Source of the DNA: Telmatocola sphagniphila
GTDB lineage: Bacteria > Planctomycetota > Planctomycetia > Gemmatales > Gemmataceae
Length of the DNA: 32,000 nucleotides
Direction: 5' to 3'
NCBI RefSeq assembly: GCF_018398935.1
Contig: NZ_CP074694.1
Span: forward strand, 1,890,001-1,922,000
In this document: piece after piece, positions 1 to 32,000 of the stretch
Position numbering within the stretch: the first letter of the stretch is position 1
Layout: every line of letters starts with the position of its first letter
Notes under the pieces: generated by a model
What the model was told of the DNA's origin: nothing
Databases searched by the model: none
Seen by the model: the letters and a program-made list of their open reading frames with translations, nothing else
Program-made: the position numbers and the translations under genes

Positions 1-1
1 G

Positions 2-688
2 CTGGCCGACATCAAGCAGAAGGCCGACCGCGACACGATCGTTTCGCGCTTCCGCGGCCTGCAGCAGGACCTAGATGCCCTCGGCATCCGGCTTCGCCTG
101 CTGGAATGGCTCTACCGCAGCGAGTGGACCGTCCCGGTCGATCCCGAACTGAGCGAAGTCTCCGGGGAAGACGCCGTCCAGGAAACGGCCAAGCTCTTCG
201 CCGGGGTGTTCGCCTCGCGCCGCCTGAATCTCAATGTGGTCAATCAGGGGGGCTGGCTGAGCGTCGATAAGGACACGCTGACCGCGGCCCTGATGGGCCT
301 GCTCAATTTCGCCTGCAAGGCCAGTAGCGGCGATCGCCTGGAAGTCAAAATTGAAAAACTGCCGCCGACGCCGGAACTCACCGAAGGCTGGATGTGCTTC
401 ACCCTCTCGGGCGAATGGCAGCCGACCGTCTGGAACCAGACGGCCAGCATCGACTCCCTGAGCAATGAAGCGCTGATTGCGGACGCGACTTTGGGTCTGG
501 CCGTGGCCAACCGGGTCGCCCGGCGCTTGCAAGGGGTCTGTCGGGCCGAGGAAAGTTCCGATTTCCGCCGCTGCATCAAGCTCTACGTGCCGACCCGACT
601 GCCCAGTCCGATCACGACGGTTTCCGAAAACGAAGTGGGCCCCCGCGAAGAACTCTGTCTGGGCTGGAAGCTCGCCAGCGTTGTCTAA
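2..688 (+). CDS. Histidine-kinase-like ATPase (HATPase_c) protein, C-terminal part; the 5' end lies upstream of the window
   Basis: Frame 2 is open from the window edge (LADIKQKADRDTIVSRFRGLQQDL...) to TAA at 686-688. Track ORF 206..688 is only its GTG-initiated tail. N-box-like LMGLLNFACKASSGD and G2-like DATLGLAVANRVARRL are present. The G1 (DxGxG) position reads TLSGEW, so it is degenerate. Confidence 0.7.
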   Translation: MADIKQKADRDTIVSRFRGLQQDLDALGIRLRLLEWLYRSEWTVPVDPELSEVSGEDAVQETAKLFAGVFASRRLNLNVVNQGGWLSVDKDTLTAALMGLLNFACKASSGDRLEVKIEKLPPTPELTEGWMCFTLSGEWQPTVWNQTASIDSLSNEALIADATLGLAVANRVARRLQGVCRAEESSDFRRCIKLYVPTRLPSPITTVSENEVGPREELCLGWKLASVV

Positions 689-731
689 AGAGCCCCAACT
701 TACGAATGCCATCCCCCTGGAGAATCGATCC

Positions 732-1523
732 ATGAGTGCCGAGTTGAACGCCAGCCTCGATCAGCCGACCGAAGATGCCCTGCAGCTGGTTTGGAAAGAA
801 CAAGCCGATCTCAAAGCCGTCACGCTGTTGCGACGCTCGGGCATCACCGACGGAACGATCCATCGGACCATGTCGGTCGTCCACGGCACGCAGCCGTATA
901 AGCACAACCACTACCACGACGAGGAGTTCTTCCGCGCCGACCCCGCCAAGGGAACCTTGAGTAATCCCTACGGCCAGCGCATGATGCGGGTCTCCGAGGA
1001 TTTCGTGGTGGCCCTGCTGGGGGCTTTGGAAGACGAAGTCGGCCAGGGGGGCGCTCGCGAGATCATGTACAAGTGCGGCTTCCAGTGGGGCCTGCGCGAC
1101 ATGAAGCATTTTCTGCCGCGCATGCAGGCCGAGTTCGAAGCCGAACTGGACCGGCAGCGCATGGACTTCCTGGCGGAGACCTGGTGGTGGCCGTTGACCA
1201 TCACCGGCTGGGGCACCTGGCGCTACGACTTCCGGCAGCGCGATAAGGGCCTGCTCTTCATCGAGCTGTACGAATCGGCGGTCGCCCAGTCGGTCGGCGA
1301 TATCGGCTCGGTGATCTGCTACTTCTACGCCGGCCTGTTCGCTTCGACCTTCAGCGTCTTAAGCAAGCGGTCTCTCGGCTGCGTCGAGATGCAGTGCTAC
1401 GCCACCGGCGAAGACTACTGCAAGTTCGTAATTTCCGACTACAAGAAAGTCGATGCCGCGGCGTTCTGGCGGGGCGAAGGAGCCACCGCGAGCGACATCA
1501 TGAAACGCCTCCAAAACATGTAA
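732..1523 (+). CDS. V4R (4-vinyl-reductase-like) domain protein
   Basis: ATG at 732 is in frame with track ORF 477..1523, whose upstream extension overlaps the preceding CDS and is Arg/Pro-rich junk. It is preceded by GGAGAA. The C-terminal LGCVEMQCYATGEDYCKFVISDY resembles the V4R signature (E..C...G...C.F.I). The GxG-rich middle (YKCGFQWG, TITGWGTW) is typical of the family. Confidence 0.7.
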   Translation: MSAELNASLDQPTEDALQLVWKEQADLKAVTLLRRSGITDGTIHRTMSVVHGTQPYKHNHYHDEEFFRADPAKGTLSNPYGQRMMRVSEDFVVALLGALEDEVGQGGAREIMYKCGFQWGLRDMKHFLPRMQAEFEAELDRQRMDFLAETWWWPLTITGWGTWRYDFRQRDKGLLFIELYESAVAQSVGDIGSVICYFYAGLFASTFSVLSKRSLGCVEMQCYATGEDYCKFVISDYKKVDAAAFWRGEGATASDIMKRLQNM

Positions 1524-1537
1524 TTTCCGGAGAGACC

Positions 1538-2185
1538 ATGCTCGATACATCCCGTTCGCTGCGACTGAAGGGCAATTTTTTCGCTCGTCCGGACTGGTTC
1601 CGCACCGACGTGACCCGGGGCGTGACCCGCAATCCCCTCGGGGAACGGGTCTGCACGCTGACCAGCGACTTTCTGCTCGGCTTTCGCGATGCCATGATCT
1701 ACGAATGCGGCCCGGCCGCTTCGGCCGTTCTGAAATCGGCCGGCAAGCGCTGGGGCGGCCAGTTCGCCCACCGCCTCGATAAGGCGGTCAAGGAATTCTA
1801 CGGCACCCCCTGGCGGGAATTGCAGCGCGGCGTGCAGATCACCGTGCTGACCGAAGCCTTCGCCGCGCACGGCTGGGGCCGGTTGTCGGTCGATTGGGAA
1901 CGCTGGCCCGATTATCTGGGCGTGCGTCTGGAAAACTCGATCTATCCCGATCTGATCCTGCAGGCGGACAAGCCCTCGGACGCGCTGTTCGCCGGCTTTT
2001 TGAAATCGATTTTCGAATATCTGCTGGAAACGCAGCTGGAGTGCCTGCAGACCGATTGCCCCACCTGCGAAGCGACGGCGAGTGGTTTCGTTCTGGGTAC
2101 GCCGGCGGCGATCCAGGACGTGGAAGCGCGGTTTGCGAAAACGTTGGGACGGGAAGGGACGCTGCGCGAAGTGCTCGCGTCCTGA
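1538..2185 (+). CDS. Second, more divergent V4R-like protein
   Basis: ATG at 1538 lies 14 nt after the previous stop and is preceded by GGAGAGA; the track start 1394 overlaps the upstream gene. The layout parallels the first V4R protein (GERVCTLTSDFLLGF..., GWGRLSVDW..., C-terminal LECLQTDCPTCEATASGFVLG), but the terminal motif is degenerate. Confidence 0.6.
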   Translation: MLDTSRSLRLKGNFFARPDWFRTDVTRGVTRNPLGERVCTLTSDFLLGFRDAMIYECGPAASAVLKSAGKRWGGQFAHRLDKAVKEFYGTPWRELQRGVQITVLTEAFAAHGWGRLSVDWERWPDYLGVRLENSIYPDLILQADKPSDALFAGFLKSIFEYLLETQLECLQTDCPTCEATASGFVLGTPAAIQDVEARFAKTLGREGTLREVLAS

Positions 2186-2218
2186 AAGTGAATTGAGAAC
2201 TTAACCTAAGGAATTTCC

Positions 2219-2689
2219 ATGAATCCCTGGCTGATTACTCTCGTCAAGGACGCCAACGAGCGATTGCTGACCGAAAAGGAAGTGGAACGCTTTATTGCCT
2301 TTCTGGACACCCTGCCCGCTCGGATCAAGCTGAGCGAGGACCTGGAAAAGTTCGAGCCGGAAATCCTCGCGGCCCTGACCAAGGAACTGCCGGCGGCCTA
2401 TCCCGACCGACCCGGCTACAGCCGCCTGGTGATTCAGGACGTCGTCGAATCGCTGCGGCACCTGTTCGTTTCGGTCTTCGTGGACGAACCCGAATTCCTG
2501 AAACTGCGCTGGACCGATTCGCTCGTGAGTTCGCTGCGGCAGTCGGGACTGGACGAGGAGTGGGCCGCCGACATTTACAAGGCGATCGACGAGAAACTCA
2601 AAAAGTTGCTGCGCGGCCCGTCGCTGGAACTATACCGGCCGGCCATGGATCAATTGCTCGACAGTCTGGTCGTTTCCGTAGCCGTCTAA
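2219..2689 (+). CDS. Phycobiliprotein-like globin (phycobilisome-protein fold), cysteine-free, paralog A
   Basis: 156 aa, all-helical-looking sequence. The N-terminal DANERLLTEKEVERFIAF, then ...ILAALTKELPAAYPD..., then RLVIQDVVESLRHLF follow the order of phycobiliprotein landmarks (D.qGRyL..tEl; ..yP..; .RD..yyLR) as I remember them. AAGGA Shine-Dalgarno upstream. The protein has zero Cys. Confidence 0.6.
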   Translation: MNPWLITLVKDANERLLTEKEVERFIAFLDTLPARIKLSEDLEKFEPEILAALTKELPAAYPDRPGYSRLVIQDVVESLRHLFVSVFVDEPEFLKLRWTDSLVSSLRQSGLDEEWAADIYKAIDEKLKKLLRGPSLELYRPAMDQLLDSLVVSVAV

Positions 2690-2707
2690 CCCCTTGCGGA
2701 GAATCTC

Positions 2708-3229
2708 ATGCTTCTGTCCGTGATGACCAAACTCGATGGACGTTACCTCAAAAGCCGCGAACGCGCGGACTTAAAGGCCTACATCGGCACCATTCGCAAC
2801 CGCCGCACGGCCTACGATGAAATCCGCCGCAAGGCGCTGCCGGTCGCCGAAGGCGTCATCGCCGAGCAGCGCAAACGCTACCCCGATTTTGCCAAGATCC
2901 GGCCGCAGGGCTTCGAGAAGGGAACCCGGGACATCCACTCCCTGACCAACATCGCCGCCAACATGATGCTGCAGGAAGCGACCGAATTCTACGACAGCAT
3001 GTTCACCGAGTGGTACCGCACGATCCTCAAGGCGGTGCATATGTCGCCGCAATTTTTGCAGGACACCTTCAAGTCCTGGCAGGTCCAGCTCGAAGTGAAT
3101 CTGACCGCCGACACGCACGCCCTGCTGCGGCCGTACGTGCAGCATCTGACCGACTTTCTGTTGAACGTGCCGGTCCCCGTGAAAGATGAAACCGGCCGCC
3201 GCTTGGCCCAGATTCCCGCCTCCGTCTAA
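2708..3229 (+). CDS. Phycobiliprotein-like globin (phycobilisome-protein fold), cysteine-free, paralog B
   Basis: 173 aa. KLDGRYLKSRERADLKAY, VIAEQRKRYPDF, EKGTRDIHSLTNIAANMML and WYRTILKAVHMSPQF line up with phycocyanin/allophycocyanin landmarks (D.qGRyL, ..yP.., KCaRDigyYLR, y..al..lg.p). The canonical bilin-attachment Cys position is Gly (KGTRD). The protein has zero Cys. Confidence 0.7.
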   Translation: MLLSVMTKLDGRYLKSRERADLKAYIGTIRNRRTAYDEIRRKALPVAEGVIAEQRKRYPDFAKIRPQGFEKGTRDIHSLTNIAANMMLQEATEFYDSMFTEWYRTILKAVHMSPQFLQDTFKSWQVQLEVNLTADTHALLRPYVQHLTDFLLNVPVPVKDETGRRLAQIPASV

Positions 3230-3240
3230 GGAACTTTCCC

Positions 3241-3861
3241 ATGAGCTTACTGCACCGCGCCCGCACCGCGTCGGGCGATCTGCACCGCCGCATCGAAAAC
3301 ACGCCGCTGGCCCAGCAGCTGGCCCGCGGCACCGTCGAGCGCGACACCTACCTGCGCCTGCTCGAAGTCCTCCTGCCGATTCACACGGCGGTCGAAGCGC
3401 AACTCGCGCATCCCCCCTTGAACGTTTTGACCAATCCGAATCTGCCGCGGCGAAGCCTATTAATCGCCGACCGGGCCGCGCTGGCCGCGCCCGCCGAGCC
3501 TTTCGAATCGGAGCATCTGTCCGCCTGGCAGGAGGCCCTGCAGGAGGAGGAAGCGGTCTCCCCCTGGGTCTGGGCCGGCGCCCTCTACGTCCTCGAAGGC
3601 TCCCGGATGGGTTCGCGGATGCTGGCCAAAACCGTGGCGGCGGCGCTGCAACTCCCCCTGCAGCCCGGGCTCGGTCTAGACTACCACCTCGCGGGGTTAA
3701 GCGACGGCGGCCAAACCTGGCAGGAATTCAAAGCCTTTTTGGAAAACGCCCCAGTCACGGCGTCGGAGAGCGACAGCTTCGCCCGCGGCGTCGGACGGAC
3801 CTTTCAGGTGATGTTCGACGTCTACGAAGAGCTTTCGGGCGCCACCGCGGCACGATCTTGA
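3241..3861 (+). CDS. Heme oxygenase (biliverdin-producing, BphO/HO1 family)
   Basis: Proximal-His region TASGDLHRRIENTPL (compare T..sH...En). YLRLLEVLLPIHTAVEAQL matches the Y..lL...y..y..lE motif. ALYVLEGSRMGSRML matches the distal-helix YvlEGS.lGG motif. It starts 11 nt after the preceding stop. Confidence 0.8.
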   Translation: MSLLHRARTASGDLHRRIENTPLAQQLARGTVERDTYLRLLEVLLPIHTAVEAQLAHPPLNVLTNPNLPRRSLLIADRAALAAPAEPFESEHLSAWQEALQEEEAVSPWVWAGALYVLEGSRMGSRMLAKTVAAALQLPLQPGLGLDYHLAGLSDGGQTWQEFKAFLENAPVTASESDSFARGVGRTFQVMFDVYEELSGATAARS

Positions 3862-3887
3862 TTCCATGACGGGAAACGGAGAGCGGG

Positions 3888-5507
3888 ATGAAACGGCTGC
3901 ATTTGAAACCCCTCGGCGAAAACCTGCTGGTGGAAACCGGCGCGACTCTCCTGTCCACGCTGCTGAGCCGGCAGATGAACGTCAAAATGTCCTGCGGCGG
4001 CCGCGGCTTCTGTTCGACCTGCCGCGTCTCGATCAAACAGGGGATGGATCAGCTCTCCCCGATCGAGAATCGGGAACGCAAGACCCTCTCGCTGGTCGCC
4101 GGCGTCACCTCCGAATGCCGGCTGGCCTGCCAGTCGCGGGTCGAAGGCGAAGGGATCATCGTCGAAGTTCCCAAAGGGATGTACATCGAGCGGGCCGAGG
4201 ATCTCCTGAGCCTGCTCGGCCAGCGCGCTCCGGAAAATATCCTGCACCCGATCCATGGTTCGATTCTGATTCCCAAGGACAAGATCATCACCCGCAGCCT
4301 GCTCGAACAGTCGCGCACCCTCGAGAAGGAAGTGGAGCGGATGAAGAACCGGGCCGTCGGGGCGGGCGAATCGGACAGCCAGCTGAATTCCTCCTCGATC
4401 TCGAATTTCCGGTTTATGGCCACCGGCAGCGGCCTGGCGCCCAGCCAGGGGCTCGACTCCTTCACCTCGACGTCGATTCTGAATCTGACCACCCGGATGG
4501 ACTTTTCGAAGCACGCTTCGAAAACCGGGAATCCCTCGGCGCCGTCGTTCTCGATGCACTCGAGCGATCAGAAACTGCCGACGATCCATTCCGAAGAATC
4601 GACGCTGCCGCCCTACCTGACCCGCCCCGAACGCAAAGCCGTCGTCCTCGAGCCGGGCGCGACCGTGGGCAAGTTCCTGCTCCTCGAAGAGATCGGTAAA
4701 GGCGGCGTCGGCCTGGTCTATCGGGCCCTGCACACGAAATTGAAATCGATCGTGGCGATGAAGTTCCTGAAACCCAGTTCGCCCGGCGGCACCGGGGCGC
4801 TCCTGGAGCGCTTCGGCAACGAGGCCCGGCTCTTGGCCCAGCTCAATCACCCCAACGTGGTCCGCGTGCTGGACTTCGAAGACAACTCCGCCCTCCCCTA
4901 CGTGGTCATGGAATTCGTCGATGGCAGCAGCGCCTCGGAACTGCTCAAACAGCAGGGGCGGCTGCCGCTGGCCAAGGTCCTGAGCATCCTGTCGCAGGCG
5001 ACCCGCGGGCTGATGGCGGCCTTGCACCTGGGCATCATCCACCGCGACGTCAAGCCGGCCAACATCCTGGTCGACAAGCTGGGGATCGCCAAGCTGGTCG
5101 ATCTGGGCCTGGCCGTGCAGATGCAATCGGACGACGGCACGGAACTGGGCAAGGGCCGCGGCGCCGAAGGGACCGCCGGCTACATGTCGCCCGAGCAGCT
5201 GCAGGACGGTTCCTCGATCGACCACCGCTCGGACATCTACTCGCTGGGGGTCACCTTCTATCACCTCTTGACCGGTCGCCTGCCTTTCACCGGCAGCAAC
5301 CGCAACGAAGTCTTCTTCAAGCACATGACGGCGACGCCGACCGCCCCGCACGAGATTTGCCCGGATATGCCCGTGGAGGTCTCGCAGATCATTCTGAAGA
5401 TGATGGAGAAGCATCCCCTCGATCGGCCGCAAACCTACGAAGAGGTCCTGGCCTTGTGGGACACGGTGGCAGGAAATGCCAAGGAACTGGTGCGCAGCGC
5501 GAAGTGA
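3888..5507 (+). CDS. [2Fe-2S] ferredoxin domain fused to a Hanks-type Ser/Thr protein kinase
   Basis: N-terminus: C36-x5-C42-x2-C45 (SCGGRGFCSTCRV) plus C77/C81 (SECRLAC), a ferredoxin-like 2Fe-2S ligand pattern. A Ser-rich linker follows (~aa 150-250). C-terminal kinase motifs: GKGGVGLVYRA, VAMKFL, HRDVKPANILV, DLGLA, GTAGYMSPEQ. GGAGAG lies upstream of the ATG. Confidence 0.9.
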   Translation: MKRLHLKPLGENLLVETGATLLSTLLSRQMNVKMSCGGRGFCSTCRVSIKQGMDQLSPIENRERKTLSLVAGVTSECRLACQSRVEGEGIIVEVPKGMYIERAEDLLSLLGQRAPENILHPIHGSILIPKDKIITRSLLEQSRTLEKEVERMKNRAVGAGESDSQLNSSSISNFRFMATGSGLAPSQGLDSFTSTSILNLTTRMDFSKHASKTGNPSAPSFSMHSSDQKLPTIHSEESTLPPYLTRPERKAVVLEPGATVGKFLLLEEIGKGGVGLVYRALHTKLKSIVAMKFLKPSSPGGTGALLERFGNEARLLAQLNHPNVVRVLDFEDNSALPYVVMEFVDGSSASELLKQQGRLPLAKVLSILSQATRGLMAALHLGIIHRDVKPANILVDKLGIAKLVDLGLAVQMQSDDGTELGKGRGAEGTAGYMSPEQLQDGSSIDHRSDIYSLGVTFYHLLTGRLPFTGSNRNEVFFKHMTATPTAPHEICPDMPVEVSQIILKMMEKHPLDRPQTYEEVLALWDTVAGNAKELVRSAK

Positions 5508-5708
5508 GCGGTGGGCCGGGCGAGAATCGAAAGAAACCACGGGGGAAACGAGGCGTCGTCGCGAAACGAGGGGCACCGGCGGGAGAACAGCCGGTCGACG
5601 AGCTGAAGAGGTGAGATAGAAGAACGGAGTTAGGTCATTTCAAGCGATTTCTATAGCCCTTTCCTTACTGGGGAAGCCGTTCGAGTCGCCTTAAAGACAA
5701 AACCTGAT

Positions 5709-6884
5709 TCAAGATGTGGGACCGACGGCGCGGCCGGAGACGGAGAGGCGTTTTCCGATCAGCGCCCGTCGAATGCGCGGGGTATGGCGTTCGCAGAGAT
5801 ACCAGAAGGCCGCGCCGATCCCCAGCAACAGGCTCAAAAATCCCAGGTACTGCAGAACCGCCGGGAGATCGGGAAAACACTTCTGCGGCAGATAGAAGTG
5901 CGTGGCGATCAGAAGCACGACCGGGAAGTGAATGGTGTAAAGCGAGTAGGACAGGTCGGCGGCGGCGATGGCGATTTTCTCAAGTGCCGGTCCCAGAATC
6001 GGTATGCGCGGCCGCGGCCATTTGGCCAGGACCAGACAAAGTGTGGCGAAGGCCAGCCCGACGACCAGATCGCTCGAGACGCCCAGTCCTTCCTGCAGCC
6101 GCAGCGATTTGCTGTAGCCCAGGGACGCTCCAAAAAGCCCCAGCGTGACGAGGAGCGCAATCCAGCGGCGACGCGTCGAGAAGCGCGGCTGGATCCGGTA
6201 AACCAGAACGCCCAGTAACCAGATCAGATAGCCCAGCCAGATGCCCCGCGGCAACCCATAGGCTAACGCCGCGATCGCGCCCCCCGCGAGCAGGCGCCGC
6301 CCGAGGCCCGCCGGTTTCCCGGAAATTCCGAGCAGCAATGTGCCGAGCGGAAAGAGCACGTAGTACCAGAACTCGTTGGCCAGACTCCAGAGCGGGCTAT
6401 TGGTTCCGAAGGTCGGCACCCCGATCGTCTGGACGAAGCCGAGATTCCCCAGGAAGGTGACCAGACTCGTCGAGTAGGACCCGTCGGTTCGGGGTCCGGA
6501 GGTCCAGAGCGGGGCGTATTCACCCTGGGCCACCTCGGGATGCGCCGAGAGCGTGTACGAATCGATCAGGTAGGTCAGGACCAGCGCCGGGAGAAGCACC
6601 CCCCAGAGCCGGGTCAGCCGCGTGGTGCCATAGGCCGCCCAGGAGAAGCGGTCCCCCGCTTTGAGCACCGAGCCGCCGACGAACATGCCGCTGAGGACGA
6701 AGAAGACCATCACCGCTTCGTGGCCGAGCCCGGTGAGGCCGTAGAGCAATTTTTGGAAGAGCGTCGGGGCGGTCAATTCGGCGTAGTCGACCAGCGCCAC
6801 CGCCCGCAGGTGCCCGGCGCAGACCAGAATGGCACTGAGCCCCCGGACCAGATCCAGCCAGATATAGCGCTCGTCCTGTTTCAT
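5709..6884 (-). CDS. Membrane acyltransferase, family 3 (O-acyltransferase of polysaccharide)
   Basis: Multi-TM protein with the N-terminal MKQDERYIWLDLVRGLSAILVCAGHL signature of Acyl_transf_3. ATG at 6884 is preferred. The track start 6989 adds an Arg-rich 35 aa extension and remains possible. Confidence 0.75.
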   Translation of the reverse strand: MKQDERYIWLDLVRGLSAILVCAGHLRAVALVDYAELTAPTLFQKLLYGLTGLGHEAVMVFFVLSGMFVGGSVLKAGDRFSWAAYGTTRLTRLWGVLLPALVLTYLIDSYTLSAHPEVAQGEYAPLWTSGPRTDGSYSTSLVTFLGNLGFVQTIGVPTFGTNSPLWSLANEFWYYVLFPLGTLLLGISGKPAGLGRRLLAGGAIAALAYGLPRGIWLGYLIWLLGVLVYRIQPRFSTRRRWIALLVTLGLFGASLGYSKSLRLQEGLGVSSDLVVGLAFATLCLVLAKWPRPRIPILGPALEKIAIAAADLSYSLYTIHFPVVLLIATHFYLPQKCFPDLPAVLQYLGFLSLLLGIGAAFWYLCERHTPRIRRALIGKRLSVSGRAVGPTS

Positions 6885-7028
6885 GCTTGGGAAAAAGAGG
6901 CGAGCGAAAGAGGAACCCGCGAGGGACCCCGCGGCCCTTCGCCCGAAACGGCGAAAAAGCCGCCCAGCGAGAAGACGGGAACGCGGCATCCCGTCAGTGG
7001 GAGAAAGAGTTAGGAAAAAAATCGTCGA

Positions 7029-8003
7029 CTACTTGGCTTCGGCCTTCAGATCGGCTTCGACCATCATGCGGACCAGTCCCGGGAAGTCGACCTTTCGTTC
7101 CCAGCCCAGTTTTTTGCGGGCCAGGCTCGGATCGCCGATCAACAGATCGACCTCGGCGGGGCGCAGATACTTCGGGTCGACTTCGACGTACTTCTGCCAA
7201 TCCAGATTCACGTGATCGAATGCCAGCTCGACGAATTCCTGAACGCTGTGGGTCTCCCCCGTCGCGATCACAAAATCGGTCGGCACGTCCTGCTGCAGCA
7301 TCAGCCACATCGCCTGCACGTAATCGCCGGCAAAGCCCCAGTCTCGCTTGGCCTGCAGATTGCCCAGGGAGAGTTTTTGCTGCTTGCCGAGCTTGATGCG
7401 GGCGACCGCATTGGAAATTTTGCGGGTGACGAATTCGAGGCCGCGACGGGGGCTTTCGTGGTTAAACAGAATCCCGGAAACCGCGAACATGTTGAACGAT
7501 TCGCGATAATTGACGGTGATCCAGTGCCCGAAGACCTTGGAGGCCCCGTACGGACTGCGCGGATAAAAGGGCGTCTCCTCGCGCTGCGGAATCTCCTGTA
7601 CTTTGCCGAACATTTCGCTCGACGAGGCCTGGTAGAAGCGGGGCGACTGCCGCGAGTAGCGGATCGCTTCGAGGATGCGGTTGACCCCGACGGCGGTCAT
7701 TTCTGCGGTGGCGAGCGGCATATCCCAGCTGGCGGTGACGAAGGACTGCGCGGCCAGGTTATAGACTTCCGAGGGCTGAATCGATTCGATGAGGTTGGCC
7801 ATCGACGATTGATCGAGCAGATCGGACGGGTGCACGGTGAGGCGATCGAGAATATGTTCGATGCGGCTGAGATTGGGCGTACTGGAGCGGCGGATCATGC
7901 CATGGACCTGATAGCCCTTCTCCAGCAGAAATTCGGCCAGGTAGGAACCGTCCTGGCCGGTGAGGCCCGTGATCAAAGCGATTTTCTTCTGCGATACTGC
8001 CAT
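7029..8003 (-). CDS. gmd: GDP-mannose 4,6-dehydratase
   Basis: [36 protein letters not shown]..., [15 protein letters not shown] and [12 protein letters not shown] are diagnostic GMD motifs. ATG at 8003 is preferred over the TTG at 8015 given by the track. Confidence 0.9.
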
Positions 8004-8214
8004 GGGATCTCTCAATCTCCGGAAATCGTACCAGGTCTTCCAAACGGCGCTTCGAGGGACTTTTCAGAACTTCGCGGGGCGGTTTGCCGAGTCTCCTTCG
8101 GATTTTACAAAACCCCGCGGAGAAGTCTTCCGACGCGGCAGAGATTTCGGGGGAAGGGCCAACCGAAAGGAAGTGCGAGGGGAGTTTCGCAAAGCGAAGC
8201 CCGGGGAAGATGCC

Positions 8215-8775
8215 TTAAGCGCTCGGCCAGCCGTCGCGTTTTTTCAGCGGGCGGGCCGGATTGCCGACGCAGACCATCCCGGCGGGAAGAGAGGAGAAGA
8301 CCGAGGCGCGGGCGCCGACGACGCAGCCGCGACCGATCGTCACGTTGGGACCCACGAAGGTATCGGCGGCCAGCCAGACATCGTCCTCGACGGTGATCGG
8401 CGGCCGCAGAAGCGGCATATGGGGTTGCGTAAAATCGTGGCTGCCGGCACACAGATGAGCCAGCTGACTGATCGTCACCCGTGCGCCGATTGTGATCGGC
8501 CCCAGGCAGTACAGAATCGCCCGATCGCCGACCGAGGAATTGGCTCCGAGGGTTAAATTCCAGGGGATTTCGATTGTGACGGTCGGTCGAATCCGAGCTG
8601 TGCGATCAATCTGGGCCCCAAAGAGTCGCAACAGAGTGTTCCGCCAGCGATAGCACCCGCGCGGGCTGCACCCAAACAGCGTCGATTGCACGAGGCCCCA
8701 GAGGGCGCGGGCGATCTTTTCCCGGAAGGTCCAGGGGCTGATATGGCGACGGTCGGCCGGATCGGGGGGGGACAT
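8215..8775 (-). CDS. Hexapeptide-repeat O-acetyltransferase (WcaF/colanic-acid-acetyltransferase-like)
   Basis: C-terminal left-handed beta-helix repeats: ITVEDDVWLAADTFVGPNVTIGRGCVVGARASVFSSLPAGMVCVGNPARPL. The N-terminal region is like WcaF. Its ATG abuts the stop of the upstream GT2 gene (8775/8776). Confidence 0.8.
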   Translation of the reverse strand: MSPPDPADRRHISPWTFREKIARALWGLVQSTLFGCSPRGCYRWRNTLLRLFGAQIDRTARIRPTVTIEIPWNLTLGANSSVGDRAILYCLGPITIGARVTISQLAHLCAGSHDFTQPHMPLLRPPITVEDDVWLAADTFVGPNVTIGRGCVVGARASVFSSLPAGMVCVGNPARPLKKRDGWPSA

Positions 8776-9717
8776 CTATTTCGCAGTCTTTTCTTGCAGC
8801 CGCAATTCGTGGAATTTAGCCAGCGAGATAAAATCGTACCAGGCCATCAGCCGGCACATCACGAAGCCGGCGTAGCCGTCCCGGAAGCCGCCTTTGAGGA
8901 GATAGCCGTAGAGAAATCGCAAGAGCGGCCGAAAGGGCATTTTTCGGGTTTTGGCTTTCAGCCAGCGCTTGCGGGCGATCGGCCCGCCGAAGAGCGAAGG
9001 CTTCACGCCCCCCTCGTCTTTGGCGAGCATCGCGTGCGCTTCCCAGGTCGAGTAGCGATTGTGTTTTTCGACCCAGACGCTCAGATTGGGATAGGCGTAG
9101 TGCAGAAAATCGTGCTTCAGATAACCCGCCTCCCCGGTTTTGAGCACGATGTGCTCGTGGACTTCATTGTCGCCGGAGCCGGTCTGGCCGAGATTACCGA
9201 TCCGCTCGTACCGCCCGAGGGCATGCTTGAACAGTCGCACGTTATAGGAGGGGTAATAGCCGCAGTGCTTGATCCACTGTCCGAGGAACATGAAACGGCG
9301 GTTGAGCCAGTAGCCATCGCCGCAGCCGTTGCCGGGGGGATATTTTCCGGTGACTACCTGTTCGATTTCCTGCGCCAGTTCCGGCGTCATGTACTCATCG
9401 GCATCGAGGATCAGCACCCATTCGTTGCGCCAGGAGACCTGTTCTAAGGCCCAATTTTTTTTCTTGGGCCAGCCTTCGGCGGAATAGTGAAACTGGTAGA
9501 CCTCGGCGCCGAGGGCTTCCGAGAGAGCCACCGTCTGATCGGTCGACTGGGAATCGACCACGACGATCTGGTTGGCCCACTGGAGCCGGCGTAGACACTC
9601 CTCGATGTTCGACTGTTCATTTTTGACCGGAATCAACACGCTGACCGGAACGTTCTTAGGCGGCCAGGGGATCGTCGAATTCGCTTCAGGACTAGACATC
9701 GATCCAAACCATTTCAA
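8776..9717 (-). CDS. Glycosyltransferase family 2
   Basis: VSVLIPVKNEQSNIEECLRRL...VVVDSQSTDQT...ILDADE is the classic GT-A/GT2 N-terminal domain. Track start 9717 is TTG; an ATG at 9699 (MSSPE...) is an equally plausible start. Confidence 0.8.
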   Translation of the reverse strand: MKWFGSMSSPEANSTIPWPPKNVPVSVLIPVKNEQSNIEECLRRLQWANQIVVVDSQSTDQTVALSEALGAEVYQFHYSAEGWPKKKNWALEQVSWRNEWVLILDADEYMTPELAQEIEQVVTGKYPPGNGCGDGYWLNRRFMFLGQWIKHCGYYPSYNVRLFKHALGRYERIGNLGQTGSGDNEVHEHIVLKTGEAGYLKHDFLHYAYPNLSVWVEKHNRYSTWEAHAMLAKDEGGVKPSLFGGPIARKRWLKAKTRKMPFRPLLRFLYGYLLKGGFRDGYAGFVMCRLMAWYDFISLAKFHELRLQEKTAK

Positions 9718-9782
9718 CTATTGGGGGCGGTAACACTGGGAGAAAGAGGCCTCGAACCGGAGAACGTTGGGGGTGCGGCCCC

Positions 9783-10904
9783 TCAGCGGCGGGCCTGCGC
9801 GACGACCGAGCCATACAAGTCTTCGAATTGACCGATGACCCGGTCCCAGGAATAGCGCGAGGTGACTAGCTCCCGTCCGGCCGGTCCCATGGTCTGGCGG
9901 GCCTGGGGGTTCGAAAGAATTTTATCGAGGGCCCCGGCGATCTGATCCGCATCGAGATCGGTGACATACCCGGCTCGAGAGGATTCCACTTCGGGGAAAT
10001 GGCACGCTTTGGTGATCACGACCGGAATTTGGGCGGCAAGGGCTTCCAGAATCGCCACGCTGAAACCTTCCTGGCGGCTGGGGAGAACAAACACCGCCGC
10101 GCCCAAGAGGGCCGTCTGCTTCTGTTCGCCATACAGGGGACCGGTGAGAACGACCCGCTCCGTGAGGTTCCGAGACGCGATCAGTTTTTCGAAATCCGCC
10201 CGCGCGCCGTCGTCCGGACCCGCGACCACCAGCTTCAGAGACGGATGCGCGGAGGCGATCTTCGCAAAAGCTTCGACTAGATAATCGAGGCCTTTTTTGA
10301 AGTGCAGCCGACTTAAAAAGAGCAAGAACGGGGCCACGTCGCCCAGGGCGTAGCGCTGCCGGAAATTCGCAAGGGCCAAATCGCTCGGAGCCGCGGCAAC
10401 CTCGATCCCGTTGGGGATAATGGCCGCTGGAGCCGTAATTCGGAGAGTTTTCGTCAGATCGGCCTCGTCCGAGTTGAGAAAATGGATGGCCCCGGCCTGA
10501 TCCAGAAAACGCTTGACCACCAGTTGCAGAAACAGCTTCTTTTTCAGGCGCTTCTGCGACAAACTCCAGGGATCGAGCATGCCGTGCGGTGAGAGAACAT
10601 AGGGTTTCTGGAGTTGGCGGGCCGCCCGAATCACCTGGAGTAACGGACGATCCCAGACCCCGTGCAGATGCACCAGATCGAAAGACTGAATCCGCGTGCT
10701 CTGGAAACCCGGGTTCCAGAAAAAGTCCCACCAGCGGCTGGGGGAAAGCTTCTGTGCTGTTTCCAGGTCCGTAGTGGGCACGATCTCGGCGGCCATCGCC
10801 GCCTGCAGTCCCCGCCGCTGTTGTTGGGCCACCAGCGACCGAACCGCGGAAGCCGTTCCGCCCGTGGACGGATCCAGAGAATGCACGACGTGCAGGACTT
10901 TCAT
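9783..10904 (-). CDS. Glycosyltransferase family 4 (GT-B, Glycos_transf_1)
   Basis: MKVLHVVHSLDPSTGGTASAV... N-terminus and C-terminal ...FVLPSRQEGFSVAILEALAAQIPVVIT (E-x7-E-type motif). The ATG is preceded by GGGGAGG. Confidence 0.8.
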   Translation of the reverse strand: MKVLHVVHSLDPSTGGTASAVRSLVAQQQRRGLQAAMAAEIVPTTDLETAQKLSPSRWWDFFWNPGFQSTRIQSFDLVHLHGVWDRPLLQVIRAARQLQKPYVLSPHGMLDPWSLSQKRLKKKLFLQLVVKRFLDQAGAIHFLNSDEADLTKTLRITAPAAIIPNGIEVAAAPSDLALANFRQRYALGDVAPFLLFLSRLHFKKGLDYLVEAFAKIASAHPSLKLVVAGPDDGARADFEKLIASRNLTERVVLTGPLYGEQKQTALLGAAVFVLPSRQEGFSVAILEALAAQIPVVITKACHFPEVESSRAGYVTDLDADQIAGALDKILSNPQARQTMGPAGRELVTSRYSWDRVIGQFEDLYGSVVAQARR

Positions 10905-10940
10905 CGCCGCCTCCCCTGGCTCTGGCCGGGACAGGGTGGC

Positions 10941-12302
10941 TTACGCCGAGGCATGCGGATTCCGGGGAGCATTCAGCTGCGGATTCACAAACTCGAAAAA
11001 CAGAACGCCGAGATAGGCGAACAAAAAGGGAAAGAGCACCAGACTGGTGATGTCGCGGCCCATATTGAAGGTCAGCCCCAGCCCGATCAAAAACAGGGCC
11101 AGCCGGTGCTGCAGATAGCGCTGACTCCAGAGCTTGGCGAGGATCTGCACCCAAATTCCCATCAGGAGCGCCGCGGCGGCCGGCCCGAGGATATCCCCAA
11201 AATTGCAGACCCCCTGTCCGATCATGCCGCGCGAGATGGTCGCAAACACGCCGTGGTCTACACCGGACCCGCCGAAGCCGCGCATGATCGCGTAGTTGAT
11301 CCCGATCATTGGCTTATCTTTCCAGATACCCCGAGGCACGAACGCGGCCAGCTCGGCCAGATAGGACTCCCCCCATTCCTCGGTCATGACCCGGGTCGTC
11401 AGGAACGATCGGATATAGCAGAGTTCCTCGAACATATTGACGTCGGTGCGGTTCTCCGGTCCCGCCTGCACCTGCGGCTCGCTATTGAGAGCCTTGACGA
11501 TCGAGGCGGAACCCTTTTCGCGATTGCTTTGAATGAACGCAAACCAGCCGGAAATCACAATCAGCAGCGTGGTCAGAATGACCGCTTTTTTCGCGAAGGC
11601 GTCCCGGGAGATAAAGATGTAAGAGAAGACGCCCGGGAGGATCACCGCCAAAATCCCGCTGCGAGCTCTCTGAAAGAGATAGGCCTCGATTGCAATCAGA
11701 AATAAGATCAAAGACAGGTAACGCAAATTGCTGGAATAGAAGGTGACGAACTGAATCCCCAGCATGCCGACGGCGGCCACGTGACAGTAGCCGCAGATGG
11801 AGATCAGAAAGTCGAATTTGGTACCGACCGCGCCGCGCGACCAGATGAATTGCGGATCGCTCGAAAGCGGTGGAAAGAAAATCGAGAAGAAATCCCCGTC
11901 GAGCATCCATAAGCCGATCAGCGTCAGGAACGCCCAGACCGCGAAGACGCTTGTGAAGACTTTTTTCTCAAAGTCGAGGCGCTGCTGTTCATCGACGAAA
12001 AAAAGGTTCGCCTCCGGATTCCTCTCGTACTCCGGCAGGAAAGCCAGATAGCCCCGAAAGACCAGGAGGAAGGTCAGCACTTGCAGCAGGGAGCCCTCGA
12101 CGAGGTCGAAGCCGAACTTGAGATTGTAGTACAGGATCCCGTTTTGCGTGATCTCGTAGAAATACCAAAAGCCGATGGTAAAGTAGACGATCAGCGCCGG
12201 CCGGCTCCAGGTCCGGTCCAATTTTCGGACGGCCTCCACGACCAGCAGCACCAGAACAAAGAGGTTCAGCAGAAAGAAGGCATTGAACTCGAACATAGTC
12301 AC
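10941..12302 (-). CDS. Polytopic membrane protein, probable oligosaccharide repeat-unit polymerase (Wzy-like)
   Basis: About 10 or more hydrophobic segments with a large loop (NSEPQVQAGPENRTDVNMFEEL...VPRGIWKDKP). It sits among GT genes in a locus that also has a Wzx-like flippase. Wzy families are too divergent to assign from motifs, so the call is by context. GTG at 12302 or ATG at 12296. Confidence 0.55.
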   Translation of the reverse strand: MTMFEFNAFFLLNLFVLVLLVVEAVRKLDRTWSRPALIVYFTIGFWYFYEITQNGILYYNLKFGFDLVEGSLLQVLTFLLVFRGYLAFLPEYERNPEANLFFVDEQQRLDFEKKVFTSVFAVWAFLTLIGLWMLDGDFFSIFFPPLSSDPQFIWSRGAVGTKFDFLISICGYCHVAAVGMLGIQFVTFYSSNLRYLSLILFLIAIEAYLFQRARSGILAVILPGVFSYIFISRDAFAKKAVILTTLLIVISGWFAFIQSNREKGSASIVKALNSEPQVQAGPENRTDVNMFEELCYIRSFLTTRVMTEEWGESYLAELAAFVPRGIWKDKPMIGINYAIMRGFGGSGVDHGVFATISRGMIGQGVCNFGDILGPAAAALLMGIWVQILAKLWSQRYLQHRLALFLIGLGLTFNMGRDITSLVLFPFLFAYLGVLFFEFVNPQLNAPRNPHASA

Positions 12303-12317
12303 CTGAGGTCGGTCGGG

Positions 12318-13427
12318 TTAACGCACCCAGCGAAGGTACTGATCGATCATCCGGGCCGGCGTGAACTGTTCCACATAATCGAAGGCCGTAGGGACGGTGT
12401 GCGCGGACGACTCGCGATTCTGAATTTTATCGAGAATCGCTTCCGCTAGAAGCTCCGGCCGCTGGGGAGGCACCAATTGGCCCAAGCGACCGCCCTGCAG
12501 CAGTTCCCGGCAGGCCGGCACATCGGTGGCCACCACTGGCAGTTTTGCCGCCATCGCTTCCAAAAGAACGCTGCCCAAGCCTTCGTTGATCGTTGTAGAG
12601 AATACGAACAGATCGGCTAAGCCCAGCAATTCGGGCACATCCGAACGCGTGCCCAGAAAGGTGACCTGTTCGCGAATTCCCAGCCGATCGGCGAGTTGCT
12701 CCAAGTCGCCGCGCAGACTCCCCTCCCCGACCAGCCCCAATCGGAAATTCGGGCAGCGCGAAACAATCGAGGGTATCGCTTTGAGGAGCGTCTCGTGGTC
12801 TTTGTGTTTCTCCAGCGTCGCGACCATGATCGCGGTGAAGAACTTCCCGTCTTTTACGATCTCTTGCCGCGCCCGGGTCGCCCGGGCGGAAATTTCCCGG
12901 GCCCGGGCACAGTTGTAGACGGTCTGGAACAGGCCCCGGGAGACGCCTCGAATCGAACGATTGGCGTCGCGAACATAATCCGAGCAGCAGATCACTTTGG
13001 CGCGAAGCAGCGCCAGGGGCCAATAGACCGAGCAGGAAATCAGATCATTTTTGCCGCCGAGGCGCGGCGGATTCCCGGAATGCACCAGGAGTTTTTTGCA
13101 GCCCGCCAGACGGGCTCCTTCGCAGACCCAGCTCGCCATCCCGGTGACCCAGCAAAGCACGATATTGGGCCGGGTGTCGCGCACCATCCGATAGGAAGCC
13201 TGGACGATGCGCGGGAATTGCGAAAAGCCCGGCTGGAGCAGATCGTGCTCCCGGTAGGCTCGAGAACCCTTTTGTAACGGCTCTTTCAAGTCGCCCGGCT
13301 GCGAGTTTAAAACCAGAACCCCCTGCCAGAGATCGGGACGCGCCGCCAACCAGTCGAGCACCAGACGCGGCGTGCCTTCGGCGCGAGGGGTCGCCAGGAC
13401 ATGCAGAATACGAGGTTCAAAAGCCAA
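12318..13427 (-). CDS. Glycosyltransferase family 4
   Basis: ILHVLATPRAEGTP... N-terminus. C-terminal LGLVGEGSLRGDLEQLADRLG...FVFSTTINEGLGSVLLEAMAAKLPVVATDV. The start codon at 13427 is TTG and there is no upstream ATG in frame. Confidence 0.8.
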   Translation of the reverse strand: MAFEPRILHVLATPRAEGTPRLVLDWLAARPDLWQGVLVLNSQPGDLKEPLQKGSRAYREHDLLQPGFSQFPRIVQASYRMVRDTRPNIVLCWVTGMASWVCEGARLAGCKKLLVHSGNPPRLGGKNDLISCSVYWPLALLRAKVICCSDYVRDANRSIRGVSRGLFQTVYNCARAREISARATRARQEIVKDGKFFTAIMVATLEKHKDHETLLKAIPSIVSRCPNFRLGLVGEGSLRGDLEQLADRLGIREQVTFLGTRSDVPELLGLADLFVFSTTINEGLGSVLLEAMAAKLPVVATDVPACRELLQGGRLGQLVPPQRPELLAEAILDKIQNRESSAHTVPTAFDYVEQFTPARMIDQYLRWVR

Positions 13428-13445
13428 GAAGAAACTTTCCTGGAA

Positions 13446-14579
13446 CTAACGCGTCCAGAGTTCTTTGAACTCGCGGACGCAGCGGGCCCAGCGGACCGAC
13501 TCGGACCGGTGCTGAGCCGCCGTTTGCTTGGAGTGCTGCTTCGCTTCCGACTGCAGATAAGCTTCGAAACGATCGGCGATCTGAAGAGGCCCCTCGGTGA
13601 GGGCGAAGCGGAATCCGGCCTCTTCCGGGAGGGTATCGGCGGGGCCTTCGATGGCGTAACCGGCCACCGGAATTCCGACGCGCAGAAATTCGAGGGTGGA
13701 AATTCCCAAGGCTTCCCGAGCCGAAAACAGACAGCCGACGTCGCAGGATTCAAGAAATCGCAGAAACAAATCGGCTTGGGTCCGCTTATCGATAAAGCCG
13801 ACAAAGCGGACGCCGTCGCGCTGGGTTAATTCCGCGGGAGCCTCGCCGGCCGCCTGCACCTGGACCTTCCAGCCGCGGGCGGCCAATCGATCGCGTACTT
13901 CGATGACGATCGGCAGCCCTTTGCGCTTCCAATCTTTGCCGACAAATCCGAGAACAAACGGCCGATCGACCCCCGCCCGGCCCGACGGAGCTTTGGGAAC
14001 CCAGTTTTCGGGGAGATCGAGGTTCGCTCCGGGCAGCACCGTGTGCACTTTCGTGGGATCAACGCCACATTCCCGGACGAGCGATTCCGCCGTCCAAGTC
14101 CCCATGGCGATCACACGCTCCGCCAGGCGATAATTCTCTTGCTCGAGCTGGAGAACCTGTTCCCGAATATCCTTGGGAAGATTCATCTCCAAGCCCCTCC
14201 CGGAAGTCAGAGCGGCCAGAGTCGCATCGATGTAGTAACTGATTTTTCCGCCGGCCCGTTGGACCGTGCGCGCCCGGGGAAAGGTCTGATTGAAACTGAT
14301 AATCTCCTGCGCAAGGATCGCCGGCGGAATTTGCTGCTCCACGGCGTCGAGGAATTTTTCCGAGTACTGATAGCCGCCGCGGGGATGACCGCGCAACTTA
14401 CGGAAGAAATTCCATACCAGCCGCGAGCGCTGAAAGATTTCGAGATCGATTTGGCCGGGAATATTGGCGAAATTCTGTTTCTGGCACTCCGAATAAAAAT
14501 GATACGGGATACCGCTCCAGCAGTTGGGATCGGCCGTATTCCCCAGGGCAAAGATCGCTCTCCCGGTCTTCGAATTCAT
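13446..14579 (-). CDS. Glycosyltransferase (GT-B fold, family 4-like)
   Basis: C-terminal half FVLGFVGKDWKRKGLPIVIEV...FVGFIDKR...CLFSAREALGISTLEFLRVGIPVAG is GT1/GT4-like. The N-terminal half is divergent. Its ATG overlaps the upstream stop as ATGA (14576-14579). Confidence 0.7.
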   Translation of the reverse strand: MNSKTGRAIFALGNTADPNCWSGIPYHFYSECQKQNFANIPGQIDLEIFQRSRLVWNFFRKLRGHPRGGYQYSEKFLDAVEQQIPPAILAQEIISFNQTFPRARTVQRAGGKISYYIDATLAALTSGRGLEMNLPKDIREQVLQLEQENYRLAERVIAMGTWTAESLVRECGVDPTKVHTVLPGANLDLPENWVPKAPSGRAGVDRPFVLGFVGKDWKRKGLPIVIEVRDRLAARGWKVQVQAAGEAPAELTQRDGVRFVGFIDKRTQADLFLRFLESCDVGCLFSAREALGISTLEFLRVGIPVAGYAIEGPADTLPEEAGFRFALTEGPLQIADRFEAYLQSEAKQHSKQTAAQHRSESVRWARCVREFKELWTR

Positions 14580-15781
14580 GGCAGGCGCTCGACCAGAGCG
14601 GTGCGGAAAGCTTGCCAGGGATGTTTCCGGGCGATTTTCCAGGCCTGCATTCCCAACTGGGGCTGATCGCGCAGTTGCTGCGACAGTTCGGTCAATTTTT
14701 GAGCGAGAGCGCCGGGATCACCCGCCGGGCAGGTGAAAAAGCCGTCGGCCTCGGTGCCCAAATCGGGAACGCAAGTGTTTTCGGTTCCCAGGACGGCCCG
14801 GGCTTTCGCCGCCGCTTCCAGAAAAACCGCGCCAAATCCTTCGATCAACGAAGGCACTACCAACAGATGCGCTTCCTGAAAGAGTCGAACGAGTTCGGCC
14901 GCGCTGACGCCCGGATAGAAGCGGATTCCGGAGCTAGAATTCAGCAGATCCTTCATCGCCGGGTCGAGCACGCGCGAGACGATCCTCAGTTCCGAACCGG
15001 CTGGGAGCCGGGCGTTCGACCAGGCCCGGAGCAAATGGTGCAGCCCTTTGCGCTGGATGCCGCTGCCCAGAAACAGGGCTCGAAAATTTTGGCTCGGCGA
15101 CCCAGCGGGAGGTTCCGCCGGGGCATCGACGCCGTAGGGAACGACCTGGCACTTTTCGGCCGACGCCCCGGCATGCAGCAAGGTACGTCGCGTAAAACGA
15201 CTGGCGCAGAAGATCTGATCGGCGAGTGTCCAGGCCCAGGAAGCCCCCGCTTTCTGGTCGAGTGCATCCCCTTCCCCGTCGACTTTTTGCCAGGCGGTCG
15301 CCGGGGGAAATTGTCGCGTGTCCTCGTCCAAAATTTGGCGTTCCAGATCGGGATGCACGTGAAAGTGAAAGAGGATTTTGGCCGGGTTGTGCTTCGTATA
15401 ATTCCGCTGAAAAGCCTCCCAGGCATAGGGCTCGTAGAGAAGCAGATTCGACTGGGTCCGCTCGGCGATTTTTCCGGCCCGTCTCGATAAAGCGCGGGAG
15501 ATGTAGTTCCAATATTTCGGCGGATGGATTTTCAGGCGCCGGCCCAGATGCTCGACCAGTTCCAGACGCAGACTGCTGGACACTTTCGAGTTGGGAACGC
15601 CCGGGCACTGCCGAGCGCGGAGTCCTCGCTGCACTTGGCTTGAAAATTGCCCCAGCTTTTGAATCAGTCCTTTTGAATAAAAGGTCGTGACCAGGGCCTC
15701 CAAGCGATCCGCCTCTTCCAGCGCCCAGGGAATCTGGTAGCCGTCGCGCCGGCCCGCAAATGCCGTGACGTAGCGGCTCAT
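14576..15781 (-). CDS. Glycosyltransferase (GT-B fold, family 4-like)
   Basis: FRALFLGSGIQRKGLHHLLRAW...LLVVPSLIEGFGAVFLEAAAKARAVLGT is a GT1/GT4-type C-terminal domain. ATGA overlap with the upstream gene at 15778-15781. Confidence 0.7.
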   Translation of the reverse strand: MSRYVTAFAGRRDGYQIPWALEEADRLEALVTTFYSKGLIQKLGQFSSQVQRGLRARQCPGVPNSKVSSSLRLELVEHLGRRLKIHPPKYWNYISRALSRRAGKIAERTQSNLLLYEPYAWEAFQRNYTKHNPAKILFHFHVHPDLERQILDEDTRQFPPATAWQKVDGEGDALDQKAGASWAWTLADQIFCASRFTRRTLLHAGASAEKCQVVPYGVDAPAEPPAGSPSQNFRALFLGSGIQRKGLHHLLRAWSNARLPAGSELRIVSRVLDPAMKDLLNSSSGIRFYPGVSAAELVRLFQEAHLLVVPSLIEGFGAVFLEAAAKARAVLGTENTCVPDLGTEADGFFTCPAGDPGALAQKLTELSQQLRDQPQLGMQAWKIARKHPWQAFRTALVERLP

Positions 15782-16911
15782 CGGGGAGATCTTCCCTGCA
15801 CGCGGGCGTTGGTTTCCCGCGAGTCGGAAAAGAGCTGGTCCAGATAGCGGGAGGCATAGACTTCCGGAGCGAACGAGGCTTGCGCCCGTTGCTGGCCACG
15901 CTGGGCCAACTCTTCGCGAGCCACCCGATCGAGCATGTAGCGTTCGATCTGGGTTGAGAGAGCTTCGGGATTACCCGGCGGCACCAGTTCGACAGTTTCC
16001 TTCGAGCCGGCCAGTTCTGCAATCGGTCCGATCTCGGTGGCGATGCACGGCAGTCCTAACATCATCGCCTCGGCCAAGGCATTGCCCAGCCCCTCGCGGG
16101 CCGTGGTGGCGAACACGAAAAGGTCCCAGGTGGCCATCCGGGCAAACACATCGTCGATCATGCCCAGAAAATCGACCTGGGATTCGATCTTTAGTTCCCG
16201 GGCCCGGGCGATCAAAGCTTCCTTCTGATCGCCGTCGCCCGCGAGTTGCAGGCGCCACTCGGGATACCGGGGAGCGAGCCGAGCAAAAGCCCGTAGCAGC
16301 GTCGCCTGATCCTTGATCGCATCCAGGCGGGAGACCATTCCGAAGATTTTGGTATCGGCCCGCGTCCGATCGTAGTGCCAGGCAATTGCGGGCCGTTTAA
16401 TACCGTTCCACACCACCGTCCGACGATAGGGTCGCAGACAGCGCTTGGCATCGAACGAATCGGCGACGTACTGGGAACAGCAGATATAGACCGGATCAAT
16501 CGCGGTCCGGTAAATTTTCTGAAGCAGCCAGAACTTCCAATCGGTGAGCGCCGTCATGGGGTAGGCCGGGTTGCCGCCGTGCACTCCGACCTTAATCGTA
16601 TCCGAACTCAGGGCGTGCAATAATTGGGGCAGCTTCACCAGGCCATGCCAGAGCATAGCGGCCTCCGGAGCCGTCTCCTGGACGAACCGTTTCAGTTGAG
16701 CCATCCGACGGGAGGAAGTTTTATAGAGCTCGGGAGCCCAGATCAGCACTTGCGCTCCGGCTTCCCGCCAGAGGGCACTCATCGGACCGTCGGGCCCGAG
16801 TACCAGCACATGATGCTCGACCGACTTCCCGTATTGGATGAGCATCTCGCAATTGCGCTCACAACCGCCGCGCTCCGCTCCAAACAGAATGTGCAGTAAT
16901 TTTCGGGCCAT
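15778..16911 (-). CDS. Glycosyltransferase family 4
   Basis: KLLHILFGAERGGCERN..., KIFGMVSRLDAIKDQATLLRAF...LQLAGDGDQKE...FVFATTAREGLGNALAEAMMLGLPCIATEIG. Confidence 0.8.
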   Translation of the reverse strand: MARKLLHILFGAERGGCERNCEMLIQYGKSVEHHVLVLGPDGPMSALWREAGAQVLIWAPELYKTSSRRMAQLKRFVQETAPEAAMLWHGLVKLPQLLHALSSDTIKVGVHGGNPAYPMTALTDWKFWLLQKIYRTAIDPVYICCSQYVADSFDAKRCLRPYRRTVVWNGIKRPAIAWHYDRTRADTKIFGMVSRLDAIKDQATLLRAFARLAPRYPEWRLQLAGDGDQKEALIARARELKIESQVDFLGMIDDVFARMATWDLFVFATTAREGLGNALAEAMMLGLPCIATEIGPIAELAGSKETVELVPPGNPEALSTQIERYMLDRVAREELAQRGQQRAQASFAPEVYASRYLDQLFSDSRETNARVQGRSPR

Positions 16912-16914
16912 GCT

Positions 16915-17943
16915 TTATTCCGCGCGCAGCTGCTCGACGAGCTGCAAGTACTGCCCGATCATGGCCTGTTTGCTGAACCGCTCCTCCGCGTCTTGGCGGC
17001 AGGTACGGCGACTAATCGAATCGATGTTTTGAATGGCGGCCACCATCTCGGGAACGGAGTTCACCACGAAGCCATTGCGCTGCGACTGGATCACCTCGGG
17101 CACCGAACCGTTGTTCCAGCCGATTACCGGGCAACCGCAGGCGAGCGCCTCAGCCATCACGATGCCGAACGGTTCGGGCCACTGGATCGGAAATAGGAGG
17201 GCTCGGGCCTGCCCCAGCAGGTGCGATTTTTGCTCGTCGTTCACCGAGCCGATGTATTCGATGCGCGAATCGAGATGGGGGGCGATTTCTCTTTCAAAGT
17301 AATTCTCTTCCCCGGGCTCCTTCGATTGGGGGCCCGCAATTTTCAGAGGAACCCCCGCGGCCTGGGCCGCTGCGATCGCCAGATGGACTCCTTTATTACT
17401 CGTCAGTCGCCCCAGATAGACGAAGTAGGATTCGGCGGGCACGCGTTCTTGGAATGGCATCCGCTCCACATCGGTGGCATTGTAGATCACCCGAATTGCC
17501 CGAGCCGATTTCAGATGCGCGATCTGCTGCCGGCTGATTCCGACCAGGCCCAAGCGTTGGGGAAAACGCCGTTGCAGCTCCTCGATTTCGGAGGGAGGAA
17601 TCGGATTCTGAAAGACCGATATCAGGGGAAGCTTTTTCCCGGCGATCGCTCCCAGATAATCGAGCCGGCCAAAGTTGAGGACCAGATCGGCCGACCGAGC
17701 CAGCCGTCCCGAGCGGAAGCGAAACAGGATTTTGCGATAGGCCCGACTGATCCGGCCCGAGCCGGGTTTGTAATGAATCTGCAGGCAACCGTTATATTTC
17801 TGGGAACCGGGTCCCGCCAATAGATCGACCGTGTGCCCCGCTTCGACCAGTCCTTCCGCCAGCAGCGCGGCAATCCGCTCGGTCCCGCCGTACTGCACCG
17901 GGGGCACCGGAATATTCGGATCGACGAGGAGCAGGAGGCGCAA
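16915..17943 (-). CDS. Glycosyltransferase family 4
   Basis: MRLLLLVDPNIPVPPVQYGGTERIAALLAEGL..., YFVYLGRLTSNKGVHLAI...LLFPIQWPEPFGIVMAEALACGCPVIG. The start at 17943 is TTG. Confidence 0.8.
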   Translation of the reverse strand: MRLLLLVDPNIPVPPVQYGGTERIAALLAEGLVEAGHTVDLLAGPGSQKYNGCLQIHYKPGSGRISRAYRKILFRFRSGRLARSADLVLNFGRLDYLGAIAGKKLPLISVFQNPIPPSEIEELQRRFPQRLGLVGISRQQIAHLKSARAIRVIYNATDVERMPFQERVPAESYFVYLGRLTSNKGVHLAIAAAQAAGVPLKIAGPQSKEPGEENYFEREIAPHLDSRIEYIGSVNDEQKSHLLGQARALLFPIQWPEPFGIVMAEALACGCPVIGWNNGSVPEVIQSQRNGFVVNSVPEMVAAIQNIDSISRRTCRQDAEERFSKQAMIGQYLQLVEQLRAE

Positions 17944-17974
17944 CGAGTTCGAGGCTGGGGAGGAAGGGACCAGT

Positions 17975-19162
17975 CTAATGCCCGATCAGTTTTTTCAACA
18001 GGAACTTTTGAATTCGGGAGATCCCGGGAGCCGGCCGGGACGCTGCGCACTCGGCGGCTTGCCAAAGACTTTGGGAAAACTGCGCCGGGGACCACTGTGC
18101 GATGATCTCCCGGCTACGCTCTCCCATCTTCTGGCGCAATTCTTCGTCGGTTGCCAGTCGTTGCAGTTGGTGCGCGAGTGGATTCACCTCTTGAGGAGAG
18201 AATTGGAAACCATTCTCTCCCTCCCGGACCAAATCGGGGGCACAGCCACAAATATTCGAGACCAGCACCGGCAACCCGGCGGCCATGGCCTCGTTGACGA
18301 CCAGTCCCCACTGCTCGTAGTGGGAACTGGGAAGGATAAACGCCTTGGCGAAGGCGTAGTATGCGGGCAGCTGCGGGTACTGCTGAAAGCCGGGAAAGTG
18401 GACGTGGTTCTCCACCGAGAGCTGTTGGGCACAGGCCATCAACCGGTCTCGCAAGGGACCGTCTCCGAGCAGGACGAGATCGCACGGTGAATCGGTCGAC
18501 TTCCGAAACGCCGCGTAGGCCCGAATCAGAAATTCGAAATTCTTTTTGGGGATGAACCGGCCACAAGCCAGGAAATATTCCGCGGGCAGCTGCAGGCGTG
18601 GACGTAACTCCGGATTCTGCTGGGCGGCGGAAACACTCTGCTGGAAATAGGCGTTGTCGACGACGTCGTAGCCGAGAAAGATCCGGTCCTTCGGAATCCC
18701 AAGCTGGGCAAGATATTCTCGATGAGGGCTTCCGGCCACCAAACCCGCCGGGAACCCTTTCAGCAACTGGCGTTTTACCCATTCCTTGTGCCATTTGCGC
18801 GGTTCGTCCTTCTCCTGACTGTCCGACATCACCAGCATCGGCTTGCGATTGTTCAGTCCCCAGCGGAAGGCCGCCAGCATTCCGCGATCGCCCCAGCCGG
18901 CGATCGCCAGAACGTCCGGATTGATCTCGGTCAAGAGGTTCTCGACTCGACCGACCAGTTCCGCGGGAGGCAGCTGATTACTATCGCCTTCGGAACAAAC
19001 CACTTGGCGATTCAAATCGGGAGTGGCTTGTTTCTCCCAGGCGTACTCTTCCGAGGCGCCGCTCAATTCCACGGCCACGAGTTCCTGCGGGCCCTGGCTC
19101 GCCGCCCGTAAGCGGGCGACGTGATAGGGCCCAAATCGATGAAAGAGAATCGCCAGTCGCAT
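17975..19162 (-). CDS. Glycosyltransferase family 4
   Basis: ATG at 19162 (MRLAILFHRFGPYH...) is preferred. The track start 19282 would overlap the flippase 3' end by 46 nt. C-terminal FLACGRFIPKKNFEFLI...LLGDGPLR...FILPSSHYEQWGLVVNEAMAAGLPVLVS. Confidence 0.8.
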   Translation of the reverse strand: MRLAILFHRFGPYHVARLRAASQGPQELVAVELSGASEEYAWEKQATPDLNRQVVCSEGDSNQLPPAELVGRVENLLTEINPDVLAIAGWGDRGMLAAFRWGLNNRKPMLVMSDSQEKDEPRKWHKEWVKRQLLKGFPAGLVAGSPHREYLAQLGIPKDRIFLGYDVVDNAYFQQSVSAAQQNPELRPRLQLPAEYFLACGRFIPKKNFEFLIRAYAAFRKSTDSPCDLVLLGDGPLRDRLMACAQQLSVENHVHFPGFQQYPQLPAYYAFAKAFILPSSHYEQWGLVVNEAMAAGLPVLVSNICGCAPDLVREGENGFQFSPQEVNPLAHQLQRLATDEELRQKMGERSREIIAQWSPAQFSQSLWQAAECAASRPAPGISRIQKFLLKKLIGH

Positions 19163-19236
19163 GGATCGAAGAATCGAGCTCTTAGGACACGGAGAAAGTA
19201 CTAGGCGAACGCGCGGGAAATCGAGATATTGACCTG

Positions 19237-20775
19237 CTAGGTGGGAACGACATCGGCCCGGTTCGAGCGACGGGACCGCCATCGGGCCAGAATCTTATTC
19301 AAAACTGGCGCGGTCAGATCCGAGAGCAACCACTTCGCCAAGACTCCGTAGACCAGAAAGATCGCACCAGCGCCGCCGATTAAAGCCAGCCAGCGGGACT
19401 CGGGTCGCAGTTCGCTCGCCAGCCCGGCTCCTAAAAGCCCGCTGCCGACGCTCAACAAAAAAATTAAGACTACCGTGGATCCGGAAGGCCAGAAGCTCAG
19501 CCCGCCCAGATGCTCTTTCAGCTCGCGGGGCAGAATCCAGAGATTGGTGAAGAGAGCCGCGGCCAGCAGCCCGAACCCCACGTATTGGGGATCGACCTTC
19601 CACACCAGAAAGCCGCAGAAGACCAAGGATGCGACCCCATAAAAGACGTGGGTCCGGGCGGCGACCCGGATGCGCCCCAAGCCGGTCAGCGTGAATTGCA
19701 GACTGGCGATCAAAGAATTCAAGGCCCCGACCGTCAGGGCCCCCAGCAGAATCGGCCACGCGATGGTCAGCTTCTGCGCGGTCCACAAGCTGACGAAATC
19801 CCGGGTTAAGGCCAGGTAGCCGGCCGCTAAGAGACCGAAGAACAGAAGCGACAAATTTAAAGTTCGGGATAAGGTTTGGGCGATCCAGGCGATCTCCCCT
19901 TTGGCCGCGGCATCGCCGTAGGCCGATTGTAGCGTCGCGGTGAAATTTCGGACCACACCCAAAGGCAGCATGATCAAGGTCAAAGCCACACTGAACGTCG
20001 GTACCGCCTCGGCGCCGGAGAACCAGCCCAGGGCCAGTACCGGGGCCGACATCGCCAGGCCATCGCCCGCCTGCAGTCCGAAGTTACCGGCGGCGGTGCG
20101 CAAGAGCTTCGTGCGAAGCAGACGATTCGGTGGGTGCTTTTCGAACGCCCAGGGGTATCGGGAGGCCGCGTAGGACTTGGCGATCCGGTAGCTGACGAAA
20201 TTCGCCAGGGTCTGCACGCCGATGATCCCGCCGAGCGGACAATTCCCCGCAGCCGCGGCGATCGCCAAAATGGCCCCGGCAATCCGGCCGCTACCCTGGG
20301 CCAGCGCCACGTACTGCAAATCCTGGAGGCCGTTGAGGAGACTGTAGGTGGGGGACGCGAGAAGCGTCACCACGGCCTGCAGGCCGATCGCCAGAGCTAA
20401 GCCGGCGAGCTCCGGATGAACCGGAAGGGCGGCTCCGAACAGTGCCAGCAGCAAGCCGACCCCGGCCGTCAGAACCAGGATAATCCCCGCCGAGAGGTGG
20501 GCAAAACGCCGACTGGCCTGAAGCACCGCCGCGATTTCCGGATGATCCTCGCGCCCCTTCGCGTGAGAGACCAAGATCATCGAAGCCCAGCTCAAGCCGC
20601 CATCGCTGAGAACTAGATACTGCAGCACCGACATTGCCAGCAGGATCAGGCCGTAGCGTTCCTGGCCCAGCCAATTCAAATAGGCGGGCACGGTGACCAG
20701 CGACAGAACCATGCCGGCCACCGTGAACGCCTGAACTATCAAGGTCGCCGTGACGGCCCGTTGCAGTCGACTCAT
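19237..20775 (-). CDS. wzx: Polysaccharide/O-antigen flippase (MOP superfamily, Wzx-like)
   Basis: 512 aa with about 12-14 TM segments. The N-terminus ...VLSLVTVPAYLNWLGQERYGLILLAMSVLQYLVLSDGGL is typical of Polysacc_synt/Wzx proteins. It lies in a glycosyltransferase locus. Confidence 0.75.
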   Translation of the reverse strand: MSRLQRAVTATLIVQAFTVAGMVLSLVTVPAYLNWLGQERYGLILLAMSVLQYLVLSDGGLSWASMILVSHAKGREDHPEIAAVLQASRRFAHLSAGIILVLTAGVGLLLALFGAALPVHPELAGLALAIGLQAVVTLLASPTYSLLNGLQDLQYVALAQGSGRIAGAILAIAAAAGNCPLGGIIGVQTLANFVSYRIAKSYAASRYPWAFEKHPPNRLLRTKLLRTAAGNFGLQAGDGLAMSAPVLALGWFSGAEAVPTFSVALTLIMLPLGVVRNFTATLQSAYGDAAAKGEIAWIAQTLSRTLNLSLLFFGLLAAGYLALTRDFVSLWTAQKLTIAWPILLGALTVGALNSLIASLQFTLTGLGRIRVAARTHVFYGVASLVFCGFLVWKVDPQYVGFGLLAAALFTNLWILPRELKEHLGGLSFWPSGSTVVLIFLLSVGSGLLGAGLASELRPESRWLALIGGAGAIFLVYGVLAKWLLSDLTAPVLNKILARWRSRRSNRADVVPT

Positions 20776-20884
20776 AGAGCGGGGCCGCTTCTGAAAAAAA
20801 CCGGGAGGAGGAGGGAGCGAATCGGGAACGAAGGCCGAAAGCGACGTTGAAAAACGTCAGCGGCGAGGAGAGGAAAGGGAAAAC

Positions 20885-20904
20885 GGGGGCTCAGGCAAGC
20901 CCCC
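20885..20904 (-). terminator. GC-rich hairpin with U-rich tail between the epimerase and flippase genes (candidate intrinsic terminator/attenuator)
   Basis: The + strand reads GGGGGCT-CAGGCA-AGCCCCC (perfect 7 bp stem, 6 nt loop). On the - strand the hairpin is followed by GTTTTCCCTTTCC. It starts 27 nt after the stop at 20932. Confidence 0.35.
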
Positions 20905-20931
20905 GTGTGCGAGCGGGAGGACCTGTAGAGA

Positions 20932-21927
20932 TTAATAGATCGGACAGGGAGCGTTGGTCACGATCTGGTCGTATATCCAGGCGTAGGTTCGCTCCAGACC
21001 ATCGCGAAGCCGGATCGAGGGCTGCCAGCCCAGCAGCTCCTGGATCAGGGTGTTATCGCTGTTGCGACCATTCACCCCCTTGGGAGCGCTCAGATTGTAT
21101 TTTCGCTTCAGCTCGACGCCGGCGATCTCTTCGACGATATCGACCAGCTGGTTGATGCTGACCAGTTCGTTGCTGCCCAGATTGATGGCGTCGACGATCT
21201 CGCTGTGCATGATTTTCTGCGTGCCGAACAGACAGTCTTCGATGAACATGAAGCTGCGCGTCTGATGGCCATCGCCCCAAATCTCGATTTCCCGATTCCC
21301 CGAGAGCTTGGCTTCGATGACCTTGCGGCAGGTGGCAGCAGGCGCTTTCTCGCGGCCCCCCTTCCAGGTGCCTTGCGGGCCGTAGACGTTGTGGTAGCGG
21401 GCCATGCGGGTCACCAGTCCGAAATCCTCCCGGAAATGGCGGCACATCCGTTCGCTGAAGAGTTTCTCCCAGCCGTAGCCATCTTCGGGCATGGCGGGAT
21501 AAGCGTCTTCCTCTTTCAGAGCCGTCAAGTCAGTTTTGGTCTGTTTATTGGCGGCGTAGACGCAGGCCGACGAGGAGAAGAAGAACCGCTTCACCCCGGC
21601 CTCGCGCGCCGCCAGGAGCATATGCGTATTGATCAAGACCGAGAGCATGCAAAGTGCTTTATTGTGCTCGATGAAACCCATGCCGCCCATATCGGCGGCC
21701 AGGTTATAGACCTCCTCCACCCCCTGCACCGCGGTGCGGCAGTTTTCCAGTTTTTCGAGATCGAGGGACAGATTTTCGACCTCCGGTTGCTTCTGCCACC
21801 AGTCGGTCAGCGGCTTATGATCCACCGCCCGGACCCGAAAGCCTTTTTTCACCAGATCGGCCACCAGGTGCCCGCCGATGAATCCCCCTGCCCCGGTCAC
21901 CAACACCAATTCGCTTTTCAAATGCAA
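20932..21927 (-). CDS. GDP-mannose 3,5-epimerase (GME-like SDR)
   Basis: Near-colinear with the plant GME as I remember it: LVTGAGGFIG, YNLAADMGGMGFI, FFFSSSACVY, YGWEKL, YHNVYGPQGTWKGGREKAPAATCRK, IWGDGHQTRSFMFIEDC, PKGVNGRNSDNTLIQELLGW. The start at 21927 is TTG and there is no in-frame ATG upstream of the Rossmann motif. Confidence 0.8.
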   Translation of the reverse strand: MHLKSELVLVTGAGGFIGGHLVADLVKKGFRVRAVDHKPLTDWWQKQPEVENLSLDLEKLENCRTAVQGVEEVYNLAADMGGMGFIEHNKALCMLSVLINTHMLLAAREAGVKRFFFSSSACVYAANKQTKTDLTALKEEDAYPAMPEDGYGWEKLFSERMCRHFREDFGLVTRMARYHNVYGPQGTWKGGREKAPAATCRKVIEAKLSGNREIEIWGDGHQTRSFMFIEDCLFGTQKIMHSEIVDAINLGSNELVSINQLVDIVEEIAGVELKRKYNLSAPKGVNGRNSDNTLIQELLGWQPSIRLRDGLERTYAWIYDQIVTNAPCPIY

Positions 21928-22680
21928 ACTCCTGCACAGCTCGCCACAGCCGCGAACGATTCAACCTGGGCCGGATGAAACCAATGGATACGCCATCGGC
22001 CGTCGAACTAGACTCTTAAAGGATTGAAAAATCGTCAATTCGGAACTAACCGTCTGGGTCCCCACTACTGTCTTGCGATTGCCTTTCAACGTGTACTCTT
22101 ACCCCAGGAGAACGCTGGGGCCATCATCCCTTACCTAAACGTTAATCTTTCACAATTCCCACACAGTTAAAAACGTCAAAAAGAGGACTATTGGAACCGC
22201 GGACCCCGGTGGGGTCTTTTTGAGAACTTTCGGAAACTCTCGAACCGTTAGCCTCCTTCGCAGGAACTCCTACAAACGTTTTCTCGAACTCAGACGGCAA
22301 TTACTTTTCAAGAGACTCCCACCGCCGGAGATGGGAATATTTTGTCTGTAAGAAGGTTGAGAACAACCGGAATCTCTCTCTTAATCGGAGGGATCGTTTT
22401 CCGGGGAATAAAAGCAAGAACCCGTTCGTCCTAGGGCAGACTCCGTCCCTTTGGGATGTCCTCCCCGACGCATTTTCCCGTCTGGTCTTTCCATCCGATC
22501 GTTCCATCTCTCGACGAAGACCGAGGGAGCCGTCTTTAGAGAACTCCTCGATCGGTCTGAAGACGGACCGCCGGCCTCCGATTTTCAAGATCCCGGAGAG
22601 GAAATCGGGAGTGAGAGCGCTTTCTTTCCCCTTAAGAAATAGCCTAACCGAAGACCGATAACTTCGCCATTTTGTCTGTT
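21928..22680 (-). promoter_or_regulatory. Long (~750 nt) non-coding leader between the NusG-paralog gene and the first biosynthetic gene
   Basis: There is no credible ORF. It is visibly less GC-rich than the flanks and has several short stem-loops (for example CCGTCTT...AAGACGG at 22533-22566). It sits where a NusG-paralog recruitment/pause element would be expected. Confidence 0.4.
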
Positions 22681-23238
22681 CTATTCGGCCGGAATAATCG
22701 ATTCCCGATCCACTACAATCGAAAGTCCCTTCTGAATAAAGTCGACACTCACGACAAAGCGGCATTCGCCCTTATTCTCAATTAACGTTCCCTTCATCCC
22801 GGCCATCGATCCCATCCGGATCATGACCCGGTCCCCCGGCTTCAACTCCTCTTCGCGCTGGACCTCCTGGTCGCCGCCGATCAACCACCAGACCTGCTGC
22901 AATTGTTTGTCCAGCGTCATCTGATCGGGTACATCGAGGATCCGAACGGCCCGATCCAGGATCTGAAACGGCAGGCGATTCTGGCGGGCATTTCGGATAA
23001 ACAGATAGCCCGGAAAAACCGGCGGAAAGGAATCGGGAACGCGGGCCGCCCGCGGCTTGCCACTCTTGGCCAGCGGCAGAAAATAGGATAACTCCGCGGC
23101 GTGCAGATGCCGGGCGATCACTTTCTCCTGACGGGGCTTAGTATGAATCACCATCCAGGGGTGTTCCGGATCGAACGGTCGTTCGTCGACGAACAGGTTG
23201 GGCGGAAAGCATACGTTCTCAAGTGGTAAAATCGGCAT
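22681..23238 (-). CDS. NusG-family transcription antiterminator paralog (RfaH/UpxY/LoaP-like)
   Basis: NGN domain: WMVIHTKPRQEKVIARHLHAAELSYFLPL...VFPGYLFIRN. C-terminal KOW: KPGDRVMIRMGSMAGMKGTLIE. ATG at 23238 is preferred; the track start 23292 adds 18 aa. Confidence 0.8.
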   Translation of the reverse strand: MPILPLENVCFPPNLFVDERPFDPEHPWMVIHTKPRQEKVIARHLHAAELSYFLPLAKSGKPRAARVPDSFPPVFPGYLFIRNARQNRLPFQILDRAVRILDVPDQMTLDKQLQQVWWLIGGDQEVQREEELKPGDRVMIRMGSMAGMKGTLIENKGECRFVVSVDFIQKGLSIVVDRESIIPAE

Positions 23239-23292
23239 AATCGCTACTATTCCCCAGCACAGCTCCGGCCTTGTCCTCAGATACTTCCCCAC

Positions 23293-23462
23293 AATCGGGG
23301 ACTTGGCAACCCATGGCTCGGCAGGCCGTTTTCCCGCTTATCTTACAAAAGTCCTCCTCTAAAAAATAAAATACAACTTATGTTTGTCGATAAAAAGGGG
23401 GTTCCGGCCGGGATCCGGCCCCCCTTCGTCGAGGCCCCGCCTAATAATGAGATGGGGGCACC
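23293..23462. promoter_or_regulatory. Divergent intergenic region (NusG-paralog/polysaccharide operon leftward, DNA-repair operon rightward)
   Basis: AT-rich core at 23341-23395 (TCTTACAAAAGTCCTCCTCTAAAAAATAAAATACAACTTATGTTTGTCGATAAAAAG) inside otherwise GC-rich DNA. No specific -35/-10 pair could be assigned confidently. Confidence 0.35.
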
Positions 23463-24521
23463 ATGAATCCAACCAGTACCCACCGGCCAGGCGAGCCGCT
23501 GATCCAAGTCACCGAATCGGGTCTCTTCTGCGAACGGGGAGCCTTTTACATCGATCCGTGGCGTCCGGTGGATCGGGCCATTATCACGCATGCCCATTCC
23601 GACCACGCGCGGCGCGGCTGCGGCCGCTACCTGACCACGACGGCGGGCCGACGGGTGCTCCAAAGCCGGATGGAGCCGAACGCGGTGATCCAGACCGTCA
23701 ACTACGGAGAAGTTCTCCACCAAAATGGCGTTCAGGTTTCGCTCCACTCCGCCGGCCATGTGCTGGGCTCCGCGCAGATTCGCGTCGAGTACCGCGGCGA
23801 AGTCTGGGGAATCTCCGGGGACTACAAGCTGGCCCCCGATCCGACCTGCACGGCCTTCGAACCGGTCCGCTGTCATACCTTCGTCACCGAATCGACTTTT
23901 GGCCTGCCGATTTATCGCTGGGAAAGCCCGGCGACGATCTTTGCTTCGGTCAATTCCTGGTGGCAGCAGAATCGTACGCTGGGCCGGGCCTCGATTATCT
24001 ACGCCTATTCGCTGGGCAAAGCGCAACGGCTCCTCGCCGGACTGGATACCTCGATCGGACCGATCTTTTGTCACGGCGCCGTCAAGACCGTCAATCAGGA
24101 TTACCGGGACAGCGGGATTCCCCTGCCGCCCACCCAAAAGGCGGAAGCGAAACGGAAAGCGACGGAATGGCAGGGAGCCCTGATTATCGCTCCCCCTTCG
24201 GCGATGGGGACGCCCTGGGTCCGCAAATTCGGCGACGCTTCGGAAGCCTACGCCTCCGGTTGGATGGCCGTACGCGGCACCCGCCGGCGCCGCGGCGTCG
24301 ATCGCGGTTTCGTCCTTTCCGACCACGCCGATTGGCCGGGACTGCTTTCCGCCATCGCCGCCACCGGCGCGGAAACCATTCTGGCGACGCATGGGTCGAC
24401 CGCCGTGCTGGTGCGCTGGCTGCGCGAGCAAGGACTCCAGGCGCAGCCGTTACGCACCGAATATCAGGGCGAGAGTGAGGAAGCTGCCGCCGTCGCCCCC
24501 GCGGAAGGGGCCTCCGAATGA
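23463..24521 (+). CDS. Ligase-associated DNA damage response exonuclease (metallo-beta-lactamase fold)
   Basis: IITHAHSDHARRG (HxHxDH), HSAGHVLGSAQI, FVTESTFG, LSDHADW. It is the first gene of the four-gene ligase-associated set. Confidence 0.85.
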   Translation: MNPTSTHRPGEPLIQVTESGLFCERGAFYIDPWRPVDRAIITHAHSDHARRGCGRYLTTTAGRRVLQSRMEPNAVIQTVNYGEVLHQNGVQVSLHSAGHVLGSAQIRVEYRGEVWGISGDYKLAPDPTCTAFEPVRCHTFVTESTFGLPIYRWESPATIFASVNSWWQQNRTLGRASIIYAYSLGKAQRLLAGLDTSIGPIFCHGAVKTVNQDYRDSGIPLPPTQKAEAKRKATEWQGALIIAPPSAMGTPWVRKFGDASEAYASGWMAVRGTRRRRGVDRGFVLSDHADWPGLLSAIAATGAETILATHGSTAVLVRWLREQGLQAQPLRTEYQGESEEAAAVAPAEGASE

Positions 24522-26119
24522 GAGCCTTCGCCGAGCTTTTTCGCCACCTGGATGAAACCACCCAGTCTCTGGCCAAAATCGCGGCCCTGAAGAACTATTT
24601 CTCGAACTGTGCGCCGAGCGATGGCGCCTGGGCCGTGCATTTTCTGTCGGGTCGGAAGTTGCCCCGGGTCGTTCCGGTGCGGCTGCTCCGTCAGGCCTGT
24701 CGGGAAAGCACCGGTCTGCCCGAGTGGATCTTCGACGAATGCTACGATTCGGTTGGCGATCTCTCCGAGACAATCGCCCTGCTGCTGCCAGTTCAGGACA
24801 CGCACTCGTCCGGAAGCCTGGCCGATTGGGTCGAAAATACCCTTCGCCCGCTGGCGAAACTGGGAGAGGCCGAGCGAACCGCGCAGTTGCGCGCCGCCTG
24901 GCAGCAGCTCTCCCGCTCCGAAGTCTTCGTCTTCAACAAACTGGTCACCGGTGGCTTTCGCGTCGGCGTTTCGCAAGGCCTCGTTGTCAAGGCACTGGCC
25001 CAAGTCGCGGACCTTCCGCCGGCGACGATCACGCATCGCTTGATGGGTTCGTGGGAACCAACGGCGGAATTTTTCACGCAGTTGCTCGCCCCCGAATCGG
25101 CCCAGGCGGCGCGGAGCCATCCCTACCCCTTCTGTTTGGCCAATCCCCTGACGCAACCGGTCGCTTCCCTCGGGCCGATTTCCGACTGGAAGATTGAGTG
25201 GAAATGGGACGGCCTCCGGGCGCAGCTTATTCGGCGCCAGGGACAGACCTTCCTTTGGTCGCGCGGCGAGGAATTGATGACCGAGCGGTTCCCCGAGTTG
25301 ACCGAGGTCGCTCCCCGGCTACCGGAGGGGACCGTCCTCGATGGGGAAATCGTCGGCTGGAAGAATGCCCGGGTGCTCCCCTTCACCTCCTTACAAAAAC
25401 GGATTGGCCGCAAAAAACTCAGTCCGAAAATCCTCGCGGAAGTCCCGGTGCGATTTCTCGCGTTTGACTTGCTGGAGACCTCGGGCGTTGATTGCCGAAC
25501 TCGGCCGCTATTCGAACGGGAAGAAATCCTCGAGCACATTCTGGTCGATCTACCGGAGCAGACGACGATCACGCGGCCGCCGCAACTACTTCCTCGTTCC
25601 TGGGAAGAAGCTGCCCAAATTCGCGAGACTAGCCGCGACCAGCAAGCGGAAGGACTGATGCTGAAGCGACGGGATTCCGAATACGGCGTCGGCCGACCGG
25701 TCGGCAGCTGGTGGAAGTGGAAAGTCGCTCCCTTCACCTGCGAGGCGGTCCTGATCTACGCCCAGAAAGGGCATGGCCGGCGGGCCAGCTTGTATACCGA
25801 TTACACCTTCGCGGTTTGGGACCAGGGCCAACTGGTGCCGATCGCCAAGGCCTACTCCGGGTTGACCGACGCGGAGATCGTCGAGGTCGATCGCTTCATT
25901 CGCCAGAATACCCTCGAACGCTTCGGCCCGATCCGCTCGGTGAAACCGGAACTGGTCTTCGAACTCGCCTTCGAAAACATCCAGCTTTCCTCGCGGCACA
26001 AATCGGGCCTGGCCGTCCGCTTTCCCCGCATGCTGCGCTGGCGGCTCGATAAAACTCCCGCCGAGGCCGATACGCTCGAAGCGATTCAGAAAATCTTAGC
26101 AGGGCTTCCGACCTCATGA
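24518..26119 (+). CDS. ATP-dependent DNA ligase (ligase-associated damage response family)
   Basis: Adenylation motif I KIEWKWDGLRAQL (KxDG), LDGEIVG, AEGLMLKRRDSEYGVGRPVGSWWKWK, and an OB-fold C-terminus. ATGA overlap with the upstream gene. Confidence 0.9.
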   Translation: MRAFAELFRHLDETTQSLAKIAALKNYFSNCAPSDGAWAVHFLSGRKLPRVVPVRLLRQACRESTGLPEWIFDECYDSVGDLSETIALLLPVQDTHSSGSLADWVENTLRPLAKLGEAERTAQLRAAWQQLSRSEVFVFNKLVTGGFRVGVSQGLVVKALAQVADLPPATITHRLMGSWEPTAEFFTQLLAPESAQAARSHPYPFCLANPLTQPVASLGPISDWKIEWKWDGLRAQLIRRQGQTFLWSRGEELMTERFPELTEVAPRLPEGTVLDGEIVGWKNARVLPFTSLQKRIGRKKLSPKILAEVPVRFLAFDLLETSGVDCRTRPLFEREEILEHILVDLPEQTTITRPPQLLPRSWEEAAQIRETSRDQQAEGLMLKRRDSEYGVGRPVGSWWKWKVAPFTCEAVLIYAQKGHGRRASLYTDYTFAVWDQGQLVPIAKAYSGLTDAEIVEVDRFIRQNTLERFGPIRSVKPELVFELAFENIQLSSRHKSGLAVRFPRMLRWRLDKTPAEADTLEAIQKILAGLPTS

Positions 26120-28665
26120 AGCCTCGAAAGCTCCCAACTCCCGTTCTGGTTGATCTGCCGAAACCGCTCACGGCGGCCGAGCGCCTCGAGCACTGGTTCG
26201 AAGCGCAAGGCTGGACGCCGTTCGAATTTCAACGGAACACCTGGGCCGCCTACTTCCGCGGGGAATCGGGTCTGATTCATGCCACCACCGGGACTGGGAA
26301 GACCTACGCCCTCTGGCTGGCCGCGGTGCTGGAAGGATTGGCGGAACGGCCGGCGCCGCTTCCGGAGCAAGAAAGAAAACCCAATCGGTCGCGTTCGGAA
26401 GCCGAGCCGCTGCGGGTGCTTTGGATCACGCCGCTGCGGGCCCTCGCCGCCGATACCGCGCAGGCCCTGCAGTTCCCCCTCGAGGATCTGCCACTGCCCT
26501 GGACCATCGAAACGCGGACGGGGGATACCGCCAGCTCGGTGAAGCTGCGCCAGAAAAGTCGCCTCCCCACCGCCCTGATTACCACCCCGGAAAGTCTGAC
26601 GCTGCTGCTGACCCGGCCGACGGCCCCGAGCGATTTTGCCGGGGTCCGACTGGTGGTGGTCGACGAATGGCACGAGTTGATCGCCACCAAGCGGGGTGTC
26701 CAAACCGAACTGGCCCTGGCGCGCCTGCGAAAGTGGGCCCCATCGCTGCGAACCTGGGGCCTCTCGGCCACCTTGGGGAATTTACCGGAAGCGCGGGATG
26801 TGCTGCTTGGGAATCGATCGACCGAATCCGCCCCAATCCGGCTGATCGAAGGTCAGGAGAAGAAGTCGATCCAAATCGATTCGATTCTTCCGCCCGATAT
26901 CGAACGCTTCCCCTGGGCGGGGCATCTGGGCCTGAAACTGCTGCCCGAAGTCTTATGGCAAGTCGAAGCGGCGGCCAGTTCTTTAATCTTCACCAATACC
27001 CGCTCCCAGACCGAACTCTGGTACCAGGCGATTCTAAAAGAACGTCCCGGCTGGGCCGGCCAGATCGCTTTGCATCATGGCTCGCTCGAGACCAAAACGC
27101 GGCGCTGGGTCGAAAAGGCCCTGCGGGCGGGAACGCTCAAATGCGTCGTCTGCACCTCCACGCTCGATCTGGGCGTCGATTTCAGCCCGGTCGAACGGGT
27201 CTTTCAAGTGGGCAGCCCCAAAGGAGTCGCCCGCCTGTTGCAACGAGCCGGTCGCAGCGGGCATTCCCCGAACCGGGAAAGCCGCGTCACCGGGGTGCCG
27301 ACCCACGCCTGGGAGTTGATCGAATTTGCCGCCGCCCGCGACGCGATCGCTTCGCGATTTTTGGAGTCCCGGCCACCCTTGAAAAATCCGATCGATGTCT
27401 TGGCCCAGCATGCCGTAACCATGGCGGTCGGCGGCGGCTTTACGGCCGATTCGCTGTTGGAAGAAATTCAAAGCACGGCTTCCTACGCGAGCTTAACCGA
27501 GGAGGATTGGCGCTGGGTCCTCGATTTTGTGACCACCGGGGGCCCTTCCCTCCGCGCGTATCCCGACTATCAAAAGGTGCATCGCGGCGAGGACGGTCAG
27601 TATCGAGTCGATAACCCGCGGATCGCCCGCCATCATCTGATGGCGATCGGGACAATTGTCAGCGAAGCGCACCTGCAGGTGCAATTTCTGCGCGGGCCGA
27701 AGCTCGGCAGCGTCGAGGAAGCGTTTGCCGCCAGGTTAAAACCGGGGGATCGGTTTGTCTTCGCCGGTCGCCTCGTCCAAATGGTCAAGATTCAGGACGC
27801 CCGCCTCTGGGTGAAGGCGGCGAAAGCGGAGGGCACGATCACGGTGCCGCGCTGGATGGGGGGCTGGATGCCGCTCTCCACGGAGTTGGCTTCTGCCGCG
27901 CGCCGAAAACTGGATCAGGCCGCGCAGGGGATTTTCGATTCGGCCGAAATGCGGGCGGTCCAGCCGCTCTTGGAACTGCAGCAGGAGTGGTCGCAGATTC
28001 CTCGATTGGGCGAATTTCTCGTGGAGAAGACCGTGTCCCGGGAGGGGTATCATTACTACTTCTACCCCTTCGCCGGCCGCTTGGTGCACGAAGGCTTGGC
28101 CGCCCTGTTCGCCTACCGGCTGTCGCGTCGGAAACCGCTGACCTTCAGTATGGCAGTGAACGACTACGGCTTGGAACTCCTCTGTGCTTCGGAGGCCCCG
28201 GTTTTTGAAAGCCTGTCGGAGGGGCTGTTGGCCAGCGACGGAATCTCCGAGGAGATCCGGGACTGCATCAACGCCACCGAGATGAGCAAACGGCAGTTTC
28301 GGGAGGTGGCCCATATCGCGGGCTTGGTCTTTGGCGGCTATCCGGGGCAGCGGAAAACCGCCCGGCAGTTGCAGGCTTCGACCGGATTGATTTACGAAGT
28401 GTTTCGGAACTACGAGCCGGAGAATCGCTTACTGAAGCAGGCTCAGGAAGAGGTGTTGGAGCGGCAGTTGGAACAAACGCGACTGATCGACACTTTGAAG
28501 GTATTACAGAAGAGCCGACTGGTTTTTCAGGAGATACCCCGCTTCACGCCTTTTTGTTTTCCGCTGATGGTTGAACGGCTCCGGGAAAGAGTCTCGTCGG
28601 AGAAGCTCGCGGATCGTGTGAAACGCCTGCAAGAGGCCCTGGAAAGATCGGCCCGGAAGATATGA
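26116..28665 (+). CDS. Ligase-associated DEXH-box helicase (Lhr-like)
   Basis: Motif I HATTGTGKTYA, motif II VVVDEWHEL, SATLGN, HHGSL, TSTLDLGVD, QRAGRSGH. ATGA overlap at 26116-26119. Confidence 0.9.
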   Translation: MKPRKLPTPVLVDLPKPLTAAERLEHWFEAQGWTPFEFQRNTWAAYFRGESGLIHATTGTGKTYALWLAAVLEGLAERPAPLPEQERKPNRSRSEAEPLRVLWITPLRALAADTAQALQFPLEDLPLPWTIETRTGDTASSVKLRQKSRLPTALITTPESLTLLLTRPTAPSDFAGVRLVVVDEWHELIATKRGVQTELALARLRKWAPSLRTWGLSATLGNLPEARDVLLGNRSTESAPIRLIEGQEKKSIQIDSILPPDIERFPWAGHLGLKLLPEVLWQVEAAASSLIFTNTRSQTELWYQAILKERPGWAGQIALHHGSLETKTRRWVEKALRAGTLKCVVCTSTLDLGVDFSPVERVFQVGSPKGVARLLQRAGRSGHSPNRESRVTGVPTHAWELIEFAAARDAIASRFLESRPPLKNPIDVLAQHAVTMAVGGGFTADSLLEEIQSTASYASLTEEDWRWVLDFVTTGGPSLRAYPDYQKVHRGEDGQYRVDNPRIARHHLMAIGTIVSEAHLQVQFLRGPKLGSVEEAFAARLKPGDRFVFAGRLVQMVKIQDARLWVKAAKAEGTITVPRWMGGWMPLSTELASAARRKLDQAAQGIFDSAEMRAVQPLLELQQEWSQIPRLGEFLVEKTVSREGYHYYFYPFAGRLVHEGLAALFAYRLSRRKPLTFSMAVNDYGLELLCASEAPVFESLSEGLLASDGISEEIRDCINATEMSKRQFREVAHIAGLVFGGYPGQRKTARQLQASTGLIYEVFRNYEPENRLLKQAQEEVLERQLEQTRLIDTLKVLQKSRLVFQEIPRFTPFCFPLMVERLRERVSSEKLADRVKRLQEALERSARKI

Positions 28666-29327
28666 AATCCCAGTTTTTGAATACAAATTGTCCGATCACT
28701 TGGGGAGGCCAGGAACTCTGGCTGTTGCCGGAGCGGGCGGTCTATTGGCCCGCGGAAAAAGCCCTGCTGGTCGCCGATATCCACTTCGGCAAAGAGGCCA
28801 GCTTCCGGGCGTCGCAGATTCCGATCCCCGATGGCACGGGCCGGGAACTGCAGCGGCTCTCGCAACTGATTCGCACTCTGGAGTGCCAGGAGCTGATCAT
28901 TTTGGGAGATTTACTGCATTCCCGACGGGGCCGGTCCGCGCACTGGATCGATCAAATCTCGCAGTGGCGCTACCAGTGGAATTCGCTGAAATGGACGCTG
29001 ATTAAGGGCAATCATGATCAAGGAGCCGGAGAACTGCCGAGCGAATGGAAGATTTCGGAGCTGGAGGCCCCGGCGCTTCGAGCCGGACTACTCTTAAGGC
29101 ACATTCCGTTAGAACAGGAAACCGAATTTGCTCTGGCGGGACACTTGCATCCCAAGGTGAAGCTTCGTCACGGTCCCGATCAACTTCGCCTGCCCTGCTT
29201 TCTGGAGCGGGGAAAGACGCTGATTCTGCCGGCGTTTGGGACCTTTGTGGATCATGGGCTGATTGAGTTACAGGAGTCGGATAAGGCCTATTTGGTGGCG
29301 GGGGAAGAAGTGGTGGGGCTAGCGTAA
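28662..29327 (+). CDS. pdeM: Ligase-associated metallophosphoesterase PdeM
   Basis: LLVADIHFGKE, ILGDLLHS, IKGNHD, AGHLHP calcineurin-like motifs. ATGA overlap at 28662-28665. It is the fourth member of the conserved operon. Confidence 0.85.
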   Translation: MKSQFLNTNCPITWGGQELWLLPERAVYWPAEKALLVADIHFGKEASFRASQIPIPDGTGRELQRLSQLIRTLECQELIILGDLLHSRRGRSAHWIDQISQWRYQWNSLKWTLIKGNHDQGAGELPSEWKISELEAPALRAGLLLRHIPLEQETEFALAGHLHPKVKLRHGPDQLRLPCFLERGKTLILPAFGTFVDHGLIELQESDKAYLVAGEEVVGLA

Positions 29328-29361
29328 TTTTAAAAAAAATGCACTTTAAGAAATCGGACTA

Positions 29362-29376
29362 CTCCTCTTCACCTTG
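29362..29376 (+). repeat. IS630-family left terminal inverted repeat
   Basis: CTCCTCTTCACCTTG. Similarity to the right end continues more weakly for about 12 more nt. Confidence 0.65.
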
Positions 29377-29472
29377 ATATAGTCGTTGCAAAATCTGCAC
29401 ATTCTCTAGTAGAAATTGCAATTTTGGGATAGTTTTCAATCCATTTGATTGCAGTGTTGTTGCGGCCATATC

Positions 29473-30021
29473 ATGGTCATGACAACCCAACACACACCCT
29501 CCCTGGTTAAGAAAATCCACGATCGCAACGAGCAGGAAAATCGACGCCGTCTGGGAGTTCAACTGGTTCTCGAAGGCCACACCATTCAGAAGGTGGCCAA
29601 GATGATCAAGATCAATTCCCGCAGCTTGGATAATTGGCTCGCCTGGCACAGAGCTCGTGGGGAAGAGGGGCTCAAAGCCGACAAGCATCCCGGTCCGAAA
29701 TCGAAAATGACCCAAGAGCAAATCCAGGAAGTCCGCTCTTGGTTGCTTCGCGATGCTCGAGAGTTCGGCTTTCGAACCAACCTCTGGACTTCCCGGCGAA
29801 TCGTGCAATTGATCAAAGAAAAATTCCAGATTCAATACAACGCAAACTACTTCTGCCGTTGGTTACGCAAACAGGGCTTCTCCCCGCAGATGCCCGGGAA
29901 AAAAGCGGCCCAACGCAATGAGCAGAAGATCGCCGACTGGACGCAAACCGAATGGCCCCGAATTTCAAAACAGGGGGGCAGGATCGGGCGTATGTCGTAT
30001 TCCTCGATGAAACCGGATTAA
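29473..30021 (+). CDS. IS630 transposase, N-terminal part (HTH / winged-helix DNA-binding), frame 1
   Basis: LVLEGHTIQKVAKMIKINSRSLDNWLAWHRARGEEGL, and a second HTH-like region LWTSRRIVQLIKEKFQIQYNANYFCRWLRKQGFS. ATG at 29473 is preferred to the TTG at 29449. The frame ends shortly after the G6 run at 29973-29978. Confidence 0.75.
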   Translation: MVMTTQHTPSLVKKIHDRNEQENRRRLGVQLVLEGHTIQKVAKMIKINSRSLDNWLAWHRARGEEGLKADKHPGPKSKMTQEQIQEVRSWLLRDAREFGFRTNLWTSRRIVQLIKEKFQIQYNANYFCRWLRKQGFSPQMPGKKAAQRNEQKIADWTQTEWPRISKQGGRIGRMSYSSMKPD

Positions 30022-30548
30022 GTCTGGCTCCTCTGCTACGTCGCACTTGGGCTAAGGTCGGTTCCCGCCCCTTTCTCACGCAAAAAGTAGGTGCTCGCCA
30101 GAAGGTTTCCATTATTGGAGCCTTGTCTTTTTCTCCCCAAAAACACCAGCCTAATCTCTTTTTCCAAACTTTGCCCAACGGCACTTTCAATTCCGAGAAA
30201 GTGGCTAGCTTCTTACGCGATCTCCTCAAACATCTACGCGGTCGGGTCATTGTCGTTTGGGATAATGGTCCCATGCACAAAGGAGAAGCCATGAGAAAAT
30301 TACTCAAAGAATATCCTCGTTTGTCGCTCGAATGGCTGCCGCCCTACGCTCCGGAACTCAATCCCGTCGAGCAGCTCTGGAGCCACCTCAAATACGGGCA
30401 TTGTGCTAATCTCATTCCCGAGGATTTACAAGAACTCGAAGACGAGGCGGTCGAATTTTTAACGGAAGTAAAATTCCAACCAGATATACTACACTCCTAC
30501 TTGAACGAAACTCCTCTACAGAAATCCATCACGGCTGTTGCAGGGTGA
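29952..30548 (+). CDS. IS630 transposase, C-terminal DDE catalytic part, frame 0 (reached by a -1 shift or one-base indel)
   Basis: DDE triad context: VVFLDETG, VVWDNGPMHK, LPPYAPELNPVEQLWSHLK. The reading frame joins orfA at CAG GGG GGC (G_GGG_GGC). Confidence 0.75.
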   Translation: MAPNFKTGGQDRAYVVFLDETGLSLAPLLRRTWAKVGSRPFLTQKVGARQKVSIIGALSFSPQKHQPNLFFQTLPNGTFNSEKVASFLRDLLKHLRGRVIVVWDNGPMHKGEAMRKLLKEYPRLSLEWLPPYAPELNPVEQLWSHLKYGHCANLIPEDLQELEDEAVEFLTEVKFQPDILHSYLNETPLQKSITAVAG

Positions 30549-30555
30549 GGAGGAG
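30541..30555 (-). repeat. IS630-family right terminal inverted repeat
   Basis: The reverse complement reads CTCCTCCTCACCCTG, matching the left end at 13/15 positions. Confidence 0.65.
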
Positions 30556-30630
30556 TAGAAGGGAAAAGAAGTTCAAGCAATTTCGGAGAACGGAAATAAG
30601 ATAGAAGTACGTATTACGACTAATGCTACA

Positions 30631-31746
30631 CTACAATTTGACAGGAATTTGATCGGATACAATAGCTTTATGTCCGATTTCGCCAATCGATTTTTTATCT
30701 CTATAAAATAAAAATGGCAATTCAACAAAACATCTCAACGCGGTAGCGAGCAGTGCCAGCAAGATTACTAGAAACAGTAGCCGAAACATCCAGTCGACAT
30801 TCGGAGTGAGTTTTAGTAATAATACGATCACTATAGGATGGATCAAATATAAAGAATAAGAAATGGCAGCTACACTGTAGGCTCCTGGAATTCGAATATT
30901 TCTCCATGAGTCATTTAACATAACGCTATATAAAATCAGAGAAAATGCAATTGACACTGGAAAGTACTGATGAATTTTAAATCCGGTTGGTGTGACAGCC
31001 CAAACGGATGCGCCTAAAATGACTAAAGCAGTCAGAATCATCGCAAAGCTCCAGAATTTATTCTGAAACTTTGGTAAAGTTGATATCACCATTCCGCAAG
31101 CTAATCCATCCAGCCTGCAATAGGGAACTGCATATCCCGGAAGATGGCCGCCTGAAGATTCAGAGAGGGCTCGACCGACAAAGGATATTCCTATGGCGGC
31201 AAGGGAGATACAACGTATCGCTAACTTGATGTTGAAAGTGAAGAGAAGCGAAAGACTGGTTGTGATCGGCAATGCAAAATAAAAAAGCTCTTCTACGCAA
31301 AGACTCCACGACCAAGCGAATCGCACGTCACCGAAATCATTTACGCTCGTTTGTAAAAACAGAAAATATGACCACCTGTTAGACCAGGGCACTTTTGATT
31401 CGTAGAACGCATCACCCAACATGACGACGAAAAGCGTCACGTAGTATGCTGGCAGGGTTCTCATCCACCTTCTGTACCAAAATTTAGCGATTTGTATTTT
31501 GCCACTTTTCAAATGCCCTTTGATTAAAATTGAGCTAATAAGAAAACCACTTAAAACAAAGAACAGGTCTACCCCAAAACCTCCTGCTCTCACGAAGTTT
31601 TGCACCGTAGAGTTGCTGTCCTTGGGAAGGCAGCCTTGCTCGCAATGAAGGAGAATGACCCAAATTATTGCAAATGCTCTCAGATTATCGAGCGCTGCTA
31701 TTCTCGAAGATTCAGAATTCAAAGATTCTTGCGAACTATTTTTCAT
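30631..31746 (-). CDS. Membrane acyltransferase, family 3, in an AT-rich islet
   Basis: RIAALDNLRAFAIIWVILLHC is the Acyl_transf_3 N-terminal signature, followed by about 10 TM segments. AT-rich codon usage contrasts with the rest of the window. ATG at 31746 is preferred; GTG at 31767 is the track start. Confidence 0.75.
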   Translation of the reverse strand: MKNSSQESLNSESSRIAALDNLRAFAIIWVILLHCEQGCLPKDSNSTVQNFVRAGGFGVDLFFVLSGFLISSILIKGHLKSGKIQIAKFWYRRWMRTLPAYYVTLFVVMLGDAFYESKVPWSNRWSYFLFLQTSVNDFGDVRFAWSWSLCVEELFYFALPITTSLSLLFTFNIKLAIRCISLAAIGISFVGRALSESSGGHLPGYAVPYCRLDGLACGMVISTLPKFQNKFWSFAMILTALVILGASVWAVTPTGFKIHQYFPVSIAFSLILYSVMLNDSWRNIRIPGAYSVAAISYSLYLIHPIVIVLLLKLTPNVDWMFRLLFLVILLALLATALRCFVELPFLFYRDKKSIGEIGHKAIVSDQIPVKL

Positions 31747-31846
31747 ACGATATTCCACTATTCGCACAAATAGAGATTAGTTATTAGATTCGCTTATACT
31801 CGCGAGGAATCCACGTATGCGTTTAGGCATGAACTCGATTTGATAT

Positions 31847-31862
31847 TTTGACAATCGTCAAA
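31847..31862. promoter_or_regulatory. Perfect 6-4-6 palindrome upstream of the AT-rich acyltransferase gene (possible operator)
   Basis: TTTGAC-AATC-GTCAAA, about 100 nt upstream of the ATG at 31746. It contains the TTGACA/TTGACG hexamers. Confidence 0.2.
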
Positions 31863-32000
31863 TCCACACTTATTTAGTATGCCGGCCATTCTGAAGCGCT
31901 CCATATTTAAATCTACTCCCTCCCAGGTGGCAAAATTCGTCGTAAATTATTCAAAAGATGCAAAATCGACTGCTATTTTGCAACTACAGCTACGAATTTA

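Follow-up and report, generated by a model that had tools for sequence, protein, structure and literature searches.

Why should an aerobic, chemoorganotrophic and non-photosynthetic planctomycete of peat bogs carry, in a single operon, a heme oxygenase (HO), two relatives of the phycobiliproteins, two V4R proteins and a ferredoxin fused to a kinase? The question is raised by positions 1-5507 of a stretch of 32,000 nucleotides (the window) from Telmatocola sphagniphila (Gemmataceae), which a first-pass annotation had read as a candidate bilin sensory system with output through histidine and Ser/Thr kinases. The seven genes are:

2..688 (listed also as 1..688), + strand: HK-like PAS protein, C-terminal 228 codons (full protein 537 aa)
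732..1523, + strand: V4R-A, 263 aa, XylR_N-like and V4R domains
1538..2185, + strand: V4R-B, 215 aa, divergent V4R paralogue
2219..2689, + strand: globin A, 156 aa, phycobiliprotein-family paralogue of the bilin biosynthesis-associated globins (BBAGs), "xQD" type, without Cys
2708..3229, + strand: globin B, 173 aa, phycobiliprotein-family BBAG, "xRD" type, without Cys
3241..3861, + strand: HO, 206 aa, canonical family
3888..5507, + strand: Fd::STK fusion, 539 aa, [2Fe-2S] ferredoxin and Ser/Thr kinase

The gaps between them measure, from 5' to 3', 43, 14, 33, 18, 11 and 26 nt, and GGAG or AAGGA lies 6-10 nt 5' of the ATG in all six complete genes, which bears out the co-directional layout with gaps of 11-43 nt and SD-like sites described in the first-pass annotation. 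The HK-like gene, in Telmatocola the first of the operon, starts 926 nt upstream of the window (8344..9957 of L085, whose position 9270 is window position 1 and whose overlap is identical) and is preceded by about 480 nt of non-coding sequence. The annotated genes 5' of the operon encode an ECF sigma factor, a WD40 protein and an HTH protein, and the five genes 3' of it an acyltransferase, a sugar epimerase/dehydratase, an acetyltransferase and two glycosyltransferases. Among these annotated neighbours no gene for a lyase, a linker or photosynthesis was recognised, and within the operon neither a transcription factor nor a response regulator could be identified. Pfam searches reproduced the V4R, Phycobilisome, Heme_oxygenase, Fer2 and Pkinase assignments, with V4R-B and globin A falling below the cut-off.

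Conservation of the operon

Loci of this architecture, which we term Type I, number 14; the order (STK)-HK-like-(Fd)-V4R-A-V4R-B-globin-globin-HO-Fd::STK is found in the eight complete ones (the window, L002, L006, L007, L009, L011, L012 and L059), and six are partial. The order recurs in at least 8 distinct genomes or MAGs at just 35-75% protein identity; hence the arrangement is not due to chance, and the conservation of gene neighborhood that had been proposed as a check is found. A core of HO, an Fe-S protein, two V4R proteins and one or two BBAGs is already known as the pre-PcyA cluster, the globins of which are sister to the phycobiliproteins (Rockwell, Martin and Lagarias 2023, PMC10151467). 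What is new is the Gemmataceae architecture, namely the lack of a ferredoxin-dependent bilin reductase (FDBR), a globin pair of the xQD and xRD types, a membrane PAS protein and an Fe-S module fused to a kinase. The earlier link to bilin biosynthesis-associated globins was thus correct, and the view that the combination was uncharacterised stands for this architecture but not for the published pre-PcyA/BBAG core.

Globins, heme oxygenase and V4R proteins

Against the Pfam Phycobilisome cut-off of 22.2 bits, globin A scores 21.7 and globin B 22.5 bits, both matches being full-length. The assignment of the two proteins to the phycobiliprotein fold is upheld by three further results: 1) a profile of globin A orthologues matches allophycocyanin beta over its full length (6.6e-9), with VIQD aligned to the CxRD chromophore motif. 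2) All 50 Foldseek matches listed for the AlphaFold model of globin B (pLDDT 79; the protein is identical to KIH39_07595 of T. sphagniphila) are phycocyanin or allophycocyanin chains, with TM scores of 0.59-0.66. 3) Comparison by hhalign shows globins A and B to be homologues (probability 97%), and they form separate clades. In a neighbour-joining tree globin B is sister to the core globins of Type II and III clusters, and it corresponds to the core globin in other planctomycete clusters. In the orthologue sets of both globins the chromophore-motif Asp is invariant, and globin B has GTRD in place of CxRD, with Arg74 and Asp75 invariant. The Cys at the CxRD position is absent from all Type I and II globins. 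As both Telmatocola globins are devoid of Cys altogether, any bound bilin would be non-covalent, in agreement with the non-covalent globin pair envisaged at first pass. Neither His81 of globin A nor His111 of globin B is conserved among orthologues, and there is no invariant candidate for a heme-ligating His. BBAGs from related lineages bind bilins, with BBAG-2 being specific for biliverdin, and the single BBAG-1 assayed in the literature showed poor chromophorylation (PMC10151467).

The HO (Pfam Heme_oxygenase, 8.4e-18) has 5kzl as its best PDB match (3.4e-9, proximal His aligned), and His15, Glu19, Gly120 and Gly124 are conserved across 62 cluster HOs; its catalytic motifs are intact, with the proximal His and distal Gly residues retained. 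It is well established that ferredoxins serve as reductants of HOs from bacteria, cyanobacteria and plants. A search with an HMM of 35-44 cluster FDBRs, run to E<=50 with filters off, detected the enzyme in other planctomycete architectures (23/23 Pirellulales loci and 11/22 Type II loci) but gave no match in any of the 14 Type I loci, in the 32-kb window or in the 9.27 kb that precede it (within a genome of 6.59 Mb), which extends to the upstream sequence the earlier remark that no FDBR was in view. Type I and Type II clusters occur together in one MAG in the pairs L006 and L023, L059 and L025, and L009 and L027. The paralogous Type I locus L014 is devoid of HO, so the enzyme is not strictly required beside the other cluster genes.

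V4R-A (Pfam V4R 2.8e-15, XylR_N 3e-4) is the most conserved protein across the whole cluster family, with 53-84% identity across Gemmatales, Isosphaerales and Pirellulales as against about 20-50% for the globins. In 82 loci 54 of its positions are at least 93% conserved, including HN.Y, WWWPL and Cys196/Glu219/Cys222/Cys230. Its structure prediction has a pLDDT of 42, and its weak PDB matches (E 0.1-0.4) are the sensor domains of CapR, PoxR and MopR, with the Cys motif aligned; the spacing Cys-x23-Glu-x2-Cys-x7-Cys equals that of the MopR zinc site. V4R-B, which is 25% identical to V4R-A over 183 aa and matches V4R below the curated cut-off (1.8e-3), constitutes a separate HMM class found in every cluster type, and just 13 of its positions are at least 93% conserved, the Cys motif not being among them.

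The PAS protein and the kinases

The upstream sequence, in which a PAS-GAF-PHY region was to be sought on the truncated kinase, instead shows the full 537-aa HK-like protein to comprise a transmembrane segment and a PAS domain (Pfam 9.7e-6). Its designation as a histidine kinase-like ATPase holds to the extent that it is homologous to PAS-HATPase_c proteins at related loci, such as the L002 orthologue (PAS and HATPase_c, 1.4e-7), but in Telmatocola neither the fragment nor the full protein has a Pfam match to HATPase_c or HisKA. An alignment of 13 orthologues revealed a DHp-like region without an invariant His, a G1 box reading DAGPP in orthologues as against LSGEW in Telmatocola, and a conserved C-terminal EEL..GW.L motif. 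Histidine-kinase output, as originally proposed, is therefore doubtful, given the absence of a recognisable H-box, the degenerate ATP-binding motifs and the lack of an identified response regulator; the protein is probably a non-catalytic accessory input.

By contrast with histidine-kinase output, the coupling to a Ser/Thr kinase is strongly supported by conservation and domain fusions. The Fd::STK protein (Fer2 7.8e-8, fdx_isc 5e-15, Pkinase 3.7e-49) combines a cluster-type [2Fe-2S] ferredoxin, extended at its C-terminal end by a conserved stretch (aa 1-~156 in all), a linker rich in Ser and Thr (aa 160-258, 29% Ser+Thr) and a Hanks-type kinase (~262-530) with intact GKGG, AMK, HRD, DLG and SPE motifs. 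The first 156 aa share 44% identity, along their whole length, with the standalone 157-aa cluster ferredoxin of L002, and Cys36, Cys42, Cys45 and Cys81 together with extension residues are conserved in 68 Fe-S modules; on these alignments the module with its extension and the standalone protein belong to one family. In Telmatocola the cluster Fe-S module is present only as the N-terminus of this fusion, which is found in 9/14 Type I loci, including every complete one, and in 6/22 Type II loci. A search among 1.84 billion representative proteins indicated that the fusion family is rare: all 16 closest relatives of the Fe-S module exceed the length of the standalone ferredoxin, 14 of them measuring 484-637 aa, and among eight that were scanned for domains seven were Fer2+Pkinase and one Fer2+PP2C phosphatase. 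Further, a Ser/Thr kinase lies at most 500 nt 3' of V4R-B in 14/17 Type II and 14/17 Type IV loci (28/34 in all), in hosts spanning Myxococcota, Sumerlaeota, Blastocatellia and Sericytochromatia, with no cyanobacterial sequence among the loci compared; the arrangement parallels slr0144-slr0152 of Synechocystis. Identity among these kinases, and between them and the fused kinase, is only about 33%, the background level of the family, and thus does not demonstrate a shared origin of the kinase link.

Functional implications

We propose, with about even confidence, that the operon derives from the BBAG/V4R/Fe-S/HO cluster family, without an FDBR and wired to kinases, and that it constitutes a module for making and binding biliverdin coupled to redox-gated Ser/Thr signalling. 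The HO would cleave heme with O2, drawing its electrons from the [2Fe-2S] module, and the biliverdin IXalpha so formed would be the end product, as the sequence examined encodes no bilin reductase. Globins A (xQD) and B (xRD) may form an alpha/beta-like, Cys-free heterodimer that binds biliverdin non-covalently, and the V4R-A/V4R-B pair, resembling the small-ligand domains of the XylR/DmpR type, could handle a hydrophobic tetrapyrrole, either incoming heme or outgoing bilin. The Fe-S module might also gate the fused kinase, such that Ser/Thr phosphorylation, perhaps including that of the Ser/Thr-rich linker or of the ferredoxin module, would report or control redox, O2 or heme status and bilin production, with the membrane PAS protein as a probably non-catalytic accessory input. 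If so, the Type I operon might merit its earlier label of a sensory system. The loss of FDBR and the Fe-S-kinase fusion suggest a regulatory role for a cluster family from whose members the cyanobacterial light-harvesting pigment proteins arose, the Type I operon being kin to those clusters.

The conservation of V4R-A would also fit a role in tetrapyrrole handling or assembly in place of sensing, with the V4R pair, globins and ferredoxin chaperoning or delivering heme- or bilin-type cofactors to client proteins and the kinases merely regulating this, much as has been put forward for the "photosystem II assembly" operon slr0144-slr0152 of cyanobacteria. Its excess over the conservation of the globins suggests V4R-A, and not the globin, as the functional core. 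The V4R domain is of the BchJ type, an inferred binder of chlorophyll precursors (PMC13326532), and the homologous cyanobacterial cluster is implicated in the assembly, stabilisation and repair of PSII/PSI (PMC10151467; PMC13326532). However, Gemmataceae are without photosystems, no client protein is encoded nearby and the downstream genes vary from locus to locus, and the fusion of an Fe-S module to a kinase or PP2C is typical of a signalling input and not of a chaperone; we hence consider this role unlikely.

Still less probable is a light-responsive system, a non-phytochrome sensor in which the biliverdin-loaded globin pair would act as photoreceptor or photoprotective pigment read by the kinases. 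Classical bphO-bphP operons likewise pair an HO with a sensor kinase. The globins belong to the superfamily of bilin-binding phycobiliproteins and photoglobins, the xQD of globin A sharing its Gln-Asp with the photoglobin CXQD motif, and photoglobins (globin-B12 fusions) have been named as homologues of the domains that bind the chromophore in photocobilin photoreceptors (PMC10151467; PMC13446030). Yet every BBAG holoprotein tested was photoinert, with a fluorescence yield of 3-7% (PMC10151467), Pfam found no GAF, PHY or B12-binding domain in the operon, and the HK-like protein appears catalytically degenerate. Heme-iron acquisition or heme detoxification, with HO freeing iron and the globins just sequestering heme or toxic bilin, would suit a canonical HO with its catalytic residues, a ferredoxin-type reductant in the same operon and the lack of further biliverdin processing by an FDBR, but it is very improbable in view of the dispensability of HO at L014, the absence of heme-uptake genes among the annotated genes 5' and the five genes 3' of the operon, the globins' want of an invariant His, and its failure to account for so tight a linkage with V4R proteins and kinases across phyla.

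Comparison with known systems

Among known systems the Type I operon may be set beside the pre-1 and pre-3 pre-PcyA clusters (PMC10151467; Frascogna et al. 2026, PMC13446030), which have the same core in non-photosynthetic hosts including Planctomycetes, and with whose FDBR-containing planctomycete members it shares the grouping of globin B with their core globin. It differs from them in that: 1) FDBR is lacking (0/14 loci). 2) The gene order is another, with V4R-B immediately after V4R-A and the two globins next. 3) The Fe-S protein forms one polypeptide with a Ser/Thr kinase, the sole form in Telmatocola. 4) A PAS/HK-like membrane protein is added. 5) Neither globin has the cysteine of CxRD. 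In PMC10151467 the word "kinase" appears only within the title of a reference, and in PMC13446030 nowhere.

Like the allophycocyanin and phycocyanin pairs, globins A and B are encoded by two paralogous genes side by side, and share with them the fold (TM 0.59-0.66 among the matches listed; profile 6.6e-9), the motif Asp and, in globin B, the Arg-Asp; in contrast, they have no Cys for thioether attachment, show just 10-19% sequence identity to those proteins and reside in a chemoorganotroph. V4R-A has the XylR_N + V4R composition of the XylR, DmpR, MopR, PoxR and CapR sensors, but it stands alone, without an AAA+ or DNA-binding domain, and its PDB matches to such sensors are marginal (E 0.1-0.4). 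With bphO-bphP operons of non-phototrophs the Telmatocola operon has in common an HO gene co-transcribed with a sensor-kinase-like gene and biliverdin as the presumed end product, whereas a GAF/PHY bilin-binding module is absent, the globins are the candidate bilin binders, the HK-like protein has no recognisable H-box and a degenerate ATPase domain, and the credible output is a Hanks-type Ser/Thr kinase.

A further counterpart is slr0144-slr0152 of Synechocystis sp. PCC 6803, with the V4R proteins Slr0144 and Slr0147, the ferredoxin Fd5 (Slr0148), the BBAG Slr0149 and the kinase SpkG (Slr0152). Both clusters are without FDBR and comprise two V4R proteins, an Fe-S protein, a globin and a Ser/Thr kinase in last position; the cyanobacterial one, however, has no HO, contains the extra genes slr0150 and slr0151, and is tied to photosystem assembly in a phototrophic host. 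In Synechocystis spkG is the last gene and its mutant loses Fd5 phosphorylation (PMC11863333). Fd5 and SpkG are separate proteins, whereas in Telmatocola ferredoxin and kinase form one polypeptide, which supports a functional link between Fd5 and SpkG.

Gene organization of the operon

The source of the window is Telmatocola sphagniphila (Planctomycetota, Gemmatales, Gemmataceae), a member of a family of aerobic chemoorganotrophs (PMC7397252), and the globin B encoded in it is 100% identical to KIH39_07595. Gene calls together with Pfam and NCBIfam searches confirmed the seven-gene operon proposed in the first-pass annotation, apart from the label of its first gene, and gave clear support for the V4R, Heme_oxygenase, Fer2 and Pkinase domains of its products.

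Genes of the operon (window coordinates)
2..688, + strand: C-terminus of the histidine-kinase-like (HK-like) protein
732..1523, + strand: V4R-A; V4R (Pfam) and an XylR_N-like region
1538..2185, + strand: V4R-B
2219..2689, + strand: globin A; Phycobilisome, 21.7 bits (cut-off 22.2)
2708..3229, + strand: globin B; Phycobilisome, 22.5 bits (cut-off 22.2)
3241..3861, + strand: heme oxygenase (HO); PF01126, 8.4e-18
3888..5507, + strand: ferredoxin::Ser/Thr kinase fusion (Fd::STK); Fer2, and Pkinase at 3.7e-49

The intergenic gaps are 43, 14, 33, 18, 11 and 26 nt, and all six complete genes are preceded by GGAG or AAGGA. The upstream sequence was obtained from the Logan contig L085, which is identical to the window in their overlap and reaches 9.27 kb past the window start. 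In this contig about 480 nt of non-coding DNA lie 5' of the HK-like gene, implying that the operon comprises exactly seven genes in Telmatocola. Farther upstream are a 75-aa ORF and a 338-aa ORF without a family, both unrelated to the operon, as well as an ECF sigma factor and a WD40 protein on the opposite strand; an HTH gene is also annotated upstream. An Rfam scan of L085 5000-15200 returned no RNA families, and a simple scan of window positions 5300-5800 returned no promoter-like or intrinsic-terminator-like site. A 584-aa minus-strand ORF (3822..5576) was set aside as an antisense artefact of high G+C, given that the kinase gene on the other strand is well supported.

The annotated downstream neighbors are polysaccharide-synthesis, DNA-repair and transposase genes. 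A long run of minus-strand ORFs (5709-~22000) converges on the operon end and looks like a polysaccharide/O-antigen biosynthesis cluster, with six annotated genes coding for an Acyl_transf_3 protein, a GDP-mannose-dehydratase-type epimerase, a hexapeptide acetyltransferase, GT2 and GT4 glycosyltransferases and a Polysacc_synt flippase. It is followed on the plus strand (24518-29327) by an overlapping DNA-repair trio of an ATP-dependent DNA ligase (533 aa), an Lhr-type helicase (849 aa) and a metallophosphoesterase (221 aa). Between 29000 and 32000 the G+C content falls from ~0.60 to 0.42-0.51, and this segment, which carries a DDE_3 transposase (29952-30548) and a second Acyl_transf_3 gene (30631-31767, minus strand), was probably acquired horizontally.

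Relationship to the published BBAG clusters

In 2023 Rockwell, Martin and Lagarias described clusters around pre-PcyA bilin reductases in heterotrophs, including Planctomycetes, that bring together an Fe-S protein, a V4R protein from each of two clades and one or two globins paralogous to phycobiliproteins, the bilin biosynthesis-associated globins or BBAGs, typically though not universally with an HO (PMC10151467). These clusters were presented as the evolutionary source of PcyA and their globins as sisters of the phycobiliproteins; several BBAGs were shown to bind bilins as photoinert, weakly fluorescent holoproteins, the cyanobacterial slr0144-slr0149 cluster was shown to descend from pre-PcyA clusters, and the functions of BBAGs in both heterotrophs and cyanobacteria were stated to be unknown (PMC10151467). 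A 2026 follow-up treats the enzymology of the reductases (PMC13446030), and kinases are discussed in neither paper. As the published core is that of the operon, the core of our finding is an already-known system: that heterotrophs possess clusters of HO, globin and V4R genes is published, and the initial impression that the combination had not been characterized holds only for its variant features. Within the BBAG family the Telmatocola cluster represents a new and conserved variant, marked by the lack of a ferredoxin-dependent bilin reductase (FDBR), paired globins and a ferredoxin fused to a kinase.

Four cluster architectures and the missing reductase

Eighty loci from species-representative genomes were fetched with the V4R-A alignment and annotated using HMMs made for each component and for FDBR, the latter seeded with the Pfam-verified Fe_bilin_red protein of the Pirellulales locus L038. 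They fall into four architectures, in all of which, as in the window, HMMs separate two V4R classes, here called A and B independently of the published clades A and B.

Cluster architectures, with loci containing an FDBR
Type I (window), Gemmataceae: STK, HK-like, Fd, V4R-A, V4R-B, globin, globin, HO, Fd::STK; FDBR in 0/14
Type II, Gemmataceae and Isosphaeraceae: STK, [FDBR], HO, [Fd::STK], Fd, V4R-A, globin(s), V4R-B, STK; FDBR in 11/22
Type III, Pirellulales: FDBR, HO, V4R-A, low-complexity protein, globin, V4R-B, tandem-globin fusion; FDBR in 23/23
Type IV, Myxococcota, Sumerlaeota, Blastocatellia and Sericytochromatia: Fd, V4R-A, globin, V4R-B, STK, with FDBR and HO nearby; FDBR in 10/23

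Complete Type I clusters are those of the window and of L002, L006, L007, L009, L011, L012 and L059; six more loci are partial. The FDBR HMM, which finds FDBRs in 44 other loci, has no match in the window, in the 9.27 kb upstream of it or in the 14 Type I loci (flanks of up to 10 kb), bearing out the earlier remark that no FDBR was in view and extending it upstream. Even at E<=50 and with the filters switched off, the Type I loci, the window and L085 yielded nothing but noise. The 338-aa upstream ORF (L085 5963..6979) scored marginally with this HMM (E 0.25) and was rejected as an FDBR, with a profile-profile probability of 0.1%. Type I and Type II clusters occur together in single metagenome-assembled genomes (L006 with L023, L059 with L025 and L009 with L027); hence, Type I seems to be a paralogous copy that was rearranged and shed the reductase. 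The Telmatocola cluster is its most reduced version, with neither an upstream STK nor a standalone ferredoxin.

Several further features of these loci deserve mention: 1) L014, a second Type I copy in the same genome as L005, retains the HK-like protein, V4R-A, V4R-B, two globins and Fd::STK without HO and without a standalone ferredoxin, implying that HO is either supplied in trans or dispensable there. 2) In Type II loci V4R-A and the globin are separated by a small ORF with 2-3 'VNWxN' repeats and a C-terminal F-x-W-D/E (L016 10980-11369; L019 10778-11167; L017 10636-11217; L020 10801-11205; L024 10758-11252), which is missing from the V4R-A/V4R-B gaps of Type I loci. 3) Between V4R-A and the globin, Pirellulales clusters encode a 489-aa protein consisting largely of (AAEPV)n repeats (L038 10688-12157), to which same-position proteins of other loci are weakly similar. 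4) The Sericytochromatia locus L084 has a 249-aa ORF in this position (9772-10521) with no Pfam match and no relative among the other fetched loci, and an FDBR-like ORF 6 kb from it on the other strand. 5) Seven loci (L005, L009, L014, L026, L027, L052 and L060) come from genomes titled 'uncultured Alcaligenaceae bacterium', labels that are probably wrong, their V4R-A proteins being 56-75% identical to those of Gemmataceae.

The HK-like, V4R and heme oxygenase proteins

With the sequence of L085 the first gene product is 537 aa long and combines a transmembrane N-terminus of hydrophobic segments with a single PAS domain. Pfam detects no GAF, PHY, HisKA or HATPase_c domain in it, so that the PAS-GAF-PHY region that might have lain beyond the window edge did not materialize. 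The original labeling of this gene as a histidine-kinase-like ATPase survives in part: the orthologue in L002 has a HATPase_c match (1.4e-7), with no HisKA in the Pfam scan, and neither domain is matched in the Telmatocola protein. An alignment of 13 orthologues has no invariant histidine at the expected H-box that could be a phospho-acceptor, and the N and G1 boxes are degenerate, most so in Telmatocola, with a variable N-box Asn and 'LSGEW' versus the 'DAGPP' of orthologues in the G1 box. The domains matched in the operon genes and in the neighboring genes of L085 and L002 include no response-regulator receiver domain. Taken together, these features led us to treat it as an HK-like PAS protein, probably of a non-canonical kind.

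V4R-A possesses XylR_N-like and V4R regions, is 53-84% identical across planctomycete orders and conserves Cys196, Glu219, Cys222 and Cys230, with a spacing that we take to be that of the MopR/PoxR zinc site. Its matches to the solved structures of CapR, PoxR and MopR are marginal, and its AlphaFold model, from a 14-sequence alignment, has a pLDDT of 42. In HO the proximal histidine (His15) aligns with that of 5kzl, the best solved relative (3.4e-9), and the distal-helix residues Gly120 and Gly124 are conserved.

A cysteine-free globin pair

The phycobiliprotein fold attributed to the two globins on first inspection was upheld, despite their threshold-level Pfam scores, by three lines of evidence: a profile of nine globin A orthologues matches allophycocyanin beta over its full length (E 6.6e-9); Foldseek with the AlphaFold model of globin B (pLDDT 79) recovers only phycocyanins and allophycocyanins among the 50 matches listed (TM 0.59-0.66); and hhalign detects homology between globins A and B (probability 97%). 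Where phycobiliproteins have the CxRD chromophore motif, members of the globin B class read (G/A/T/I)xRD, with invariant Arg and Asp (GTRD in the window), and those of the globin A class read (V/F/L)xQD (VIQD in the window). A neighbor-joining tree places globin B as sister to the core globin of Type II and Type III planctomycete clusters and globin A in a clade of its own, close to the 'second' globins of other clusters. The fixed pairing of adjacent xQD and xRD globin genes resembles an alpha/beta pair. Pirellulales clusters (L038 13600-15981, with equivalents in L031-L051) close with a protein in which two or three phycobiliprotein-like globins are fused, one GHQD-type and one CKRD-type (Phycobilisome, 3.9e-18), which looks like a covalently linked alpha/beta-like BBAG.

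Neither window globin contains a single cysteine; it is thus a safe inference that any bilin they bind would be held non-covalently. Given the presence of HO and no reductase nearby, the putative ligand would most simply be biliverdin. The idea that a cysteine at the CxRD position tracks the presence of FDBR was rejected, as Type II and core Type III globins lack this cysteine even beside an FDBR. A role of the globins as heme sensors was likewise rejected, as an invariant histidine is absent.

The ferredoxin-kinase fusion

The N-terminal 156 aa of Fd::STK align end-to-end, with 44% identity, with a 157-aa standalone cluster ferredoxin, and four cysteines (C-x5-C-x2-C-x35-C) and a C-terminal extension of ~60 residues are retained over 68 such modules. 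Hence, the fused part is the cluster's own Fe-S protein. The kinase motifs are intact (GKGG270, AMK290, HRD385, DLG405 and SPE434), and the linker is 29% Ser+Thr. A search of 1.84 billion representative proteins with the 160-aa Fe-S module gave only 21 matches at E<=1e-30; the best 16 all exceed the length of standalone ferredoxins and carry the module at the N-terminus, 14 of them being 484-637 aa long. Ten listed matches, including eight of the best 16, were run against Pfam: Fer2+Pkinase was found in 8/10, Fer2+PP2C in 1/10 and WD40 repeats in 1/10. The PP2C phosphatase fusion (P0146, 637 aa) and the WD40 fusion (P0157, 758 aa) imply that kinases are not the only partners of the module. A sensory-type module that is joined to a kinase in some proteins and to a phosphatase in another bears the hallmark of a regulatory input domain.

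Beyond the fusions, an STK lies within 500 nt downstream of V4R-B in 14/17 Type II and 14/17 Type IV clusters, and in 0/16 of Type III. The fused kinase groups with the Type II upstream kinase (46-51% identity). The kinases after V4R-B show only ~33% identity to the fused kinase and, across phyla, to one another, which does not support a single orthologous family; the association of kinases with these clusters may therefore be ancient and diverged or the result of repeated acquisition. The slr0144-slr0152 operon of Synechocystis ends with spkG, and an spkG mutant lacks phosphorylation of Fd5, i.e. Slr0148 (PMC11863333).

Functional implications

The reading that best accounts for the above observations is that of a biliverdin-producing and biliverdin-binding module tied to Ser/Thr phosphorylation under redox control. 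HO, fed electrons by the [2Fe-2S] module, would generate biliverdin, which the cysteine-free globin pair would take up non-covalently; the V4R pair would handle a hydrophobic tetrapyrrole ligand; and the Fe-S module might control the fused kinase, be controlled by it, or both. Three rival roles, namely tetrapyrrole delivery or assembly as proposed for cyanobacteria, light sensing and plain heme-iron scavenging, are less likely, each agreeing less well with the gene neighborhood or with the fusions to kinases and a phosphatase.

The Fd::kinase and Fd::PP2C fusions and the near-universal kinase beside V4R-B also point to a broader reading, which we offer as a speculation that is rather unlikely to hold: the whole BBAG/V4R/Fe-S family, slr0144-slr0152 included, might be a Ser/Thr phospho-signaling device, in which the [2Fe-2S] protein would be both a redox/O2 sensor and a kinase substrate, and the globin and V4R proteins would read heme/bilin status. 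If true, the lineage ancestral to phycobiliproteins would have begun as a signaling component of heterotrophs rather than as an antenna.

The kinase connection, set aside by the published cluster analyses, is what the present analysis adds. The Fd::STK fusion yields a concrete, testable hypothesis, namely a regulatory partnership between the Fe-S protein and a Ser/Thr kinase, and this variant ties the puzzling SpkG-dependent phosphorylation of Fd5 to a conserved cross-phylum gene association. Telmatocola offers a cultured, fully sequenced host of a stripped-down, minimal seven-gene version, with a core of HO, a globin pair, a V4R pair and one ferredoxin-kinase polypeptide. As natural cysteine-free, presumably biliverdin-binding homologues of phycobiliproteins, its globins could also be of interest as near-infrared protein scaffolds.

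Comparison with known systems

Two-component sensor histidine kinases have a DHp histidine and a cognate response regulator, neither of which was found in the Telmatocola operon. In BphP systems the kinase beside HO bears a PAS-GAF-PHY photosensory core, whereas the Telmatocola kinase-like protein has no GAF or PHY domain. The window HO shares the fold, proximal histidine and distal-helix glycines of the canonical HO-1/HmuO/BphO family, and Fd::STK has the Gly loop and the VAxK, HRD, DFG-like and APE-like motifs of Hanks-type Ser/Thr kinases. Light-harvesting phycobiliproteins share the globin fold with the window globins, but the window globins lack the thioether cysteine of CxRD, and the usual phycobiliprotein context of lyases, linkers and photosynthetic apparatus is not seen among the annotated window neighbors. 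The proposed link of the window kinase and ferredoxin to SpkG and Fd5 of slr0144-slr0152 is drawn from the literature, the 80 fetched loci including no cyanobacterial one. The closest parallel is with the pre-PcyA clusters: the window has the same BBAG-lineage globins, two V4R proteins, Fe-S protein and HO; however, pre-PcyA clusters carry an FDBR, which this cluster does not, and their Fe-S protein is represented in the window by the N-terminal 156 aa of a kinase fusion.

Follow-up and report, generated by a model that had tools for sequence, protein, structure and literature searches.

A V4R protein pair in a BBAG gene cluster of the planctomycete Telmatocola sphagniphila and its possible binding and adaptor role

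Two adjacent genes of Telmatocola sphagniphila, named here V4R-A and V4R-B, very probably represent the V4R pair of a BBAG (bilin biosynthesis-associated globin) gene cluster, in the copy carried by a Gemmataceae planctomycete. As a whole, the analysis leads us to favour, with some reserve, a pair of non-enzymatic binding and adaptor proteins which does not stand in for a bilin reductase. No part of this cluster is less well understood than the V4R pair. The cluster has been tied to the way in which phycocyanobilin synthesis and phycobiliproteins arose and, in cyanobacteria, to the assembly and repair of photosystem II. Here we describe a predicted zinc-type site that is kept in V4R-A only, single-chain fusions in which an A-type module precedes a B-type module, the top conservation of V4R-A among the cluster proteins, and a minimal module of V4R-A, BBAG and V4R-B. 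Also new is the architecture of the present locus, which is devoid of a ferredoxin-dependent bilin reductase (FDBR), while sister clusters carry both FDBR and the V4R pair.

Gene order and neighbours of the V4R pair

The window, by which we mean the whole 32 kb stretch of DNA analysed, begins within the cluster. The genes follow the order PAS-kinase-like gene, V4R-A, V4R-B, two BBAG genes whose products lack cysteine, heme oxygenase (HO) and a Fer2-kinase fusion (Table 1). Those lying 3' of the V4R pair are on the same strand and are separated by gaps of 11-33 nt. A reading of this DNA made from its letters alone (the sequence-only reading) had placed both V4R open reading frames and a Cys motif in each; the ORF calls and an independent JGI gene call on an identical contig agree with it, the latter predicting products of the same lengths. 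The tetranucleotide GGAG lies 13 nt 5' of the ATG of V4R-A and 10 nt 5' of that of V4R-B. The same reading took the operon to be bilin-related, which is borne out by the two Phycobilisome-family globins, HO, and the Fer2 and Pkinase domains encoded downstream, an association that is conserved and published. A scan of positions 1-6000 for promoters and terminators gave nothing above shuffled expectation.

Table 1. Features of the cluster, with positions in the window
Feature	Position	Strand	Description
PAS/histidine-kinase-like gene, 3' part	2..688	+	5' part beyond window start; syntenic first cluster gene
V4R-A	732..1523	+	263 aa; ATG start; stand-alone XylR_N+V4R-type module
Predicted metal-site codons of V4R-A	1317..1421	+	C196 (1317), E219 (1386), C222 (1395), C230 (1419); by alignment to PoxR/DmpR
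V4R-B	1538..2185	+	215 aa; ATG start; divergent V4R-A paralog without N-terminal extension
BBAG-a	2219..2689	+	phycobiliprotein-like globin; Pfam Phycobilisome 21.7 bits, cut-off 22.2
BBAG-b	2708..3229	+	phycobiliprotein-like globin; Pfam Phycobilisome 22.5 bits, cut-off 22.2
Heme oxygenase (HO)	3241..3861	+	Pfam Heme_oxygenase 65.4 bits, positions 2-203 of 204
Fer2::STK fusion	3888..5507	+	Fer2 32.6 bits, Pkinase 167.9 bits, fdx_isc 55.5 bits

The C-terminal 225 residues encoded by the first gene align with the end of a protein of ~570-660 aa (family C0, E to 2.5e-22) that precedes the clusters of window-like architecture. The HATPase_c match of this gene product is weak (12.7 bits, Pfam), and its Tuwongella ortholog has PAS and HATPase_c domains. 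Comparison by hhalign shows the two BBAG families, a and b, to be homologous (99.8%). The role of the CXRD motif has been described (PMC10151467); at its position BBAG-a has VIQD and BBAG-b has GTRD, and nearly all planctomycete homologs carry G/A-x-R-D. The last gene encodes an adrenodoxin-type 2Fe-2S domain (residues ~1-100, with Cys36, 42, 45 and 81), followed by a Ser/Thr-rich linker and a Ser/Thr kinase (STK; residues ~260-530, with HRD at 385 and DLG at 405). Compared with the stand-alone ferredoxins of such clusters, its ferredoxin domain shows 50-59% identity. Most syntenic loci have a small Fer2 gene apart from the kinase; it is absent here, the Fe-S protein being present only as the kinase fusion, which is found in 14 loci, the window included. 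Anti-phage defence was set aside as a reading of the cluster: PADLOC returned nothing for the V4R and BBAG proteins, and what it matched in the fusion was of a generic kinase kind.

Fold and putative metal site of V4R-A and V4R-B

The sequence-only reading held the first ORF to be V4R-type and the second to have the same architecture, and it proposed a V4R HMM search as the check. V4R-A passed, matching Pfam V4R (PF02830) with 56.6 bits (E 2.8e-15, cut-off 31) over profile positions 2-60 of 62, and its XylR_N match was sub-threshold (20.7 bits against a cut-off of 23). V4R-B failed, with 18.7 bits against the cut-off of 31; a precomputed PF02830 match is present in 31 of the 41 V4R-B homologs listed. 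Despite failing this search, V4R-B is a true full-length V4R-fold paralog of V4R-A, because the two family alignments match each other over 210 columns (hhalign probability 99.8%, E 3e-28) and its AF2 model matches sensor domains and the V4R protein MJ1460.

Sequence searches of the PDB, with the single sequence as well as with a profile, gave marginal matches only (E 0.1-0.8), and therefore a comparison of folds was needed. The AF2 model of V4R-B (pLDDT 89.2, pTM 0.86) matched in Foldseek the sensor domains of PoxR, MopR and DmpR (TM 0.65-0.70; E 1.8e-9 for PoxR) and, at E 9e-6, MJ1460. The model of V4R-A is of moderate confidence (pLDDT 76.6, pTM 0.76), the two most conserved loops being its least confident regions. 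Its best matches were again the sensor domains of PoxR (E 3e-7), DmpR and MopR, and it matched MJ1460 at E 2e-4. For both proteins the A domains of the PoxR/DmpR/MopR/XylR type (PDB 5fru, 6iy8, 5kbe) are the best structural matches, over ~190-200 residues, and as modelled both have the full effector-binding fold of these sensor domains. The identity to them is 12-18%, and the window encodes two different subunits as against a homodimer. In contrast to sigma-54 activators, the window V4R proteins consist of the sensor module only, without AAA+ or DNA-binding domain.

Four residues of V4R-A, C196, E219, C222 and C230, are invariant across a 77-sequence alignment and align with the Cys, Glu, Cys and Cys of PoxR and DmpR (C...E-x2-C-x7-C). 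Sensor domains of this type are interlocked dimers, and the zinc of DmpR has three Cys and a single Glu as its ligands (PMC7264223). By alignment V4R-A keeps such a DmpR-like Cys3Glu zinc site, the metal itself being predicted. The comparison with DmpR is one of spacing pattern only; exact mapping onto the DmpR pocket was dropped because SEQRES and published numbers lie two residues apart at the Glu. The motif singled out by the sequence-only reading in V4R-A, GCVEMQCYATGEDYCKFVI (residues 216-234, nt 1377-1433), needs one correction: its first Cys (C217) is not conserved and does not belong to the set above. The corresponding motif of V4R-B is LECLQTDCPTCEATASG (residues 167-183, nt 2036-2086). 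At the ligand positions V4R-B has D148, Q171, C174 and S182, so that three of the four ligands are lost, and it lacks the DmpR/PoxR-type Cys...Glu-x2-Cys-x7-Cys set. Among 41 V4R-B homologs C57 and C174 do not vary, while C177 is unique to this V4R-B.

Extra conserved cysteines are C39, C57 and C174 in V4R-B and C115 in V4R-A. An equation of the MYKCG/YECG cysteine with Cys68 of Bet3, which is palmitoylated, was abandoned; the motif would align with Met47 of Bet3.

The cysteines of V4R-A could also be read as a redox-reactive metal-thiolate (or Fe-S) switch of the MsvR kind, which would report oxygen or redox state to the ferredoxin-kinase and leave bilin a secondary part. MsvR (NF053755), an archaeal regulator, senses redox state through its V4R cysteines. 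The V4R part at its C-terminus has a conserved Cys set like that of V4R-A and is the closest NCBIfam match of the latter (34.5 bits). An invariant ligand set, extra conserved cysteines in both paralogs and a context of ferredoxin, O2-consuming HO and kinases would all suit such a switch. We nevertheless consider it improbable, for the solved homologs hold a structural zinc at the same site, beside the effector pocket. Further, the MsvR scores of V4R-A and V4R-B (34.5 and 11.4 bits) are far under the cut-off of 220 and concern the C-terminal V4R part only, and the HTH domain of MsvR is absent.

No protein of the cluster is more conserved than V4R-A: its median identity is 67%, whereas the six remaining proteins or domains have 36-53%, which points to a role as hub. 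Two His/Trp-rich loops, QPYKHNHY and ETWWWPL, are invariant in the 77-sequence alignment. In a weak alignment the ETWWWPL loop falls on the His that positions phenol in PoxR. Phenol is an unlikely ligand of the window proteins.

A more passive reading would make the pair a ligand-free scaffold, a heterodimer of the Bet3/TRAPPC3 type that only assembles a complex of BBAG and ferredoxin. Bet3/TRAPPC3 subunits are matched by both models (Foldseek E 1e-4 to 1e-5); they and MJ1460 (PDB 2oso) share the core fold, and Bet3-family proteins are heterodimers of paralogs. V4R has been proposed as ancestor of the heterodimer-forming TRAPP subunits (PMC2253512), and a physical complex is known in Synechocystis (PMC9880817). 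These eukaryotic and archaeal trafficking proteins are, however, weaker structural matches than the effector-binding sensor domains and lack an N-terminal XylR_N-like arm, and the invariant His/Trp-rich loops of V4R-A resemble a binding site. A scaffold and nothing else is therefore, in our judgement, quite improbable.

Occurrence of the pair and comparison with known clusters

Co-occurrence was counted in the 47 loci with full context among 80 genome loci. V4R-A was accompanied by V4R-B in 46 of these, by BBAG in 44, HO in 38, Fer2 and STK in 32 each, and FDBR in 24. In 83 loci the scores told the A and B families apart, and each cluster had one A and one B member. The two paralogs almost always occur together, adjoining a BBAG. 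Four proteins (P0252, P0283, P0284 and P0289) are single-chain V4R fusions, A-type then B-type: in score, the N-terminal module is closer to the A profile, whereas the C-terminal one is much closer to the B profile and lacks the Cys site. A heterodimer of V4R-A and V4R-B is likely, because such fusions exist and because the PoxR/DmpR sensor domains are interlocked dimers.

The sequence-only reading had gone further and suggested, as speculation, that the V4R proteins could modify the bilin chemically and possibly take the place of a missing reductase or lyase. In its favour, the window encodes HO and a ferredoxin domain and no FDBR was found in its 32 kb, which include 731 bp upstream of V4R-A, when a profile built from 31 cluster FDBRs was searched against the six-frame translation (E<=10). 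FDBR was scored within 10 kb in only 1 of 14 loci of window-like architecture. On the other hand, FDBR adjoins the same pair in 24 of the 47 loci, including 23 of the 32 loci with A-globin-B architecture, and it is genuine (Pfam Fe_bilin_red 77.7 bits); since the two co-occur, the pair is no alternative to FDBR. The pair also exists without any HO: Tuwongella has a minimal module of V4R-A, BBAG and V4R-B with no HO, FDBR or ferredoxin nearby. The lyase version fares no better, because both BBAGs have zero cysteines, which leaves thioether lyase chemistry without a target; other BBAGs have been tested, and these bind bilin with no need of a lyase. The supporting argument from the 8-vinyl group rested on a misnomer, as BchJ is not an 8-vinyl reductase (PMC4432870), and V4R-A and V4R-B are not BchJ equivalogs. 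The Cys/Glu site of V4R-A matches the zinc site of DmpR/PoxR and no known site for a redox cofactor. A Pfam scan of both V4R proteins at E<=1 gave only V4R, XylR_N and chance-level matches, with no FDBR (PF05996) or lyase family, and neither Pfam nor NCBIfam matched a flavin-, NAD(P)- or Fe-S-binding family. We consider enzymatic replacement to be hardly credible.

The clusters known as pre-1 and pre-3, which are associated with pre-PcyA (Rockwell, Martin and Lagarias 2023, PNAS 120:e2300770120, PMC10151467), comprise HO, an Fe-S protein, two V4R clades and one or two BBAG globins, and pre-1 is recorded there from Planctomycetes as well as other hosts. The labels A and B used here are operational and may differ from the published V4R clades A and B. 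Like those clusters, the window has HO, an adrenodoxin/putidaredoxin-like Fe-S domain, two V4R proteins and phycobiliprotein-like globins. It differs in that V4R-A and V4R-B are directly adjacent and followed by two BBAGs, in that these lack cysteine, in that its Fe-S protein occurs only as a Ser/Thr kinase fusion, and in the want of FDBR that it shares with the window-like loci. Cyanobacterial clusters without FDBR or HO have been published (PMC10151467), and therefore the absence of FDBR does not exclude membership in the BBAG clusters.

In Synechocystis sp. PCC 6803 the slr0144-slr0152 operon, also called cluster e' (PMC4284462), encodes the V4R proteins Slr0144 and Slr0147, the globin Slr0149, the ferredoxins Fed5 and Fed4 and the kinase SpkG; according to published phylogeny it descends from the pre-PcyA clusters (PMC10151467). 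Slr0144-Slr0149 interact, as shown by co-fractionation and AP-MS (PMC9880817), and phosphorylation of Fd5, a ferredoxin of the cluster, requires SpkG, the product of the last gene of the operon (PMC11863333). Both loci contain two V4R paralogs, phycobiliprotein-like globins, an adrenodoxin-like 2Fe-2S ferredoxin and a terminal Ser/Thr kinase. Unlike the window, the Synechocystis operon is photosystem-associated and lacks HO, and its ferredoxin and kinase are separate where here they are fused. The Fer2::STK fusion mirrors the genetic link between SpkG and Fd5. The tie to the Synechocystis proteins is that of the published phylogeny, and a profile including Sericytochromatia and Myxococcota V4R-A found no cyanobacterial sequence among its best 120 of 853 matches.

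Among the recurrent neighbours of the cluster are kinases, the PAS-kinase-like gene and an FHA gene, and an STK adjoins it in Myxococcota, Sericytochromatia and Methylococcaceae too. In Pirellulaceae the V4R pair has no ferredoxin or kinase nearby, hence coupling to a kinase is not universal. The unknown family C2, which lies between V4R-A and BBAG in A-globin-B clusters, was considered as a degenerate globin, a reading that was rejected (hhalign probability 0.1%). P0275, a V4R-A fragment joined to a Phycobilisome domain, was set aside as an apparently frameshifted or chimeric gene call.

Possible role of the V4R pair

Binding, chaperoning or sensing of the bilin by the V4R pair, as put forward in the sequence-only reading, is plausible. 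The pair could be a pure carrier or chaperone, passing heme or biliverdin between HO, FDBR where present, and the BBAGs, with no signalling. The founding V4R protein BchJ (TIGR02019), from which the name V4R comes, is like the window pair tied to tetrapyrrole metabolism and is currently regarded as a carrier, scaffold or chaperone for porphyrins with an enhancing effect on the enzymes of its pathway (PMC4432870). The pair is also tightly linked to BBAG (44 of 47 loci), and BBAG-1 was poorly chromophorylated in E. coli without V4R partners (PMC10151467), a poor loading that a carrier would explain. Yet BchJ acts in the bacteriochlorophyll pathway and not on bilins, is a single gene as against an A/B pair, and is distant in profile terms (V4R-A 11.6 bits, V4R-B no match, equivalog cut-off 74.3). 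The minimal Tuwongella module and the cyanobacterial clusters devoid of nearby HO or FDBR speak against a carrier, and so do the kinases, the PAS-kinase-like gene and the FHA gene that recur as neighbours. A carrier without signalling is accordingly rather unlikely in our view.

For the binding and adaptor reading that we favour, the following arrangement is proposed. V4R-A and V4R-B would pair as an asymmetric heterodimer, interlocked in the manner of the PoxR/DmpR dimer, with V4R-A as the metal-stabilised, highly constrained subunit and V4R-B as its degenerate partner. This dimer would act as a non-enzymatic binding and adaptor module, docking on the two Cys-less BBAGs and on the 2Fe-2S ferredoxin much as in the Slr0144-Slr0149 complex. 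It may bind or sense a tetrapyrrole of hydrophobic character, and the likeliest one is biliverdin made by the adjoining HO, which the BBAGs would hold non-covalently; the V4R pair would neither reduce nor ligate the bilin. The state of the complex would be coupled to phosphorylation by Fer2::STK and the upstream PAS-kinase-like protein. An adaptor or sensor role in such a kinase-linked complex is a fair possibility, though short of probable. Proteins in which a PYP-like domain is fused to V4R exist and provide a precedent for V4R beside a chromophore sensor. The cavity of DmpR measures only 24-36 cubic angstroms, a size for phenol (PMC7264223), and a bilin would therefore need a much larger or different site. 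Since HO is found at neither Tuwongella locus, the ligand need not be a bilin.

In its most specific form, the V4R pair would be the transducer of a biliverdin-based sensor of light, heme, oxygen or redox state, acting with the BBAGs and Fer2::STK in non-photosynthetic planctomycetes. We regard this as a speculative and, at present, somewhat unlikely proposal. If true, it would be a kind of biliverdin sensor uncharacterised before, unrelated to phytochromes and cyanobacteriochromes and with a eukaryote-like kinase as output, in which the V4R pair relays the signal of a globin-bound bilin. The same logic would then explain the cyanobacterial Slr0144-Slr0149/SpkG/Fd5 module.

Composition of the operon and the published cluster type

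Seven plus-strand genes occupy the left end of the window, with gaps of just 11-43 nt between them. GGAG precedes the start codons of both V4R genes, here labelled V4R-A and V4R-B, and an independent JGI gene call of the identical contig contains the same two products. The sequence-only reading had placed both ORFs and their motifs correctly, the motifs being residues 216-234 of V4R-A and 167-183 of V4R-B. No ferredoxin-dependent bilin reductase (FDBR) was present in any frame of the window, in which 731 bp are visible upstream of V4R-A. Most syntenic loci have a small stand-alone ferredoxin gene separating the PAS-kinase-like gene from V4R-A (9497-9967 of the related locus L004 served for comparison); it is missing at 688-732 of the window. 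The same loss was seen in locus L017, and the sole ferredoxin remaining at the window cluster is the kinase-fused one.

Features of the window and their coordinates
Feature	Coordinates	Strand
PAS/histidine-kinase-like gene, 3' part	2-688	+
V4R-A, V4R protein, 263 aa	732-1523	+
V4R-B, second V4R-like protein, 215 aa	1538-2185	+
Two phycobiliprotein-like globins	2219-2689 and 2708-3229	+
Heme oxygenase	3241-3861	+
2Fe-2S ferredoxin domain fused to Ser/Thr kinase	3888-5507	+
Polysaccharide-synthesis cluster	5709-21927	-
Metallo-beta-lactamase-fold/ligase/helicase operon	23463-29327	+
Low-GC stretch	29000-32000	
Second Acyl_transf_3 gene	30631-31767	-

The same parts list was described around pre-PcyA reductases by Rockwell, Martin and Lagarias (2023): heme oxygenase (HO), an Fe-S protein, a pair of V4R proteins from two clades, and one or two bilin biosynthesis-associated globins (BBAGs), which are phycobiliprotein paralogs and were shown in that study to bind bilins without lyases (PMC10151467). 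These authors derived the cyanobacterial slr0144-slr0149 cluster from pre-PcyA-associated clusters and stated that the functions in these clusters are not known. A 2026 paper mentions the cluster merely as context, and another notes that the V4R domains in Slr0144 and Slr0147 are little understood. The Synechocystis Slr0144-Slr0149 proteins interact physically (PMC9880817). The cluster ferredoxin Fd5 is adrenodoxin-like, a Ser/Thr kinase having been added to the cluster in some cyanobacteria (PMC4284462), and phosphorylation of Fd5 requires SpkG, the kinase of the Synechocystis operon (PMC11863333). The window cluster is a new planctomycete member of this published type, and the finding is itself not new. 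It is locally unusual in its lack of FDBR, adjacent V4R-A and V4R-B, two Cys-less globins and ferredoxin-kinase fusion.

Fold and cysteine sites of V4R-A and V4R-B

V4R-A passed the Pfam V4R cut-off of 31 (56.6 bits) and also gave a sub-threshold match to XylR_N. The view that both ORFs encode V4R proteins held directly for V4R-A, whereas V4R-B failed the cut-off (18.7 bits) and was recognised by profile and model. Profile-profile comparison of the V4R-A alignment (77 sequences) with that of V4R-B (41 sequences) gave a probability of 99.8% (E 3e-28, 210 columns), and of the V4R-B homologs listed, 31 of 41 had a Pfam V4R match. Modelled with AF2, V4R-B (pLDDT 89.2, pTM 0.86) resembled the sensor domains of PoxR, MopR and DmpR (E 1.8e-9, TM 0.65-0.70, ~196-204 aligned columns) and additionally matched the archaeal V4R protein MJ1460 and Bet3/TRAPPC3. 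Together these results show that V4R-B is a full-length V4R paralog. Since the V4R-A model (pLDDT 76.6, pTM 0.76) retrieved the same structures (PoxR E 3e-7), both proteins are stand-alone copies of the entire effector-binding module of sigma-54 activators, i.e. XylR_N arm plus V4R core.

In 77 homologs of V4R-A, C196, E219, C222 and C230 are invariant, and C217, the first Cys of the motif initially noticed, is variable. In alignments the four correspond to the Cys, Glu, Cys and Cys of PoxR and DmpR, with a common spacing, C...E-x2-C-x7-C. The zinc ligands of DmpR are three Cys and one Glu, adjoining the effector pocket (PMC7264223). V4R-B holds D148, Q171, C174 and S182 at the ligand positions; as three of the four ligands are gone, the Cys motif described as rearranged was rightly located but represents a degenerate version of the site rather than a different kind of site. 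The pair is asymmetric in that the site, of zinc type as judged by alignment, is invariant in V4R-A and lost in V4R-B. C57 and C174 of V4R-B are invariant and C39 is also kept, while C177 is a peculiarity of the window protein. Both paralogs conserve a Cys in the first long helix (MYKC115G in V4R-A, YEC57G in V4R-B), at a position where PoxR and DmpR have Met. V4R-A further contains two invariant His/Trp-rich motifs, QPYKHNHY (residues 54-61) and ETWWWPL (residues 149-155), the latter coinciding, in a weak alignment, with the phenol-positioning His of PoxR. Both are the lowest-confidence parts of the model, as would be expected of loops that become ordered upon binding.

Distribution and architecture of related clusters

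Orthologs of V4R-A occur in Frigoriglobus tundricola (73% identity), Tuwongella immobilis (67%) and Isosphaera pallida (62%), which assigns the window to a Gemmataceae planctomycete. When one genome per species was scanned, 80 loci were obtained from Planctomycetota, Myxococcota, Sericytochromatia, Methylococcaceae and other groups and annotated by iterated profiles seeded from window proteins and by clustering of the remaining ORFs. Among the 47 loci with V4R-A and at least 6 kb on either side, its partners were V4R-B (46), a BBAG-type globin (44), HO (38), ferredoxin (32), Ser/Thr kinase (32) and FDBR (24), the last assignment being confirmed against Pfam (Fe_bilin_red, 77.7 bits). The two window genes are shown to encode subunits A and B of the V4R pair of BBAG clusters.

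Two architectures were found, together in several MAGs. The window-like one (Gemmataceae) reads PAS-kinase-like, (Fer2), V4R-A, V4R-B, BBAG-a, BBAG-b, (HO), Fer2::STK, and is essentially without FDBR (1 of 14 loci). The second, A-globin-B (Gemmataceae, Isosphaeraceae, Pirellulaceae and other phyla), reads (FDBR), HO, (Fer2), V4R-A, unknown protein, BBAG, V4R-B, (STK), with FDBR in 23 of 32 loci. Pirellulaceae clusters are without ferredoxin and kinase. HO is absent from both loci of Tuwongella immobilis, one of which (L088, 8001-9965) is a minimal V4R-A/BBAG/V4R-B module that lacks HO, FDBR and ferredoxin in its vicinity and has a divergent FHA-domain gene upstream. Thus, kinase coupling is not a universal feature, nor is biliverdin.

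The conserved protein between V4R-A and BBAG was present in 31 A-globin-B clusters (L029, 10800-11339; L054, 10851-11939). It measures ~110-180 aa in Gemmataceae-type and ~260-500 aa in Pirellulaceae-type loci and has no Pfam match; hhalign ruled out a globin. After V4R-B, L054 (13302-15704) and 15 other Pirellulaceae loci encode a protein of ~800 aa, in which a Phycobilisome-family domain at the N terminus (49 bits, motif GHQD) is followed by ~650 residues of unknown sequence; FDBR and HO are present in these clusters, ferredoxin and kinase absent. A ParA/MinD-like P-loop ATPase gene pair lies downstream of the kinase that comes after V4R-B in 16 A-globin-B loci (L039, 13565-15284, and others). 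Seven loci (L008, L012, L017, L037, L038, L062, L069) come from MAGs titled 'uncultured Alcaligenaceae bacterium'; with 57-75% identity to the window V4R-A and Gemmataceae-type synteny, these bins look taxonomically mislabelled.

The family retrieved by profile was small: in an exhaustive search, 636 of 1.84 billion representatives matched with E<=1e-3 and 46 with E<=1e-30. Four proteins (P0252, P0283, P0284, P0289) are single-chain fusions of an A-type and then a B-type module, the Cys/Glu site being confined to the first, unlike the tandem V4R-V4R chains P0240 and P0297, which keep it in both modules. Among more distant members, P0364 and P0379 have a photoactive-yellow-protein-like domain that TIGR02373 matches over its full length (88 and 86 bits, short of the equivalog cut-off) and that contains the chromophore-Cys motif VAPCT, which shows a V4R module joined directly to a chromophore-bearing sensor.

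Proposed role of the V4R pair

The window BBAGs contain no cysteines, VIQD and GTRD replacing CXRD, so that any bilin would be held non-covalently. Nearly all planctomycete BBAGs, including those adjoining FDBR, have G/A-x-R-D instead, and covalent attachment seems exceptional among Planctomycetota. In the kinase fusion, an adrenodoxin-type 2Fe-2S ferredoxin domain, a member of the same family as the cluster ferredoxins (50-59% identity), precedes a Ser/Thr-rich linker and the kinase. The fusion recurs in 14 Gemmataceae loci, and a kinase flanks the V4R/BBAG cluster in distant phyla too. Whereas SpkG and Fd5 are separate in the Synechocystis slr0144-slr0152 operon, they have, by analogy, a gene-fusion counterpart in the window gene; no description of this fusion was found in the literature consulted.

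It had been suggested that the V4R pair chaperones, senses or modifies bilin, possibly replacing a missing reductase or lyase. Such replacement is not supported, because FDBR accompanies the pair in sister clusters, the pair is also present without any bilin enzymes, BchJ itself is no reductase (PMC4432870), the proteins lack redox-enzyme features, and the globins offer a lyase no Cys. The chaperone-or-sensor idea survives as a plausible role. The A-then-B fusions, together with the interlocked dimers of PoxR/DmpR sensor domains (PMC7264223), support by analogy an asymmetric V4R-A/V4R-B heterodimer. In the best-supported reading, this would be a non-enzymatic binding and adaptor module, complexed with BBAGs and ferredoxin, and the complex may handle or sense a tetrapyrrole, biliverdin in the case of the window, and signal through the ferredoxin-fused kinase. 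Conservation within the cluster is highest, by a wide margin, for V4R-A, with a median identity to the window protein of 67% in 17 window-like loci (kinase 53%, ferredoxin 49%, V4R-B 43%, BBAG-a 38%, BBAG-b 36%, HO 36%), as one expects for a subunit with several partners. The comparative results thereby yield testable hypotheses on the function of the pair.

Elsewhere in the window lies an extended cluster for polysaccharide synthesis, with genes for an acyltransferase, a GDP-mannose 4,6-dehydratase, about eight glycosyltransferases, a Polysacc_synt flippase and an epimerase. An operon encoding a metallo-beta-lactamase-fold protein, ATP-dependent DNA ligase, Lhr-type helicase and metallophosphoesterase resembles the Lhr-MPE-ligase repair clusters of other bacteria. 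Near the right end, GC drops from ~0.60 to 0.42-0.51; this stretch, which includes the second Acyl_transf_3 gene, may be foreign DNA.

Follow-up and report, generated by a model that had tools for sequence, protein, structure and literature searches.

Cysteine-less phycobiliprotein-type globins encoded with a heme oxygenase and protein kinases in a BBAG-type gene cluster of the planctomycete Telmatocola sphagniphila

The window analysed here, a stretch of 32,000 nt, comes from a sequenced planctomycete isolate, Telmatocola sphagniphila (complete genome, 6.59 Mb), which we take to be chemoheterotrophic and non-photosynthetic. Seven co-directional genes are located at the left end of the window on the forward strand, six of them complete and the first truncated by the window edge. 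In this order, they code for a PAS/HATPase_c histidine-kinase-like protein (C-terminal part, 2..688), two V4R proteins (263 aa, 732..1523, and 215 aa, 1538..2185), two small globins, here named globin A (156 aa, 2219..2689) and globin B (173 aa, 2708..3229), a heme oxygenase (206 aa, 3241..3861) and a fusion of a 2Fe-2S (Fer2) domain with a Ser/Thr protein kinase (539 aa, 3888..5507). The successive intergenic gaps measure 43, 14, 33, 18, 11 and 26 nt. A scan of the region for promoters and terminators gave no signal above chance, and the operon is therefore deduced from spacing and synteny only. ORFs A and B share a reading frame, and each of them is preceded by a GGAG/AAGGA-like site. Globin B (KIH39_07595) is annotated as a 'hypothetical protein'. 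Both ORFs are real genes and not chance ORFs, because orthologues of both (37-77% identity) remain adjacent in other genomes and metagenomes. The description of the pair in an initial annotation of this DNA, as ORFs of 156 and 173 aa separated by 18 nt, was correct.

The histidine-kinase-like gene is cut off at the left edge. The part of its ORF inside the window aligned with the C-terminal 236 residues of a 567-aa PAS+HATPase_c protein of a related locus, L006 (22% identity, E = 2e-14). Both proteins carry a C-terminal GWKL motif and occupy matching positions in their clusters. A Pfam scan of the window ORF alone gave no match, and its ATPase domain is degenerate. V4R protein 1, whose start at 732 agrees with the gene call on contig L001, consists of a XylR_N-like region (Pfam, E = 3e-4) and a V4R domain with conserved Cys (Pfam V4R, E = 2.8e-15; NCBIfam MsvR C-terminal region, E = 1.7e-8). 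V4R protein 2, beginning 14 nt past V4R protein 1, is divergent and matched Pfam V4R weakly (E = 0.0018); its orthologues in L006, L012 and L013 match V4R. The heme oxygenase matched the Pfam Heme_oxygenase profile over positions 2-203 of 204 (E = 8.4e-18). Its nearest solved structures are 5kzl (E = 3.4e-9) and the Pseudomonas pa-HO 1sk7, and in the alignment its His15 pairs with a His of the 5kzl sequence that is presumably the proximal heme ligand. The fusion protein starts with a 2Fe-2S ferredoxin-like part of approximately residues 1-150 (Pfam Fer2, residues 8-85, E = 7.8e-8), in which the Cys ligands are visible as SCGGRGFCSTC...ECRLAC. The kinase domain follows (Pkinase, residues 266-516, E = 3.7e-49) with the motifs VAMK, HRDVKPAN and DLG. 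The V4R, heme oxygenase and Fer2::kinase neighbours, as well as the type of cluster described below, had been missed in the initial annotation.

Globins A and B are distant homologues of phycobiliproteins, with just 10-19% identity to the light-harvesting members. The Pfam profile PF00502 scored 21.7 bits with globin A (profile positions 7-155 of 155), just below the cut-off of 22.2, and 22.5 bits with globin B over nearly the whole 155-position profile. For the L006 orthologues of A and B, 29.8 and 46.2 bits were obtained. Word-indexed homologue searches with single sequences recovered 6 proteins for B (B included) and 2 for A, and a contig scan by derived peptide patterns, which are very specific, recovered 2 loci; an exhaustive profile search yielded 188 representatives. 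A profile made from the 6 closest B-types (window B and 5 relatives) barely reached phycobiliproteins (E = 0.016), amid chance haemagglutinin matches. With the B family profile, which was built on a deeper alignment, the match to ApcB in the PDB reached E = 9e-20; phycobiliproteins accounted for all of the best 60 matches. The A family profile matched ApcB at E = 3.3e-7, and its listed matches were all phycobiliproteins but one. Alpha and beta subunits were matched equally by both family profiles.

Structure prediction gave the same picture. AlphaFold2 models were obtained with pLDDT 88 and pTM 0.78 for globin A and with pLDDT 95.9 and pTM 0.89 for globin B. The best 50 Foldseek matches of each model were all phycobiliproteins, with TM scores of 0.69-0.78 for A and of 0.66-0.81 (normalised to target length) for B; the B model deviated from most of its matches by an rmsd of 2.5-3.0 Å. 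The alignments comprised 149-171 columns against targets of about 160-175 residues. Since the match extends over the full length, it takes in the N-terminal region of A and B, from which phycobiliproteins build their X-Y dimerisation helices. RsbR-type or heme globins appeared neither among the listed PDB profile matches nor among the Foldseek best 50 of either protein. H111 of globin B is unconserved in the consensus of 89 family representatives, and no proximal-His-like residue is kept family-wide. An identity as RsbR-type or heme globins was rejected, since profile and fold matches point to phycobiliproteins. The phycobiliprotein homology proposed in the initial annotation is thus borne out by family profiles and by the AlphaFold and Foldseek results, and the outcome that it had named as speaking against it, a best match to RsbR-type globins or an unrelated helical family, was looked for by profile and not found.

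The two globins had also been described as paralogues of each other. In a pairwise BLASTP comparison this relation is invisible (21% identity, E = 0.076), whereas profile-profile alignment with hhalign recovered it over the full length (probability 99.7%, E = 4.6e-26). Judged from these profiles, A and B are paralogues within the phycobiliprotein-type globin family that separated long ago. In a neighbour-joining tree with sequences from eight loci, the A-types formed one clade (89% bootstrap) and the B-types another (90%), and A and B together did not form a clade. The alpha-type ApcD joined the beta-types ApcB and ApcF with 94% bootstrap and without A and B. Since the distances are saturated, no branching older than the A, B and phycobiliprotein clades was trusted, and this applies also to the weakly supported (27%) placement of A beside the phycobiliproteins. 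We read A and B as two old orthologous groups which do not appear to be orthologues of alpha and beta. Alpha and beta join without A and B, and the profiles match both alike, which argues that the A/B pairing is a parallel duplication. This contradicts the initial view of the pair as an alpha/beta equivalent or as an 'ancestral' alpha/beta. Natural fusions carrying two or four family domains in a single polypeptide also occur.

Neither globin contains a single Cys. At the Cys frequency of the other window genes (1.24%), the chance of finding none is 0.016 for the 329 residues jointly and 0.12-0.14 for A or B singly, so that the Cys-freeness of the pair is mildly unusual. One Cys at scattered positions is present in 14 of 42 A-types (window A and 41 relatives) and in three of the six closest B-types (window B and 5 relatives). 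Strict Cys-freeness is not conserved, but a canonical site without Cys is. This site is occupied by G, T, I or F in B-types and by V, L or F in A-types, with a gap in one locus. Being Cys-less is the majority state in the family (72 of 89 representatives). Where CxRD is expected, globin B reads G72-T73-R74-D75 and globin A reads V71-I72-Q73-D74. HMM alignments of B to ApcF and ApcB place G-T-R-D opposite C-L-R-D. The initial annotation had read the two sequences correctly: the motifs KLDGRYL, RYPDF and KGTRDIHSL are present in B as quoted, Cys is absent from both proteins, and the Cys-84 equivalent of B is Gly.

The remainder of the chromophore motif is well kept. R74 is retained in 80 and D75 in 86 of the 89 family representatives; in the 42 aligned A-types D74 is invariant and Q73 nearly so. 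Even very divergent lineages retain Arg-Asp in B and Asp in A, so that a retained function of the pocket seems likely. The motif Arg is lost in A-types, with Gln in its place in close relatives and Ala in L014 and L015, and A may for this reason be a ligand-free partner. By comparison with PMC8717448, the position of the pocket Tyr holds a conserved Leu in B. In the crystal structure of a Cys-less photocobilin, the Asp is the key ligand of biliverdin, and its exchange to His weakens binding (PMC10979010). With this crystallographic precedent, it is reasonable to expect, as the initial annotation did, that a bilin, if bound by A or B, would be bound non-covalently and independently of lyases.

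The order A then B was fixed in all ten loci bearing the pair (window, L002, L005, L006, L007, L010, L012, L013, L014 and L015). A module of kinase-like gene, (Fer2), V4R, V4R, globin A and globin B was present in L002, L006, L010, L012, L013, L014 and L015, and the counterpart of the kinase-like gene was found in each of these. Fer2 is here a stand-alone protein of 157 aa, which is missing from the window. L005 and L007 are short contigs with only the globin pair and downstream genes. The A-types diverge fast, with 37% identity among Gemmatales relatives and weak profile scores in L014 and L015. Relatives were seen in Gemmatales and in other Planctomycetota.

The heme oxygenase gene was located directly 3' of globin B in the window, L002, L005, L006, L010 and L012; in the window, L002, L005, L006 and L010 the two genes overlap or are about 2-14 nt apart. 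Among the full clusters, only L013 was without the gene beside or in the vicinity of the module (none within 8 kb); in L014 and L015 it is located upstream on the opposite strand. Heme oxygenase and globins are therefore not linked in every case. The Fer2::kinase fusion occurs also in L002, L005, L006, L010, L012 and L013. Besides this fusion, the surroundings of the module repeatedly contain genes for another Ser/Thr kinase, for a PAS/HATPase_c protein and for a sigma-54 response regulator. In L007 a response-regulator-PAS protein follows the globin pair, and in L008 a protein kinase follows the cluster. A 146-aa gene before the globin of L008 was considered as a second globin and rejected, as it is not a globin. 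Beside the clusters of L010 and L012 a PAS_2-GAF-PHY bacteriophytochrome of about 1250 aa is encoded; no phytochrome was found in the window, L002, L006, L013, L014 and L015. A bilin reductase (PF05996) was found neither in the window, including the 26 kb downstream of the cluster, nor within about 8-10 kb in L002, L006, L010, L012, L013, L014 and L015. Lyases, linker proteins and PcyA were absent from the 32-kb window and the related loci, and a B12-binding domain was absent from the scanned window genes, the scanned L006 proteins and the gene tables of the other related loci.

By gene content and globin homology, the window cluster is of the bilin biosynthesis-associated globin (BBAG) type. 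As described by Rockwell, Martin and Lagarias (2023, PNAS; PMC10151467), BBAG clusters combine one or two globins with a heme oxygenase, two V4R proteins and an Fe-S protein. [quoted passage not shown] The A/B cluster is thus not a new class of protein but belongs to a kind published in 2023, for which Cys-less members and globin duplication within a cluster are already known (PMC10151467). Planctomycetes are among the phyla with BBAG clusters, and the text of the supplement contains no Telmatocola, Gemmata or Planctomycetes (PMC10151467). Bilin binding by BBAGs needs no lyases and has been shown only for Cys-bearing members, as covalent adducts; the Cys motifs are CXRD in BBAG-1 and BBAG-3 and RGMC in BBAG-2 (PMC10151467).

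On balance we favour the reading that A and B are a pair of the BBAG kind, probably a biliverdin-holding heterodimer in a complex that reports status to kinases. The 2Fe-2S domain would supply electrons, and the heme oxygenase would open heme to biliverdin IX-alpha. Because no ferredoxin-dependent bilin reductase is encoded in the cluster, biliverdin itself is the likely ligand of A/B. It would be held non-covalently in the phycobiliprotein pocket, and with the thioether Cys replaced by Gly (B) and Val (A) no lyase would be needed. A and B would most likely form a heterodimer within a larger V4R/Fe-S complex, by analogy to the homologous Slr0144-Slr0149 proteins, which co-purify as a complex in Synechocystis (PMC9880817). 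Such a complex may inform the co-encoded kinases about the state of heme, bilin, redox, oxygen or light and would not serve light harvesting. A function in sensing or in bilin handling is suggested by the recurrence of kinases and by the phytochromes adjacent to two of the clusters. A sensor-like role other than light harvesting had been envisaged in the initial annotation, and it fits the kinases, the PAS proteins and the phytochrome in some relatives.

A further step is more tentative. The Gemmatales-type cluster may, possibly, be a stand-alone signalling machine based on biliverdin and redox state, in which the A/B heterodimer, the V4R proteins and the 2Fe-2S domain would make up a light, oxygen, redox or heme sensor, and the Fe-S-fused Ser/Thr kinase and the pseudo-histidine kinase its output. 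If this were true, an ancestral, pre-photosynthetic function of BBAG clusters, slr0144-slr0149 included, would be revealed.

We consider it unlikely that A and B act instead as a bilin chaperone or buffer and not as a sensor. They would then take biliverdin from the heme oxygenase, relieve its slow product release, keep free bilin low and pass the bilin on to a bacteriophytochrome or another acceptor. The heme oxygenase directly after globin B in the window, L002, L005, L006 and L010 would suit this function, and so would the bacteriophytochrome beside the L010 and L012 clusters, where the heme oxygenase could serve the phytochrome and not the globins. Non-covalent binding, as implied by the missing Cys, befits a transfer protein, and characterised BBAGs are weakly fluorescent and photoinert (PMC10151467). 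However, a chaperone leaves the two V4R proteins, the Fe-S protein and the constant kinase partners unexplained, and the phytochrome is absent from the window and from L002, L006, L013, L014 and L015. Moreover, to our knowledge the known bphO-bphP operons function without such globins.

It is likewise improbable that A and/or B are pigment-free scaffolds or sensors of another ligand, similar to the non-heme RsbR globins, and serve as subunits of a V4R/Fe-S redox complex that controls the kinases. This would agree with the missing attachment Cys in both proteins and the lost motif Arg in A, with the fast evolution and weak L014 and L015 profile scores of the A-types and with the poor chromophorylation of BBAG-1 in E. 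coli (PMC10151467). Also, the Cys-bearing V4R domains and the kinase-fused 2Fe-2S domain could sense redox state alone. Against it stands the photocobilin, whose Cys-less pocket with this Asp binds biliverdin (PMC10979010). The conservation of Arg-Asp in B and of Asp in A across very divergent lineages and the tight linkage of the heme oxygenase to the pair in Gemmatales loci also favour a biliverdin-holding pair.

That A and B are an ancestral or cryptic light-harvesting alpha/beta pair (A = alpha, B = beta) from a pre-cyanobacterial antenna state was rejected as exceedingly improbable: the full-length fold match, N-terminal region included, and the two tandem paralogues would fit, but alpha- and beta-types group together (94%) without A and B, which form no clade, both family profiles match the two subunits alike, neither attachment Cys nor, in the window, lyase, linker or PcyA is present, and the host is a presumably chemoheterotrophic planctomycete. 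In the published phylogeny, too, light-harvesting phycobiliproteins constitute a clade of their own, with BBAG-1 and BBAG-3 as its sister group (PMC10151467).

Cyanobacterial phycobiliproteins and the synthesis of phycocyanobilin are believed to have evolved from BBAG clusters. The Telmatocola operon is a stripped-down form of such clusters, with a heme oxygenase only and no bilin reductase found near the cluster, which narrows the ligand question to biliverdin. Its two globin types are still paired across deep divergence, and the Fe-S::Ser/Thr-kinase fusion and the PAS/HATPase_c protein provide an explicit and assayable signalling output. Together, these features offer a practical test of the role of BBAG clusters, and the cluster can be used to ask if members without Cys form a heterodimer that binds biliverdin non-covalently.

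Among the known systems, the alpha and beta subunits of allophycocyanin and phycocyanin share the fold of A and B (TM mostly 0.70-0.81), the side-by-side arrangement of two paralogous genes and, of the chromophore motif, Arg-Asp with B and Asp with A. Unlike these subunits, A and B have no Cys-84 thioether site, lyases, linkers and PcyA were not found, and the host is a presumed heterotroph; in the neighbour-joining tree the A/B duplication appears independent of the alpha/beta duplication. With the bphO-bphP operons the cluster has in common that a bacterial-type heme oxygenase adjoins putative bilin-using signalling proteins, and in L010 and L012 a bacteriophytochrome is nearby. In contrast to them, no phytochrome was found in the window, and the heme oxygenase is coupled to globins and not to PAS-GAF-PHY photosensors.

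Photoglobin, photocobilin and BBAG-2 are, like A and B, phycobiliprotein-related globins in signalling contexts, and they are biliverdin-specific (PMC10151467, PMC8717448, PMC10979010). Photocobilin binds biliverdin non-covalently and without the canonical Cys via a conserved Asp that is also kept in A and B (PMC10979010), and the V-I-Q-D of A resembles the C-x-Q-D motif of photoglobin. However, these globins are fused to or paired with B12-binding domains, and none was found with A and B; photocobilin is a five-helix globin, whereas A and B keep the N-terminal region (149-171 aligned columns), and the RGMC Cys motif of BBAG-2 is missing from both. The slr0144-slr0149 cluster of Synechocystis sp. 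PCC 6803 is similar in gene content, with V4R, 2Fe-2S and phycobiliprotein-like proteins, and neither this cluster nor that of the window includes a bilin reductase. It differs from the window in that it has no heme oxygenase, resides in a phototroph and is linked to photosystem assembly or repair; a kinase fusion as in the window cluster has not been described for it.

[quoted passage not shown] Unlike these, the window cluster and the related loci have no pre-PcyA bilin reductase, and in B a Gly and in A a Val replaces the Cys of the CXRD motif, by which BBAG-1 and BBAG-3 form covalent adducts. In the window a Ser/Thr kinase is fused to the Fe-S protein, and a PAS/HATPase_c protein and further kinases are constant neighbours. 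Compared with the published BBAGs, the window thus shows a globin pair with variant features in a cluster wired to protein kinases.

Globin A (156 aa) and globin B (173 aa) are encoded on the forward strand at 2219..2689 and 2708..3229, exactly where the initial annotation had placed them. The two ORFs share a reading frame, are 18 nt apart and are each preceded by a Shine-Dalgarno-like GGAG/AAGGA sequence. B corresponds to KIH39_07595, annotated as a hypothetical protein of Telmatocola sphagniphila (Planctomycetota, Gemmatales; record of 6,592,641 bases). Orthologues of A and B adjoin each other in other genomes and metagenomes as well. A and B are real genes. PF00502 (Phycobilisome protein) matched A and B over essentially the whole profile with borderline scores of 21.7 and 22.5 bits (cut-off 22.2); their orthologues in the related locus L006 reached 29.8 and 46.2 bits. 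A profile of the B family (89 representatives) found allophycocyanin beta with an E-value of 9e-20, and its best 60 PDB matches were phycobiliproteins. The A-type profile (42 sequences) found the same protein (E 3.3e-7), and the PDB matches listed were phycobiliproteins save one designed helical repeat. AlphaFold2 models were confident for A (pLDDT 88, pTM 0.78) and B (pLDDT 95.9, pTM 0.89), and the best 50 Foldseek matches of each were phycobiliproteins throughout (TM mostly 0.70-0.81; 149-171 aligned columns). Profile searches and fold matches thus confirm the phycobiliprotein homology initially proposed. The competing assignment named at that time, an RsbR-type globin as best match, does not hold, since neither RsbR-type nor heme globins occurred among the listed profile matches or the Foldseek best 50 of A or B. 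Pairwise identity of A and B is as low as 21% (BLASTP E 0.076). Since the two family profiles can be aligned over their entire length (99.7% probability, E 4.6e-26), A and B are true but old paralogues.

The motifs KLDGRYL, RYPDF and KGTRDIHSL were all found in B, and neither protein contains a Cys, both as claimed before. Zero Cys in 329 residues is mildly unusual (P = 0.016 at 1.24% Cys, the frequency in the other genes of the window). A single Cys at scattered positions was present in 14 of 42 A-type and in 3 of the 6 closest B-type sequences. Strict absence of Cys is not a conserved feature, whereas absence of a Cys from the canonical attachment site is. HMM alignments place G72-T73-R74-D75 of B on C-L-R-D of ApcF and ApcB, and A has V71-I72-Q73-D74 at the equivalent site, so that the attachment Cys is indeed replaced by Gly in B and Val in A. 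B-type orthologues carry G, T, I or F at this position with a constant R-D; A-types carry V, L or F (a gap in one locus), with the motif Arg changed to Q, or to A in the most distant loci, and the Asp retained in all. In the wider family (89 representatives after clustering at 50% identity), the 'Cys' position is most often G (35), then C (17), T (16), A (10), S (5) or L (4); 80 of the representatives retain the Arg and 86 the Asp. Lack of the Cys is therefore the family majority and not peculiar to the A/B pair. In the crystal structure of photocobilin, a Cys-less phycobiliprotein-like globin, biliverdin is held non-covalently via the equivalent Asp, and exchange of this Asp for His weakens biliverdin binding (PMC10979010). 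By analogy, the site Asp would be important for binding. Where phycocyanins have a Tyr in the chromophore pocket (PMC8717448), B has a conserved Leu.

A and B lie in a tight row of seven same-strand genes with gaps of 43, 14, 33, 18, 11 and 26 nt. First in the row is a PAS/HATPase_c kinase-like gene, represented in the window by its 3' part (2..688, +), whose product aligns to a L006 protein (E 2e-14). It is followed by two V4R genes (732..1523 and 1538..2185, both +), the second directly before globin A. Downstream of B are a heme oxygenase gene (3241..3861, +; Pfam E 8e-18; nearest solved structures 5kzl and pa-HO) and a gene for a 539-aa Fer2::Ser/Thr kinase (3888..5507, +). The catalytic motifs of the latter are intact, suggesting an active kinase fused to a 2Fe-2S ferredoxin-like domain; no description of this fusion was found in the cited literature. 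It recurs in related loci (L002 10131..11777; L005 1643..3289; L006 11160..12860; L010 11894..13540; L012 11668..13422; L013 964..2490). By eye, the N-terminal ~150 residues closely resemble, in translation, a stand-alone 157-aa Fe-S protein of the relatives. In L002, L006, L012, L013, L014 and L015 the gene of this protein follows the kinase-like gene and precedes the first V4R gene; it is absent from that site in Telmatocola (688..732), where the gap is only 43 nt. Neither bilin reductase nor lyase nor phytochrome was found within the 32-kb window.

Outside the globin operon the window holds unrelated genes. A long polysaccharide biosynthesis cluster (5709..21927, -) encodes acyltransferase_3, GDP-mannose 4,6-dehydratase, hexapeptide acetyltransferase, a Polysacc_synt flippase, an epimerase, one GT2 and seven GT4-type (Glycos_transf_1) glycosyltransferases, and a 453-aa ORF (10941..12302) without Pfam match. 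A stand-alone NusG-domain paralogue (22681..23292, -), located in a G+C dip (0.51), is followed by an operon for ATP-dependent DNA ligase, Lhr-type helicase and metallophosphoesterase (24518..29327, +). Between 29000 and 32000 the G+C content drops from ~0.60 to 0.42-0.51; several short ORFs overlap in this segment, which also encodes another Acyl_transf_3 protein (30631..31767, minus strand) and may stem from horizontal transfer. No tRNA genes were found across the whole window.

The gene module recurs widely. In L002, L006, L010 and L012 the order is Ser/Thr kinase, PAS/HATPase_c protein, stand-alone 157-aa Fer2, V4R, V4R, globin A, globin B, heme oxygenase and Fer2::kinase; L005, cut off at its 5' end, has only a partial globin A and the three genes that follow. 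The more distant L013, L014 and L015 show a kinase-like protein, Fer2, V4R, a small ORF, V4R, globin A and globin B, with kinases again present and the heme oxygenase elsewhere or absent nearby. On the short contig L007 the pair is followed by a response-regulator-PAS protein, and in L008 a single-globin variant by a protein kinase. PF05996 bilin reductase was found in none of the related loci compared. Small ORFs of 70-108 aa without Pfam match separate the V4R genes in several relatives (L010 9066..9278; L012 9054..9281; L013 6459..6770; L014 6515..6805; L015 6447..6773) and are absent from the window, L002 and L006. In L010 an IS66-family element (5707..9024; TnpB_IS66 and DDE_Tnp_IS66) lies between the Fer2 and V4R genes and seems to have divided the first of the latter, leaving pieces of 107 and 179 aa. 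The source gene caller missed an intact globin B in L012 (~10500..11019; D-K-I-Q-R-D motif), and the neighbouring heme oxygenase, as called there, seems too long on the 5' side (286 aa vs ~206-211 aa elsewhere). A sigma-54-dependent response regulator is encoded upstream in L010 (85..1554) and L012 (3085..4503).

We propose that heme oxygenase, receiving electrons via the 2Fe-2S domain, would produce biliverdin, the likely ligand because the cluster is without a reductase. In B, the retained Arg-Asp pocket would bind biliverdin non-covalently; the Asp pocket of A may do so too. A and B could then form a heterodimer that joins the V4R and Fe-S proteins in a complex modulating both the PAS/HATPase_c protein and the Fer2::Ser/Thr kinase; instead of an antenna, this complex would be a sensor for the state of heme, bilin, redox, oxygen or light. 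As a whole, we consider this mechanism moderately probable. A bacteriophytochrome of ~1250 aa (PAS_2-GAF-PHY and several PAS domains) adjoins the globin/heme-oxygenase cluster in L010 (13926..17759) and L012 (13433..17194), as would suit a pair that buffers biliverdin or chaperones it for a phytochrome; this role is unlikely for A and B, as the window and most loci are without phytochrome. That the pair is a pigment-free scaffold, or senses another ligand, seems slightly less likely still.

In a neighbour-joining tree (200 bootstraps) of the A-types and B-types of eight loci and three phycobiliproteins, A-types (89%) and B-types (90%) each formed a clade, ApcB, ApcF and alpha-type ApcD formed their own (94%), and A and B together did not; deeper nodes are unreliable because distances are saturated. 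The A/B duplication is therefore old, retained as a pair and independent of the antenna alpha/beta duplication, and the idea that the pair is an alpha/beta equivalent or ancestral state was not upheld. A cryptic alpha/beta antenna is highly improbable: the tree contradicts it, as does the absence of the Cys and of accessory genes. Natural single-chain fusions of two (family representatives P0040, P0068, P0075, P0086 and P0152) or four (P0088 and P0126) phycobiliprotein-like globin domains from metagenomes offer indirect support for physical pairing. Directly downstream of the pair in L014, a 752-aa protein (9022..11280) shows faint repeated globin-like stretches.

Rockwell, Martin and Lagarias described this kind of cluster (PNAS 2023); they named the globins bilin biosynthesis-associated globins (BBAGs), recorded their duplication inside clusters and listed Planctomycetes among the phyla (PMC10151467). 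Only 'some' BBAGs carry CXRD; BBAG-2, without it, is biliverdin-specific (PMC10151467). The cyanobacterial slr0144-slr0149 cluster is a descendant without reductase and heme oxygenase (PMC10151467), and its products co-purify (PMC9880817). In a follow-up from 2026, BBAGs are still regarded solely as acceptors of bilin (PMC13446030). The initial annotation overlooked this framework; its homology, missing Cys and sensor-like context stand, but not its alpha/beta or ancestral claim. Nothing in the Telmatocola operon should astonish a bilin specialist; through it, what BBAG clusters do, which is still unknown, can be approached in a clean and assayable way. Its globins are very probably of BBAG type: unlike the reductase-bearing subtype they have no bilin reductase in the cluster, but like BBAGs they are phycobiliprotein homologues linked to heme oxygenase, two V4R proteins and an Fe-S protein. 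Worth recording in this cluster is the combination of heme oxygenase only, a Cys-less A/B pair and kinase coupling.

Follow-up and report, generated by a model that had tools for sequence, protein, structure and literature searches.

Clusters of genes for V4R proteins, an Fe-S protein and BBAG globins are the proposed ancestors of the phycobiliprotein system, and the cyanobacterial V4R/Fe-S/BBAG cluster has a reported connection with photosystem assembly. Planctomycetes are among the hosts of the pre-1 clusters, cyanobacterial clusters keep the Fe-S protein though they lack both heme oxygenase (HO) and FDBR, and putidaredoxin-like proteins have served as the outgroup for cluster Fe-S proteins (PMC10151467). 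In Synechocystis, several proteins of the slr0144-slr0152 operon are phosphoproteins and phosphorylation of Fd5 is lost in the spkG mutant (PMC11863333, PMC10651672), the kinase activity of SpkG (Slr0152) itself being without in vitro demonstration (PMC11863333). A second point of comparison is the kinase PknG of mycobacteria, in which a flexible N-terminal region holds autophosphorylation sites and a metal domain is implicated in kinase regulation (PMC8546545, PMC4401782).

We analyzed a 32-kb stretch of DNA from the cultured planctomycete Telmatocola sphagniphila (the window), in which a gene encoding a ferredoxin-like module fused to a Ser/Thr kinase directly follows a gene for HO. An earlier note on this DNA had singled out the fusion and its HO neighbor and had overlooked the genes around them. 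These are ordered V4R-A, V4R-B, BBAG, BBAG, HO and fusion, all on the plus strand (Table 1), and constitute an operon-like cluster of a kind that Rockwell and colleagues described in 2023 (PMC10151467). The fusion gene is the last of the cluster and is convergent with an acyltransferase gene on the minus strand (5709-6989). V4R-A is the best-conserved protein of the cluster (59-71% identical to the products of syntenic genes), and V4R-B is 44-51% identical to the product of the second V4R gene of Gemmatales clusters. The two BBAG assignments combine PF00502 scores lying at the cut-off of 22.2 with synteny, the syntenic homologues being 33-42% identical for globin 1 and 39-55% for globin 2. The HO product is identical to QVL33762.1, annotated as a biliverdin-producing heme oxygenase. 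Upstream of the cluster, the fragment at the left window end gave no Pfam match by itself; its product is 22-30% identical to the C-termini of PAS/HAMP/HATPase proteins of 553-589 aa encoded at the same position in four other loci (L008, L089, L171 and L172). No FDBR (PF05996) was found among the scanned ORFs of the window, and a promoter and terminator scan returned counts at the level of shuffled sequence.

Table 1. Features of the fusion gene and of the cluster that precedes it (nucleotide positions in the window; aa, residues of the fusion protein or length of the product).
Feature	Position	Strand	Remark
PAS/HATPase-like (histidine-kinase-like) protein, C-terminal part	2..688	+	cut by left window end
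V4R protein A, 263 aa	732..1523	+	PF02830, 55.9 bits; ATG 732 chosen by homology boundary
V4R protein B, 215 aa	1538..2185	+	ATG 1538; V4R 18.3 bits, under Pfam cut-off
BBAG-type globin 1, phycobiliprotein-like, 156 aa	2219..2689	+	PF00502 Phycobilisome, 21.7 bits, just under cut-off 22.2
BBAG-type globin 2, 173 aa	2708..3229	+	PF00502, 22.5 bits (cut-off 22.2)
Heme oxygenase (HO), 206 aa	3241..3861	+	PF01126, 65.4 bits, full length
GGAGAG Shine-Dalgarno-like site	3878..3883	+	4 nt before fusion ATG, in the 26-nt HO-fusion gap
Fusion gene, 539 aa	3888..5507	+	ATG start; putative Fd5-type [2Fe-2S] module, linker and Hanks Ser/Thr kinase
Ferredoxin core, aa 1-97	3888..4178	+	ligand Cys 36, 42, 45, 81 (predicted); profile, AF2 and Foldseek matches
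C-terminal extension of Fe-S module, aa 98-157	4179..4358	+	MY..DL..L.G.RA..NILHP..G..L..GK.ITR; common to fused and stand-alone relatives
Ser/Thr/Pro-rich low-complexity linker, aa 158-256	4359..4655	+	29% Ser+Thr
Linker motif F-x-[AS]-[ST]-[GSR]	4413..4427	+	F176-M-A-T179-G180 in the window protein
Hanks-type kinase domain, aa 257-526	4656..5465	+	Pkinase, 167.9 bits

The predicted product of the fusion gene is identical to QVL33763.1/WP_213498741.1, a "protein kinase" of T. sphagniphila, and this identity, together with about 50 full-length homologues, excludes a chance ORF. A minus-strand ORF lying over the gene (3822-5576) was taken as a GC-rich shadow ORF because the plus-strand product has strong homology. 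The Pfam scan of the fusion protein returned Fer2 (PF00111, aa 8-85, 32.6 bits, cut-off 21) and Pkinase (PF00069, aa 266-516, 167.9 bits, E = 3.7e-49, cut-off 31.7), with neither a rubredoxin nor a TPR domain. The succession of ferredoxin, linker and kinase that had been read from the sequence was therefore borne out by the Pfam domains and the full-length homologues, as was a start 26 nt past the HO stop codon (TGA 3859-3861, ATG 3888). T. sphagniphila also encodes a second paralogue, QVL33322.1 (P0309).

We then turn to the Fe-S module, on which the earlier note needed revision. It had placed the ferredoxin in the first ~95 aa; the module is instead about 157 aa long, because homology to stand-alone relatives of ~160 aa covers 95-99% of the first 157 residues. 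The extension beyond the core contains residues that are invariant in 69 sequences (such as M98, L109, G111, H120, P121, K132 and R136), and yielded neither a Pfam domain nor a PDB sequence match. Six Cys are present in the fusion protein (positions 36, 42, 45, 77, 81 and 491). Out of the five that the note had assembled into a motif, the four residues C36, C42, C45 and C81 do not vary among 69 aligned homologous modules, about 30 of them fused, which argues for selection on cluster binding, whereas over 90% of these modules have Ser at position 77, which is not a ligand. Binding of a [2Fe-2S] cluster by the module is thus predicted, and the cyanobacterial homologue Fdx5 has been reported with such a cluster (PMC7363133).

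The ferredoxin is not of the plant type. The spacing CX5CX2CX35C fits the ISC/adrenodoxin pattern (CX5CX2CX35-37C) and not that of plant-type ferredoxins (CX4CX2CX29C), to which the module is not nearest: its best PDB match is the E. coli ISC ferredoxin 1i7h, and the plant-type ferredoxin 1wri first appears at rank 48. Furthermore, positions 10-97 match the profile of ISC Fdx, putidaredoxin and adrenodoxin, and in the alignment the ligand Cys fall on the region of E. coli Fdx that holds its own ligand Cys. A model built by AF2 from the 69-sequence alignment (pLDDT 80.6, above 90 over most of aa 1-100 and moderate, 55-84, in the extension) shows a beta-grasp ferredoxin fold, and its comparison by Foldseek retrieved 1i7h (TM 0.80), 3ah7, adrenodoxin and FDX2 at probability 1.00, with TM scores, normalized on the target, of up to 0.87. 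The score against TIGR02007 (fdx_isc) is 55.5 bits with an equivalog cut-off of 132.1, and the module is akin to this family while standing outside its membership.

Relatives of the whole module include cyanobacterial (2Fe-2S)-binding proteins, with 43-47% identity over 85-96% of its length. With its Fer2 core, its ~60-aa extension and its two V4R and BBAG neighbors, the module is probably a "cluster Fe-S protein" of the Fd5/Slr0148 type, an assignment founded on the named cyanobacterial orthologues and on cluster architecture; it departs from that type in being joined to a linker and a kinase rather than standing alone. In the Fe-S tree, whose backbone is weak, the fused modules form their own group (bootstrap 48), apart from both the cyanobacterial clade (bootstrap 97) and a clade of Gemmatales stand-alone proteins (bootstrap 100).

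The remainder of the protein matched its first description, which had called for a Ser-rich linker and a complete Hanks kinase. Ser and Thr make up 29% of the linker (aa 158-256) versus 15% of the whole fusion protein, and family members have linkers of about 50-185 aa. The motif F-x-[AS]-[ST]-[GSR] recurs in 38 of 58 family members, where it falls at residues 166-176, versus 2.2 expected from shuffled linkers. It has an invariant Ser/Thr position and is a candidate phospho-acceptor or docking site. The kinase match spans profile positions 4-254 of 263 and includes GKGGVG (270-275), VAMK (289-292), HRDVKPAN (385-392), DLG (405-407), which replaces DFG, and GTAGYMSPE (428-436). All catalytic residues are present, and K292, E312, H385-R-D387, K389, N392, D405 and G407 are invariant across 16 fusions; the domain is active-looking and is predicted to be catalytically competent. 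It was rejected as an orthologue of SpkG-like cyanobacterial cluster kinases, from which it is far apart in a neighbor-joining (NJ) tree and to which its identity is at the generic Hanks level (28-30%), so that the cyanobacterial precedent is an analogy.

The architecture itself is real and is no one-off. A fusion unique to this gene was rejected after an exhaustive search of representatives, in which the top matches contained at least 15 clusters at 50% identity. About 50 protein clusters at 90% identity combine PF00111 and PF00069, and their named sources are all Gemmatales; in a profile search of genome contigs, full-length fusions were retrieved only from L008 and L009, the remaining matches being kinase-only. 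We conclude that the fusions are a recurrent, previously undescribed family of Gemmatales. Related Fe-S modules are joined to a PP2C phosphatase (P0138, which also carries the linker motif) or to pseudokinases (P0131 and P0154) instead of an active kinase, and these variants favor a regulatory role of the module over a purely electron-carrying one. A split version of the fusion seemed at first to be present in L007, as adjacent Fer2 and Pkinase genes, and was rejected as an ancestor since a tblastn search with P0300 runs from frame 3 to frame 1 and back to frame 3; L007 is a metagenome contig carrying a fusion with frameshifts, and no genuine split Fer2/Pkinase version was found among the loci examined.

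Gemmataceae encode about 100-140 Ser/Thr kinases, many of them with accessory domains (PMC11032199), and the NJ tree places the fused kinases inside the Gemmatales kinase radiation. Both observations suit an adaptor function, in which the Fe-S module would simply dock the kinase to a V4R/BBAG/HO complex, the cluster would have no signaling role and the fusion would be a product of the Gemmataceae kinase expansion; a WD40 variant (P0151) in which one ligand Cys is lost is also consistent with it. We regard this as improbable, given the invariance of the four ligand Cys across fused and stand-alone modules and the conserved pairing with HO described below.

HO lies directly upstream of the fusion in 10 of 11 informative loci, a conserved link. 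Two arrangements account for these loci: BBAG-BBAG-HO-fusion at the end of a longer series of genes (the window, L008, L009, L089, L170, L171, L172 and L174) and HO-fusion-Fer2-V4R followed by further genes (L007 and L175). The gap between HO and fusion narrows to 5 nt in L171. With such a link, the recurrence of the fusion does not refute the HO idea, which a fusion that is common and never linked to HO would have refuted. Because the fusion loci all belong to a single order, common ancestry may account in part for the conserved HO adjacency, with perhaps only two independent HO-fusion arrangements.

The one exception, L088 of Zavarzinella, bears on another interpretation. There, no HO or BBAG gene occurs within 10 kb, and the fusion is found directly downstream of iscR-iscS-iscU-iscA-hscB-hscA-iscX, an operon without the usual fdx. 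Since HO frees iron from heme, the module could, by being in its holo or apo form, report iron or Fe-S cluster supply, HO acting as the iron releaser and the kinase signaling iron rather than bilin or redox state. The nearest solved and curated relatives of the module, 1i7h and TIGR02007, are ISC ferredoxins, in keeping with such a sensor; nevertheless, the fdx_isc score is far under its cut-off and the ISC context was encountered in 1 of 11 loci only. The other ten fusions reside in BBAG/V4R clusters, some beside a bacteriophytochrome gene or an FDBR gene, a setting that points to bilin metabolism, and a dedicated iron sensor is accordingly quite unlikely.

HO requires an external reductant, and the HOs of cyanobacteria and plants usually receive electrons from a plant-type ferredoxin (PetF-like). 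The Fe-S module might therefore serve mainly to feed electrons to HO, and to FDBR where present, with the kinase phosphorylating the module in cis to regulate it, as is proposed for SpkG and Fd5, and not vice versa. The conserved HO-fusion pair with its short gaps (26 nt in the window, 5 nt in L171), the retention of all ligand Cys and of the conserved core in fused modules, and the presence of FDBR (PF05996) in L175 are consistent with a tethered donor. So is the SpkG-dependent phosphorylation of Fd5 (PMC11863333). FDBR was not found in L008, L089, L170, L171, L172 or L174. Most clusters, however, contain a separate stand-alone Fer2 paralogue that could be the plain electron carrier (L008, L089, L171, L172 and L174; the first four make up the distinct Gemmatales stand-alone clade of the Fe-S tree). 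The clusters of the window and of L170 have no Fer2 other than the fused module, which may there still need to carry electrons. Against a mere carrier also stand the PP2C and pseudokinase fusions, which are hard to explain on that basis, and the ISC/adrenodoxin type of the module, which is not the plant type that serves cyanobacterial HO. Moreover, the Fe-S protein is kept in cyanobacterial clusters without HO and FDBR (PMC10151467), and recombinant Fd5 was inactive with HoxEFU, the sole partner tried (PMC7363133). Taken together, a role as electron donor in the first place appears rather unlikely.

The explanation that we favor, with moderate confidence, is that the fusion is a signaling protein in which the Fe-S module, as an input or partner domain of the kinase, makes phosphorylation depend on the redox or iron status linked to HO. 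HO draws on and changes a pool of reductant, O2 and iron; the module would take its redox state or cluster occupancy from this same pool, and this state would gate or target the kinase. The kinase would then phosphorylate itself in the linker, possibly at T179, and/or other proteins of the cluster, so that heme-to-biliverdin turnover would be tied to Ser/Thr phosphorylation. The fusion could in this way be the fused equivalent of the SpkG-dependent Fd5 phosphorylation of Synechocystis. That phosphorylation makes the fusion a Rosetta-stone-like link between the Fe-S protein and Ser/Thr signaling.

A more far-reaching form of this explanation is offered tentatively. The family may be the first recognized group of Hanks kinases, with a PP2C sibling, to possess a bona fide [2Fe-2S] input, and may form an obligate pair with HO in which heme-to-biliverdin turnover, or O2, reductant or iron status, is read out as phosphorylation of V4R and BBAG proteins. 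If so, the link between the Fe-S protein and Ser/Thr phosphorylation would be ancient and recruited independently in Gemmatales and Cyanobacteria, the role of slr0144-slr0152-type clusters, the presumed phycobiliprotein ancestors, would be explained, and a [2Fe-2S] ferredoxin would join the few metal-center inputs known for Hanks kinases of bacteria, the PknG rubredoxin being the foremost earlier case. The covalent fusion is a separate line of genomic evidence for joint action of the cluster ferredoxin and Ser/Thr phosphorylation, and its conservation throughout Gemmatales beside HO supports the indirect Fd5/SpkG genetics of Synechocystis and ties that system to HO.

Compared with known systems, the fusion shares with mycobacterial PknG a soluble kinase preceded by a Cys-ligated iron domain. 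The likeness ends there: PknG packs a rubredoxin-type Fe(Cys)4 center on the kinase lobe, while the fusion has a full [2Fe-2S] domain, as predicted, on a disordered linker of ~100 aa, has no counterpart of the C-terminal TPR domain of PknG, and differs in genomic context, the two metal domains being unrelated in sequence. PknG is thus an analogue only. With E. coli Fdx (1i7h), adrenodoxin and putidaredoxin the module has in common the CX5CX2CX35C spacing and, in the predicted model, the fold; unlike ISC ferredoxin, it carries a conserved extension of ~60 aa, is fused to a kinase and, in the window, is not part of an isc operon. The BBAG and pre-PcyA clusters of Rockwell, Martin and Lagarias (2023) resemble the locus in encoding HO, an Fe-S protein, two V4R proteins and one or two phycobiliprotein-like globins (PMC10151467), from which the window differs by the junction of the Fe-S protein to a kinase and by the lack of an FDBR among its scanned ORFs. 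The main text and available supplement of that study (PMC10151467) and a 2026 follow-up make no mention of an Fe-S-kinase fusion.

A further comparison is with Synechocystis. The cyanobacterial locus L004 has the order V4R-x-BBAG-V4R-Fer2-BBAG-TPR-Pkinase, which matches slr0144-slr0152 as given by Rockwell and colleagues (PMC10151467), and both this cluster and that of the window encode two V4R proteins, BBAG globins and a Hanks kinase. In contrast to the cyanobacterial clusters, which are without HO, the window has an HO gene directly adjacent to the fusion, and it lacks a TPR (Slr0151-like) gene; its host is a nonphotosynthetic planctomycete, and its kinase is without the long C-terminal region of SpkG. 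The Fe-S module nonetheless belongs, as its sequence suggests, to the same ~160-aa family as Fd5 (Slr0148), with an ISC/adrenodoxin-type core and the same conserved C-terminal extension, and what are two proteins in Synechocystis, ferredoxin and kinase, are a single polypeptide in T. sphagniphila.

The ORF that an earlier note had read as a ferredoxin-kinase fusion proved real: in its 539-aa product, Pfam finds both Fer2 (aa 8-85, 32.6 bits against a cut-off of 21) and Pkinase (aa 266-516, 167.9 bits). Every kinase motif quoted there was found at the kind of position stated, and the Ser-rich low-complexity linker corresponds to aa 158-256 (Ser+Thr, 29%). The gene also lies directly after a full-length heme oxygenase (HO) gene, as had been claimed, with a gap of 26 nt behind the HO stop codon (3859-3861) and a GGAGAG site 4 nt 5' of the fusion ATG. 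Exact look-up identified the two products as QVL33763.1/WP_213498741.1 (fusion, annotated "protein kinase") and QVL33762.1 (HO) of Telmatocola sphagniphila (Gemmataceae, Planctomycetota; 6.59-Mb genome). A long block of polysaccharide-biosynthesis genes on the minus strand (5709-21927) converges on the 3' end of the fusion gene. Further on, four overlapping co-directional genes look like a DNA-repair gene cluster, and the segment 29000-32000, where GC falls from ~0.60 to 0.42-0.51, is probably mobile or foreign.

Features in the window (BBAG, phycobiliprotein-like globin)
Feature	Position	Strand	Remark
PAS/HATPase-like protein, C-terminus	2-688	+	upstream of V4R-A
V4R-A	732-1523	+	second in upstream order
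V4R-B	1538-2185	+	third in upstream order
BBAG 1	2219-2689	+	PF00502, at threshold
BBAG 2	2708-3229	+	PF00502, at threshold
HO	3241-3861	+	Pfam 65.4 bits, full-length; last gene before fusion
Fusion ORF	3888-5507	+	539 aa; Fer2 + Pkinase by Pfam
Acyltransferase_3	5709-6989	-	polysaccharide-biosynthesis block
Several group-1 glycosyltransferases	within 5709-21927	-	polysaccharide-biosynthesis block
Polysacc_synt flippase	19237-20775	-	polysaccharide-biosynthesis block
NAD-dependent epimerase/dehydratase	20932-21927	-	polysaccharide-biosynthesis block
Metallo-beta-lactamase-fold protein, ATP-dependent DNA ligase, Lhr-type helicase (DEAD, WH_Lhr, DEAD_assoc), calcineurin-like phosphoesterase	23463-29327	+	
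DDE_3 transposase ORF	29952-30548		within low-GC region
Acyltransferase_3, further copy	30631-31767	-	within low-GC region

Stand-alone proteins of ~160 aa matched the first 157 aa of the fusion over 95-99% of that length; the ferredoxin module, previously put at ~95 aa, thus spans ~157 aa, with a Fer2 core (~aa 1-97) and a conserved ~60-aa extension that had no match in Pfam or among PDB sequences. Four of the five cysteines first listed as a pattern (C36, C42, C45 and C81) were invariant in 69 of 69 aligned modules, but C77 fell away, this position being Ser in >90% of them; the predicted ligand pattern is CX5CX2CX35C. The top PDB-sequence match of the module profile was E. coli ISC Fdx (1i7h, E = 1.3e-14), followed by FdxB, putidaredoxin and adrenodoxin, all within profile positions 10-97. 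An AF2 model from the 69-sequence alignment reached a mean pLDDT of 80.6 (>90 across most of aa 1-100, 55-84 in the extension), and Foldseek confirmed its ISC/adrenodoxin fold. By Cys pattern, profile matches and fold, the module is a predicted [2Fe-2S] ferredoxin of the bacterial ISC/adrenodoxin type, rather than of the plant type initially assumed; against NCBIfam fdx_isc it scored 55.5 bits, far under the cut-off of 132.1. The profile retrieved 1757 proteins, the best 120 of which were all cyanobacterial (2Fe-2S)-binding proteins of ~160 aa. The locus of one such cyanobacterial relative (L004) reads V4R-x-BBAG-V4R-Fer2-BBAG-TPR-Pkinase, the slr0144-slr0152 layout.

When 1.84 billion representatives were searched exhaustively with HMMER, the fusion proved not to be unique. 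Most of the best module matches were 484-637 aa long and carried the module at residues 1-155, followed by a low-complexity linker and a kinase, and a profile from 16 full-length fusions gave ~50 clusters (90% identity) with both PF00111 and PF00069. The architecture, flagged as unusual, is therefore real but no one-off curiosity. All named sources are Gemmatales (Telmatocola, Zavarzinella, Gemmata, Thermogemmata, Fimbriiglobus and Gemmataceae MAGs), and database annotation reads only "protein kinase" or "ferredoxin/Bud32". K292, E312, HRD, K389, N392, D405 and G407 were invariant in all 16 aligned fusions. Among the variants, the metagenomic P0138 (637 aa) carries a PP2C phosphatase in the kinase's place behind an Fd5-type module, P0131 and P0154 are probably pseudokinases judging from their degenerate catalytic motifs, and P0151, a protein with WD40 repeats, is missing one ligand Cys. 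The linker motif F-x-[AS]-[ST]-[GSR] at residues 166-176 was shared by 38 of the 58 family members, where shuffled linkers would give 2.2, and may be a phospho-acceptor or docking site; it reads F176-M-A-T179-G in the window protein and FAATG in P0138. T. sphagniphila encodes a second Fer2-linker-kinase fusion outside the window (QVL33322.1, P0309; 506 aa, 56% identical), with the motif FLATG. Apparently split Fer2 and kinase genes on a metagenome contig (L007, 642-2216) turned out to be a single fusion gene with two frameshifts, read in frame 3, then 1, then 3, so that gene calls mimicked separate genes. The short "kinase-only" matches P0340, P0346 and P0356, which form tight pairs with fusions in the tree of kinase domains, are probably similar fragments.

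Co-localisation with HO, raised as a check in the earlier note, was found in 10 of the 11 fusion loci whose upstream sequence could be read, HO lying immediately 5' of the fusion. Eight loci (the window, L008, L009, L089, L170, L171, L172 and L174) share the order V4R-V4R-BBAG-BBAG-HO-fusion, preceded in five (L008, L089, L171, L172 and L174) by Pkinase, PAS/HK-like and stand-alone Fer2 genes, and two (L007 and L175) read HO-fusion-Fer2-V4R-x-BBAG(-BBAG)-V4R. Since HO adjacency was found in both gene orders, the HO-fusion pair is kept while the remaining cluster rearranges; all fusion loci come from one taxonomic order, so these represent few independent linkage events. A tethered electron donor to this HO, regulated by the kinase, is a conceivable but rather unlikely role for the module. 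The exception was a Zavarzinella MAG (GCA_041399155.1; L088, 1-11602), where the fusion lies downstream of iscR-iscS-iscU-iscA-hscB-hscA-iscX, an isc operon with no fdx gene, and neither HO nor BBAG occurs within 10 kb of it. This context may point to a connection with Fe-S biogenesis for that lineage and, like the module's ISC affinity, speaks for an iron or Fe-S status sensor, which we nonetheless judge improbable.

Other features of these loci were also recorded. V4R-A was clearly the best-conserved cluster protein (59-71% identity versus 34-40% for HO; L008, L089, L170, L171 and L172), and a small ORF of 68-74 aa, absent from the window, separates both V4R genes in L089, L171 and L172. A large bacteriophytochrome (1277 and 1694 aa; PAS_2-GAF-PHY with many further PAS domains) directly adjoins the cluster in two Gemmatales genomes (L089, 12086-15919; L172, 1-2847), where biliverdin from HO may serve both. 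The rearranged Gemmataceae locus L175 (11486-16705) holds a ferredoxin-dependent bilin reductase (FDBR, PF05996), two CbiA/ParA-like ATPases and, after the second V4R, an extra 627-aa kinase whose position recalls that of cyanobacterial SpkG.

In neighbour-joining trees (100 bootstraps), the fused modules grouped weakly (bootstrap 48), the PP2C variant among them as sister to a kinase fusion (92). Gemmatales stand-alone cluster Fer2 proteins (100) and cyanobacterial Fd5-type proteins (97) formed separate clades, all three groups standing apart from 103-110-aa ferredoxins (94). The fused kinase domains were nested in a Gemmatales kinase radiation and, at 28-30% identity, are unrelated beyond family level to cyanobacterial SpkG-like kinases, which rules out SpkG orthology. 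Kinases were thus recruited independently to this Fe-S protein's cluster in both phyla, and the functional association gains weight from this rather than losing it. A spkG mutant of Synechocystis no longer shows phosphorylation of Fd5 (Slr0148), and several slr0144-slr0152 products are phosphoproteins, SpkG activity having no in vitro demonstration (PMC11863333; PMC10651672); Fdx5 in recombinant form contains a [2Fe-2S] cluster and showed no electron exchange with HoxEFU (PMC7363133). Given this literature, the fusion itself, the variants with PP2C or a pseudokinase, and the strict pairing with HO, we favor, with moderate confidence, a module that acts as an input or partner domain. It would sense redox or cluster state and couple HO-linked conditions to kinase output, which would fall on the linker and/or cluster proteins. 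That the module is a purely structural adaptor appears highly improbable to us.

Although already in public databases, the fusion protein is functionally undescribed; the parts consulted of the BBAG-cluster literature (PMC10151467 and its follow-up) and of a 2024 survey of Planctomycetota kinase architectures (PMC11032199) make no mention of a Fer2-kinase architecture. The window has the gene set of the pre-PcyA/BBAG clusters of Rockwell, Martin and Lagarias (2023), namely HO, an Fe-S protein, two V4R proteins and one or two BBAGs, which those authors related to Synechocystis slr0144-slr0149 (PMC10151467); it differs in the fusion, not described there, and in that the scanned ORFs of the window included no FDBR. 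PknG likewise joins a Cys-ligated iron domain to a Hanks kinase, but that domain is rubredoxin-type and accompanied by TPR (PMC8546545). With the Fd5/SpkG pair, the fusion shares the Fe-S family and cluster partners, whereas the two proteins are there encoded by separate genes and the kinases are non-orthologous.
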